A DNA stretch of 36,591 bases from an uncultured bacterium. Its GTDB lineage: Bacteria > DYJV01. The notes beneath the pieces are model-generated. The model was given only the letters and a program-made list of their open reading frames with translations, had not been told where the DNA came from and did not search any database. Shown here one piece after another: positions 1 through 36,591 of the stretch; positions within the stretch are counted from its first letter, which is position 1, and each line of letters begins with the position of its first letter. The DNA is taken from positions 1 to 36,591 of the forward strand of contig CAZIZE010000028.1 in the NCBI GenBank assembly GCA_964543655.1, in the 5' to 3' direction. The position numbers were made by a program, and so were the translations under genes.

Positions 1-1757
1 TCAACATAGTACTTGTTGTAGATGAGGTCGTAATGCAGGCTGTACTTCTCTGCCAGCTTGGCAGGAAGGTCCTTTGCATGAACCATGTAGATAAAGTAGG
101 CCAGGCAGATGCCGATGACTCCTACCATTACCGAACTGCCCATGAGTGTCCATTCAACTGCGTGTGAATACTCTGGAATTGGCACCGCATGGCTCACTAT
201 TGCCTGTGAGTGTTCGAAAACAGGCTCAAGGAATGTTTCAAGGATATTTGGTACATGGCCCAAATGCTGCCCTATGAGATGCGGTATTCCAAGCCAGCCG
301 CCTGTGAGTGATAGGAATGCCAGCACAACCAGCGGAAATGTCATTGATACAGGTGATTCATGAACATGGTGAGCCTGCTCCTCTGTACCCCTGAACTCTC
401 CATGGAAGGTCATGAAGATAAGCCTGAACATGTAGAATGCGGTAATACCAGCAGCTAAAGTGCCAACAAACCAGATTATCTTGCCCATTACCGGATAGTA
501 CGGGAATGTAAATGCCTTCCAGAGTATCTCATCTTTTGAGAAAAAGGCTGCAAATGGGGGCAGTCCTGCAATTGCCAGAGTGGCAATGAGCATGGTTGCA
601 TACGTAATGGGCATTTTCTTGGCAAGTCCACCCATGTTCCGCATGTCCTGATCACCGCTCATGGCATGGATCACTGAACCGGAACAGAGAAAGAGACAGG
701 CCTTGAAGAATGCGTGTGTCATGAGGTGAAAGATACCTGCCCAGTAAGCTGTAACACCCACACCTACAAACATGTAACCCAGCTGACTCACTGTGGAGTA
801 GGCAAGTACCTTTTTGATGTCATTCTGCAGGATACCTATTGTTGCTGCCATGAGTGCAGTGGCAACGGCAATGAGAGAGACAACAAGAAGTGCAGTGGGA
901 GCCAGAGTGTAAAGGATATTGGACCTGGCAACCATATACACACCTGCAGTAACCATTGTAGCAGCGTGAATCAATGCTGATACAGGAGTAGGACCTGCCA
1001 TAGCATCAGGTAACCAAACATATAATGGAATCTGAGCTGACTTTCCTGTGGCACCAACAAAAAGTAATATTCCTACTAAGGAAGCTGTTGCAACAGGAAT
1101 AAATTTAGCATGTGAAAGAACTGTATAAAAATTTAATGAATAAACATTTGTATATTTGCCAACTGCAAAGAAAAGTAGAAACATTCCAAGAACAAAACCA
1201 AAATCACCAACTCTGTTAAACACGAAAGCTTTTTTTCCTGCACTTGCAAATTCTTTATTTTCAAACCAGAAACCAATTAATAGGTATGAACAAACACCAA
1301 CTCCTTCCCATCCAAGAAACATTAGTACAAAATTATTTGCAAGTATTAGGTTAATCATTGAAAACATAAATAGATTTAAATATGTAAAATATCTGTAATA
1401 TCTACCCTCGTCATGATACATATATCCAATAGAGTATACATGAATTAAAAAGCCAACACCTGTAACAAATAAACTCATTGTAATTGATAAAGGATCCACA
1501 AGGTATCCTATATTCACTGAGAGGTTACCTGCTGTAAACCAGTTGTAAACAATTATTTCAAAATGCCTGTGATCAGGAGGCAATGTTAATAATTCCCTGA
1601 AAATCATCCAAACAACAAGGAATGCTAAGCCAACAGCAGAACATGCAATCCAATGAATAATACTTTTGTGTAATTTTTCCAATTTCCAGCCGAGAATCCC
1701 ATTAATGAGAACACCTATTAATGGAAAAAAAGGAACAAGCCATACATATTTAATCAT
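1..1757 (-). CDS. nuoL: NADH-quinone oxidoreductase subunit L (partial; 3' end runs off the window)
   Basis: Not in the ORF track; translated by hand from ATG at 1757 (RBS aaggag upstream): MIKYVWLVPFFPLIG...GWEGVGVCSYLLIGFW...NRVGDFG...GKSAQIPLYVWLPDAMAGPTPVSALIHAATMVTAG...QNDIKKVLAYSTVSQLGYM...THAFFKACLFLCSGSVIH...YNKYYV. Directly follows nuoK. Confidence 0.96.
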   Translation of the reverse strand, partial: MIKYVWLVPFFPLIGVLINGILGWKLEKLHKSIIHWIACSAVGLAFLVVWMIFRELLTLPPDHRHFEIIVYNWFTAGNLSVNIGYLVDPLSITMSLFVTGVGFLIHVYSIGYMYHDEGRYYRYFTYLNLFMFSMINLILANNFVLMFLGWEGVGVCSYLLIGFWFENKEFASAGKKAFVFNRVGDFGFVLGMFLLFFAVGKYTNVYSLNFYTVLSHAKFIPVATASLVGILLFVGATGKSAQIPLYVWLPDAMAGPTPVSALIHAATMVTAGVYMVARSNILYTLAPTALLVVSLIAVATALMAATIGILQNDIKKVLAYSTVSQLGYMFVGVGVTAYWAGIFHLMTHAFFKACLFLCSGSVIHAMSGDQDMRNMGGLAKKMPITYATMLIATLAIAGLPPFAAFFSKDEILWKAFTFPYYPVMGKIIWFVGTLAAGITAFYMFRLIFMTFHGEFRGTEEQAHHVHESPVSMTFPLVVLAFLSLTGGWLGIPHLIGQHLGHVPNILETFLEPVFEHSQAIVSHAVPIPEYSHAVEWTLMGSSVMVGVIGICLAYFIYMVHAKDLPAKLAEKYSLHYDLIYNKYYV

Positions 1758-1768
1758 CCCTTACTCCT

Positions 1769-2071
1769 TTACCATTTAAGAATATTTAATTTATCAAGAT
1801 TAACGTTACCTTTATTTTTAAATAAAAGATAAAATAGAGCCAATCCAACACCAGCTTCTGCTGCTGCTATTGCAAGCACAAAAAGCACAAGCATTAATCC
1901 ATCTATTGATTTTAAGAAATGAGAAAATCCAATTAATGCAAGGTTAGCTGAATTAAACATTAATTCTATGCACATAAATACAACTATTGCATTCCTTCTT
2001 ACAATAACCCCTATTGCTCCAATAGAAAATAGGAATACTGATAAAAAAGTTACTATAACATGACTGTGCAT
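1769..2071 (-). CDS. nuoK: NADH-quinone oxidoreductase subunit K
   Basis: 100 aa, three hydrophobic segments, RRNAIVVFMCIELMFN and AAAEAGVGLAL motifs; operon position. Confidence 0.96.
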   Translation of the reverse strand: MHSHVIVTFLSVFLFSIGAIGVIVRRNAIVVFMCIELMFNSANLALIGFSHFLKSIDGLMLVLFVLAIAAAEAGVGLALFYLLFKNKGNVNLDKLNILKW

Positions 2072-2082
2072 CTATACTCTCC

Positions 2083-2613
2083 TTAATTTTTTTTCTCTTT
2101 TTTTGCCAAAACAACAGCACCTGCTATTGCCGCAAGTAAAAGTATTGAAGTAACTTCAAATGGAAATACATATTTTGAGAATAACTGATAAGCTATATAT
2201 TTTACTGAACCAAATTTTTCAGGAATATGTTGCCAAGCAAGACCTTCCCAACCAGTTAAATGACCTGCGCCTATTTTTACTGCTTCTATAAAAAATATAA
2301 CTACAAATGCAATACCAACTATTTGAAACAATCTTAATTTATATTTACGTTTAATTTCATCTTCAATAGCAGTTAACATAATCATATATATAATAAGCAT
2401 CATAATTGCACCTGCGTATACAATAACCTGTATTGCAGCAATAAAATCAAAACCTAAAATTAGATATATCACAGCAGTGGAAAAAAGAGTTGAAACCATC
2501 CACAAAGCACTATGAACTGGGTTTTTAGCACAAACAACCATTATACCTGAACCCATTGCAAATACAACTGCCATGAAAAAAATTATAACAGGAATCATTA
2601 TCTCAGCTAACAT
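2083..2613 (-). CDS. nuoJ: NADH-quinone oxidoreductase subunit J
   Basis: KNPVHSALW, QVIVYAGAIM and YVFPFEVTSILLLAA motifs. Confidence 0.96.
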   Translation of the reverse strand: MLAEIMIPVIIFFMAVVFAMGSGIMVVCAKNPVHSALWMVSTLFSTAVIYLILGFDFIAAIQVIVYAGAIMMLIIYMIMLTAIEDEIKRKYKLRLFQIVGIAFVVIFFIEAVKIGAGHLTGWEGLAWQHIPEKFGSVKYIAYQLFSKYVFPFEVTSILLLAAIAGAVVLAKKEKKN

Positions 2614-2623
2614 TTCTTACTCC

Positions 2624-3103
2624 TTATTTTCCTTGATAAATATATTTCTCTGGATTAAGTAAATCTTCTTTATTTAATTTAAATTCTTCCCTCGAGTATC
2701 CAACAAAATCATAAACATTGCTATATTCAATAGCATCTTTTGGACAAGCTTCAACACAGTATCCGCAGAAAATACATCTCAGTTCGTCAATTTCAAATTC
2801 TGCTGGATATCTTGTACCATCCTCCCTCTCTGCTGTAACTATTTTAATAGCTTTAGGAGGGCAAACAGCAGCACATAATCCACAACCAACACATTTATAT
2901 TCACCATTTTCATGTTTTAATAATCTGTGAATACCTCGCCATCTCTTTGATATTTCCCTTCTTTCTGTGGGATACTGTATTGTAACTGGCTCTGAACAAA
3001 ACATTTTAAATGTGTAACGTAACCCTTTAAGCAATGGTGTTATAATACCTGGCTTTCTTAAATTATCTCTAATATCTTCAATAGAATAATAACCCTTTTT
3101 CAT
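2624..3103 (-). CDS. nuoI: NADH-quinone oxidoreductase subunit I (2x[4Fe-4S])
   Basis: VTIQYP, RWRGIH, CVGCGLCAAVCP and CIFCGYCVEACP. Confidence 0.96.
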   Translation of the reverse strand: MKKGYYSIEDIRDNLRKPGIITPLLKGLRYTFKMFCSEPVTIQYPTERREISKRWRGIHRLLKHENGEYKCVGCGLCAAVCPPKAIKIVTAEREDGTRYPAEFEIDELRCIFCGYCVEACPKDAIEYSNVYDFVGYSREEFKLNKEDLLNPEKYIYQGK

Positions 3104-3120
3104 CTTTTACCTTCCTCTTT

Positions 3121-4110
3121 TTAATTTAGAAAAGATAAAACAATAGCTGTAACAACAAGGTTTGCCAATGCCAATGGCATTAAAACCTTCCAACCTAATT
3201 TCAAAATTTGATCTATTCTTAATCTTGGATAAGTAGCTCTCTCCCATACAAAGAAATACATTAGTGCTATTGATTTAATTAAAAACCAGATTGGCCCTGG
3301 TAAAAATGGACCATGCCACCCACCTAAAAATAGAGTTGTTATAATTGCACTAATTGTGAAAAGGTGACAATATTCAGCCATAAAAAACATTGAAAATTTC
3401 ATACTACTGTATTCAACATTGAAACCACATGCAAGCTCTGACTCAGTTTCTGGCATATCAAAAGGTGTCCTGTTAATTTCAGCAAGTGCACATATAATTG
3501 CTAAAACAAATGCAACTGGCTGTTTTACAATATTCCAAAGCCCTGTTTGAGCTTCAACAATACCAGAGAAACTTAAAGTACCACTAACAAGAACTACTGC
3601 AATTATAGTTAAAGCAAAGGGAAGCTCATAACTTATCATTAAAGCAGATGCCCTTAATGCACCAACAAGGCTGTATTTATTGTATGATGCATATCCACCT
3701 AAAACACATCCATATGAGCCTATAGCAGCAAGTGCAAAAACGTAAAGTACACTAATATCAATATCAGATAATACAAGTTTAACTTCTCTGCCAAAAATAT
3801 GAACTGTGCCTCCAAATGGAATTACTGCAATAACTGCAATTGCAGTGGCAAAACTTATCATTGGAGCCAATATAAAAACTATTTTATCTGCACGTTCTGG
3901 AATCACATCTTCTTTGAAAAAAGATTTTATTGCATCAGCTATTGGCTGCATTAAACCATGAAAACCAACTCTCATAGGACCATATCTTAACTGAAAATCT
4001 CCAAGCAGTTTCCTTTCAAACCATGTTGAATATGCAACAATTAACAATAACCCAACAAAAACAATTAATGTAAGTGCTATATTTATACCAATATCAATTA
4101 AAAAATCCAT
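3121..4110 (-). CDS. nuoH: NADH-quinone oxidoreductase subunit H
   Basis: ERKLLG..QLRYGP, QPIADAIK..KED, NRTPFDMPETESEL, FFMAEY and YPRLRIDQ motifs. Confidence 0.97.
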   Translation of the reverse strand: MDFLIDIGINIALTLIVFVGLLLIVAYSTWFERKLLGDFQLRYGPMRVGFHGLMQPIADAIKSFFKEDVIPERADKIVFILAPMISFATAIAVIAVIPFGGTVHIFGREVKLVLSDIDISVLYVFALAAIGSYGCVLGGYASYNKYSLVGALRASALMISYELPFALTIIAVVLVSGTLSFSGIVEAQTGLWNIVKQPVAFVLAIICALAEINRTPFDMPETESELACGFNVEYSSMKFSMFFMAEYCHLFTISAIITTLFLGGWHGPFLPGPIWFLIKSIALMYFFVWERATYPRLRIDQILKLGWKVLMPLALANLVVTAIVLSFLN

Positions 4111-4120
4111 TAAAAGCCTC

Positions 4121-6805
4121 CTATGCCTTCTTTATATTCACAGCACAAACTTTATATTCTGGTATTTTTGCAATTGGATCAAGAACATTGTTAGTAAGAA
4201 CATTAATAGCTGCTTCTGAAAAATGGAAACATCCAAAAACCACACCTTCAGCAACTCTTTCTGAAATTTTAGCATTTGTAGTAATTGAACCTCTTTTAGA
4301 AGAAACTACTATTTTATCTCCATCTGAAATTTTTAGTTTTTCTGCGTCTTTTGGATTAATTTCAACTGCTGGTGCAGGGCAGTAATAATTAAGAGCGGTT
4401 GATCTTCTGGTCATTGTAGCTGTATGAAACTGTTCATATCTTCTACCTGTTGTGAGAATAAAAGGATAATCTTTATCAGGTAACTCTTCAGGTGCTTTAT
4501 TTTCAACAGGTGTAAAGAGCCCTTTACCTCTAACAATATTTTCCACATGTAATATTTTTGTACCTGGGTGATCTTCTGATGGACATGGCCAACAAACACC
4601 ACCCTCTTTCTCAATTCTTTTATATGTAATACCTGCATACTGAGGTGTAACTTTTCTTATTTCTTCAAAAACCTCTTCTGCACTACTTGAAAATTCTGCT
4701 CCAAATCTCTTTGCAAGTTCAACAAGTATAGTAAGATCATCTTTAGCTTCACCAGGAGGATTAACTGCTTTTCTAACTCTCTGAACTCTTCTCTCTGTAT
4801 TGGTAAATGTACCATCTTTTTCAGCAAAACATGCAGCTGGTAACACAACATCAGCTTTCTTAGCTGTCTCAGTTAAGAATATGTCTTGAACAACTATAAA
4901 ATCTAATTTATCAAAAGCATGTTCAGCATGCTCAAGATAAGGCTCACTTACCATAGGGTTTTCACCCATAATATAAAGAGCTTTTAACTCACCCTTTTCC
5001 ACCATTTCAGGAATTTCTGTAAGTGGTTTGCCTCTGTTTATATTACAGGAGCAGTTCCAGATTTCTGAAAATTTATTACAATTATCCTCATTATCTACTG
5101 GTTGATAACCTGGATAAACATTTGGTAATCCACCCATATCACAGGCACCTTGAACATTGTTCTGACCTCTTAATGGATTTACCCCACCACCTTCTATGCC
5201 AATATTGCCACAGGTTAAAGCTAAGTTAACAAGTGATTTAACATTGTCAGTTCCAGAAGTGTGCTGAGTAATTCCCATTGCATAAAGAATGGAAGCTTTT
5301 TCAGCTTTACCATACATTAATGCAGCTTCTTTAAGTTTCTCTGCTGGAATACCTGTGATTTTCTCCACTTCCTCTGGGGTATACTTTTCAACTACCTTTT
5401 TAACTTCTTCAAAGCCTTCTGTTTTTTCATTAATATAATCTTCGTTGTGGAGATTATTGCTAATTATAACATTTAAAAATCCATTAATCCATGCTATATT
5501 ATTTCCAGGTTTTGGTTGGAGCCATACATCTGCATAATCAACAAGATCTATTTTCTTTGGATCAACAACTATCAGTTTAGAGCCATATTTCATTACAGCT
5601 TCACGAATATAGTTTGCTATAATTGGATGGCACTCTGATGTGTTTGAACCAGTAACAAGGATTACATCTGCGCCAATAGTACAATCTTTCATGGAATTTG
5701 TCATTGCACCGCTTCCAAGTGTAGTAGCCAGACCGGCTACAGTGGAGCTATGTCAGAGACGGGCACAATGATCAACATTGTTGGTACCTAAAACACTTCT
5801 AAAAAATTTCTGAAATGTATAATTCTCTTCATTTGTGGCTCTTGCTGAAGTTAGACCATATATTGCATCTGGTCCATGTTTTTCTTTAATCTCTTTTAAT
5901 TTCTCTGCAACATAATCAAGAGCTTTTTCCCATGTGGTTTCTTTAAATTCACCATTTTCTTTAATAAGAGGCTTTGTTAACCTATCCTCACTGTGGATAA
6001 ATTCCCAACCATATCTACCTTTTATACAAAGTGAGCCTTCATTAGGTCCAACTCCCTGCTCACTTGTAACTTTAATAACTTTACCATTAAAAACATTTAA
6101 ATCTAACTGACAACCGCATCCACAATAAGCGCATGTGGTTCTCACTCTCTCAATAAACCACCTTCTACCTTTAACTTCATTTAATTTATCAGTTAAAGTT
6201 CCTGTTGGGCAAACACCAAGGCATTCACCACAAGATTTACAAAGCTCTGGTTTAACAACTGTAACTTTTGCATCCCATCCTTTGCCCACAATATCAATAG
6301 CTTGATTACCTGTAATTTCTCTACATGCTGTAATACATCTCAGACACATTACACATCTGTCAGTCCACTGTCTGATAAAAGGAGTAGCATATTCAAGTAT
6401 CCCTTTATCAGGTAATTTTTCTTGAAATTCTACCTGCTCAATGTTAAATTCATAAACAAGATCCTGTAAAGTACATTCTCCTGCTTTATCACAAACAGGA
6501 CAGTCAAGAGGGTGATTTAAAAGAATCAATTTCAGCGCATCCCTACGCATTTCATACAGAGTATCTGAGTTAGTAATAACTTCAATTTCATCATCTACAG
6601 GAGTCATACATGATGGAACTGGATGCTCGTAACCTTTTACCTCAACTATACATAGCCTACATGAACCAATAGGAGTCAATCTATCATGGTAACAGAAAGT
6701 TGGAATACGAATACCAGCTGCCCTTGCAGCCTTTAAAATTGTGGTACCTCTTGGAACTTCAACTTCTTTACCATCAATTTTTAATTTAACAATATCTTCA
6801 GACAT
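4121..6805 (-). CDS. fdhA: Selenocysteine-containing formate dehydrogenase alpha subunit with NuoG-like N-terminal Fe-S domains (894 aa via UGA readthrough)
   Basis: ORFs 5753..6805 and 4121..5704 are in the same frame. Read-through gives [30 protein letters not shown], equivalent to FdhF CARV-U-HGPSVAGL. Contains a [2Fe-2S] motif, HPLDCPVCDKAGEC, two ferredoxin motifs, CAYCGCGC..CIKG, PLRGQNNVQGACDMG and a molybdopterin-dinucleotide-binding C-terminus. No Tat signal. Confidence 0.93.
5724..5755 (-). promoter_or_regulatory. Sec UGA codon (5755-5753) and bacterial SECIS hairpin
   Basis: mRNA reads UGA-CAUAGCUCCACU-GUAGCC-GGUCU-GGCUAC: a perfect 6-bp stem starting 12 nt after the UGA, with a GGUCU apex as in the E. 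coli fdhF SECIS (GCAGGUCUGC). Confidence 0.9.
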
Positions 6806-6836
6806 CTATCTTCCCCTAAAAATTATTTAAATTATA

Positions 6837-8777
6837 TTATATTCCAACCATTGCAACTCTGTAACATTTCAAGCATCTATCTGCCTCTGCTCTTGCTTCA
6901 ACAATTGAATAACCTTCTGTGTATTCAACAAAGCTCTTTTTCCTCTCTTCTGGTGACATATGATGTATCTTAACCCTCTCTCTGCCACCTATAATGCCAA
7001 TATCTTCAGAAGGATCAAATACTTTCACTTCAGAGAGAAAATCTTCCATCTTTTCTTCAATACTTCTCTCTACTGGAACTCCTCTTAAGTATTTATCTAT
7101 TTTATCAGCAGCTCTTCTTGCACCAGCACAGGCTCTAATAAGTGCATCTGGAGATGTAACAACATCACCTGCTGAAAATATTCCTTTTTTACTTGTCATG
7201 TAGTTGTTTATATCAACAACAAATGTCCCTTTCCTTGTAACCTCAATATCCTGAACTCCCTCAAGAACTCCAAGGTCTATTGCCTGTCCAATTGCAGGAA
7301 CTACTATATCACATTCATATAAAAATTCTGAACCTTTAATTGGTACTGGTCTTCTCCTCCCAGATTCATCTGGCTCACCAAGCTCCATTTTAATAAGTTC
7401 AACACCTACAACTTTGCCATCTTTAGCAACAATCTTGGTTGGATTTGTAAGATATAAAAACTTTACACCTTCCTCTTCTGCTTCTACTATCTCTTCTACA
7501 TTTGCTGGCATTTCATTTCTTGTCCTTCTATAAACAAGGGTAACTTCCTCTTTACCAATTCTTAAAGAGCACCTTACACAATCCATTGCAACATTTCCAC
7601 CACCTACAACCACAACCCTTTTGCCCTCAGGATATGGATCAAAACCATTATTTATATCCAGTAGATACTTTACTCCTGGTATATAACCTTTGTATCCTTC
7701 ATCTTCACCTTCTACTCTCATCTGTGAGCTTGTATGAGCACCAATTGCAATTAAAATAGCATCATATTCCTTTTCTAAATCTGGTAATTTAACATCTTTT
7801 CCTACATAGCAATTATATTGAATCTCTACTCCAAGAGATTGAATAGCTTCTGTTTCAACCTTGATAATGTTTCTTGGCAATCTATAGTCAGGAATACCTA
7901 CAGCAGCCATTCCACCTGTCTCAGATAATCTTTCAAAAATTTTTACTTTATACCCTTTTAGAGCAAGATGATAAGCTGCAGTTAGACCTGCCGGGCCTGC
8001 TCCAATAATGGCAACTTTTTTATTCTTAGCTTCTTCCTGAGGTTCAAACTTAGCAATCCCTTTCCTCTGCAACTCAAAATCAGCAACAAATCTTTTGAGA
8101 TGCTTTATTGATATTGGTCCATCAAGAAGCATTCTTCTACAATTTTCTTCACATGGTTTAACACAAACTCTACCTACAATTCCTGGTAACGGCAATCTTG
8201 TACGTATTAAGTCAAGAGAATCTTGAAATCTGCCTTCTCTAATTGCCTCAACATATTGAGGTATTGGTAGATGTATTGGGCAAGCATCAGTACAAGGTGC
8301 TGTTAAATGTGAAATATATTCTAATTCTGTTTTTTTAATTATCCCATTTAAAGCATTTTTAAAATCTTCTTCAAAATATTCAAGTGCATCAAGTATAGGT
8401 TTCGTAACAGTTTGACCTAAATTACACCTTGAACCTTCTTTAATTGAAATACTTAATTTTTTAATTATCTCAAGGTCTTTTTCTGTCCCCTCACCCTCAT
8501 AAATTTTATTCAGAATATCAGCCAAAACCTTGGTACCTATTCTACATAAAAAACATTTACCACATGAATGCTTTTGAGCTTCTTCCATATATGTTTTACA
8601 AAGTTCAACAACACTAATATCAGGCTCAGATATAATAAATCCATTCCAACCCATAAAAGCTTTGACTTTTTTCCCATTAAATTCATCAGGTAGATTAAGG
8701 TTTTCTACTTCAACAGGTTCTTTGCCTCTATTATCAATTACTTCTTCTGTCCAGCTGCTAAATAGCACTTTAGCCAT
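6837..8777 (-). CDS. sfrB: SfrB-like FAD/NAD(P)H oxidoreductase (NuoF-type 4Fe-4S domain + glutamate synthase beta/GltD-like module)
   Basis: N-terminus MAKVLFSSW..IDNRG..AFMGWNG resembles Geobacter SfrB as I recall it. Contains SCGKCFLCRIG..CNLG (NuoF N3-like), APCTDACP..GRVCVKPCEENCRR, GAGPAG (FAD), GGGNVAMD with VYRR (NADPH-type) and a C-terminal EADRCLKC. Confidence 0.85.
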   Translation of the reverse strand: MAKVLFSSWTEEVIDNRGKEPVEVENLNLPDEFNGKKVKAFMGWNGFIISEPDISVVELCKTYMEEAQKHSCGKCFLCRIGTKVLADILNKIYEGEGTEKDLEIIKKLSISIKEGSRCNLGQTVTKPILDALEYFEEDFKNALNGIIKKTELEYISHLTAPCTDACPIHLPIPQYVEAIREGRFQDSLDLIRTRLPLPGIVGRVCVKPCEENCRRMLLDGPISIKHLKRFVADFELQRKGIAKFEPQEEAKNKKVAIIGAGPAGLTAAYHLALKGYKVKIFERLSETGGMAAVGIPDYRLPRNIIKVETEAIQSLGVEIQYNCYVGKDVKLPDLEKEYDAILIAIGAHTSSQMRVEGEDEGYKGYIPGVKYLLDINNGFDPYPEGKRVVVVGGGNVAMDCVRCSLRIGKEEVTLVYRRTRNEMPANVEEIVEAEEEGVKFLYLTNPTKIVAKDGKVVGVELIKMELGEPDESGRRRPVPIKGSEFLYECDIVVPAIGQAIDLGVLEGVQDIEVTRKGTFVVDINNYMTSKKGIFSAGDVVTSPDALIRACAGARRAADKIDKYLRGVPVERSIEEKMEDFLSEVKVFDPSEDIGIIGGRERVKIHHMSPEERKKSFVEYTEGYSIVEARAEADRCLKCYRVAMVGI

Positions 8778-8804
8778 TTATAGTTCTCCTTAAGTTTATA
8801 TTGA

Positions 8805-9974
8805 TTATCTATCTATTTCTCCTAAAACTATATCTAATCCGCCTATTGCGGTAATTATGTCAGAAATCATGTAGCCTTCTATCATTGCTGGTAAAGCAGA
8901 TACATGTATATAGCATGGTGATTTTATTTTAAGCCTGTATGGCTTTTCACCACCATCACTGTAAATATAAAATCCTAACTCTCCCTTGGAACCTTCCACA
9001 CTTTGATACACTTCACCTTTAGGTGCTTTAAATCCTGATAAAACAAATTTAAATCTTCTAATTAAAGCATCAATATCAGTTCTTACTTTTTCCTGAGGTG
9101 GATTTAAATAAGGAATATCTGCCATTACTGGACCATCAGGCAGATTTTCTATTGCCTGCTTAATAATCTTAACTGATTGTCTCATCTCCTCTATTCTACA
9201 CATATATCTATCAAAAGCATCTCCTCTGGTACCAACAGGAACTTGAAAATCAAAATCCTCATAACTGCTATATGGAAAAGCTTTTCTAACATCATAGTTA
9301 ACACCTGAAGCTCTTCCTACTGCACCAGTAAGTCCTAAGTTAATTGCTTCTTCATAAGAAATAACTGCCAGGTTTTCATTTCTTTGACGCCAAATAATGT
9401 TATCAGTAAGCAATGTCTCATAACCATCTATTTTTGCAGGGAACATATCCACAAAATATTTTACTCTTTCAACAAATTTCTCTGTTACATCTTTTGCAAC
9501 ACCACCAATTCTCATATATGTAGGAGTTAATCTACCGCCACTTGCTTCCTCAATACACTCCATAATAACTTCTCTATCTGAAAATGCGTAAAAAACAACA
9601 GTCATTGCACCAAGGTCAAGAGCAGCACTACCAATCCAGAGATGGTGTCCCATTATCCTTGATAATTCTGATATAATAACTCTTAGATATTGCGCTCTTT
9701 TAGGAACTTCAATACCAAGGAGTTTCTCAACTGCAAGTACATAACCAAGATTGTTAAGAGATGCTGCTGTATAATCCAATCTATCAGTTAAAGGAATAGC
9801 CTGGTGAAAAGTAAAATCTTCAGCAATTTTTTCAATACCTCTATGCAATTGACCTATAATGGGGGTAGCTTTTATAACCTTTTCCCCTTCAAGTTCCAAA
9901 TCAATCCTTAAAACACCATGTGTAGATGGGTGGTGAGGACCAAAGTGTAATTTCCAGGTTCTTTCTGCTGCCAT
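8805..9974 (-). CDS. nuoD: NADH-quinone oxidoreductase subunit D
   Basis: GPHHPSTHGVLR, LHRGIEK, DRLDY, KGELG and terminal DIVLGEIDR; no NiFe CxxC motifs. Confidence 0.97.
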   Translation of the reverse strand: MAAERTWKLHFGPHHPSTHGVLRIDLELEGEKVIKATPIIGQLHRGIEKIAEDFTFHQAIPLTDRLDYTAASLNNLGYVLAVEKLLGIEVPKRAQYLRVIISELSRIMGHHLWIGSAALDLGAMTVVFYAFSDREVIMECIEEASGGRLTPTYMRIGGVAKDVTEKFVERVKYFVDMFPAKIDGYETLLTDNIIWRQRNENLAVISYEEAINLGLTGAVGRASGVNYDVRKAFPYSSYEDFDFQVPVGTRGDAFDRYMCRIEEMRQSVKIIKQAIENLPDGPVMADIPYLNPPQEKVRTDIDALIRRFKFVLSGFKAPKGEVYQSVEGSKGELGFYIYSDGGEKPYRLKIKSPCYIHVSALPAMIEGYMISDIITAIGGLDIVLGEIDR

Positions 9975-9989
9975 TTTTTCTTCCTTTAT

Positions 9990-10508
9990 TTAAAATTTTA
10001 TAACATTTTCTTTTATTGTTTCTGGATCCCAGGTTTGCTCAAAATCGTATCCTTTTGTGGGAAAATCTTTTCTTAAAGGATGATACTCATACCCTGGCCA
10101 CATAAGCAACCTTCTTAAATCTGGATGACCTTCAAACTCTATTCCAAACATATCATAAACTTCCCTTTCTGGGAAATTAGCTGATTTCCAGATATGATAA
10201 ACAGAAGGAACTTTTTCCCCTTCATCAACTTCTGTTTTCAAAATCATTCTATGTTCATTATCTATAGAAGTCAAAATATAAACAACATCAAATCGAGGCT
10301 TTCTATCATATGGTAAAAAGTCAACAGCAGTTACATCAACAAGCAGGTTAAAAAGCAATTTTTTCTCTTTATATAAAAACTCGCACAGGTTTAGCAACTT
10401 CTCTTTTTTTACTTTTACAACTGCTTCTCCTCTAAATTCTTCTGCTGAAATAATATCCTTTTTAAATTTCTTTTGAATTAATTTGATAATATCTTTTGCT
10501 TTAGCCAT
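9990..10508 (-). CDS. nuoC: NADH-quinone oxidoreductase subunit C
   Basis: [32 protein letters not shown] and HPLRKDFP. Confidence 0.97.
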
Positions 10509-10512
10509 TTCC

Positions 10513-11058
10513 CTACCCTGCTATTTTTATATTTCTTTCTTTGCAATATTTTTTAATATCTTCCTCTGTTATTATGTCAGGTCTTCCATGAATCCTTTCT
10601 TTACCAATCTTTTCCTGAATTTTCATAATAGCTGCAAGCAAACCCTCTGGTCGTGGAGGACAGCCTGGCAAGTAAACGTCAACTGGTATTACCTGATCAA
10701 CACCTTGCACCACTGCATAAGATTGAAAAATACCACCACATGATGCACATGCACCCATAGCTATAACCCATTTAGGGTCAGCTATTTGCTCATAAATTCT
10801 TTTAACCATTGGGGACATTTTCTTGGTAAGAGTACCGGCAACTATCATAAGATCTGATTGACGTGGAGATGGCCTGAAAACTTCTGAACCAAACCTCGCA
10901 ATATCGTAATGAGCAAGACTTGTTGCCATCATCTCAATAGCACAGCAAGCAAGACCAAATGTACATGGCCAAACTGAATTTCTTCTACCCCAGTTAACTA
11001 TTTTTTCCAATGTTGTGGTAACAATTGAACCTTCTGGTAATAAATATTCTATTCCCAT
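10513..11058 (-). CDS. nuoB: NADH-quinone oxidoreductase subunit B
   Basis: [22 protein letters not shown] and PGCPPRPE. Start moved to ATG 11058 (MGIEY), which overlaps the nuoA end and has aaggag upstream. Confidence 0.96.
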
Positions 11059-11426
11059 TCCAGTGCTCCTTTTTTCCATACATAGATAAAACCAACTAAT
11101 AAAATAAACATAAAAATAAACATTTCAACCAACCCAAAAGAACCTAACTGTTTAAAATAAACAGCCCAGGGATACATAAAAACACATTCAAGATCAAACA
11201 AAAGAAAAAGTAGTGCAAAAATATAGTATTTAACATCAAAAGAATACCAGGTAGGACCCTGAGTGGGTAATCCACTTTCATAAGGCTCATCTTTGTATGG
11301 GTTGTGTCTTCTTGGACCTAAAATAGCAGAAAAAAGCACCATAATAATCGCTACTACAGCACCAAGTATTAAAAAAAGCAAAATAGATGTGTAACTTCCA
11401 AGATATGAATTAATTGATGGAGTCAT
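11049..11426 (-). CDS. nuoA: NADH-quinone oxidoreductase subunit A
   Basis: [27 protein letters not shown] and WKKGALEW motifs; RBS gaggtg. Confidence 0.96.
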
Positions 11427-11470
11427 TTTTCACCTCTGCTTGTGAATTATTATTACAAATGAGCTGCATG

Positions 11471-11499
11471 CCTATAAATTATATTTTAACTGTTGTCAA
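11471..11499 (-). promoter_or_regulatory. Putative sigma70 promoter of the nuo operon
   Basis: Minus strand TTGACA (11499-11494), 17-nt spacer, TATAGG (11476-11471); the -10 element is imperfect. Confidence 0.45.
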
Positions 11500-11589
11500 G
11501 GAAAAAATAATTAAAAAATACAAAATAAATTATACAATTCAAATCAAAATATAAACGTAATTTAAAATAGTTATAAAACAAAAGATGTT

Positions 11590-12183
11590 TTATTTTCTTG
11601 ATGATTCTATTTTATTCATAAGAGCCATTAAGAATCCAAGAGTTATAAATGCACCTGGTGGCAAAATAAACACTATTATTGGAACATAGTTATATGCCAT
11701 AACATGTGCACCAAATAATGTTCCATTTCCAAGAATTTCTCTAATTGCTCCAAGAACTGTAAGAGATATGGTAAAGCCTATTCCTATACCAAGTCCATCA
11801 AAAAAAGATGCTATTAAATTGTTTTTTGAAGCAAAAGCTTCAGCTCTTCCAAGAATAATACAGTTCACAACAATAAGAGGAATAAATAATCCCAATTCTT
11901 TATGCAATTCATAAAAATATCCTGCCATAATCAAATCTATAATAGTAACAAATGATGCTATAATAACAATAAAAGCTGGTATCCTGACTTTTTTAGGTAT
12001 AAAATTTCTAACTAATGAGATAACTATATTTGAGCATACAAGAACAAAAGTTGTGGCTAACCCCATACCAATGCCATTAATAGCAGCTGTTGTAACAGCA
12101 AGGGTGGGACACATTCCAAGAACAAGTTTAAAAGTAGGATTTAAATCCCACAACCCTTTGGTAAACTCTCTTTTGTATTCCAT
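11590..12183 (-). CDS. rnfE: Rnf electron transport complex subunit E
   Basis: NP..LGMCPTLAVTT, VRIP, LFIPLIVVNCIILGRAEAFA and LPPGAF. Confidence 0.96.
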   Translation of the reverse strand: MEYKREFTKGLWDLNPTFKLVLGMCPTLAVTTAAINGIGMGLATTFVLVCSNIVISLVRNFIPKKVRIPAFIVIIASFVTIIDLIMAGYFYELHKELGLFIPLIVVNCIILGRAEAFASKNNLIASFFDGLGIGIGFTISLTVLGAIREILGNGTLFGAHVMAYNYVPIIVFILPPGAFITLGFLMALMNKIESSRK

Positions 12184-12210
12184 ATATATCCTCCTGAAAT
12201 AACAAACTGA

Positions 12211-12786
12211 TTATTTTTTTAAAATTTTATTTTTATTTTTAGCATAAAATTTCAATCCATTGTAAACAGCTTTGGTAACAGCCCTTGGAGATATTGTGGC
12301 ACCAGAAATTTGGTCAATATCACCACCATCTTTTTTCACTTTCCACACAGTATTTTTCAAATTTCTATTTTTAAACTGATCTTTAAACCACTTTTCAGTA
12401 ATTTTAGCACCAAGGCCTGGGGTCTCTGACATTGATAAAATTTCTATCCCATTAATTGAATCATTTTTTGTTTTTATACCAAGCATAATTTCTATTGTAC
12501 CACCATAACCTTCATTAGAATAAACCTTAAAAGCAACTCCGCAGATTTTGCCATTTTTATTTTTTCCAATAAATATATCTTTTTTATTAATTGTAATTTT
12601 ATCTTTAAGTGGGTCATTTACACTACAGGGTGGAAGCACTGATTTAATAGCCCTTATCATTTCTAACCTTTTCTGCTTTGCTATAGGCTCTTTTGTAATA
12701 TTATATATTAGAGCAAGAGAAAATGCTGAAATAACACAAATCAAAGTTAGCACCTTAACTAATTTCAATGTATTGTCTTGCTTCAT
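12211..12786 (-). CDS. rnfG: Rnf complex subunit G (covalent FMN)
   Basis: N-terminal TM segment, GYGG, ETPGLG and DQISGATIS flavinylation motif. Confidence 0.95.
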   Translation of the reverse strand: MKQDNTLKLVKVLTLICVISAFSLALIYNITKEPIAKQKRLEMIRAIKSVLPPCSVNDPLKDKITINKKDIFIGKNKNGKICGVAFKVYSNEGYGGTIEIMLGIKTKNDSINGIEILSMSETPGLGAKITEKWFKDQFKNRNLKNTVWKVKKDGGDIDQISGATISPRAVTKAVYNGLKFYAKNKNKILKK

Positions 12787-12805
12787 ACGAAAAACTCCTT
12801 AAAAT

Positions 12806-13798
12806 TTAGTTGGTTGGCTTAAAACCAAACTTTTTAGGTCTAACATATTTATCAATTAGAGGTGTTACAGAGTTCATCAATAATATTGCAAATGAAACAC
12901 CTTCTGGATATCCACCCCACAACCTTATTACAGCAGTTAATAAACCACAACCTATACCAAAGATTATCATACCTTTCTCTGTAATAGGTGATGTAACCAT
13001 ATCTGTAGCCATAAAAAAAGCACCAAGCATTAAGCCTCCTGATAAAATATGATAAATTGGATTTATATAAACCTGTGGATTAATTGCCCACATAATTCCT
13101 GTAACAAGAAAAACAGTTGCTATAAAAGATACCGGTATATGCCACCTTACATAACCTCTGTAAATCAAATATAAACCACCTGCTATTAATGCAAGTGCTG
13201 AAACTTCACCAATACAACCACCTGTATTACCAATAAGTAAATCAAAAATAGAGTAAGCTTTTGCGTGTATAATTTTACCATGCAGCATAACCTCTTCTTT
13301 AACAAGACCAAGAGGTGTTGCCTCTGTAACAATATCTGGATGCCAAAAACTCCCTGCAAGAACAGGTTTCATCCATTTGGTCATTTGAACTGGAAATGAA
13401 ATAAGTAGAAACACCCTTGCTACAAGAGCTGGATTAAAAAGATTATGTCCAAGCCCACCAAAAACCTGCTTGGCTATTACAATTGCAACAAAACTACCAA
13501 CCAATGCAACCCACCAGGGTGAAGCAGCAGGTAAATTAAGACCGAGCAACAATCCTGTAACAAGTGCGCTACCATCAAAAACAGAAATTTTTTGCTTAAA
13601 CAACTTCTGCCAGCCATATTCAATTGCCATAGAAAACACACAACATAAAACAACTACTTTAATTGCAGGAAAACCAAAAACATAAAAGCCTACAAGTGTT
13701 GCCGGCAGTAGTGCAATGATAACATTGTACATTATTATTGGAATACTTTCTCCACAATGAACATGAGGTGAAGAAGTTAATAATAGCTTTTTCTCCAT
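12806..13798 (-). CDS. rnfD: Rnf complex subunit D
   Basis: Start moved to ATG 13798 (MEKKLLLTSSPH; RBS aaggag). KQVFGGLGHNLFNPA, VTEATPL (FMN Thr), GCIGEVS, FMATD and YPEGVSFAILLMN. Confidence 0.96.
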   Translation of the reverse strand: MEKKLLLTSSPHVHCGESIPIIMYNVIIALLPATLVGFYVFGFPAIKVVVLCCVFSMAIEYGWQKLFKQKISVFDGSALVTGLLLGLNLPAASPWWVALVGSFVAIVIAKQVFGGLGHNLFNPALVARVFLLISFPVQMTKWMKPVLAGSFWHPDIVTEATPLGLVKEEVMLHGKIIHAKAYSIFDLLIGNTGGCIGEVSALALIAGGLYLIYRGYVRWHIPVSFIATVFLVTGIMWAINPQVYINPIYHILSGGLMLGAFFMATDMVTSPITEKGMIIFGIGCGLLTAVIRLWGGYPEGVSFAILLMNSVTPLIDKYVRPKKFGFKPTN

Positions 13799-13823
13799 TC
13801 CAACTCCTTTTATTTTTGGAAAT

Positions 13824-15158
13824 TTATTTATTCTGCTTTGCTCTCCTAATCTCCATAGCTTTAGCTTTACCAAGCTTAAACATATGCACAAGTGGCCTAT
13901 GTGCCGGGCAAACATATGAGCAACAACCACACTCTATACAATCAAGAACATCATTATTATCTGCCTCCTCAAATAAACCTTTTTCTATTAATATACTCAT
14001 AAAACTTGGAACAAGATTAGCTGGACATGCCCTCACACAAGAACCACAGCTAATACAGGCTGTGTATTCATACTCTTTTACAATGTCATCAGTAAAAGCA
14101 AGTATTCCAGATGTGCCTTTTGTAACCGGGATATCTAAGGTATATTGCGCAAAACCTGTCATAGGTCCACCAAATATTATCTTTTTTGGTGGCTTTTTAA
14201 ATCCTTCACAATTTGAAATCAAATGCGAAGCTAAAGTTCCTATTTTTACTTTAAAATTTTTTGGTTTTTTGATTGCTTCTCCTGAAACTGTTGTTATTCT
14301 TTCAATTAATGGTTTTCCAAATCTAACAGCCTCATAAATAGCTGCCACAGTACCAGCATTTTGTACCACTGCACCTACATGCATTGGAAGTCCACCAGAA
14401 GGCACTTCCCTATTTGTAATAGCTTTAATAAGTTGCTTTTCTCCACCTTGAGGATACTTAACAGGAAGCTCAACTACTTCAATTGGTTCATTCTCCACCA
14501 TTCGACCTATTCGCTCAATACAATCAGGCTTATTGCCCTCAATTGCAATAATACCTGAATCAACACCAAGAATCTTCATTACAATTTTAGCACCTTCTAT
14601 TATTTTTTCTGGCTCTTCAAGCATTAATCTATAATCAGCAGTTAAATAAAGCTCACACTCCACACCATTAACAATAAATGTATCTATTTTAAAATCAGGA
14701 GGTGGACTTAACTTAACATGAGTGGGAAAAGTAGCTCCTCCCATTCCAACTATTCCAGCATTTTGAATTATCTTCAAAAGCTCTTTTGGTTCTAAATCAA
14801 GATAATTCTCATGTTCAACAAAGTCAACACTCCTGTACTGACCATCATTTTCAATCTCTACCATTAAAGAAGGTACACCAAAAGGAGCAGAAATAAAGGT
14901 TGAAATCTTTCTAACTGTGCCAGATACAGAGCTATGCACCGGTGCTGACACAAAACCTCCTGCTTCACCAACAACCTGACCAACAAGTATATAATCACCT
15001 TCTTTAACAACTGCTTTTGCTGGTGCTCCAATATGCTGAGAAAGAGGGATTCTAACTATTTCTGGAGCATCAAGTTGCTCTATTCTACTATTTTTACTAA
15101 GCTCTTTTTTATCTTCTGGATGAACACCACCTTTAAATTCAAAAATTTCAATAGCCAT
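13824..15158 (-). CDS. rnfC: Rnf complex subunit C
   Basis: Start moved to ATG 15158 (MAIEIFEFKGGVHP). QHIGAP, GMGGATFPTHVK, NGVECELYLTAD, YPQGGEKQL, CISCGSCVRACP and CIECGCCSYVCP. Confidence 0.96.
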   Translation of the reverse strand: MAIEIFEFKGGVHPEDKKELSKNSRIEQLDAPEIVRIPLSQHIGAPAKAVVKEGDYILVGQVVGEAGGFVSAPVHSSVSGTVRKISTFISAPFGVPSLMVEIENDGQYRSVDFVEHENYLDLEPKELLKIIQNAGIVGMGGATFPTHVKLSPPPDFKIDTFIVNGVECELYLTADYRLMLEEPEKIIEGAKIVMKILGVDSGIIAIEGNKPDCIERIGRMVENEPIEVVELPVKYPQGGEKQLIKAITNREVPSGGLPMHVGAVVQNAGTVAAIYEAVRFGKPLIERITTVSGEAIKKPKNFKVKIGTLASHLISNCEGFKKPPKKIIFGGPMTGFAQYTLDIPVTKGTSGILAFTDDIVKEYEYTACISCGSCVRACPANLVPSFMSILIEKGLFEEADNNDVLDCIECGCCSYVCPAHRPLVHMFKLGKAKAMEIRRAKQNK

Positions 15159-15177
15159 GCAAAGCTCTCCTGTTTTT

Positions 15178-16149
15178 TTACTGTAAAGTAATTGCTTCTT
15201 TTGGGCAATTTTGTTTACAAAGCCCACAGCCAAGGCATTTTTCCCTGTTTACAACGTGCACTTCTTTCAAATTACCACTAATTGCATTAACAGGGCAAAC
15301 TTTCTTACATTTACCACATCCAATACATTTATCTTTATCAATCATTGATTTAGGCTTATCTTTGTCATTAAAATCAACAATAACGCCAACAGGGCAGTTC
15401 TTGCTGCACAAACCGCAGTTAATACATTTATCAAAATCTATAACAGCAATGTTATCAACAACTTTAATTGCATTCACAGGGCAAACACGTTCACATTTAC
15501 CACAGCTGATACATCCAACAGAGCAAACCTTTTTAACCTTTGCACCTGTTTCTTTTGATGAGCATAATATTCTAACTTTTTTATTTACCGGCACAAGCTC
15601 TATTAAATTCCTTGGACAAACCTTTACACAATTACCACATCCAGTACATTTAGTCTCATCAACAACTGGAAGTCCAGACTCATCTATTTTAATTGCATCA
15701 AAAGGGCATACTTTTTCACAGGTACCAAGTCCAAAACATCCATAACTACAACCTTTATATCCACCACCAATAATTTGCGCCCCTCTACAATCATTAAACC
15801 CATTATATTCAAATTTTTTTACAACAATATCTTTACTACCTTTACATTTAACAAATGCAACTTTTCTAACACCAATGGAAACAGTTTTGCCCAAAATTTT
15901 AGCAACATTTACAATAGTCGCTTCATCAGCAGCAACACATCCATTTGGTTCTGCTTCACCTTTAACCACAGCTTCTGCAAAGTTAATACATCCTGCAAAA
16001 CCACATCCACCGCAATTTGCCTGTGGTAAAGCTTCATTTACTTCCTCAATTTTAGGATCTGTTTCAACTGCAAATACTTTAGAAGCAACACCAAGACCAA
16101 AACTTGCAATAACCCCAAGCAATCCTAAACAAAATATTGCATAAACCAT
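15178..16149 (-). CDS. rnfB: Rnf complex subunit B, long polyferredoxin form
   Basis: TM anchor, LPQANCGGCGFAGC, then six ferredoxin-type Cys motifs ending in CP. Confidence 0.95.
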   Translation of the reverse strand: MVYAIFCLGLLGVIASFGLGVASKVFAVETDPKIEEVNEALPQANCGGCGFAGCINFAEAVVKGEAEPNGCVAADEATIVNVAKILGKTVSIGVRKVAFVKCKGSKDIVVKKFEYNGFNDCRGAQIIGGGYKGCSYGCFGLGTCEKVCPFDAIKIDESGLPVVDETKCTGCGNCVKVCPRNLIELVPVNKKVRILCSSKETGAKVKKVCSVGCISCGKCERVCPVNAIKVVDNIAVIDFDKCINCGLCSKNCPVGVIVDFNDKDKPKSMIDKDKCIGCGKCKKVCPVNAISGNLKEVHVVNREKCLGCGLCKQNCPKEAITLQ

Positions 16150-16170
16150 AATTCCCCCGTATAATTAAGG

Positions 16171-16752
16171 TTATATTTTCACTAATCCAGAAAAACCCAT
16201 AAAAGCTAATGATAAGATTCCTGCTGTTATTAATGAAATTGCTGTGCCTTTAAAAACTTTTGGAATATCAGCTAATTCCATTTTCTCCCTTAAACCTGCA
16301 AAAATAGTAAGTGCAACACCAAAACCAACAGCTGAGCCTATACTAAAAACAAGCATTTCTATAAAATTGTAATTTTTCTGAATATTAAGCACAGCAGCAC
16401 CAAGAACAGCACAATTTGTTGTAATAAGAGGTAAAAAAATTCCAAGAGCTTGATATAAAGCTGGACTTGTTTTCTGCACAACCATTTCCACAAACTGAAC
16501 AAGTGCTGCAATTACAAGGATAAAAACTATTGTTTGAAGATATTGTAAATGAAGAGGATTTAAAACAGCATACTGAAGTATCCAGGTAATAACAGATGCC
16601 ACTGTCATTACAAAAATAACAGCCATGCTCATTCCAACCGCTGTTTCTACTTTTTTCGAAACACCAAGAAATGGACAAATACCAAGAAATCTTGAAAGGA
16701 TAAAGTTATTAACAAAAACTGCACTTATAAAGATAAGAATTAATTCAGCCAT
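16171..16752 (-). CDS. rnfA: Rnf complex subunit A
   Basis: Start moved to ATG 16752 (MAELILI; RBS ggaggag). [18 protein letters not shown] and [12 protein letters not shown]. Confidence 0.96.
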
Positions 16753-16780
16753 ACTCCTCCCCTTTTCAAAAAACTTTCCG

Positions 16781-16809
16781 AACATAAAATAAATAACTAA
16801 ATTAGTCAA
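16781..16809 (-). promoter_or_regulatory. Putative sigma70 promoter of the rnf operon
   Basis: Minus strand TTGACT (16809-16804), 17 nt, TATGTT (16786-16781), about 29 nt upstream of the rnfA ATG. Confidence 0.55.
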
Positions 16810-16836
16810 TAATTTTTTATAATTTCTGCTTTTTAC

Positions 16837-16865
16837 TTGACAAAAAAGAGTTTATCAAATATGAA
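16837..16865 (+). promoter_or_regulatory. Putative sigma70 promoter of the acyl-CoA ligase gene (divergent from rnf)
   Basis: TTGACA (16837-16842), 17 nt, TATGAA (16860-16865). Confidence 0.45.
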
Positions 16866-16912
16866 TAAAACATTGTTTATTTTTAAATATTAAATTATCA
16901 AGGAGGTACAAA

Positions 16913-18553
16913 ATGGCAAATAATCAAAACATAGAAAAATGTTTTAACAAAATTAATAGAGAGAATATAGAAGCTTTGCTTAATAGATATAACAAAATTA
17001 ACAGATGGATAATAGGAGATATATTTAAAAGAAGTGGTTACAGGTATCCAGATAAAATAGCATTATCTTTCAGAGGGACTGATTTTACATACAATCAGTT
17101 AGATGCTGAGATTAACAAAGTTGCAAATGCACTACTCGATTTAGGTATTAAAAAATATGATAGAGTAGCAATCCTTGCACACAATACCTTACACCATGTT
17201 TTAACATGGTTCGCATGCTCTAAAATTGGAGCAATATATCTCGCTATTAACTATCTTTTAAATGGCCCCGAGATAGAATATTGCATTAACCATTCTGAAA
17301 GTAAAATTTTCATAATTGAAGATGAGCTTTATCCTCAGGTAAAAGATGTTTTATCTAATATGAATAGTGTTGAAAAATTTATCTGGTCAAATCAGGGGAT
17401 TGGAGAAAGAGCCCCTGATGATACCTTTATTGATTTTGACACATGGTATAAGCCTTTTCCAGAAAATGAGCCAGATGTTATTGTTAGAATTGAAGACCCA
17501 TGTCAAATGACCTACACAAGTGGGACAGAATCAAAGCCAAAAGGAGTTATAATTAACCATCAGGCTTTAATTTCTCAGTATATTAGTATGATAATAGATG
17601 GTGGTTTTGATAATAATGATGTTTGTGTAAATGCGTTACCTATTTATCATTGCGCTCAAAGGGATGCATTTTTAACACCTATTTTCTATATTGGTGGTAC
17701 AAATATTTTAATCAGACCGGATATTGAAGAGATTCTATCCAATATTGATAAATGGAAAGCCACTATGTTTTTTGCTCCACCTACAGTATGGATTGGGATT
17801 TTAAGGCACCCTTCTTTTAGTAAATATAATCTATCCACCTTGAAAAAATTATATTATGGTGCTGCAATTATGCCTACTGAAATAATTAAAGAGCTACTTG
17901 AAAAATTTCAAGGAAGTAAACTATACAATGCATATGGACAAACAGAGCTTGCTCCACTTCACACTATTCTCAAATCAGAATACGCACTTACCAAACTTGG
18001 TTCTGTTGGGAAAGGTGTTCTTAATATGCAGACAAGATTGGAAGATGACAGTGGCAATACCATTAATGAAGCTGGGATTATTGGAGAAATTACTGGCAAA
18101 GGTCCTCATACAATGATTATGTATTTTAAAGATTTTGAAAAAACAGAAGAGGCAATGCGAGGTGGATGGTTCCACTCTGGTGATCTGGGTGTTCTTGACG
18201 AAGAGGGTTTCATTACAGTTGTTGATAGAAAAAAAGATATGGTTAAAACTGGTGGTGAAAATGTTTCAAGTAGAGAAGTTGAAGAAGCAATATACCTCGA
18301 CAAAAGAGTTGAAGAAGTTGCTGTAGTTGGTGTTAGTCATCCTAAGTGGGTTGAGGCAGTAACAGCTATTGTGGTTCCAAGAAAAGGAGAAAAAATTACA
18401 GAAGATGAAATAATTGAAATTTGCAAAAAAAATCTTGCACCATTTAAAGTTCCTAAAAAGGTTATTTTTATTGAGGCATTGCCCAAATCTCCAACAGGAA
18501 AAATTTTAAAAAGAGAATTAAGGGATATTTATAAGGATTTGTTTAATTCATAA
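16913..18553 (+). CDS. AMP-binding acyl-CoA synthetase (fatty-acid--CoA ligase family)
   Basis: YTSGTESKPKG, YGQTE, GWFHSGDLG, DRKKDMVKTGGENV and LPKSPTGKILKR; RBS aaggagg. Confidence 0.93.
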   Translation: MANNQNIEKCFNKINRENIEALLNRYNKINRWIIGDIFKRSGYRYPDKIALSFRGTDFTYNQLDAEINKVANALLDLGIKKYDRVAILAHNTLHHVLTWFACSKIGAIYLAINYLLNGPEIEYCINHSESKIFIIEDELYPQVKDVLSNMNSVEKFIWSNQGIGERAPDDTFIDFDTWYKPFPENEPDVIVRIEDPCQMTYTSGTESKPKGVIINHQALISQYISMIIDGGFDNNDVCVNALPIYHCAQRDAFLTPIFYIGGTNILIRPDIEEILSNIDKWKATMFFAPPTVWIGILRHPSFSKYNLSTLKKLYYGAAIMPTEIIKELLEKFQGSKLYNAYGQTELAPLHTILKSEYALTKLGSVGKGVLNMQTRLEDDSGNTINEAGIIGEITGKGPHTMIMYFKDFEKTEEAMRGGWFHSGDLGVLDEEGFITVVDRKKDMVKTGGENVSSREVEEAIYLDKRVEEVAVVGVSHPKWVEAVTAIVVPRKGEKITEDEIIEICKKNLAPFKVPKKVIFIEALPKSPTGKILKRELRDIYKDLFNS

Positions 18554-18706
18554 ACAAAAAAAGAAAAATTTAACTTGATTTTTCCCAAATTATGTTTTAA
18601 ACAGGAGAATATATTTTAAATTAATTTTTTTTAATTTGTAATTACAATTACATTCATTTGTAACATTTTTATTTATAAAATTAAAAATTATTAAAAGGAG
18701 GGAAAC

Positions 18707-19081
18707 ATGATTTTAAGCCTTAGAAAAAAAATGAAAGAGAAAAAAGGTTTTACCTTAATTGAATTATTGATTGTTGTTGCTATTATTGGTATTTTAGCTG
18801 CTATTGCTATTCCACAGTTCACAAAGTATAAAAAGAAAGCTGCTGCTGCTTCAGCACAAAGTGCAATTTCAAGTTGTATTAGTGAACTTGTTGCAACTTA
18901 TGCTGATAATTCAACACAAACCACTTGGACATGTTCTATTCCTAAAAGTAGTAATACTATAACTCTTACAATGAATGCATCTCAAGAGAAAGTTGCTGAT
19001 GTTTCAAGTACAACTATTACTGTTAGTGGTGTAGCAGTTACCTGCTCTGTTACTAACCAAGAAGTTTCATGCTCATATTAG
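18707..19081 (+). CDS. pilA: Type IVa major pilin
   Basis: Class III signal [27 protein letters not shown]; 110-aa mature pilin with four Cys; strong RBS aggaggg; followed by a terminator hairpin. Confidence 0.93.
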
Positions 19082-19084
19082 AAT

Positions 19085-20896
19085 ATGGAAAAATATTTAA
19101 AAAAAGAGGGAGTCCATCCCTCTTTTTTTTTGGCTATTTTTATAATCTACATACTTTTTCTTCCACCTAACATTACAACAGGAGATTGTGGAGAATTAAT
19201 TACTGCGTCATACCTGCTTGGATTAGCTCATCCTTCTGGTTACCCTCTTTATCTGATTTTAATGAAGCTATTTATTACTATTTTACCAATTGGCAGCATT
19301 CCTTTTAAATGTTCTCTTTTTACTGCTATTTTTTCTGTTATATCATTATATTTTGTGTATCTAATTTTAACTGAAATTACAGATGAAAAAAGTAATCTTT
19401 CTTTATTTGCCATTATCTCTATTGCTTTTTCATATAGTTATTTTAATCAATCTTTATTGGTAAAATTCTATACTTTAAATCTTTTTATTATTTTAACTTT
19501 AATATATCTATCTTTAAAATTAATAAAATCTTACAATAGAAAAATATTGTTTTTAATATTTTTTATTTTTGGAATTACAACTGGCAATCATCACACAGCT
19601 CTACTATTGTCAATTCCATTTCTCATTATTTTATTCAAATACAGAGGTAAAATAAAAGATATTTTCATAGGCTCCTTTTTTCTAATTTATGGATTTCTCA
19701 TAAACTCTTATATTTATACAGTTAGTTTTAAAAAATTTTATTTTAAATTTGTTCAAATAAATAATTTAAAAGACATTTTTAATCTATATTTATTACGAAA
19801 AGTTTATGGAAATATTAGCTCTACTTCATATATGGAAAAATTATTAGATTTTAAATTTTTCACTAATGCATTTAAAAATTATTATCTAATTTTGAAAACT
19901 AATTTTCCACACATACTTATACTACTCATTTTAATAATATTTGCAATCTACTTCCTTATAAAAAGTAAAAAATATGCTATTTTTCTTTTTATGCTCTGTT
20001 CCCTTTTTATTTATACCATAGGTCTTACTATTATGACATTTAGAGATACCTCTGATTTAAGCTTATATGTATACGCTCATCAATATTTTTTACCAGGAAA
20101 CACTCTCATTGTAATTCTGGCTGGAATAGGTTTAATCTATATATATAAAAAATTCTATTTTTTAAACAAGATTAAATACCTTATTATATTTTTTCCTTTA
20201 ATTTTATTCCCAGAAAGGTTTTATGACAGTTTATGGGCAACTAATTTGGTAGACTATGAGCATGGTAAAAATATTAATTTTCAACTACCAATAAATTCTT
20301 TTTACATAACCATAGGGGATATACCTACATTTGAAAGATTTTATCTTGAAAATATAGCAAATTTTCGAAGAGATGTTATAAATGTTATTTTAAAAAATAT
20401 CTCATCTGAAAATTGTATTATTTCAAGAATAACTATTAATAAAAAAAAATATTACTATAAAAGTTTTGATTCTGACTTTTTTTTTCAAACTATTTTAAAT
20501 TCAAATGTAAAAATATACTCAAATGCAATTAATAATTTTTCAAATTTTAAATTTAAGGACAAATTTAGTATTGAAAGAGATGGACTTTTATATATGCTAA
20601 AGGAAAAAATAGAAGCCCCTCTATACAAATTTTCTCCAGATTATTGTATTAATGAAAAAATTGAAGATTTTTTTAATGATAAAAATAGGAAAATTATGGT
20701 AACAAATAGTCATTTCAAATTTTTTAAATTTTTAGACCCGGTTCCATGTTTACAACATTACACTGATGACTATTTTTCGTATAAATTATGTATAGAAATG
20801 GCTTTGAAAGATAATTTTATGCCATTAATTACTCGTTCAAAAATTTTGAAATGGAATGACATTGAAAATTTATACATCTATGTTAAAACTCATTAA
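19085..20896 (+). CDS. DUF2723/TMEM260-like polytopic membrane glycosyltransferase (GT-C), putative protein O-mannosyltransferase
   Basis: First loop GDCGELITASYLLGLAHPSGYPLY matches the DUF2723 signature GD-x-GEL...HPxGYPLY; GNHH motif; about 10 hydrophobic segments; GD-x-x-x-F in the C-terminal soluble domain. Confidence 0.8.
   Translation: MEKYLKKEGVHPSFFLAIFIIYILFLPPNITTGDCGELITASYLLGLAHPSGYPLYLILMKLFITILPIGSIPFKCSLFTAIFSVISLYFVYLILTEITDEKSNLSLFAIISIAFSYSYFNQSLLVKFYTLNLFIILTLIYLSLKLIKSYNRKILFLIFFIFGITTGNHHTALLLSIPFLIILFKYRGKIKDIFIGSFFLIYGFLINSYIYTVSFKKFYFKFVQINNLKDIFNLYLLRKVYGNISSTSYMEKLLDFKFFTNAFKNYYLILKTNFPHILILLILIIFAIYFLIKSKKYAIFLFMLCSLFIYTIGLTIMTFRDTSDLSLYVYAHQYFLPGNTLIVILAGIGLIYIYKKFYFLNKIKYLIIFFPLILFPERFYDSLWATNLVDYEHGKNINFQLPINSFYITIGDIPTFERFYLENIANFRRDVINVILKNISSENCIISRITINKKKYYYKSFDSDFFFQTILNSNVKIYSNAINNFSNFKFKDKFSIERDGLLYMLKEKIEAPLYKFSPDYCINEKIEDFFNDKNRKIMVTNSHFKFFKFLDPVPCLQHYTDDYFSYKLCIEMALKDNFMPLITRSKILKWNDIENLYIYVKTH
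19099..19131 (+). terminator. Intrinsic terminator after pilA, overlapping the 5' end of the next ORF
   Basis: A7-GAGGGA-gtcca-TCCCTC-T9: a 6-bp stem flanked by A and T tracts. Confidence 0.8.
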
Positions 20897-21488
20897 AATA
20901 TTAATTTTAATTCTTTTAATTTTGATTGCAAGAGTATTTTTTGATGAACTTCGTTTCTACAATGAAGCTGAAAAATACTTTAATGAGAATAAAATATTAA
21001 TAGCAATTGATTATTACGAATTAGCAATAAATCAATATTTACCATTCTCTCCTATTGTAAAAAAAGCCACTTTAAACTTATTAAAAATTGGAGAAAATTT
21101 TGAAAAAAAGGGGAAATATAAAGAAGCTCTATATGCATTTGAAAATTTGAGAAGTGCTTTTTTACAAGCAAGAAGCTTTTACACTCCAAATAAAAATTTG
21201 ATTAAAGAATTAAATTATAAAATCGCTAATATTAAAACATTAATTCTTCAAAAAAAATTAAAGTGTAATAATTACAACACTTGTTTTAAGAAGGAGTTAG
21301 AAAATTTAAATTCTTTTAACAGTGAGGTATCTACCTTCTGGAGCTTTATTAGTTGTATATTCTTTTTATTATGGATATTTTCTGTACTTTTATTAATTTT
21401 TAATTTAAAAAGTATCAAACTTTTCTACTTAATTTTACTTAATATTTCTACTTTTTTATTATGGTTAATAACTCTGTATTTAACTTAA
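20880..21488 (+). CDS. Hypothetical membrane protein with TPR-like helical region
   Basis: Likely start ATG 20880 (MLKLIKIL). N-terminal TM segment, helical AEKYF..AIDYYELA..ALYAFENL pattern and two C-terminal TM segments. Confidence 0.7.
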   Translation: MLKLIKILILILLILIARVFFDELRFYNEAEKYFNENKILIAIDYYELAINQYLPFSPIVKKATLNLLKIGENFEKKGKYKEALYAFENLRSAFLQARSFYTPNKNLIKELNYKIANIKTLILQKKLKCNNYNTCFKKELENLNSFNSEVSTFWSFISCIFFLLWIFSVLLLIFNLKSIKLFYLILLNISTFLLWLITLYLT

Positions 21489-21532
21489 ATATATAGTTGA
21501 AAAAATTAATTTATAAAGTTATGGGTCATTTT

Positions 21533-22252
21533 ATGAAGACTCTTATAATATTACCTACGTATAATGAAGCAGAAAATATTGAAAAAATACTAAATTTAAT
21601 TTTAAAACATAACTTTGTTGAAATTCTTATAGTTGATGATAACTCAACTGATGGAACTAAGGAAAAAATAAAAAAAATTTTATCAAAAAGTAATAGAGTC
21701 AACTTAATAGAAAGACCATCAAAATTAGGTCTTGGTACAGCCTACAAAGAAGGTTTTAAGTGGGGACTTAATAGAGGTTATGAAATCTTTTTTGAAATTG
21801 ATGCTGATTTAAGCCATGACCCTGCTGAAATTCCCAATTTTATAAAAAAAATAGACGATGGTTTTGATGTTGTTGTAGGGTCAAGATATTTAAATGGTAC
21901 AATTAGCGTTGTTGGATGGGATTTTAAAAGATTACTGCTTTCCAAATTTGGCAATTTTTACGCATCAACTTTACTTAACTTAAAACAATTTACAGACCTA
22001 ACAAGTGGTTACAGATGTTATACTAAATATGCCCTTGAAAAAATAGATCTCGAAAATATAAATTCTAATGGTTACGCTTTTCAGATAGAAATGGTTTATC
22101 ATGCTTATAAAAATAATCTTAAGATTGCAGAGATACCGATTATTTTTTACGAAAGGGAAACTGGTGGCTCAAAAATGAGCTCTGAGATAGTAAGAGAGGC
22201 TATTTTTTTACCATTTAAATTAATGGGAAATACAATTTTTCGATTAAAATAA
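21533..22252 (+). CDS. Polyprenol-monophosphomannose synthase-like GT2 (Ppm1/DPM1 family)
   Basis: Start ATG 21533: MKTLIILPTYNE, VDDNSTDGT, GLGTAY, DADLSHDP, VGSRY, DLTSGYRCY, SNGYAFQIEM and ERETGGSKM. Confidence 0.88.
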   Translation: MKTLIILPTYNEAENIEKILNLILKHNFVEILIVDDNSTDGTKEKIKKILSKSNRVNLIERPSKLGLGTAYKEGFKWGLNRGYEIFFEIDADLSHDPAEIPNFIKKIDDGFDVVVGSRYLNGTISVVGWDFKRLLLSKFGNFYASTLLNLKQFTDLTSGYRCYTKYALEKIDLENINSNGYAFQIEMVYHAYKNNLKIAEIPIIFYERETGGSKMSSEIVREAIFLPFKLMGNTIFRLK

Positions 22253-22327
22253 AGTTATTAATCAGTACCAAATTTTCTTAAAGAAACTTTTTAAAAATAT
22301 ATCATAAAAATACTTCACAATTATTAT

Positions 22328-23698
22328 CTATTTAACAATCTTAGGTGTAATAAATATTAAAAGTTCACCATTTGATCTTTGATTGATTTTATTTCTAAAG
22401 AGACCACCAAAAATCGGTATATCTCCAAACAATGGTACTTTTGTTTCACTTTTAGAATTAAAATTCTCCAATATTCCACCAATAACCGCTGTTTCACCAT
22501 CTTTAACAAGCAATTTTGTTGTTATCTCCTGTGTGTTAATTGATGGCTCACCATTAACAGTAATTTTACCAACACTATCTTTGGTTAAATGCACTTCAAT
22601 AGAAATAATACCATTTGCAGAAATATGAGGAGTAACTTCAAGTTTTAATTTCGCATCTTTAAATTGAGTTTCAGTACCAGCATCACTAACAGATTTGTAT
22701 GGAATCTCAACACCTTGCCCAATGCTTGCCTTTTCATTATTAAGAACAAGAACTTTTGGGCTTGAAATTACTTTGGCAAGATTTTTTGATTTCAAAGCTG
22801 TAAGCTTAAACGCAATATTATAAAAACCCCATTTCCCAAAAATCAAACCAATCCCACCAGCTGGTGCTGAAATTGTTGGTAGATTTACAATATAATCAGA
22901 GGGAATTGAAACTTCTTGCAAATTAGATGTTGAAGAAACACCAGAAGGTATAGCATTGGTTATTGAACCAGCACCTGGGAATTCTGAATTTATAGAAGGT
23001 GTAGTTGTTGTAGTTGTAGTTTCACCTGTTTCAGTATTAGAAGTATAACTTGTCCCTCCTTTTATTCCATAGAAAAAATTACTGGAACCTAATCTATCAA
23101 CATAAGAACCACCCCACTGGATTCCTAATTCTTTTGACGCATCACTATTCATAACAACAATTTTTGCTTCAATCATTACCTGTTTTGTAGGTTTATCTAC
23201 ATTTTTTATAAAATTTTCTATTTTTGAAATATTACCAATAAAATCCTGGACAAGAAGGCTGTTTGTCCTTGTATCTACTATAACTTTACCATCTTTTGAA
23301 AGTAAGTTTTGAACCTGCTCTTTAATATCCTCTGCTTTTGAAAAGTTTAAATAAAATATTTTGCTCTTTATATTCTCTTTTCCCTTAATTTTTTCAACAT
23401 TTTCCTTTTTATCAATAAATATAATGTTATCCTTGCAATAATAAGCATACCCTGAAATATTTGTAATTACTTTTAAAGCATCTTCAAAGGTCACATTATC
23501 AAGGTAAATTGTTACTTTTCCAGAAACAGAAGGAGGAATCACAACATTCTTCTTTAAATATCTTGCAAGATTGATTATTATATCATGAATATCCACATTC
23601 TTTAAATTTAGAGAAATTCTTTTATTGTTTACAGAATTTCCCCATAAATTTAATGAAAATAAAAAGATAAAAAATAGTATAAAGATTTTAGTTTTCAA
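22328..23698 (-). CDS. pilQ: Type IV pilus secretin (short PilQ type, no AMIN domains)
   Basis: Signal peptide; N0 and N3 domains (VDTRTNSLLV); KQVMIEAKIV..ELGIQWG, EIPY, LKLEVTPHI, DGETAVIGG, KVPLFGDIP and ELLIFITPKIV. Confidence 0.9.
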   Translation of the reverse strand: MKTKIFILFFIFLFSLNLWGNSVNNKRISLNLKNVDIHDIIINLARYLKKNVVIPPSVSGKVTIYLDNVTFEDALKVITNISGYAYYCKDNIIFIDKKENVEKIKGKENIKSKIFYLNFSKAEDIKEQVQNLLSKDGKVIVDTRTNSLLVQDFIGNISKIENFIKNVDKPTKQVMIEAKIVVMNSDASKELGIQWGGSYVDRLGSSNFFYGIKGGTSYTSNTETGETTTTTTTPSINSEFPGAGSITNAIPSGVSSTSNLQEVSIPSDYIVNLPTISAPAGGIGLIFGKWGFYNIAFKLTALKSKNLAKVISSPKVLVLNNEKASIGQGVEIPYKSVSDAGTETQFKDAKLKLEVTPHISANGIISIEVHLTKDSVGKITVNGEPSINTQEITTKLLVKDGETAVIGGILENFNSKSETKVPLFGDIPIFGGLFRNKINQRSNGELLIFITPKIVK

Positions 23699-24065
23699 TT
23701 TTCAACACTACCTTTCCTTTATTTATTAAATTTTGCAAAACAACTTTTTGCAAATCTATTGACAATACTTTATAATTACCAATTTTAGCACCTTTGGAAT
23801 AAGTATCTCCATTGAGAATTGCAAAAAACTTTTTATCTATTTTGAAAATAGCAGTTAATTTTAATAACTCTGCAACATTAACTTTTGGTTCGATTTTAAC
23901 TACATTTTCTATATGCTTCTCTTTAATTAAATTAAAACTTATATTAAAATAGTTAATATACTTTTTATTTGCTGGCATATTTAACCTTTCTATTATGCTA
24001 AACCCATAAATATTGGAACTAACAATTAAAATTAAAATACAAAACACTTTTAAACAAATCTTCAT
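23688..24065 (-). CDS. PilP/MshK-like pilus assembly protein
   Basis: Signal or TM segment followed by LKLTAI..AILNG..G.KIG.YKVLSI..VVL, a PilP/GspC-HR-like pattern; lies just before the secretin. Confidence 0.6.
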   Translation of the reverse strand: MKICLKVFCILILIVSSNIYGFSIIERLNMPANKKYINYFNISFNLIKEKHIENVVKIEPKVNVAELLKLTAIFKIDKKFFAILNGDTYSKGAKIGNYKVLSIDLQKVVLQNLINKGKVVLKIEN

Positions 24066-24077
24066 ATCTAAACTCTC

Positions 24078-24641
24078 TTAAGATATAATATAAACAAATT
24101 TGAAAATCATTTCAATTTTAAAAACATCTATATTTTTTTTAATATTTTTAATGTTATAACTTTCTATTGTTAGAAAATCTTGTCTATTTTCAATAATATC
24201 GAGCAGTGAAATAAAATTTTTTAAGGTTGCATCACCTTCAAATTTTAACAATACTTTTCCTCTCTTTTTTTCATACTGTTCTGAAATAAGCTCCATTTTA
24301 GTAAGATTCACATTGCTTTTCAATAGAATCTCTCTAACTGAGGTAATAATATCTCTTCTTGATTTGTTTTTTGTTTTTAAATACCCAATCTCATATTTTG
24401 TTTCCATTATTTTGTCTTTTATTAGTTGAATTTTTGTTAAAATATTTTTATGCTTATTAAATTCATGTATTAACATCTTTATTTTTCTATTCATTTTAAC
24501 AAGCTCTGCTTTTTCTCTTGAGATTTGATAATCAAAATTTTTATATATATGGTTATAAAAAGTAAAATTTATACCTGCAACTATTAAGATAAAGACAATA
24601 ATTATATGTGATAATTTCATGTTTGAAAAAAAGCCTGTCAT
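24078..24641 (-). CDS. PilO/MshJ-like inner-membrane assembly protein
   Basis: TM segment, coiled coil and ferredoxin-like C-terminal pattern (LKFEG..NFISLLDIIEN); synteny. Confidence 0.65.
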   Translation of the reverse strand: MTGFFSNMKLSHIIIVFILIVAGINFTFYNHIYKNFDYQISREKAELVKMNRKIKMLIHEFNKHKNILTKIQLIKDKIMETKYEIGYLKTKNKSRRDIITSVREILLKSNVNLTKMELISEQYEKKRGKVLLKFEGDATLKNFISLLDIIENRQDFLTIESYNIKNIKKNIDVFKIEMIFKFVYIIS

Positions 24642-25201
24642 GCTATTTCCTTTAAAGATAAACTGATTTTAAAATCAAAGTTTTTTAATTTATCTTTTTG
24701 CTCCAAATAATAAAAAGTAACTTTTTTAATTAAATTGTTATCATTTAAATTTGTATAAAAATGGTAAAAAGCATCTGCTGAAACTGCTTTACCTTTTATT
24801 ATAAATTTACCATTTGCATAATCTAAATAAGTAATTCTAATCCCTTTAGCTATATTATTTGCAAGAACCATAAAAGATAAAAATGATGAATATTTGCTAC
24901 TATTGCTAATATAGTAAAGCTCCTTTTTCTTATTAAGGTAATTTAATTTTTTTAAAAGTTCTTTATATTGGTTATGAAATGTTTTAAAGTTATGCACAAG
25001 AATAGAAATTTTCTTTAGTTTCTCCCTTTGCTCTGATAATTTATCATTTAAAAAACTTTTTTCTAATGTAAAATTAAAAGTAACCAACAGTAAAAAAATA
25101 ATATTAAAAATTAGTACAATTAATAACCTTTTTATAAGAAAATGCCTATTCACATCAAATATTACATTATCTGGCAAAAGGTTTAATTCTTTCTTTCTCA
25201 T
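24638..25201 (-). CDS. PilN-like assembly protein
   Basis: ELNLLP motif, TM segment, coiled coil, and IKGKA..FYTNL. Confidence 0.75.
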   Translation of the reverse strand: MRKKELNLLPDNVIFDVNRHFLIKRLLIVLIFNIIFLLLVTFNFTLEKSFLNDKLSEQREKLKKISILVHNFKTFHNQYKELLKKLNYLNKKKELYYISNSSKYSSFLSFMVLANNIAKGIRITYLDYANGKFIIKGKAVSADAFYHFYTNLNDNNLIKKVTFYYLEQKDKLKNFDFKISLSLKEIA

Positions 25202-26148
25202 ACTTCCCTCAACGACGTTCCAAGAATTTCTTGTAAATATGTAAGTTGCTCTACTTTTTCAACATCGGTATTTAAAACAAATTGCTTTAAACCATTGAAT
25301 GTTTCAGAGTCAATCATAAATAATTGAGATAAATAATTTTCTATTCCCTTTATGTTCAAAAATTTTCCAGTAATAATAATTTTTGAAATTGGTTTATTTC
25401 TAAATTGTGCATTGTAAAAATCTATTGTTCTCTGTAACTCTATGGTAAATTTATCAAGAGCTTCTGTTAATGGAAAATTTTCAAAGTTTAAATTTTCTAA
25501 AATTTTTGACTCATCAATTTTGCTCTTTTCATATAGAAAGTTTAAAATATTTTTAAAACCAAAATTCAATTCTCTAAATGTAAAGAGAAGTTCATTATAC
25601 ATTACTATAAAAATTGTTTTATCATCACGCAAATGAATATTCATTACTATCTGGTCTTTAAATTTTGAATTTACAAGCCTTTTTAAAGCAATAATATCAA
25701 CTTCTAAAAATAGAAGTTTATATTTAAGTGATTTAAAGTTTCTAAGAATTGAATCAAGAAAAATTTTATTAACTCCAGCTATGAAAACTATTATTTTCTC
25801 TTTAAAGTTATATGTTTCAAAATCAATATAATATTCATTTAAAGAAATATCAAAAGTTGTCCTGAATCTATTTAAAACTTCCAGTTTTAAATTTGCCACC
25901 TCATTTTGCTCTATTATAAATTGATATTTTAAAACATTGTCATTTATAATATTTAATTTGGTTAGTTTATAATTTTTTACTTTCTGAGAGATTTCCTTTA
26001 ATGCATTGTTAATACTTGTTTTGTCAAAAATATTTATAAAAAATTTAGAACAATCCTCTATAATCACTTCATTTTTCTTTACCGTATAAATAATGTGATT
26101 AATCTCTGAATCACTTAAAATAATGGTATTAATTTTGTTTTGTCTCAT
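25198..26148 (-). CDS. PilM/MshI-like cytoplasmic assembly protein (degenerate actin-like fold)
   Basis: YYIDF, EVDIIALKR and ELQRTIDFY..ISKIIITG match PilM-type patterns; start at ATG 26148. Confidence 0.75.
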   Translation of the reverse strand: MRQNKINTIILSDSEINHIIYTVKKNEVIIEDCSKFFINIFDKTSINNALKEISQKVKNYKLTKLNIINDNVLKYQFIIEQNEVANLKLEVLNRFRTTFDISLNEYYIDFETYNFKEKIIVFIAGVNKIFLDSILRNFKSLKYKLLFLEVDIIALKRLVNSKFKDQIVMNIHLRDDKTIFIVMYNELLFTFRELNFGFKNILNFLYEKSKIDESKILENLNFENFPLTEALDKFTIELQRTIDFYNAQFRNKPISKIIITGKFLNIKGIENYLSQLFMIDSETFNGLKQFVLNTDVEKVEQLTYLQEILGTSLREV

Positions 26149-26839
26149 AGCTCTCAATTAAATATATTTTATTGTAAATTCTTTTTTTTAATAAAGGATC
26201 TTTAACAAGATTGAATGATTTTCTATAATATTTCAATGAATCTTTTATATCTCCTATATTTTCAAAAATAATTGCTCTGTTATATGCTGTCTCAAAGTTA
26301 TCATCTTTAATTTTATTATAAATAGTGATTGCTTTGGAATAATCACCTTTCTCATAATAAGCATTGGCAAGGTATGATATAACATCTCTATCATACTTAT
26401 ATTTTTTTAGATAAAGAGAAAGATTTTTAATTGCTTGATTATACAATTTCTTTTTATAACAAAGGATTCCAAAATATTTTAAATATATCTTTTTATTTTT
26501 CATTTTATTTAAAAAATTGCTCAACTCATTAAAATTATTCATTATAAGATAATATTTTAACTTTATTTCATTAATATCTGAGCTTTCACTCTTTTTAAAT
26601 TTATTTAAAGTATTATAATAAATCTTTTCATACTGGTGGATGTTAAAATTTGTCATATTTTGGCCTGTTTTAAAAAAGATATAATAATTTACTCCAAAAA
26701 CAAGTAATAATATTGCAAAAAATATTATAATTATGTAAAAGCCAAACCTAAAATATTGCAAATTATCAGTGTCAGACTTTCGAATGCTCCTTTTTTTACT
26801 AATATTTTTTAATGGTTTGTTTAAAATATTCATCATCAT
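26129..26839 (-). CDS. Membrane-anchored TPR protein (MshN-like)
   Basis: One TM segment, then TPR motifs (YLANAYYEKGDYSKAITIY, YNRAIIFENIGD..SLKYYRKS). Confidence 0.65.
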   Translation of the reverse strand: MMMNILNKPLKNISKKRSIRKSDTDNLQYFRFGFYIIIIFFAILLLVFGVNYYIFFKTGQNMTNFNIHQYEKIYYNTLNKFKKSESSDINEIKLKYYLIMNNFNELSNFLNKMKNKKIYLKYFGILCYKKKLYNQAIKNLSLYLKKYKYDRDVISYLANAYYEKGDYSKAITIYNKIKDDNFETAYNRAIIFENIGDIKDSLKYYRKSFNLVKDPLLKKRIYNKIYLIESYETKQN

Positions 26840-26848
26840 ATCTAAAAA

Positions 26849-27229
26849 TTATCTCCAGAATTTTAAAAAAATTCTCCTTTTTACATTAAAAATACTACCT
26901 GTTGAATAAATAGAAAAAATCTCTTTACCATCTGGTGTATCTGCAATTTTTTTAAAATTTACCTCAGCTTTGTAGTTCTTTGCATCATTAAAAGTATAAA
27001 TCCTGCTTCCATTTGAAATATCCCCTTCAAGAGCCTCTCTTATTCTAATTTCAGCACCACTTTCTGCTACAAATAAACATTGCAATGAGAGTAAATTTTC
27101 AGAAGAAGTAATTGACGATGTACTCAACATAGAGACAATTGAAACACCAAGAGCGCTAAATATAACCATTAAAATCAATGCATAAGCCAGCATAAATCCC
27201 CTTTTACATCCTGATAATTTATGGAACAT
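26849..27229 (-). CDS. MshP/PilX-like minor pilin
   Basis: KRG|FMLAYALILMV (no E5), CLFVAESGAE and IYSTG..VKRRI; start at ATG 27229. Confidence 0.75.
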   Translation of the reverse strand: MFHKLSGCKRGFMLAYALILMVIFSALGVSIVSMLSTSSITSSENLLSLQCLFVAESGAEIRIREALEGDISNGSRIYTFNDAKNYKAEVNFKKIADTPDGKEIFSIYSTGSIFNVKRRIFLKFWR

Positions 27230-27953
27230 TTCTAAAATGCACCTCATGTTTATATTTCAATGTAACATCGTTTTTTTTTAATGTTAATGCAATTTTCAAT
27301 ATTCCATCTCTCTTTATTGTACCAGGAAAATATTGAAAAGAAACATTATCCACAAAATTTGTCATAATATTGCATGTACCTGAATCTTCACCATTTGAAT
27401 TATCTATTTCATAGCCAAAACAACGAGTTAATTTATCTTCATATTGGTAAATAGTAACAGGAGTATCAACAAGATAGCATCTATTGTATGGTGAATCTTC
27501 TAAAATTGCTTTATCAAATGTCAAAGTCCAGCTATTAGAATTTTTTGTAATGCTTCTAATTGTATAAAGTTTCTGAGAATTATAATTTGAAGTAAAAATA
27601 TCTGAATACGACAAAATATATATTGCTATCTTTTTCCCTTCTAAGTTTAAATTACTGAGGTTATCATATACATTAATTGCATTGGAGCCTGCTCTTTCAT
27701 AAAAAAAACTTTTTGAAAAAAGCAAATATTGCAACAAATTATTTTCTGTTCTTATTGAATTAGGTACAGCATTGTGCAATTCTTTATCCATCCTTTCAAT
27801 TGTAAAATTAATTTCATTGTAAAGTAATGTTTTTACTTTTGTATCGGAATATCCATAAAAAACATTATAAATAATATTTACACCTATTCCAGACACTATT
27901 GCAAAAATAACTATTACAATAATTAATTCTACCAATGTAAAACCTTTTTTCAC
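27219..27953 (-). CDS. MshO-like minor pilin
   Basis: GTG start; KKG|FTLVELIIVIV; ERMDKELHNAVPNSIR and terminal EVHFRNVP are typical of MshO. Confidence 0.82.
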   Translation of the reverse strand: MKKGFTLVELIIVIVIFAIVSGIGVNIIYNVFYGYSDTKVKTLLYNEINFTIERMDKELHNAVPNSIRTENNLLQYLLFSKSFFYERAGSNAINVYDNLSNLNLEGKKIAIYILSYSDIFTSNYNSQKLYTIRSITKNSNSWTLTFDKAILEDSPYNRCYLVDTPVTIYQYEDKLTRCFGYEIDNSNGEDSGTCNIMTNFVDNVSFQYFPGTIKRDGILKIALTLKKNDVTLKYKHEVHFRNVP

Positions 27954-27966
27954 TTTTTAATACCTT

Positions 27967-28503
27967 CTAAAAATTTGCTTTAACAGCAATTAATTTGTAA
28001 CTATCTTTTAATCCTTGACCAGTAACAAATATTTGGATTAATTTATAATTTGTTTTTGAAGAAATATTTTCAAAAACTTTGTTACCAACAACTTTAGCAT
28101 AACTAACTATAATTTTAATATCAAATCCATCTGTCAGCCCAAAATCACTGCTTTTCCATGTACCTGTTTTTACATATGCATTGCCACTGTTTACAAAATC
28201 ATCAACATCATCAAAGTCATCTATTGATGTCTCTCCAGCTTCTGGACCTATATTAGACAACACTGGATTACACTCAGTTAAAATATTCTCACAACCACCA
28301 TTTGGAGTATTCTCATCCCACTTTTTACTGTAAACAACTTCCATTACAGATTGTAAAACTTTAATTGCTCTATTTTGTATTACAGGATCACTTGTCCTTC
28401 CCAATGTATTGTAGTAAAGAGTTAATACACCAAATATCCCCAATGAAAAAACAACAATAAAAAGTATCATTTCTATTAAAGTAAAACCCCTTTTACTGTT
28501 CAT
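27967..28503 (-). CDS. MshD-like minor pilin
   Basis: KRG|FTLIEMILFIVV; SDPV..RA..QSVMEV.SKKWDEN, FDDVDDF and terminal KANF are typical of MshD. Confidence 0.82.
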   Translation of the reverse strand: MNSKRGFTLIEMILFIVVFSLGIFGVLTLYYNTLGRTSDPVIQNRAIKVLQSVMEVVYSKKWDENTPNGGCENILTECNPVLSNIGPEAGETSIDDFDDVDDFVNSGNAYVKTGTWKSSDFGLTDGFDIKIIVSYAKVVGNKVFENISSKTNYKLIQIFVTGQGLKDSYKLIAVKANF

Positions 28504-28942
28504 AAATTCCACCTGAATAAGGTTCTATTATTATAATTTGAGAATCTATATTTATCTTTATCTCAGTGGTAATAAGACTATTTGATGCAGTAACAGGTCT
28601 CCCAAGATAATCAAAATAAAATTCATTCATAGTTGATGATATTGAAGTATTTACTGACACTGGATTGTCTCCTCCTGGTATTCTGGGTAAACTATTTTTA
28701 TCATCAGAATCATTATCTAAAATATATTGTTTAGCCCCTGAATTAATAATAATTCTCCAATTATTCCCTGTAACCATTGATTCTTGCTGAGCATACCGTG
28801 CGTAAGATATAAAAGAGTCAGCATCAGCTATGCTTTTAAATCCCTTCATTCCTATTTTGGGCACTATTGCCATTGACACAATAGCAATCAAAGCCAAAAT
28901 AATTAAAATTTCAACTAATGTAAAACCCTGCTCTTTTCTCAT
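28493..28942 (-). CDS. MshC/FimT-like minor pilin
   Basis: QG|FTLVEILII; RYAQQESM, FDYLGRP and IEPYSGGI. Confidence 0.8.
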   Translation of the reverse strand: MRKEQGFTLVEILIILALIAIVSMAIVPKIGMKGFKSIADADSFISYARYAQQESMVTGNNWRIIINSGAKQYILDNDSDDKNSLPRIPGGDNPVSVNTSISSTMNEFYFDYLGRPVTASNSLITTEIKINIDSQIIIIEPYSGGIYEQ

Positions 28943-31900
28943 TTTTTAGATGGCACTTCTTCCCACATAATTATTCTATCCCTGCCCCTGTATATTCCAA
29001 AAGTAGCAGTACCTGCACTATCATTATCATGCAGGAAGAGATTTGATTTAAAATCAACATCTACACTGCCAAAATTATTTTTACCAGGTGCAGATAAAGT
29101 TATATAGCCAACTCCATTGGATATATCATCTACATTTATTACTGAAGTTTCACCTGAATTAAGATTTTGTGTAAAGTTTTTAAAAATAAAATCTGTTTTT
29201 ACAAAATGGGTACATGAATCTTTATCATTAAATTGCCAGTTACCATTATTCCAGAAAAAACTTCTTAATTTCATTTTTAAATTTTCAATTTCCGGTCCAT
29301 AATTATCTAAAATTTTAACCTTTCCATATCTCATACTCTGTCCAGATACTGTAAGCAGAAATGGCAAATTAAGTGCTAAAACACTATCATTATCCTGAAT
29401 AGATTCAACTTTTATAGAAAATTTTGGTGCAAAAGGTGATATTTTAGAATTATTATTTCTTAAATATACAATTTTATCATTTCCAAAAGTATACTTAAAA
29501 GTCCCATCTCCATTTGATATAAGATTACCAGAAGCAGGTAAAATGCTAATTTCTATTTCCCTGCTATTCCCAAATTGATTATCATCTTTTGATGGGTAAC
29601 TAATTGAGATTTTATCTAATGTAAGAAAATTAAATTCATCTCTGTAATTTCTCGTAACATTATCATCTTTATTTTCAGCAATTATCTTAAATGAAGGAGC
29701 AACAAGATAAGTTAAAGTATCACCTGTGTAATTAAATGTATCACAATTCTCTTGTAATATTCCATTTACCTTAGATTCAATTGCAAAATGGTCAGGTATA
29801 AACCTGCCTATATACTTATGTGTTGGCCATCCTATAACGGTATTTCCTAAATTAATGTAGTTATTTGCATTAGCAGAGGTTAATTTTAAAATCCCAACAT
29901 CAGAAAAAGTTGCATTTACAGTACCTACTCCACTGTTAAAATTACTCTCTTTTATTTCAGAAACACTTAACTTACCAGAACCATTTAAAGGTTTGGCTAC
30001 TGTGTAATTTATCTTAATATTATTTCTGAAATTTTTTAATGGCATTCTGTTGTTGGATAAATCTGCATTAATATCTGGGACACCATCTTTTGGTGAAGTA
30101 TCATCATCAGGATCATAACACACACCTCTAACCCTGATTTTGAAATAATCTCTACCTGCTCTTAATTTGGTATTAAAAGAGCCTATATTATCACTGTCTC
30201 TATAATCTATATTTTGAAAATCAATGTAAATTCCAAAAGGTGAAAATGTAATTTCATTGTTTGAATTAACTGTTTCCATTTCATAACCAGGTGTTCTTCT
30301 GTCAAGATCATAAGCAAATTGTAACTTTAACTTCCCTGCATCATAATATTTTAAATTTAACGGAGCTTTTCCATTTATAAATCTCAATCTAATATTATCC
30401 CAAGTATCAGGATTATCACTATTGTGATAATTAATTTTCTTTCCATTTACATATAATGCAGGGGAAACTACATTACTTGGCTCAACATAGAGGATTCTGC
30501 TTTTCAAATAAACAGCTCTGCCTCTTCTACTATTTAATGTTTCACAGGCTCCTGTTCTATTATTAGTTGTAATTGCAATAAGGTATAATTTTGAATCAAC
30601 CTTTGGATTATTATCACTTTCAAGGCAAGAAATCTGTTTTTCCCATGGTTGTAACGATTCTTTTTCCCAAGAAAGTTTAAAAGCTGATTTAAAAAATTCA
30701 ATTGAATAATTATTTTCAATATTGCCATTGTTTGAATCAACTACAACCTTTAATTTTTCAGAATTCCCAATTATATTTTTATTACTGAGAAATAGACAAA
30801 AATCTCCATTGTCACTGCTATTAATATAGTAGCTAACTTTTGATGTCCCTTCGTTTCTTAAAATTCCAGTTGGAGAATCATCATTACTGTATCCTGAAAA
30901 ACTTTTATACCATTCTCCTTTATAAACATTTCCCAAAAGAGAGCTTATATAAATTTCACCTGTATAATTAGTTAACGTGTTATTGTCCTTATCTTTAGCT
31001 GTAAAACAAACAAGCTCTGGTTCACAGGCTATTGCTGAATGATCTCCACCTTTATCAATAATTTCTATATGATCCAAATTGGTGTTGGTATTGCAACTGT
31101 TGCACTCCCTATTCTCTCCATCCCAATTTTTGCCATCTTTTTCATTAGTATAAATTTTCTCTACTTCACTATCTGTTAAAGCTGTATCAAAAATTTTTAC
31201 TTCATCAATGTAACCATTAAATTTTTGAAACTTCTCTGGAGTTTCGCCTATCCACAATTCAGTAGCATTATAAGGAATCTCCCCTCTATTAATCTTAGTT
31301 TCTACTACCTTTCTCCCATTAATATAAACCTTAATTCTTCCATTTATTGTATCTACCACTCCAACAACATGGTACCACTGATTTAACTTGAAAAATTGTT
31401 TATTACTATAGTAAACACGTCCCCAGGTTCCATTGCTGTTCATAACTCCTATATATATTCCATTATATGGCACTCTATTTGGACGCCATGTTGAAAAATA
31501 AAAGTATCGCTGATTTCTCCGTACAAAACGCCTGATTGGTCTATTTGGAGTATTAGCTTTAATGTAAATTATTTGGTTTTCTTCATCAAAACTTGTAAAT
31601 TTTACCCACGCTGAAACAGAGATATACTTTTTGGTTGCATTAAACAGGGTCTGGTTATTGATTGGTGCGTAAAGATAATCATTTGCACCAGTTAACTTTG
31701 CTACTCTACAAATACCACCATTTTCAATAGATGATTTTACAGTATTTGCACCACCTACTGCTGTTGCATTTAACTTATTTCCACTACTGTCGATAACCTC
31801 ACCTTCAGTTCCATTCCAGAAACACTTATCCATACGATAATCTACCAATGGTTTCGCTAAATTAACAGCTCCATTGCAACCATTATTGCAGCTTTTCAAA

Positions 31901-33435
31901 GGTGAGGTATCTCTAACCCACCTGCCTATTTTATTAGAGTCTACATAATCTATATCACCATCACCATCTCTATCTTTAATGCTATTCCAGAAGTTACTAT
32001 TCCAATTGTCAGTACGTTTAGAATCTCTCGCAAAATAACCATTTAAGGAGTAAATACAGTTATTGTTTATATCAAATCTGTTTCTTCTCCAATTATTTAT
32101 ATTTATCCCATACGATTCATCATCATCTGAATTATTGAATATACATGAATTTTTCAAAATAAAATTATTGACATTTGAGTTTATTTTAATTCCATTGTCT
32201 CCATAAGAAATAACTTTTAACTTATCTAACACCAAACTATTTGCACCATTTACTGTAATACCAGTGCCTCCTGAACTTATACTGCTATTTTTTATTGTAA
32301 TATATGAAAAATTACTCCAATCAAACTTGATTGCTGAAAAATCTTTCTTCTCTTTTGACAAAACATTAACATTATCAAATAAAACATCTATACCTTTGGC
32401 AATATAAATACTTTCTTCTCCAACTGATATATTAACATTGTAAAATTTATAATCTCCTACTACTCCCCAATTTAACTTAATCCCTCTGCTATCTTCAGTA
32501 TCACCATTTATTGAAATATTTTTCATATTAATGTCTTTACCTTCATTAATATAAATACCATAATCTTTATCTGTGTAAATTGAGACATTATCAAATGAAA
32601 TATCACCTTTTACTCCACTATTAATGTAAATACCTTTTGCTGATGAAGACTTAAGAGTAAAAAAGTTAAAAATTACATTTTTACCTTCTGAAATTTCTAT
32701 CCCTCTTCCTCTATTTATATTGAGTTTTAAATTCTCAAAATTGTAATAAGAATTTTTATTAAATCCCCAGCCAAAAAAAATAGCAGTATTAGAGTCTTTA
32801 TATTTGCTGCTATTAATAGTAATATTTGAAAAAATTACATTATTACCCTGCTCTAACTTAAATGCATTTGCTTTGCTTAAATTAAATGTAATATTTTTAA
32901 AAATATAATTTAATGTTTTATCAACACTAAATCCTGAATAAATAGCTACTCCTGATAGAGCTTTTAAATTTAAATTTTGAAAGATAATGTTACCAGTAGC
33001 TTTGAGTATATTAATTCCCTTTGAACTATTAGAGTTTCTTTCAGATGTTATAGATACATTTTCAATTTTAAAATTTTTAGCACTATGAGCCCAGGAACCA
33101 ATATTCACAACAGTTCCTCGATAATACCAATTAACATCTAAAGGAGAATTTACATCAGCACCTGAGGTAATTGTTAAATCATCTTTATCCACCACAACTG
33201 ACTCATTATAATTACCTTTGCAAATTTTAATTATATCTCCAGATTTAGCATCTTTAATAGCATCTTTTATCCTTTTGTAATTATAGAATCTTCCAAATTT
33301 TCCCAAACAGAAAAATCCTCTACATGTTCCATTTTCACACATTGATGGATAATTATCATCAACCACAAGAGTTTTTGCACTTAAAACATTGCAACTAACT
33401 AAAATAAATAAAAAAATTAAAAATATTCTTTTCAT
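28939..33435 (-). CDS. MshQ-like large pilus-associated adhesin (beta-helix + LamG + DUF6701-like C-terminus)
   Basis: Signal peptide; pectin-lyase-like beta-helix (AIKDAKSGDIIKICKGNYNE plus I.F.NI.I repeats); LamG motifs (SVSAWVK, QWYHVVGV, YING, GYIDEVKIFDTALT); C-terminal GRFIPDHF, RYG and ATFGIYRG.DRII typical of MshQ. Confidence 0.8.
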   Translation of the reverse strand: MKRIFLIFLFILVSCNVLSAKTLVVDDNYPSMCENGTCRGFFCLGKFGRFYNYKRIKDAIKDAKSGDIIKICKGNYNESVVVDKDDLTITSGADVNSPLDVNWYYRGTVVNIGSWAHSAKNFKIENVSITSERNSNSSKGINILKATGNIIFQNLNLKALSGVAIYSGFSVDKTLNYIFKNITFNLSKANAFKLEQGNNVIFSNITINSSKYKDSNTAIFFGWGFNKNSYYNFENLKLNINRGRGIEISEGKNVIFNFFTLKSSSAKGIYINSGVKGDISFDNVSIYTDKDYGIYINEGKDINMKNISINGDTEDSRGIKLNWGVVGDYKFYNVNISVGEESIYIAKGIDVLFDNVNVLSKEKKDFSAIKFDWSNFSYITIKNSSISSGGTGITVNGANSLVLDKLKVISYGDNGIKINSNVNNFILKNSCIFNNSDDDESYGININNWRRNRFDINNNCIYSLNGYFARDSKRTDNWNSNFWNSIKDRDGDGDIDYVDSNKIGRWVRDTSPLKSCNNGCNGAVNLAKPLVDYRMDKCFWNGTEGEVIDSSGNKLNATAVGGANTVKSSIENGGICRVAKLTGANDYLYAPINNQTLFNATKKYISVSAWVKFTSFDEENQIIYIKANTPNRPIRRFVRRNQRYFYFSTWRPNRVPYNGIYIGVMNSNGTWGRVYYSNKQFFKLNQWYHVVGVVDTINGRIKVYINGRKVVETKINRGEIPYNATELWIGETPEKFQKFNGYIDEVKIFDTALTDSEVEKIYTNEKDGKNWDGENRECNSCNTNTNLDHIEIIDKGGDHSAIACEPELVCFTAKDKDNNTLTNYTGEIYISSLLGNVYKGEWYKSFSGYSNDDSPTGILRNEGTSKVSYYINSSDNGDFCLFLSNKNIIGNSEKLKVVVDSNNGNIENNYSIEFFKSAFKLSWEKESLQPWEKQISCLESDNNPKVDSKLYLIAITTNNRTGACETLNSRRGRAVYLKSRILYVEPSNVVSPALYVNGKKINYHNSDNPDTWDNIRLRFINGKAPLNLKYYDAGKLKLQFAYDLDRRTPGYEMETVNSNNEITFSPFGIYIDFQNIDYRDSDNIGSFNTKLRAGRDYFKIRVRGVCYDPDDDTSPKDGVPDINADLSNNRMPLKNFRNNIKINYTVAKPLNGSGKLSVSEIKESNFNSGVGTVNATFSDVGILKLTSANANNYINLGNTVIGWPTHKYIGRFIPDHFAIESKVNGILQENCDTFNYTGDTLTYLVAPSFKIIAENKDDNVTRNYRDEFNFLTLDKISISYPSKDDNQFGNSREIEISILPASGNLISNGDGTFKYTFGNDKIVYLRNNNSKISPFAPKFSIKVESIQDNDSVLALNLPFLLTVSGQSMRYGKVKILDNYGPEIENLKMKLRSFFWNNGNWQFNDKDSCTHFVKTDFIFKNFTQNLNSGETSVINVDDISNGVGYITLSAPGKNNFGSVDVDFKSNLFLHDNDSAGTATFGIYRGRDRIIMWEEVPSKK

Positions 33436-33441
33436 TTTTAC

Positions 33442-34677
33442 CTACCCATAAACTTTGTCTATGTTCCACATTGGCAAAAATACACCAAGTGCAAGTATCA
33501 GCACCATTATAGCAACAAAAAGCAGAAGTATTGGCTCAATGGCACTTGATAAGTTTCCAATTAAATAATCAGATTCTTCATCAAAATAATCTGCAACTTT
33601 AAAAAGCATATCATCAAGCAAACCTGTTTCCTCTCCAACTGAAATTAAATCAGCAACAATAGGTGGAAAAATCTCTGAACTTCTTATTGCAACATTAATA
33701 CTTGAACCAGTGGCAACAGAATTTTTTACTTTTAAAATTTCATCTCTAAAAATATAGTTATCAGTAACAGCTGAAACTATTTCAAAACCTGTTATTATAG
33801 ATATCCCACTTTTATATAGCAACCCAAGTATTCTCACTATCCTTGCTATATAAATTTTACTTAAAAGATTTCCAATAATAGGAGTTTTTAAAATAAGCCT
33901 ATCTAATATTAACTTCCCCTTTTCATCACTTTTAACCCTTTTGTAAAAAATCACTAAAATTATAATGAAAATTAAAGCTGCCCACCAATAATTTTTAAAA
34001 ATTTCATTGGTTGTAATTAAAATCCGTGTTGGTAATGGAAGTTCTGTTTTAAATTTAGAAAAAAGAGTAGCAAATTTTGGAATAACAAAAGTTACTATTG
34101 ATACAAAAGCAAGTACAATTGATATTATTACCATTTTCGGATATCTTGTAGCTGTTTTAATTTTCTTCTGAGTTTCCATTTGAGTTTCAAGAATTGCAGC
34201 TATTCTTTGCAAAATTATATCAAGAACCCCTCCTTCCTCTCCAACCTTTATCATTCCAACATAAAGAGGAGGGAAAATATTTCCATGTTTGTTAAATGCA
34301 ACATAGAGAGAACTCCCTGCTTGCACATCATTAATAATTGATTCAAGAATTTTTGCAAATCGTGGATTAATTGTTTGATCTTTTAATCTTTGAATACTTG
34401 TTAATACCGGGATACCAGCTGTATAGAGGGTAGCAAATTGCCTTGTAAAAACAATCAGGTCTGTGAGTGTTACTGGTGTCAACCTTTCTTTGATTTTTTC
34501 TAAGGTTTCATTTAGATTGTCAAAAATATTTGCTTTTCTTAAAGATATGACATTTAATCCCTGCTGAAGCAGCATCATTTCTGCTTCAAATTCATCAGGA
34601 GAATCTATGGTTCCAAAGATTCTTTTTCCATTATTATCAACTGCTCTGTAAAAAAACTTGTCTGGCATTTGAAACAA
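33442..34677 (-). CDS. mshG: Type IV pilus platform protein (MshG/PilC, T2SS F family)
   Basis: FTRQFATLYTAGIP, GEEGGVLD, RYP, LPLPTR, GEETGLLD, IEP and GVFLPMW. TTG start at 34677; ATG 34668 is an alternative. Confidence 0.88.
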   Translation of the reverse strand: MFQMPDKFFYRAVDNNGKRIFGTIDSPDEFEAEMMLLQQGLNVISLRKANIFDNLNETLEKIKERLTPVTLTDLIVFTRQFATLYTAGIPVLTSIQRLKDQTINPRFAKILESIINDVQAGSSLYVAFNKHGNIFPPLYVGMIKVGEEGGVLDIILQRIAAILETQMETQKKIKTATRYPKMVIISIVLAFVSIVTFVIPKFATLFSKFKTELPLPTRILITTNEIFKNYWWAALIFIIILVIFYKRVKSDEKGKLILDRLILKTPIIGNLLSKIYIARIVRILGLLYKSGISIITGFEIVSAVTDNYIFRDEILKVKNSVATGSSINVAIRSSEIFPPIVADLISVGEETGLLDDMLFKVADYFDEESDYLIGNLSSAIEPILLLFVAIMVLILALGVFLPMWNIDKVYG

Positions 34678-36366
34678 TTACTCCTGCTCAATAATAGTAA
34701 CTCTCATTACCTCTTCTATTGTTGTTACTCCTTTCTTAACAAGTTCCATGCCAGAATTGTACATTGGTTTAAATCCCTCTGAAACAGCAATCTTTCTAAT
34801 AGTGGCAGCTGTTTCATTTTTACTTATTGCATCTTTTATATCCCTTGTAATTTTTAAAACTTCAAATATGGAAACTCTACCTTTATATCCTGTCCCATCA
34901 CAAATCTCACATCCTCTCCCCCAGTATAATTCAATACTTTCTTCCTCTATATCCATGCCTATTTCTTCAAGAAAATTTTTATCAAAAATTAAACTTTCTT
35001 TACAATTTTCACAAATTTTTCTAACCAATCTCTGAGATGCAACTCCAATCACAGATGCTGAAACTAAAAATGGCTCTATTCCCATATCAACAAGCCTGGT
35101 TACACTACTAACAGCATCATTAGTGTGTATTGTTGAAAGCACAAGGTGACCTGTTAATGAAGCTTGTATTGCAATTTCAGCTGTATCTCTATCTCTTATC
35201 TCACCAATCATTACAATGTCAGGATCCTGACGCAAAATTGATTTAAGAGCACCTGCAAATGTCAAACCTATCTTTTCATCAATTTGAACCTGATTAATAA
35301 GTTTAAACTTATACTCTACTGGGTCTTCAACTGTAATAATATTTTTCTCCATTGAATTTAAATAATTTAACGTTGCATAAAGAGTGGTAGTTTTACCACT
35401 ACCTGTGGGACCTGAAATGAGAATAATACCATTTGGTTTATCAATAATTGATTTATAAATTTCAAAATTGTAACTATCAATTCCAAGTTTATTTAAATCC
35501 AACAGTTCCTGGCTTTTATCAAGAACCCTTAAAACCACCTTCTCACCAAAAATTGTAGGTAATGTGGAAACTCTAAAATCAACTTCTTTACCTTTTAAAC
35601 TTACCTTAAATCTTCCATCCTGAGGTAGCCTTTTTTCAGCAATGTTAAGATTTGAAATTATCTTTATTCTCGAAATAATTGGAGCATAAAGTATTTTGTT
35701 TAACGTTAAAATTTCATGCAAAATACCATCTATTCTGAAACGTATCCGTAAAATATCTTCCTCTGCTTCAATATGAATATCACTTGCCTTTTCATTAATT
35801 GCTTTTTTAATAATATTGTCAACAAGCTGAATAGCAGGTGTTTCTTCTGCAAGCTTCTCTAAAAACTTTTCATCAGCACCTGCCTGTAAAATTTTATCCT
35901 CAATATTTTTGGCAATTTTGTACAATTTATCTTCTGATGTGTAAATTCTTGAAAAAAGATTAAGAAAATCTTTTTTTGAAATAATATACACAACCAACTC
36001 TTTATTTGTAGTTCTCTCAATTTCATCAAGAGCAATTATATTTGTAGGATCTGTGGTTGCAATATGAAGTTTATTACCCTCAACTTTTATTGGAAGCACA
36101 TTTAACCTCAACGCCCTGCTCTCACTAATTATATTCTGTAAATCAGGAGTGACTTTCACTTCATTCGCAGTAATAATATTTACATTTAGCTGCTCTGCAA
36201 GTATCTCTATAATTTTATCTTCATCAATATATCCAAGGTCAACAAGTATCTCACCTAATCTTTTATTTTTTACTTTCTGCTCCTCAAAAGCAACTTTAAG
36301 TTGTACCTCTGTTATTAAGCCTTTTTTTACTAAAAGATCACCAAGCCTAAATTTTTCTTTAGCCAT
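34678..36366 (-). CDS. mshE: Type IV pilus extension ATPase (MshE/PilB) with MshEN domain
   Basis: Tandem RLG..L...G motifs, ASDIHIE, RIDG, EKRLPQDGR, Walker A GPTGSGKTT, EDPVE, RQDPD..GEIRD, TGHLVLSTIH and a Zn tetracysteine. Confidence 0.92.
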   Translation of the reverse strand: MAKEKFRLGDLLVKKGLITEVQLKVAFEEQKVKNKRLGEILVDLGYIDEDKIIEILAEQLNVNIITANEVKVTPDLQNIISESRALRLNVLPIKVEGNKLHIATTDPTNIIALDEIERTTNKELVVYIISKKDFLNLFSRIYTSEDKLYKIAKNIEDKILQAGADEKFLEKLAEETPAIQLVDNIIKKAINEKASDIHIEAEEDILRIRFRIDGILHEILTLNKILYAPIISRIKIISNLNIAEKRLPQDGRFKVSLKGKEVDFRVSTLPTIFGEKVVLRVLDKSQELLDLNKLGIDSYNFEIYKSIIDKPNGIILISGPTGSGKTTTLYATLNYLNSMEKNIITVEDPVEYKFKLINQVQIDEKIGLTFAGALKSILRQDPDIVMIGEIRDRDTAEIAIQASLTGHLVLSTIHTNDAVSSVTRLVDMGIEPFLVSASVIGVASQRLVRKICENCKESLIFDKNFLEEIGMDIEEESIELYWGRGCEICDGTGYKGRVSIFEVLKITRDIKDAISKNETAATIRKIAVSEGFKPMYNSGMELVKKGVTTIEEVMRVTIIEQE

Positions 36367-36460
36367 AATTAATCCTTGATTTTATTTTTTTCTTGTAATA
36401 GATATTTTTTTTATAACACAATTTTAATATGTTGAAAAGATAATTATTTCGGAGGTTAAA

Positions 36461-36591
36461 GTGAATAATAGAAAAAATTTTGGCTTTACATTAATAGAGG
36501 TTCTTATTGTAATTGCAATTCTTGGCATATTAGCTGCCATTGCTATTCCAAGATTTGGCAATATGTCAGGAAAAGCAAGAGCTGCTGCTGT
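36461..36591 (+). CDS. Type IV pilin, MshA-like (partial; runs off the window)
   Basis: Not in the ORF track. RBS ggagg at 36451, GTG start, then (M)[42 protein letters not shown]. Confidence 0.88.
   Translation, partial: MNNRKNFGFTLIEVLIVIAILGILAAIAIPRFGNMSGKARAAA

What the first reader, a model, noticed from the sequence alone, without database searches (positions are those of the whole stretch)
4121..11426. Complex I operon whose NuoEFG input module is replaced by a Sec-formate dehydrogenase and an SfrB-like NADPH flavoprotein
Seen: order is nuoA-B-C-D-sfrB-fdhA(Sec)-nuoH-I-J-K-L with gaps of 31 nt or less, so the two genes sit exactly in the nuoEFG slot. FdhA has the NuoG-type Fe-S relay and an intact FDH active-site set (Lys in CIKG, Sec-His, Arg in PLRGQNN) with no Tat signal. 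NuoD and NuoB are quinone-type, with no NiFe ligands. Established: NuoG is homologous to FDH alpha but catalytically dead; Geobacter SfrAB is an NADPH oxidoreductase made of FDH-like and GltD-like subunits. Inference: a proton-pumping complex with two cytoplasmic entry points, formate and NADPH. It could act as a formate:quinone or NADPH:quinone oxidoreductase, or run in reverse for pmf-driven CO2/NADP+ reduction.
Basis: partly seen in the sequence, partly recalled or inferred. Interest (0 to 1): 0.82.

Follow-up and report, generated by a model that had tools for sequence, protein, structure and literature searches.

The report
Complex I operon carrying formate dehydrogenase
A vent bacterium's respiratory complex I operon carries a selenium formate dehydrogenase and an NADPH-type flavoprotein where the usual NADH-oxidising subunits sit, a layout shared by many anaerobes that could link formate and NADPH directly to the membrane proton pump.

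Summary
On the minus strand lie nuoA-B-C-D, a 646-aa NuoF-tail/GltD-like flavoprotein, an 894-aa selenocysteine FdhA with a NuoG-type N-terminus, then nuoH-I-J-K-L. All gaps are 31 nt or less. NuoD and NuoB are quinone-type (65).

The UGA is followed by a covarying SECIS-like hairpin. selA, selB, tRNA-Sec, fdhD and moaA are in the genome.

The layout is not a one-off:
- 5 of 5 genomes of the same order have it.
- 28 of 80 related loci have it.
- At least 47 of 301 evenly drawn genomes of the phylum holding L019's genome (that record's NCBI label: Thermodesulfobacteriota) have nuoD directly before the flavoprotein gene (91-96).

In many of these the second gene has lost its catalytic residues. 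It keeps the Fe-S ligands, as NuoG does. In others a Sec-fdhA sits before nuoA or after nuoN. The homologous proteins are detected with NuoC and NuoD in a published proteome.

Best reading (0.55): a complex I variant whose input module is a Moorella-type NADP-FDH, linking NADP(H) and formate/CO2 to menaquinone. Physical assembly and activity are untested. Ten full-text searches found no description.

The parts
11049..11426 (-). nuoA
   Evidence: PF00507, E 1.7e-37
10513..11079 (-). nuoB, with the N2-cluster ligands CCxxE, C111 and C140-P
   Evidence: PF01058; NCBIfam NuoB subfamily 247 bits against cut-off 116; Cys pattern
9990..10508 (-). nuoC
   Evidence: PF00329, E 3.4e-46
8805..9974 (-). 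nuoD, quinone-type, without NiFe ligands
   Evidence: PF00346; TIGR01962 528 bits against cut-off 459; FGPHHPSTHGVLRI and DRLDY present, no RxCGxC or DPCxxC
6837..8777 (-). 646-aa Fe-S flavoprotein (P0002). It combines a NuoF C-terminal [4Fe-4S] domain, a two-cluster Fer4_20 domain, a GltD/NfnB-like FAD + NAD(P)H domain and a C-terminal CxxC tail. This is the FdhB/SfrB-like subunit.
   Evidence: PF10589 at residues 59-141, PF14691 at 159-238, PF07992 at 253-549. PDB matches: residues 153-638 to 9bov_A, NfnA 9n5u_A and 8oh5_C; residues 28-140 to HoxF/HydB/NuoF C-termini. Invariant Cys 72, 75, 78, 118, 162, 166, 205, 209, 213, 635 and 638 in 12 homologues. JGI name 'formate dehydrogenase beta subunit'.
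4121..6805 (-). fdhA, 894 aa, selenocysteine formate dehydrogenase alpha subunit with a NuoG-type N-terminal Fe-S domain
   Evidence: Pfam Fer2_4, NADH-G_4Fe-4S_3, Fer4_Nqo3, Molybdop_Fe4S4, Molybdopterin and Molydop_binding. TIGR01591 878 bits against cut-off 666. Full-length match to R. capsulatus FdsA 6tg9_A. K262, U351, H352 and R546 present.
5753..5755 (-). in-frame TGA read as selenocysteine (codon 351 of fdhA)
   Evidence: A TGA stands at the same column in 25 homologous genes of the loci.
5724..5740 (-). SECIS-like hairpin GUAGCC-GGUCU-GGCUAC, starting 12 nt after the UGA
   Evidence: Fold. All 6 stem pairs are kept in 24 of 26 Sec genes, with covariation at pair 3 (AU 3, GC 17, CG 4) and pair 6 (CG 23, AU 3). 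They are kept in 0 of 5 Cys genes.
3121..4110 (-). nuoH
   Evidence: PF00146, E 3.3e-119
2624..3103 (-). nuoI, with two 4Fe-4S motifs
   Evidence: Fer4 families; NuoI equivalog NF004538 141.8 bits against cut-off 135
2083..2613 (-). nuoJ
   Evidence: PF00499
1769..2071 (-). nuoK
   Evidence: PF00420
3..1757 (-). nuoL, cut by the contig start. The part encoded by window 1 to about 920 is probably a foreign (chimeric) assembly end.
   Evidence: PF00361, PF00662 and PF01010; GC jump; depth 1-2.6 against about 11, and a contig that leaves the window at about 923; nuoL-M-N on contig C61 and in the same-genus genome
11590..16809 (-). Context: six rnf genes on the same strand, 163 nt upstream of nuoA
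   Evidence: Pfam Rnf-Nqr, FeS/Fer4, RnfC_N + Complex1_51K, NQR2_RnfD_RnfE and FMN_bind. The same neighbourhood occurs in G001 and G003.

Best explanation
The operon encodes a 13-subunit complex I variant: NuoABCD, HIJKLMN, and two subunits in place of NuoEFG. These two are a Moorella-type NADP-dependent formate dehydrogenase pair.

Proposed layout:
- FdhA takes the place of NuoG. Its N-terminal 2Fe-2S and 4Fe-4S clusters form the wire to NuoI, NuoB and menaquinone. It also keeps a live Mo/W-bisPGD selenocysteine site.
- The flavoprotein takes the place of NuoF. Its N-terminal N3-type cluster domain docks on FdhA as NuoF docks on NuoG. Its GltD-like FAD domain exchanges hydride with NADP(H).

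The enzyme would then be a reversible, proton-coupled junction between three couples: NADP+/NADPH, CO2/formate and menaquinone/menaquinol.
- Forward, NADPH and formate reduce menaquinone while protons are pumped.
- In reverse, the proton-motive force drives menaquinol electrons uphill to make NADPH and formate for the Wood-Ljungdahl pathway.

Shown: the gene content, the motifs, the Sec machinery, the conservation, and that this FdhA is the only protein over the FDH cut-off in an assembly that also holds acsB, FTHFS and menaquinone genes.
Inferred: the physical assembly, NADPH rather than NADH as the nucleotide, and the direction of flow.
For: 1. Slot and spacing: the two genes lie between nuoD and nuoH with gaps of 27, 31 and 10 nt and no terminator-like site in those gaps.

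2. No other N-module for this complex. nuoA-K occur once in the genome. The only NuoE/NuoF homologues sit in two separate trios, each with its own short NuoG-like protein, and one trio lies beside 2-oxoacid:ferredoxin oxidoreductase genes.

3. Conservation:
- 5 of 5 genomes of the same order have the arrangement. The same-genus genome has rnf-nuoABCD-flavoprotein-fdhA-nuoHIJKLMN on one contig.
- 28 of 80 loci found with the flavoprotein have nuoD directly upstream.
- I examined the flanks of 80 of the 81 best matches in 301 genomes drawn evenly from the phylum of G042. In 47 genomes nuoD lies directly upstream.

4. The link survives changes of gene order. Sec-fdhA lies before nuoA with the flavoprotein still in the slot in L014, L032, L206, L208 and L209. 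It lies after nuoN in L047. Both genes lie after nuoN in L210 and L211.

5. NuoG-like behaviour. None of the 17 degenerate slot proteins keeps the Sec/Cys-His-Arg set. Yet 14 of the 17 keep all 20 Fe-S ligand columns. The exceptions are L007 (C161D), L025 (H98G) and L023, whose extract lacks the N-terminus.

6. The flavoproteins of 21 nuo-embedded loci fall in one clade of 26 rows with SH-aLRT support of 99.

7. Sec decoding is real: a covarying hairpin, plus selA, selB and tRNA-Sec. selD is in 5 of 5 relatives. fdhD and moaA are present.

8. Physiological frame of the own genome: acsB, FTHFS, two MqnA/D-family genes, a NiFe hydrogenase and a Psr/Phs-like quinol-linked reductase are present. 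No dsrA was found. The other three molybdopterin proteins lack the FDH site.

9. Expression of a homologous cluster. In supplementary file 1 of PMC13101534 (passages seen), the ORM2a proteins OS130_12455 (NuoC), 12460 (NuoD), 12465 (FAD-dependent oxidoreductase, K15022) and 12470 (molybdopterin-dependent oxidoreductase, K05299) all carry spectral counts. Their sequences match L024.
Against:
- The same two-gene pair also stands alone, away from any nuo gene, in many genomes. In 21 of the 80 phylum-sample loci the flavoprotein is followed by fdhA with no nuoD upstream. Close free-standing relatives exist, such as L003. The pair can therefore work as a soluble enzyme.
- A soluble pair with a dead FDH-like subunit is known from Geobacter SfrAB (recalled). 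Loss of the active site alone therefore does not prove a structural role.
- Five flavoproteins inside the nuo clade are not beside nuo genes.
- NADPH specificity rests on family resemblance only.
- The N5-type His/Cys3 site that would hand electrons to NuoI is also present in soluble FDHs, so it does not discriminate.
- The proteome evidence comes from a relative with a degenerate subunit, not from this organism.
Confidence: 0.55

Rival explanations
1. The two genes encode an ordinary soluble NADP-dependent formate dehydrogenase (FdhAB) for the Wood-Ljungdahl pathway. [quoted passage not shown]
For: Free-standing flavoprotein + fdhA pairs are common: 21 of 80 phylum-sample loci, and loci such as L027, L049 and L066. 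The window FdhA clusters with such free FdhAs. Published work files the ORM2a homologues under the Wood-Ljungdahl module. The genome has acsB and FTHFS. Eleven-subunit complexes without an N-module are widespread (PMC11238625 and PMC3144371, passages seen).
Against: The genes sit exactly in the N-module slot in distant lineages, and they stay inside nuo operons when the order changes. Slot proteins lose catalysis but keep the Fe-S wire. A pathway enzyme has no evident reason to be kept inside, rather than beside, a membrane-complex operon in at least 47 of 301 genomes.
Confidence: 0.2
2. The complex is assembled as proposed, but NAD(P)H is the only donor or acceptor that communicates with the quinone. 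The FDH site serves only NADPH-linked CO2 reduction on the same scaffold, or is on its way to being lost. The enzyme would then be an NAD(P)H:menaquinone oxidoreductase with a passenger activity.
For: Where the site could be read, 24 of 38 nuo-embedded slot proteins in the phylum sample have lost the FDH site, so the complex works without it. NCBIfam scores of 9 such proteins run from near-FDH to NuoG-best.
Against: The window and its 5 order-level relatives keep Sec. The window also keeps the SECIS-like hairpin, His, Arg and Lys. Operons whose slot has no G-like gene mostly carry a full-length Sec-fdhA next to nuoA (6 such loci: L014, L032 and L047; L206, L208 and L209). L207 showed none in the 20 kb fetched. 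All Fe-S columns that would connect the Mo/W site with the shared wire are intact.
Confidence: 0.15
3. The module is an electron-bifurcating or confurcating device. For example, NADPH oxidation at the GltD-like FAD would send one electron uphill to CO2 reduction and one downhill to menaquinone.
For: The nearest solved relatives of the flavoprotein's residues 153-638 are subunits of bifurcating transhydrogenases (9n5u NfnA, 8oh5) and NfnB.
Against: No test was made. In the Bfu-type enzymes bifurcation is assigned to the NuoF-like FMN subunit (abstract of PMC12018979 in the listing), which is missing here. No ferredoxin-binding subunit is in the operon.
Confidence: 0.05

Closest known systems
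Canonical bacterial complex I (NuoA-N) with the NuoEFG N-module
   Same: The eleven core genes, their order, the quinone-type NuoD/NuoB and the canonical-type NuoI are the same. The inserted genes lie where nuoEFG lie. FdhA shares NuoG's N-terminal cluster domains, and the flavoprotein shares NuoF's C-terminal N3 domain.
   Different: The operon has no NuoE and no NuoF FMN/NADH domain (Complex1_51K). The G position holds a catalytically complete Sec-FDH that scores under the NuoG cut-off. The nucleotide site is a GltD-type FAD domain.
NADP-dependent formate dehydrogenase FdhAB of Moorella thermoacetica (EC 1.17.1.10; KO K05299/K15022)
   Same: A two-subunit design: a Sec FDH alpha with a NuoG-like N-terminus plus a GltD-like beta. 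JGI names the family 'formate dehydrogenase beta subunit'. The ORM2a homologues are filed under K15022 and K05299. The genome has the Wood-Ljungdahl marker genes.
   Different: The Moorella enzyme is soluble and not encoded in a nuo operon (recalled). No Moorella sequence was compared here.
Geobacter sulfurreducens SfrAB (soluble NADPH oxidoreductase)
   Same: This resembles the degenerate relatives found in the slot.
   Different: SfrAB is soluble and not in a nuo operon (recalled). The window's alpha subunit is a live Sec-FDH. No Geobacter sequence was compared here.
Formate hydrogenlyase (E. coli Hyc/Hyf + FdhF)
   Same: A formate dehydrogenase feeds a complex I-related membrane module (PMC7050243, abstract seen in the listing).
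   Different: There the NuoD homologue is a NiFe hydrogenase and the acceptor is H+. Here the NiFe ligands are absent and the quinone-site motifs are present. FdhF lacks the NuoG-like N-terminus.
Complex I relatives with alternative input modules (Fpo with FpoF; cyanobacterial NDH-1; Campylobacter Nuo)
   Same: The principle is the same: an 11-subunit core with a lineage-specific electron-input module (PMC3144371 abstract and passages; the rest is recalled).
   Different: The donors there are F420H2, ferredoxin or flavodoxin. None carries an FDH or a GltD-like NADPH module.
Soluble NAD-dependent FDH FdsABG (R. capsulatus, C. necator)
   Same: FdhA aligns over its full length with FdsA 6tg9_A. 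The cluster domains are the same.
   Different: FdsB/G are NuoF/NuoE homologues with FMN. Here the partner is a GltD-like FAD protein and the genes are inside nuo.

Membership tests
Respiratory complex I core (Nuo, quinone-reducing) | Genes for NuoA, B, C, D, H, I, J, K, L, M and N | tested here: met
   A-D and H-L are in the window. M and N are on contig C61, 96% and 94% identical to those that follow nuoL on one contig in the same-genus genome.
Respiratory complex I core (Nuo, quinone-reducing) | NuoD without NiFe ligands and with the quinone-site His/Tyr motifs; NuoB with the four N2 cysteines | tested here: met
   NuoD equivalog over its cut-off.
Canonical 14-subunit complex I | NuoE and an FMN/NADH-binding NuoF encoded with the complex; NuoG model match | tested here: not met
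   The operon has no PF01257 or PF01512 domain. The PF01512 genes elsewhere are RnfC and two separate trios. FdhA scores 426 against the NuoG cut-off of 470.
Metal-dependent formate dehydrogenase alpha (TIGR01591) | Model score over the cut-off; Sec/Cys-His pair; active-site Arg; Lys next to the Mo-domain 4Fe-4S cluster; both pterin-binding domains | tested here: met
   878 bits against 666; U351-H352, R546 and K262; PF00384 and PF01568.
Metal-dependent formate dehydrogenase alpha (TIGR01591) | Formate oxidation or CO2 reduction activity; Mo or W content | not testable with these tools
   Only supporting genes were found: fdhD and moaA.
Bacterial selenoprotein gene | In-frame UGA with a downstream SECIS hairpin; selA, selB, selC and selD in the genome | tested here: met
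   Hairpin with covariation; selA, selB, tRNA-Sec. selD was not found in this 94% complete assembly but is present in 5 of 5 relatives.
Moorella-type NADP-dependent FDH (FdhAB) | Alpha with a NuoG-like N-terminus plus a GltD-like beta subunit with a NuoF-type cluster domain | tested here: met
   Domain architectures; source names and KO labels. Direct comparison with the Moorella proteins was not made.
Moorella-type NADP-dependent FDH (FdhAB) | NADPH as cofactor; soluble heterotetramer | not testable with these tools
   Nucleotide preference is inferred from the relatives. The oligomeric state is unknown.
Geobacter SfrAB | Homology to SfrA/SfrB, and an alpha subunit without FDH catalysis | not tested
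   No Geobacter sequence was at hand. The window's alpha subunit keeps the catalytic set, so it would differ on the second point.
Formate hydrogenlyase / group 4 NiFe hydrogenase | NiFe-binding cysteines in the NuoD homologue | tested here: not met
   No RxCGxC or DPCxxC; only three Cys, none in those motifs.

The most novel reading that the evidence does not exclude
This is a proton-coupled menaquinone:NADP+/CO2 oxidoreductase. It is the sole formate dehydrogenase of a Wood-Ljungdahl organism and is wired into complex I, so that the membrane potential can drive CO2 reduction to formate, and NADP+ reduction, from menaquinol, or be built from their oxidation.

The same family occurs in about one in six sampled genomes of the phylum holding L019's genome, among them MAGs labelled Syntrophales and Smithellaceae and the benzene degrader ORM2a. 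There it would be a candidate for the reverse-electron-transport device that lifts quinol-level electrons to NADPH or formate in syntrophic oxidation.

The slot proteins, which grade from full Sec-FDH to NuoG-like, would be living intermediates of the route by which NuoG arose from a formate dehydrogenase.
Probability: 0.35. Interest if true: 0.9.

Novelty: new variant of a known kind. Interest (0 to 1): 0.78.

Why it matters
Complex I is known with a few alternative electron-input modules. I found no description of one built from a live formate dehydrogenase and an NADPH flavoprotein.

If the module is attached, several consequences follow:
- Formate and NADPH, the two reductants of the Wood-Ljungdahl carbonyl and methyl branches, would be coupled directly to the proton-motive force. 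This would change the energy budgets drawn for acetogenic, sulfur-reducing and syntrophic anaerobes.
- It would offer a concrete candidate for quinol-to-formate/NADPH reverse electron transport.
- It would explain why genome papers report a 'missing nuoG' or missing N-module. None of the 9 degenerate slot proteins I scanned reaches the NuoG cut-off, and 8 of the 9 also miss the FDH cut-off.

The graded loss of the FDH site within one operon position is also a natural experiment on the origin of NuoG.

Tried and rejected
No binding test exists.
- The search of earlier findings was not open.
- Sequencing runs: no RNA holder is listed. Only DNA contigs were laid, so nothing can be said on transcription.
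- I suspected that the 13-locus nuo cluster of Desulfurivibrio dismutans (PMC12142623) hides the two genes. This is rejected: its supplementary table lists NuoD (RS03530) directly followed by NuoH (RS03535).
- Geobacter and Deferribacter leads: PMC13186404 mentions sfrB beside a molybdopterin gene but not in the nuo cluster.
- Pereira et al. 2011 (recalled as a possible source) is not held, so I cannot say what it states.
- In one search my extraction of L033 and L048 picked a wrong frame. For these two I rely.
- L017 was dropped from alignment A3 because its stretch held a stop.
- Promoter-like hits were fewer than in shuffles (mean 70.5) and are not used. No terminator-like hit lies in the three gaps of interest.
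- The whole-stretch fold z-score of the SECIS region is only -1.0. The support comes from covariation, not from energy.
- The trees are unrooted quick searches. They do not settle how many times the active site was lost, or whether NuoEFG was displaced.
- Taxon names for the window's lineage could not be obtained (one search gave none). The nearest named record is labelled Bacteroidales by its submitters, which I do not rely on.


Full report
**What is in the window**

On the minus strand the ORF list gives an unbroken series: nuoA, nuoB, nuoC, nuoD, a 646-aa gene, two collinear frames of 350 and 527 aa, then nuoH, nuoI, nuoJ, nuoK and nuoL. The two frames are separated by one TGA and 16 codons. 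Read with TGA as selenocysteine they form one 894-aa protein.

Pfam assigns every Nuo subunit. It gives the 894-aa protein the full set of an NAD(P)-linked formate dehydrogenase alpha subunit: Fer2_4, the NuoG His/Cys3 cluster domain, Fer4_Nqo3, Molybdop_Fe4S4, Molybdopterin and Molydop_binding. It gives the 646-aa protein the NuoF C-terminal cluster domain, the two-cluster Fer4_20 domain and a pyridine-nucleotide/FAD domain.

The gaps are 4 to 31 nt, and nuoA/nuoB overlap. No terminator-like match lies in the three gaps around the inserted genes.

NCBIfam places FdhA over the Fdh-alpha equivalog cut-off (878 against 666) and under the NuoG cut-off (426 against 470). NuoD, NuoB and NuoI pass their models.

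NuoD has the complex I motifs FGPHHPSTHGVLRI and DRLDY and no NiFe cysteine motifs. NuoB has CCxxE, C111 and C140-P. FdhA has K262, U351-H352 and R546 and no twin-arginine leader.

**The two inserted proteins**

FdhA aligns over its whole length with the alpha subunit of the soluble R. capsulatus FDH (6tg9_A). Over its catalytic part it aligns with HDCR FdhF and E. coli FdhH. Its N-terminal 400 residues also match NuoG/75-kDa subunits of solved complex I structures.

The flavoprotein's residues 153-638 match the NADPH-binding GltD-like parts of 9bov_A, NfnA of NfnABC (9n5u_A) and 8oh5_C. More shortly they match NfnB, GltD and dihydropyrimidine dehydrogenase. Residues 28-140 match the C-terminal cluster domain of HoxF, HydB and NuoF.

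Twelve homologues keep Cys 72, 75, 78 and 118 (the N3-type site), Cys 162, 166, 205, 209 and 213, and a C-terminal C635-x2-C638.

The family is very large. All 8000 scored candidates passed E 1e-20, and where a source names it the name is 'formate dehydrogenase beta subunit'. From memory that is the KEGG label of the beta subunit of the NADP-dependent FDH of Moorella thermoacetica. A paper's table indeed files the homologue under K15022, with K05299 for the alpha subunit. NADPH rather than NADH is thus an inference from relatives, not a test.

**Selenocysteine**

Twelve nucleotides after the UGA lies the hairpin GUAGCC-GGUCU-GGCUAC. In 26 homologous genes that have TGA at this column (the window included), 24 keep all six stem pairs. 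Pair 3 changes on both sides (AU 3, GC 17, CG 4), as does pair 6 (CG 23, AU 3). The loop is GGUCU in 21 of the 26. None of the five genes with a Cys codon keeps all six pairs. From memory, its place and loop resemble the E. coli fdhF SECIS.

The genome holds selA, selB, tRNA-Sec, fdhD and moaA. selD was not found in this 94% complete assembly. It is present in 5 of 5 genomes of the same order, each with one in-frame TGA.

**The rest of the genome**

The window is the start of contig C28 of a 2.26-Mb, 102-contig assembly with 29.7% GC.

nuoA to nuoK occur once. nuoM and nuoN are on contig C61, behind a second, frameshifted nuoL fragment. In the same-genus genome G001 the whole series lies on one contig: rnf, nuoABCD, flavoprotein, fdhA, nuoHIJKLMN. 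Its nuoM and nuoN are 96% and 94% identical to the C61 genes.

The first ~920 bases of the window look chimeric:
- GC is 47-49% against 28-35% afterwards.
- Depth is 1-2.6 against about 11 in the best holder.
- A 3279-nt contig of that run leaves the window at about 923.

In the same run one contig spans 4764-12000 and another spans 3376-4753. The junctions nuoD/flavoprotein/fdhA and fdhA/nuoH are therefore each bridged.

NuoE/NuoF homologues exist only in two other places. Each comes with its own 232-234-aa NuoG-N-terminus-like protein, and one trio directly follows 2-oxoacid:ferredoxin oxidoreductase genes.

The assembly has acsB, FTHFS, two MqnA/D-family genes and one NiFe hydrogenase. No dsrA was found. 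It also has a Tat-led, Sec-containing Psr/Phs-like reductase with NrfD-type and Fe-S subunits, and a type II DMSO-reductase-family enzyme.

Of the four molybdopterin proteins, only the window's FdhA passes the FDH model and has the Sec-His/Arg set. Within what is assembled, it is the only formate dehydrogenase of an organism with the Wood-Ljungdahl marker genes and menaquinone.

**Relatives**

A scan of one genome per species with an alignment of twelve flavoproteins gave 597 confirmed places, of which the best 80 were kept. In 28 of the 80, nuoD lies directly upstream. They fall into these groups:
- 7 have a Sec-FdhA in the slot: L001, L002, L004, L005, L006, L033, L048.
- 17 have a slot protein without the Sec/Cys-His-Arg set.
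- 3 have nuoH directly after the flavoprotein. The Sec-fdhA then sits just before nuoA (L014, L032) or after nuoN (L047).
- 1 is cut (L034).

Of the 17 degenerate proteins, 14 keep all 20 Fe-S ligand columns. The exceptions are L007 (C161D), L025 (H98G) and L023 (N-terminus not in the extract).

I scanned nine of them against NCBIfam. None reaches the NuoG cut-off, and eight of the nine also miss the FDH cut-off. The scores run from 660 and 657 on the FDH model (cut-off 666), through 474 (FDH) and 462 (NuoG), to proteins whose best match is NuoG at 276-387. The ninth, L025, still passes the FDH model at 793; it keeps Cys-His but has His for the Arg.

In a quick tree of 70 flavoproteins, 21 nuo-embedded ones and 5 others form one clade with SH-aLRT support of 99. 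Six further nuo-embedded ones lie in four other places. Four of the five others are orphans in unrelated neighbourhoods. The fifth (L003) is a free pair whose FdhA has Ser at the Sec column.

**How common it is**

All five genomes of the window's order have the orthologue (79-91% identity) in the same arrangement, partly cut in two of them. Beyond the order the tool's next kin are only 'same domain'.

I drew 301 genomes evenly from the phylum of G042. G042 is the genome of L019, a record labelled Syntrophales, with NCBI phylum Thermodesulfobacteriota. Of these, 160 had a match at E 1e-120 or better.

I fetched 1400 nt on each side of 80 of the 81 best matches, which come from 79 genomes. One match was skipped because its 1083-aa frame marks a fused form. 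The result:
- 47 have nuoD directly upstream. Of these, 39 continue with the fdhA/G-like gene, 5 with nuoH, and 3 are cut.
- 3 follow an antiporter-type subunit.
- 3 have no room upstream.
- 27 have other neighbours, and 21 of those are flavoprotein + fdhA pairs.

Among the nuoD-adjacent loci the site could be read in 38: 12 have Sec-His, 2 have Cys-His and 24 have lost it.

I extended four of the five nuoD-flavoprotein-nuoH loci. Three have a full-length Sec-fdhA immediately before nuoA, and one showed none in the 20 kb fetched. Two of the three 'antiporter' cases read nuoH...N-flavoprotein-fdhA(Sec).

These sets overlap with the 80 loci and are kin, so the counts describe spread, not independent events.

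**Expression in a relative**

L024 is the chromosome of ORM2a, a benzene-degrading member of an enrichment culture. [quoted passage not shown]

Its proteome tables list NuoC, NuoD, the 'FAD-dependent oxidoreductase' (K15022) and the 'molybdopterin-dependent oxidoreductase' (K05299), at consecutive locus tags 12455-12470, with 14, 26, 32 and 59 in the spectra column. The printed sequences carry the same site string as L024's slot protein.

The degenerate form of the module is therefore made together with Nuo subunits. This says nothing direct about the window's organism.

**How it most likely works**

In complex I the path runs from FMN to N3 in NuoF, then N1b, N4 and N5 in NuoG, then N6a/b in NuoI and N2 in NuoB, and finally to quinone (established knowledge).

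Here every ligand of the corresponding FdhA clusters is present. So are the extra 4Fe-4S clusters that lead to the Mo/W site in FDHs. The flavoprotein supplies an N3-type cluster followed by two clusters and FAD.

The simplest reading is a three-way junction of NADP(H), formate/CO2 and menaquinone on a proton-pumping core. The direction is open:
- Forward flow would conserve energy from formate (about -430 mV) and NADPH to menaquinone (about -75 mV); these potentials are textbook values.
- Reverse flow would let an organism that feeds electrons in at the quinone level make NADPH and formate for the Wood-Ljungdahl pathway.

The rnf genes 163 nt upstream, also present in two relatives, would supply the ferredoxin/NAD link.

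I put 0.55 on this assembled, reversible enzyme. I put 0.2 on a merely co-transcribed soluble FdhAB, 0.15 on an assembled NAD(P)H:quinone enzyme whose FDH site does not talk to the quinone, and 0.05 on a bifurcating scheme.

The main weakness is that free-standing pairs are common. In addition, a soluble pair with a dead alpha subunit is known (Geobacter SfrAB, recalled), and no binding test could be run.

**Comparison with the literature**

Ten full-text searches found no description of a formate dehydrogenase or a GltD-like flavoprotein inside a nuo operon. I also saw passages of nine papers: PMC11238625, PMC4758237, PMC13186404, PMC4911364, PMC12142623, PMC5736913, PMC13101534 and PMC3144371, plus the supplements of two of them.

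Surveys of complex I gene clusters speak of 11-, 12-, 13- and 14-subunit types and of a missing N-module. The one paper that has such a cluster in hand reports a missing nuoG and files the two genes under carbon fixation.

The library lacks most subscription journals, and one candidate review (Pereira et al. 2011) was not held. 'Not found' is therefore not 'not in print'.

I rate it a new variant of a known kind: complex I with an alternative input module. It is widespread and apparently overlooked.

Noticed in passing
window 1-920 (3' part of nuoL): Abrupt GC jump (47-49% against 28-35%), depth 1-2.6 against about 11 in the best-holding run, and a 3279-nt contig of that run that diverges at about 923. 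The contig end is probably chimeric. The true continuation (nuoL-M-N) is on contig C61, whose own nuoL fragment is frameshifted near C61:13215.
   Followed up: yes
window 11590-16809, minus strand: Six rnf genes (A/E, B, C, D, G, E/A types) lie directly upstream of nuoA on the same strand, with a 163-nt gap. The same neighbourhood is seen in G001 (rnfA/E, C, D, G, E/A) and in G003 (rnfD, G, E/A), but no rnf hit lies in the 2.6 kb upstream of nuoA in G002.
   Followed up: partly
window 18707-36366: MSHA-like type IV pilus / type II secretion cluster: MshE-type ATPase, T2SSF, a 1498-aa DUF6701 protein, several N-methyl pseudopilins and a secretin. GC falls to 22-28% here.
   Followed up: partly
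G000 contigs C87 (L097:7482-10629) and C96 (L099:4152-7178): Two NuoE-like + NuoF-like + short (232-234 aa) NuoG-N-terminus-like trios. The C96 trio directly follows 2-oxoacid:ferredoxin oxidoreductase alpha/beta genes. They may be Bfu-type modules. C87 also holds a NuoD-like gene with antiporter-like subunits (a group 4 hydrogenase-like cluster).
   Followed up: partly
G000:C15 (L100:4824-8841): A Tat-led Psr/Phs-like molybdoenzyme with one in-frame TGA, next to NrfD-type and Fe-S subunit genes. This would be a second selenoprotein and a likely quinol-linked terminal reductase. SelD of all five relatives also carries an in-frame TGA.
   Followed up: partly
L007-L026, L069, L074 (slot gene after the flavoprotein gene): The proteins in the NuoG position grade from near-complete FDH to NuoG-like. 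Eight of nine scanned fall under both NCBIfam cut-offs, which may be why such operons are annotated as lacking nuoG.
   Followed up: partly
L008:4357-7221; L023:1824-3905; L025:548-2656: In some operons with a degenerate slot protein, a shorter Sec-FdhA (about 680-700 aa, FdhF-like) lies upstream of nuoA. In L008 an in-frame stop separates a 264-aa frame from it (split gene or second recoded stop).
   Followed up: no
L210:7757-19615; L211:4-9411: A third gene order: nuoH...nuoN followed by the flavoprotein gene and Sec-fdhA at the end of the operon.
   Followed up: partly
L010, L011, L015, L040 (flavoprotein gene at about 10001-11950): Flavoproteins of the nuo-associated clade that stand alone among unrelated genes (two-component regulators, purine and histidine genes, MtrH-like, CobW). 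Their partner is unknown.
   Followed up: partly
G000:C33 (L102:754-4712): A 675-aa FDH-like molybdoenzyme without the Sec/Cys-His and Arg set (387 bits, under the FDH cut-off), followed by an aldehyde:ferredoxin oxidoreductase-like gene. Function unknown.
   Followed up: no

Follow-up and report, generated by a model that had tools for sequence, protein, structure and literature searches.

A recurrent pilin-linked gene cassette with a bacterial relative of TMEM260 most likely sugar-coats the pilus

What do the products of three genes packed directly behind a type IV pilin gene do, and is the pilin their target? The window, that is the whole analyzed stretch of 36,591 nucleotides from an uncultured bacterium, was originally predicted to carry a pilin O-mannosylation cassette of four co-directional genes at 18707-22252, and ORF calls and family scans confirmed this layout (Table 1). 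As predicted, 3 nt separate the pilin stop codon from the ATG of the GT-C gene. The start of the third gene, g3, overlaps the GT-C gene end by 41 nt, or by 17 nt if an alternative ATG at 20880 is used. An alternative start of the GT2 gene, the ATG at 21521, gives the 243-aa form present in the public protein collection and is likely the start. The cassette converges with a cluster of pilus machinery genes, in which the PilM, PilN, PilO and PilP candidates gave no Pfam match at 1e-5; a Pfam scan found no flippase among the window ORFs.

Table 1. Features of the pilin cassette and the convergent pilus cluster
Feature	Position	Strand	Remarks
Pilin gene (type IV prepilin)	18707-19081	+	124 aa
GT-C gene (TMEM260-like/DUF2723)	19085-20896	+	603 aa
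Hairpin and T-run	19099-19129	+	within codons 5-15 of the GT-C ORF
g3 gene (membrane protein)	20856-21488	+	210 aa
GT2 gene (DPMS/Ppm-like)	21497-22252	+	251 aa from TTG start
Convergent type IV pilus machinery cluster	22328-36366	-	context
PilQ-P-O-N-M	22328-26157	-	PilQ by TIGR02515 (1.9e-102); others by gene order and size only
TPR protein	within 22328-36366	-	listed between PilQ-P-O-N-M and the minor-pilin-like genes
Four minor-pilin-like genes	26849-28942	-	Pfam scan of window ORFs
DUF6701/LamG MshQ-like protein	28939-33435	-	Pfam scan of window ORFs
PilC	33442-34677	-	Pfam scan of window ORFs
PilB-type ATPase	34678-36366	-	Pfam scan of window ORFs

The GT-C protein matched PF11028 (TMEM260-like, DUF2723; 1.8e-21; 77.1 bits, cut-off 24.2), the Pfam family of human TMEM260 (PDB 9rql, 9rqm, 9rqn; PMC10214176; 10.64898/2026.03.17.711096), and its ORF contains the predicted motif TTGDCGELITASYLLGLAHPSGYPLY. 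In the same scan PMT_2 reached 25.8 bits, slightly below its cut-off of 26.1, and neither a Wzy_C match nor a MIR domain was found. The protein alone aligned with TMEM260 (9rql) over residues 13-432 (E=2.9e-25); the family profile did so over positions 7-573, including the TMEM260 Rossmann-like domain (E=1.8e-94), and beyond TMEM260 it found no PDB sequence with E<0.2. A transmembrane core (approximately residues 1-385) is followed by a periplasmic domain aligning with that Rossmann-like domain, with no fused TPR domain. The GT-C fold was confirmed in the AF2 model (pLDDT 84.9, pTM 0.90), for which all 19 Foldseek matches at E<=0.001 were GT-C enzymes (STT3, PglB, AglB, ArnT or ALG9). Judged by sequence, this bacterial protein is related to human TMEM260, a protein O-mannosyltransferase.

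Functional residues were mapped from the alignment with 9rql, and their conservation was counted in 55 aligned homologues. The functions of TMEM260 D52, H67, R264, Y267, R355 and D441 are taken from a preprint, in which D441, located in the protein-binding Rossmann-like domain, is the catalytic base activating the acceptor hydroxyl (10.64898/2026.03.17.711096). Five of the six are kept in the window protein, including the base: D34 (=D52) and H49 (=H67) are present in 55/55 homologues, D412 (=D441) in 54, R238 (=R264) in 49 and Y241 (=Y267) in 44. The D34A mutant suggested in the original prediction is thus the exact counterpart of inactive TMEM260 D52A. The sixth residue, the mannose-contacting R355, is Gln in the window protein and in 27/27 cassette-clade proteins, which leaves room for a sugar other than mannose.

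We then surveyed 80 related loci, drawn from 501 relatives, for a prepilin gene on the same strand and within 600 nt of the GT-C gene. Such linkage was found in 24 loci versus approximately 2.4 expected (background about 0.03 per locus), that is about 10 times background, and in two separate clades, bearing out the predicted recurrence. In a relationship tree, built with FastTree only, the window's GT-C falls into a clade of 19 rows with 100% local support, which spans Aquificota, Nitrospirota, Methylomirabilota, Campylobacterota and Thermodesulfobacteriota. Among the 18 loci of this clade, 15 have an adjacent pilin, two lack upstream sequence and one has none; in the second clade (12 rows, mostly CPR-type genomes) a pilin is adjacent in six. 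Where two pilins are present (L007, L009, L010, L014 and L062), the last 4 nt of the second overlap the GT-C start; these overlaps are from Aquificaceae. No adjacent pilin was found in 56/80 loci, including all 25 rows of a clade of mostly Acidobacteriota and Myxococcota, and the DUF2723 family overall is therefore not pilin-specific. The arrangement of pilin, GT-C, g3 and GT2 nevertheless recurs far above chance across several bacterial phyla.

The GT2 protein (PF00535, 6e-28) comprises just the catalytic domain and lacks a TM domain. Its closest solved relative is the P. furiosus Dol-P-Man synthase 5mlz (2.2e-29, residues 12-243, DAD motif aligned), and homologues at 62-70% identity are named 'polyprenol monophosphomannose synthase' by NCBI. 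Sequence comparison thus suggests that it is a polyprenol-phosphate hexose synthase of the DPMS/Ppm1/DPM1 type, and with this the predicted identities of pilin, GT-C and GT2 are all borne out by profile scans and PDB matches. The choice of mannose was not established: besides the Gln in place of R355, the GT2, whose NCBIfam matches include AglJ (1.1e-22) and PgfS (4.3e-15), scored far below every equivalog cut-off there. Near-orthologous GT2 genes (E<1e-50) are present in 16/80 loci, all within the window's clade and hence in 16 of its 18 loci; in L005, one of the other two, the sequence ends just past the g3 start. The GT2 family is much wider than the cassette (7998/8000 scored candidates at E<=0.001), and so the enzyme may also serve other pathways.

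In the g3 protein an N-terminal anchor helix leads into a helical-hairpin domain (about 130 aa, predicted periplasmic), and two TM helices form the C-terminus. The original label 'TPR-like' fits its shape (AF2 model, pLDDT 94) but does not hold as a family assignment, as the Pfam scan gave sub-threshold TPR-type matches only (SNAP 0.0067, BamD 9e-4); the fold had no match in the PDB at E<=0.001. The family has no Pfam entry and 1277 relatives at E<=0.001, the best 150 of which are all stand-alone. It is encoded in 20/80 related loci and in 19/19 rows of the window's clade, in most loci with its start overlapping the GT-C stop; three g3-bearing loci (L037, L054, L073) have no adjacent pilin. 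Complex prediction for g3 and GT-C scored 0.85 (runs 0.86, 0.85 and 0.85) against 0.00 for the best control, with at least 89% common contacts between runs and partner pLDDT of at least 85. In calibration the score mark was reached by 116/157 solved complexes and 2/215 mismatched pairs, counts that apply only roughly here because author-built alignments were used. The predicted interface places conserved g3 motifs (residues 59-63 and 93-109) against GT-C residues 64-74 and 421-430. No homology was detected by hhalign between g3 and the fused C-terminal/TPR regions of other family members (probability 2%). The modelling thus predicts g3 to be a partner subunit of the transferase.

Pilin-adjacent proteins with no modifying activity are known, for example TfpY and TfpZ (PMC11841053), and GT-C and g3 could likewise be non-catalytic factors for pilus assembly or stability, with the GT2, whose family is widespread beyond the cassette, being an unrelated housekeeping enzyme. 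We consider this highly improbable, given that the catalysis-essential residues of TMEM260 are all conserved except R355, that the near-orthologous GT2 accompanies nearly all loci of the clade, and that the topology of g3 is unlike that described for TfpX/Y/Z (three N-terminal TM helices and a beta domain).

Other glycosyltransferase genes accompany the cassette in relatives. In 6/6 relatives with an intervening gene that were scanned, g3 and GT2 are separated by a GT4 or GT9, and some relatives also carry Wzx flippases or methyltransferases; the window therefore represents a minimal version. The single added sugar of the original prediction was accordingly not established. LPS and polysaccharide loci typically carry GT9 (heptosyltransferase-family) genes and Wzx flippases, and the GT2 and GT-C could decorate lipid A, O-antigen or another envelope glycan, lying beside the pilin only through clustering of surface genes. 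The same two-enzyme logic is seen in GtrB with the Gtr GT-C, ArnC with ArnT, and CsbB with YfhO; ArnC (1e-9) and GtrB (sll0501, 4e-6) are among the PDB matches of the GT2, as is ArnT among the GT-C fold matches. This reading is nonetheless improbable: by far the nearest homologue of the GT-C is a protein O-mannosyltransferase, the acceptor-activating acid D412 is almost invariant, and pilins are linked to the gene in two separate clades.

The pilin carries the prepilin signature (PF07963 N_methyl, 5.7e-10; TIGR02532, 5.5e-10) with the cleavage motif KG|FTLIELL, a mature length of 110 aa and four Cys; a strong Shine-Dalgarno sequence, AAGGAGGG, lies immediately upstream of its gene. Ser and Thr make up 28% of the mature protein and 36% of its globular part, whereas the 35 other window ORFs reach 16% at most (median 10%). 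Gene linkage makes it the proposed glycosylation acceptor. Beginning 18 nt past the pilin stop is a GC-rich hairpin, GAGGGA-GTCCA-TCCCTC, with an A-run on one side and a T-run on the other. It sits inside the first GT-C codons and was absent from the original prediction. The RNA of 19082-19140 folds with -17.1 kcal/mol (z = -3.4, 0/200 shuffles as good); a terminator-like scan assigned the hairpin to the - strand, owing to its palindromic sequence. In 12/16 cassette sources a similar hairpin lies behind the first pilin (0/20 shuffles as good). We read the element as a putative leaky terminator or attenuator that would hold expression of the genes behind it well under that of the pilin. Pseudomonas pilin-accessory cassettes are described with the same layout, a terminator past pilA damping expression of the accessory genes (PMC11841053).

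The GT-C and g3 could instead modify many exported proteins, the pilin being the most abundant or one co-encoded client. Broad spectra are reportedly common among bacterial O-glycosylation systems (PMC9239064), and the many DUF2723 loci without a pilin would fit, as would the minor pilins and PilQ of the window, next in Ser/Thr content at 14-16%. Moreover, the cassette-linked pilins are of at least two structural types (six Cys versus none) and share neither a conserved Ser/Thr site nor a sequon, which argues for loose acceptor rules; nothing like the IPT sequon of TMEM260 clients was found among them, the window's pilin included. Such a general system is nevertheless unlikely, if less so than a glycan acceptor: pilin adjacency is tight in the window and in Aquificaceae, the pilin-terminator-accessory architecture is a signature of dedicated pilin accessory genes, and TMEM260 itself is described as highly client-specific (PMC10214176).

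Overall, the cassette most likely sugar-coats the pilus, and the probable route suggested by the sequence data is a dedicated O-glycosylation of the pilin in the periplasm, with polyprenol-phosphate hexose as donor and a GT-C/g3 complex as transferase. The soluble GT2 would move a hexose from a nucleotide sugar to polyprenol (undecaprenyl) phosphate on the cytoplasmic side of the inner membrane, and the lipid-phosphate sugar would then reach the periplasmic face; no flippase was identified for this step in the window. By homology, the transmembrane core of the GT-C would bind the donor via D34, H49, R238 and Y241, and D412 in the periplasmic Rossmann-like domain would act as the base in an inverting transfer to Ser/Thr hydroxyls in the globular domain of a pilin still held by its inner-membrane anchor. 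Modelling predicts g3 as a stoichiometric membrane subunit, whose periplasmic helical domain, in analogy to the TPR 'fingers' of TMEM260, may help in recruiting or positioning the pilin. The leaky terminator would hold the enzymes well below pilin levels. As the window is a minimal version, a monosaccharide is the simplest product; relatives with added GT4/GT9 genes, in some cases with Wzx and methyltransferases, probably transfer short or decorated glycans. These added genes and the predicted role of g3 as a GT-C subunit go beyond the original prediction.

Protein O-mannosylation is known from actinobacterial Pmt (GT39) with Ppm1 and from yeast Pmt1/Pmt2, and an aspartate in the first extracytoplasmic loop of Pmt is essential. 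There, a polyprenol-P-mannose synthase of the GT2 type supplies the donor with which a GT-C O-glycosylates exported proteins at Ser/Thr, a division of labour like that proposed for the window; Pmt, however, is a different GT-C family with many Sec substrates and no pilin linkage. In Neisseria (PglL), Pseudomonas (TfpO) and Acinetobacter (TfpO/PglL) pilin Ser/Thr are likewise glycosylated in the periplasm, and tfpO lies directly 3′ of pilA, but these Wzy_C enzymes move undecaprenyl-pyrophosphate-linked oligosaccharides en bloc, and the lack of such a domain in the window scan agrees with the distinct route originally predicted. In the archaeal AglJ/AglB Dol-P pathway a lipid-monophosphate-charging GT2 starts a route whose last enzyme, a GT-C-type transferase, modifies a surface protein; AglB makes N-linkages, in contrast to the O-linkage proposed here. 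In Haloferax the lipid-monophosphate sugar is extended by further cytoplasmic GTs, which would explain the GT4/GT9 genes of the relatives. Streptococcus mutans Pgf (PgfS GT2 with PgfM membrane proteins; see PMC5856776) probably follows a comparable logic.

TMEM260 is alignable with the window's GT-C over both the transmembrane core and the Rossmann-like domain, and the neighboring DPMS-like GT2 points to a similar donor, a lipid-monophosphate monosaccharide. Its TPR domain is fused, whereas the separate g3 is predicted to bind; it acts in the ER on IPT domains of plexin, cMET and RON (PMC10214176), whereas the acceptor here would be a membrane-anchored periplasmic pilin. The P. aeruginosa group IV cassette pilA-tfpW-tfpX, as described (10.1101/2020.04.19.049825, PMC11841053), resembles the system proposed for the window in its polyprenol-phosphate monosaccharide donor, in the attenuating terminator past pilA and in the 11 TM helices and periplasmic C-terminal domain of TfpW; its proposed role is phage and immune shielding. 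TfpW is described with a DDX motif and a fused TPR and as adding D-arabinofuranose oligomers, which needs DprE1/DprE2 genes encoded elsewhere. The window shows neither the motif nor the fused TPR nor arabinose genes, and has GDCGE in loop 1 and a hexose-type GT2 within the cassette, in keeping with the predicted distinction from TfpW. In line with the original prediction, we found no bacterial DUF2723 protein characterised in the literature searched. If the proposed reading is true, the cassette would represent a pilin-dedicated O-glycosylation built around a bacterial TMEM260-family GT-C.

The original prediction had described four tightly packed co-directional genes, with the gene for a TMEM260-like glycosyltransferase (GT-C) beginning 3 nt after the pilin stop codon. 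ORF calls and the sequence itself bore this arrangement out; the coordinates are collected in the table below. The gene for g3, the membrane protein encoded between GT-C and a polyprenol-phosphate sugar synthase-like enzyme (GT2), overlaps the end of the GT-C gene by 41 nt; with the ATG at 20880 as its start, the overlap would shrink to 17 nt. A public protein collection includes a 243-aa form of GT2, which makes the ATG at 21521 the probable start of translation. Upstream of the cassette lie an acyl-CoA synthetase gene, rnf genes and nuo genes. The MshQ-like protein encoded downstream combines beta-helix, LamG and DUF6701 domains, and, from its place amid minor pilins, the type IV pilus system may be MSHA-like and have a large component serving as tip or adhesin.

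Coordinates of features in the window and in related loci (L numbers, from the survey of GT-C neighbourhoods)
Feature	Source	Coordinates	Strand	Evidence or position
Type IV prepilin, 124 aa	window	18707-19081	+	ORF call, PF07963, TIGR02532
GT-C, 603-aa multi-pass membrane protein	window	19085-20896	+	ORF call
g3, 210-aa membrane protein	window	20856-21488	+	ORF call
GT2, 251 aa	window	21497-22252	+	ORF call
Type IV pilus machinery: PilQ-P-O-N-M, minor pilins, MshQ-like DUF6701 protein, PilC, PilB-type ATPase	window		- (converging)	downstream of cassette
MshQ-like protein, 1498 aa	window	28939-33435	-	among minor pilins
NuoL-like ORF	window	3-1757	-	
nuo operon	window	4121-8777	-	
Split NuoG-like subunit, two ORFs	window	5753-6805, 4121-5704	-	nuo operon
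646-aa ORF	window	6837-8777	-	nuo operon
RnfC-like ORF	window	13824-15233	-	first-start-codon call
RnfD-like ORF	window	12806-13930	-	first-start-codon call
Wzx/MOP-type flippase	L006	10385-12016		beyond GT2
Wzx/MOP-type flippase	L011	10379-11953		beyond GT2
SAM methyltransferase	L007	10172-11955		beyond GT2
SAM methyltransferase	L012	10336-11331		beyond GT2
Additional GT4	L007	10172-11955		beyond GT2
Additional GT4	L030	10238-11356		beyond GT2
Additional GT2 + GT4	L062	10098-12136		beyond GT2
PIN-domain gene	L008	8828-9250		between g3 and GT9 gene
Locus with order GT2, GT-C, g3	L073	4810-5898		
Locus with order GT2, GT-C, g3	L037	5121-5876		

The first gene of the cassette has a strong Shine-Dalgarno sequence and encodes a protein with the cleavage motif KG/FTLIELL. 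The Gly-1/Phe+1/Glu+5 motif, a hydrophobic N-terminal helix, a small globular domain and the pilus machinery nearby identify it as a type IV prepilin with a class III signal peptide. Serine and threonine together make up 28% of the mature pilin and 36% of the part outside the N-terminal helix; across the other 35 ORFs of the window the median share is 10% and the highest 16%. A hairpin (GAGGGA-GTCCA-TCCCTC) between an A-run and a T-run starts 18 nt past the pilin stop codon, inside the first codons of GT-C. Its fold energy is -17.1 kcal/mol, and none of 200 shuffled sequences was as good. From its size, its strong ribosome-binding site and this putative terminator we infer that the protein is a 'major' pilin. 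A scan for sigma-70-like promoters (37 sites against 29.4 +/- 5.9 in shuffled sequences) was uninformative in this AT-rich DNA. One conserved glycosylation sequon was also considered and rejected: when the window pilin was aligned with 23 pilins of g3-bearing loci, no conserved Ser/Thr column was found outside the N-terminal region.

Some features of the window away from the cassette were also recorded. In the first 1100 nt (1-1100), the GC content stays at 0.46-0.50 until about position 1000 and then falls to about 0.29 within about 100 nt, inside a single NuoL-like ORF; this step could be a chimeric assembly join or have arisen when a homologue of higher GC recombined with the gene. Two things set the nuo operon apart: its NuoG-like subunit is split, and an ORF with a NuoF-type 4Fe-4S region and a GltD-like pyridine-nucleotide-disulphide oxidoreductase is present where a NuoE/NuoF pair is expected. 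A search with NuoD gave relatives at 92-100% identity; of the hits bearing an organism name, the nearest ('Deltaproteobacteria', Syntrophobacteraceae MAGs) reach 68% identity at most. The RnfC-like and RnfD-like ORFs (12806-15233) overlap by 107 nt as called, and the RnfD start is probably further downstream.

GT-C matched PF11028 (TMEM260-like, formerly DUF2723) over residues 34-189 (E=1.8e-21), its 77.1 bits lying well above the model's cut-off of 24.2. When it was compared with all PDB sequences by phmmer, the sole match was human TMEM260 (9rql; 2.9e-25, residues 13-432 against 31-461). A profile of 25 bacterial homologues matched the same entry at 1.8e-94 (positions 7-573 against 31-609), with nothing else below E=0.2. 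The homology spans the transmembrane core and the Rossmann-like domain and extends beyond the N-terminal motif. An AlphaFold2 model built from a 55-sequence alignment had a pLDDT of 84.9 and a pTM of 0.90. Foldseek comparison of this model with the PDB gave 19 matches at E<=0.001, all of them GT-C enzymes (STT3, PglB, AglB, ArnT, ALG9), with query-normalised TM-scores of 0.38-0.49; no TMEM260 entry was among the matches listed.

According to a 2026 preprint on the structure of TMEM260 (10.64898/2026.03.17.711096), D52, H67, Y267 and R355 touch the mannose and R264 the phosphate, D441 in the luminal Rossmann-like domain is the catalytic base, and the C-terminal TPR domain is necessary and sufficient for acceptor peptide binding. 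The corresponding residues of the window GT-C were read from the phmmer alignment and their conservation was counted over 55 aligned homologues. D52 and H67 correspond to D34 and H49, both conserved in 55 of 55 sequences, R264 to R238 (49/55), Y267 to Y241 (44/55) and D441 to D412 (54/55; the two proteins share a G-D-x-P context here). R355, located in TM helix 10, corresponds to Q333; Gln occupies this position in all 27 cassette-clade rows (relatives grouping with the window GT-C) and Arg is found in 9 of the 28 others. No TPR Pfam hit was obtained for the window GT-C, in which the Rossmann-like region is followed by the C terminus at residue 603; TPR Pfam domains are present in some distant homologues (P0019, P0021). 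Overall, GT-C is a member of the TMEM260/DUF2723 family by sequence, fold and catalytic residues, and two features of TMEM260, R355 and the fused TPR, are absent from it. As a rival reading it might be a non-catalytic accessory of the pilus; we regard such a role as highly improbable.

GT2 matched PF00535 at 6e-28. Its nearest solved relative is the dolichol-phosphate mannose synthase of Pyrococcus furiosus (5mlz; 2.2e-29, residues 12-243), with DAD aligned on DAD, followed in the PDB by ArnC (1e-9) and GtrB (4e-6); the C-terminal membrane domain found in the 5mlz, ArnC and GtrB enzymes is absent from GT2. All NCBIfam matches fell far short of the equivalog cut-offs (AglJ 80.8 against 325, PpgS 72.2 against 370), and the NCBI annotation of homologues with 62-70% identity is the sole source of the name 'polyprenol monophosphomannose synthase'. 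Both enzyme assignments made in the original prediction have been upheld, that of a TMEM260/DUF2723-like GT-C by the PF11028 score, the 9rql match and the fold, and that of a Ppm1/DPM1-type GT2 by the PF00535 and 5mlz matches. Such a pair of enzymes might also act on an acceptor that is not a protein, as in Gtr, Arn or CsbB-YfhO systems; we consider this quite unlikely.

No Pfam family was found for g3. A profile of 19 members retrieved 1277 cluster representatives at E<=0.001 (HMMER), and a Rosetta-stone fusion of g3 to GT-C was rejected, the best 150 of these 1277 relatives all being stand-alone proteins of 118-280 aa. In the model of g3 (pLDDT 94), a long anchor helix at the N-terminus leads into helical hairpins, and two TM helices form the C-terminus. 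Foldseek gave no PDB match at E<=0.001; among the weak matches that ranked best, TPR proteins were in the majority. Family scans produced sub-threshold matches only (SNAP 0.0067, BamD 9e-4), and an Atlas cluster bears the automatic name 'Tetratricopeptide repeat protein family' (score 0.97). The possibility that g3 is a split-off fused TPR domain was rejected, since hhalign against the GT-C family alignment, TPR-bearing members included, gave a probability of 2%. As a functional analogy only, g3 may stand in for the TPR domain of TMEM260.

A complex of GT-C and g3 was predicted with each protein given as its own alignment. The median score, which expresses the confidence of the model, was 0.85 (runs 0.86, 0.85 and 0.85), against 0.00 for the best control. 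Of the pairs used for calibration, 116 of 157 solved complexes attained the mark, as did 2 of 215 mismatched pairs; these counts are a rough guide here as own alignments were used. The runs had at least 89% of contacts in common, with a partner pLDDT of at least 85. In the predicted interface the most conserved motifs of g3, YLPFS (59-63) and 93-109, lie on loop 64-74 and residues 421-430 of GT-C, the latter adjoining the invariant Y420, R428 and D430, and TM helices are also packed together in the model. No solved structure of such a complex, from which the model might have drawn its answer, is known to us. On this modelling, g3 is predicted to be a bound subunit of GT-C.

A survey of the linkage between DUF2723 and pilin genes had been proposed with the original prediction. 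Using one genome per species (185,579 species) we found 501 relatives of GT-C and examined the best 80 loci of these 501; neighbourhoods were counted with our own ORF and motif script and not from curated annotation. The best related locus has only 37% identity to the window GT-C. A same-strand prepilin ORF was found at most 600 nt from GT-C in 24 of the 80 loci, a denominator that includes 6 loci with less than 600 nt upstream and 10 with less than 600 nt downstream. For the background, flanking sequence at a distance of over 2 kb (395 kb in total) was used; it contained 20 prepilin-motif ORFs, about 0.03 per locus, so that about 2.4 of 80 were expected; the supposed linkage does recur among these best 80 loci. 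In the same set g3 is present in 20 loci and a near-orthologous GT2 (E<1e-50) in 16.

In an approximate tree (FastTree, 74 rows; 7 partial proteins of less than 500 aa were left out) the window's GT-C falls in a 19-row clade with 100% local support and with g3 in every row. This clade covers Aquificota, Nitrospirota, Methylomirabilota, Campylobacterota (Desulfurellales) and Thermodesulfobacteriota. A pilin is adjacent in 15 of its 18 loci; two lack upstream sequence (L003, L013) and one has none (L054). A separate 12-row clade, mostly of CPR-type genomes, has 6 pilin-adjacent members and neither g3 nor GT2 beside GT-C, and a 25-row clade, mostly of Acidobacteriota and Myxococcota, has none that are pilin-adjacent. 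Pilin adjacency is therefore confined to certain DUF2723 clades and does not mark the family as a whole. That the cassette belongs to a broader protein O-glycosylation system, with the pilin as one client, is in our judgement unlikely.

In 12 of 16 cassette sources, a GC-rich hairpin with a T-run lies behind the only pilin gene or the first of two, and none of 20 mononucleotide shuffles matched it; of the other four sources, 2 have a weaker hairpin and 2 have none. Two tandem six-Cys pilins lie upstream of GT-C in L005, L007, L009, L010, L014 and L062 (Aquificaceae-type, some Thermodesulfovibrio-type). There the hairpin and T-run come after the first pilin; the second, whose end overlaps the GT-C start by 4 nt, has no strong hairpin and is therefore expected at the low expression level of the enzymes. 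In a small separate clade of deltaproteobacterial-type MAGs (L073, L037) the nearest prepilin is 2.9-5.5 kb upstream, and GT2 of L073 is fused to a GtrA/DPMS transmembrane domain.

The related cassettes carry additional genes. The gene between g3 and GT2 encodes a cytoplasmic glycosyltransferase in all six relatives scanned, GT9 in L002, L008 and L013 and GT4 in L007, L011 and L030; the PIN-domain gene listed for L008 belongs to a Nitrospirota cassette. The genes found beyond GT2 imply lineage-specific glycans. Cytoplasmic GT-B enzymes cannot modify a periplasmic protein; on the simplest reading, therefore, the relatives extend the lipid-linked sugar before flipping. When 33 GT4/GT9 ORFs of relatives were compared by phmmer with the six-frame translation of the window, none matched at E<=0.01. 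The window likewise has none of the flippase, methyltransferase or extra-glycosyltransferase additions, and a Pfam scan of its ORFs revealed no other glycosyltransferases or flippases. To judge from this gene content, the window's version would transfer a single sugar.

The reading we prefer, and hold to be reasonably probable, is that the cassette is dedicated to O-glycosylation of the pilin by GT-C/g3 with a polyprenol-phosphate hexose. GT2 would load the hexose onto polyprenol phosphate in the cytoplasm, and the lipid-sugar would flip to the periplasmic face. Homology and conserved residues suggest that GT-C would hold the donor in its membrane core, with D412 of the periplasmic domain serving as the base for transfer to Ser/Thr of the pilin. 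By analogy with the TPR domain of TMEM260, g3, bound to GT-C in the model, may help in presenting the pilin while this is anchored in the membrane. Sub-stoichiometric levels of the enzymes would be ensured by the hairpin behind the pilin gene.

The closest system in its proposed working is pilA-tfpW-tfpX of Pseudomonas group IV. There, too, a GT-C is encoded next to the pilin and a small membrane protein serves as accessory, and the cassette would share with it the polyprenol-phosphate monosaccharide as donor and the terminator, a pilin-terminator-accessory design known from Pseudomonas (PMC11841053). TfpW is described in 10.1101/2020.04.19.049825 as dependent on D-Araf (DprE1/DprE2) genes and as carrying a DDX motif in its first periplasmic loop and a TPR domain fused at the C-terminus. 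Loop 1 of the window GT-C reads TTGDCGEL, with no DD, the protein has no TPR and the window has no DprE-type gene. No Wzy_C domain, as in PglL/TfpO, was detected in any of the four proteins (Pfam, E<=0.01). With regard to GT39 Pmt enzymes, PMT_2 scored 25.8 bits, slightly under the cut-off of 26.1, and there was no MIR hit. GT-C is accordingly neither of the PglL/TfpO type nor a GT39 Pmt. The proposal of a route distinct from PglL/TfpO/TfpW is sustained in part: the cassette lacks Wzy_C and also the DDX motif, fused TPR and arabinose genes of the published TfpW description.

On bacterial relatives of TMEM260, PMC10214176 mentions only 'distant homologs in bacteria'. The literature searched contained no characterised bacterial DUF2723 member or pilin link, and nothing relevant on pili or pilin glycosylation in Aquificae or Hydrogenobacter. 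Glycosylation of pilin by a GT-C that depends on a lipid-phosphate sugar is known; what would be new here, as the genes suggest, is a different enzyme family, a partner subunit and modular glycan genes.

We also put forward, tentatively and as possible rather than probable, a wider proposal: an ancient, previously unrecognised two-subunit O-glycosylation machine, in which a TMEM260-family GT-C and g3, replacing the TPR 'fingers' in trans, would act on type IV pilins with polyprenol-monophosphate sugars. In relatives with GT4/GT9, Wzx and methyltransferases it would be an O-OTase for monophosphate-linked oligosaccharides. With it, PglL/TfpO and TfpW would be joined by a third class of bacterial O-OTase, and the TMEM260 pathway of humans would have its prokaryotic root here.

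Not until 2023 was TMEM260 identified as a protein O-mannosyltransferase; in humans its loss leads to a congenital heart and kidney syndrome. For its bacterial relatives no substrate was found in the literature searched, and the cassette offers the pilin as a candidate natural substrate, together with a donor enzyme and a partner subunit that had not been expected. All of these are also present in culturable, non-pathogenic thermophiles, e.g. Hydrogenobacter; H. thermophilus TK-6 has a DUF2723 protein (P0014). If confirmed, this would be a third enzyme family for pilin O-glycosylation and would show how a separate subunit can take over recognition of the acceptor from a fused TPR domain. It would also provide a compact three-gene glycoengineering system, and insight into shielding of the pilus (from phages or proteases) or its heat stabilisation in deep-branching lineages.
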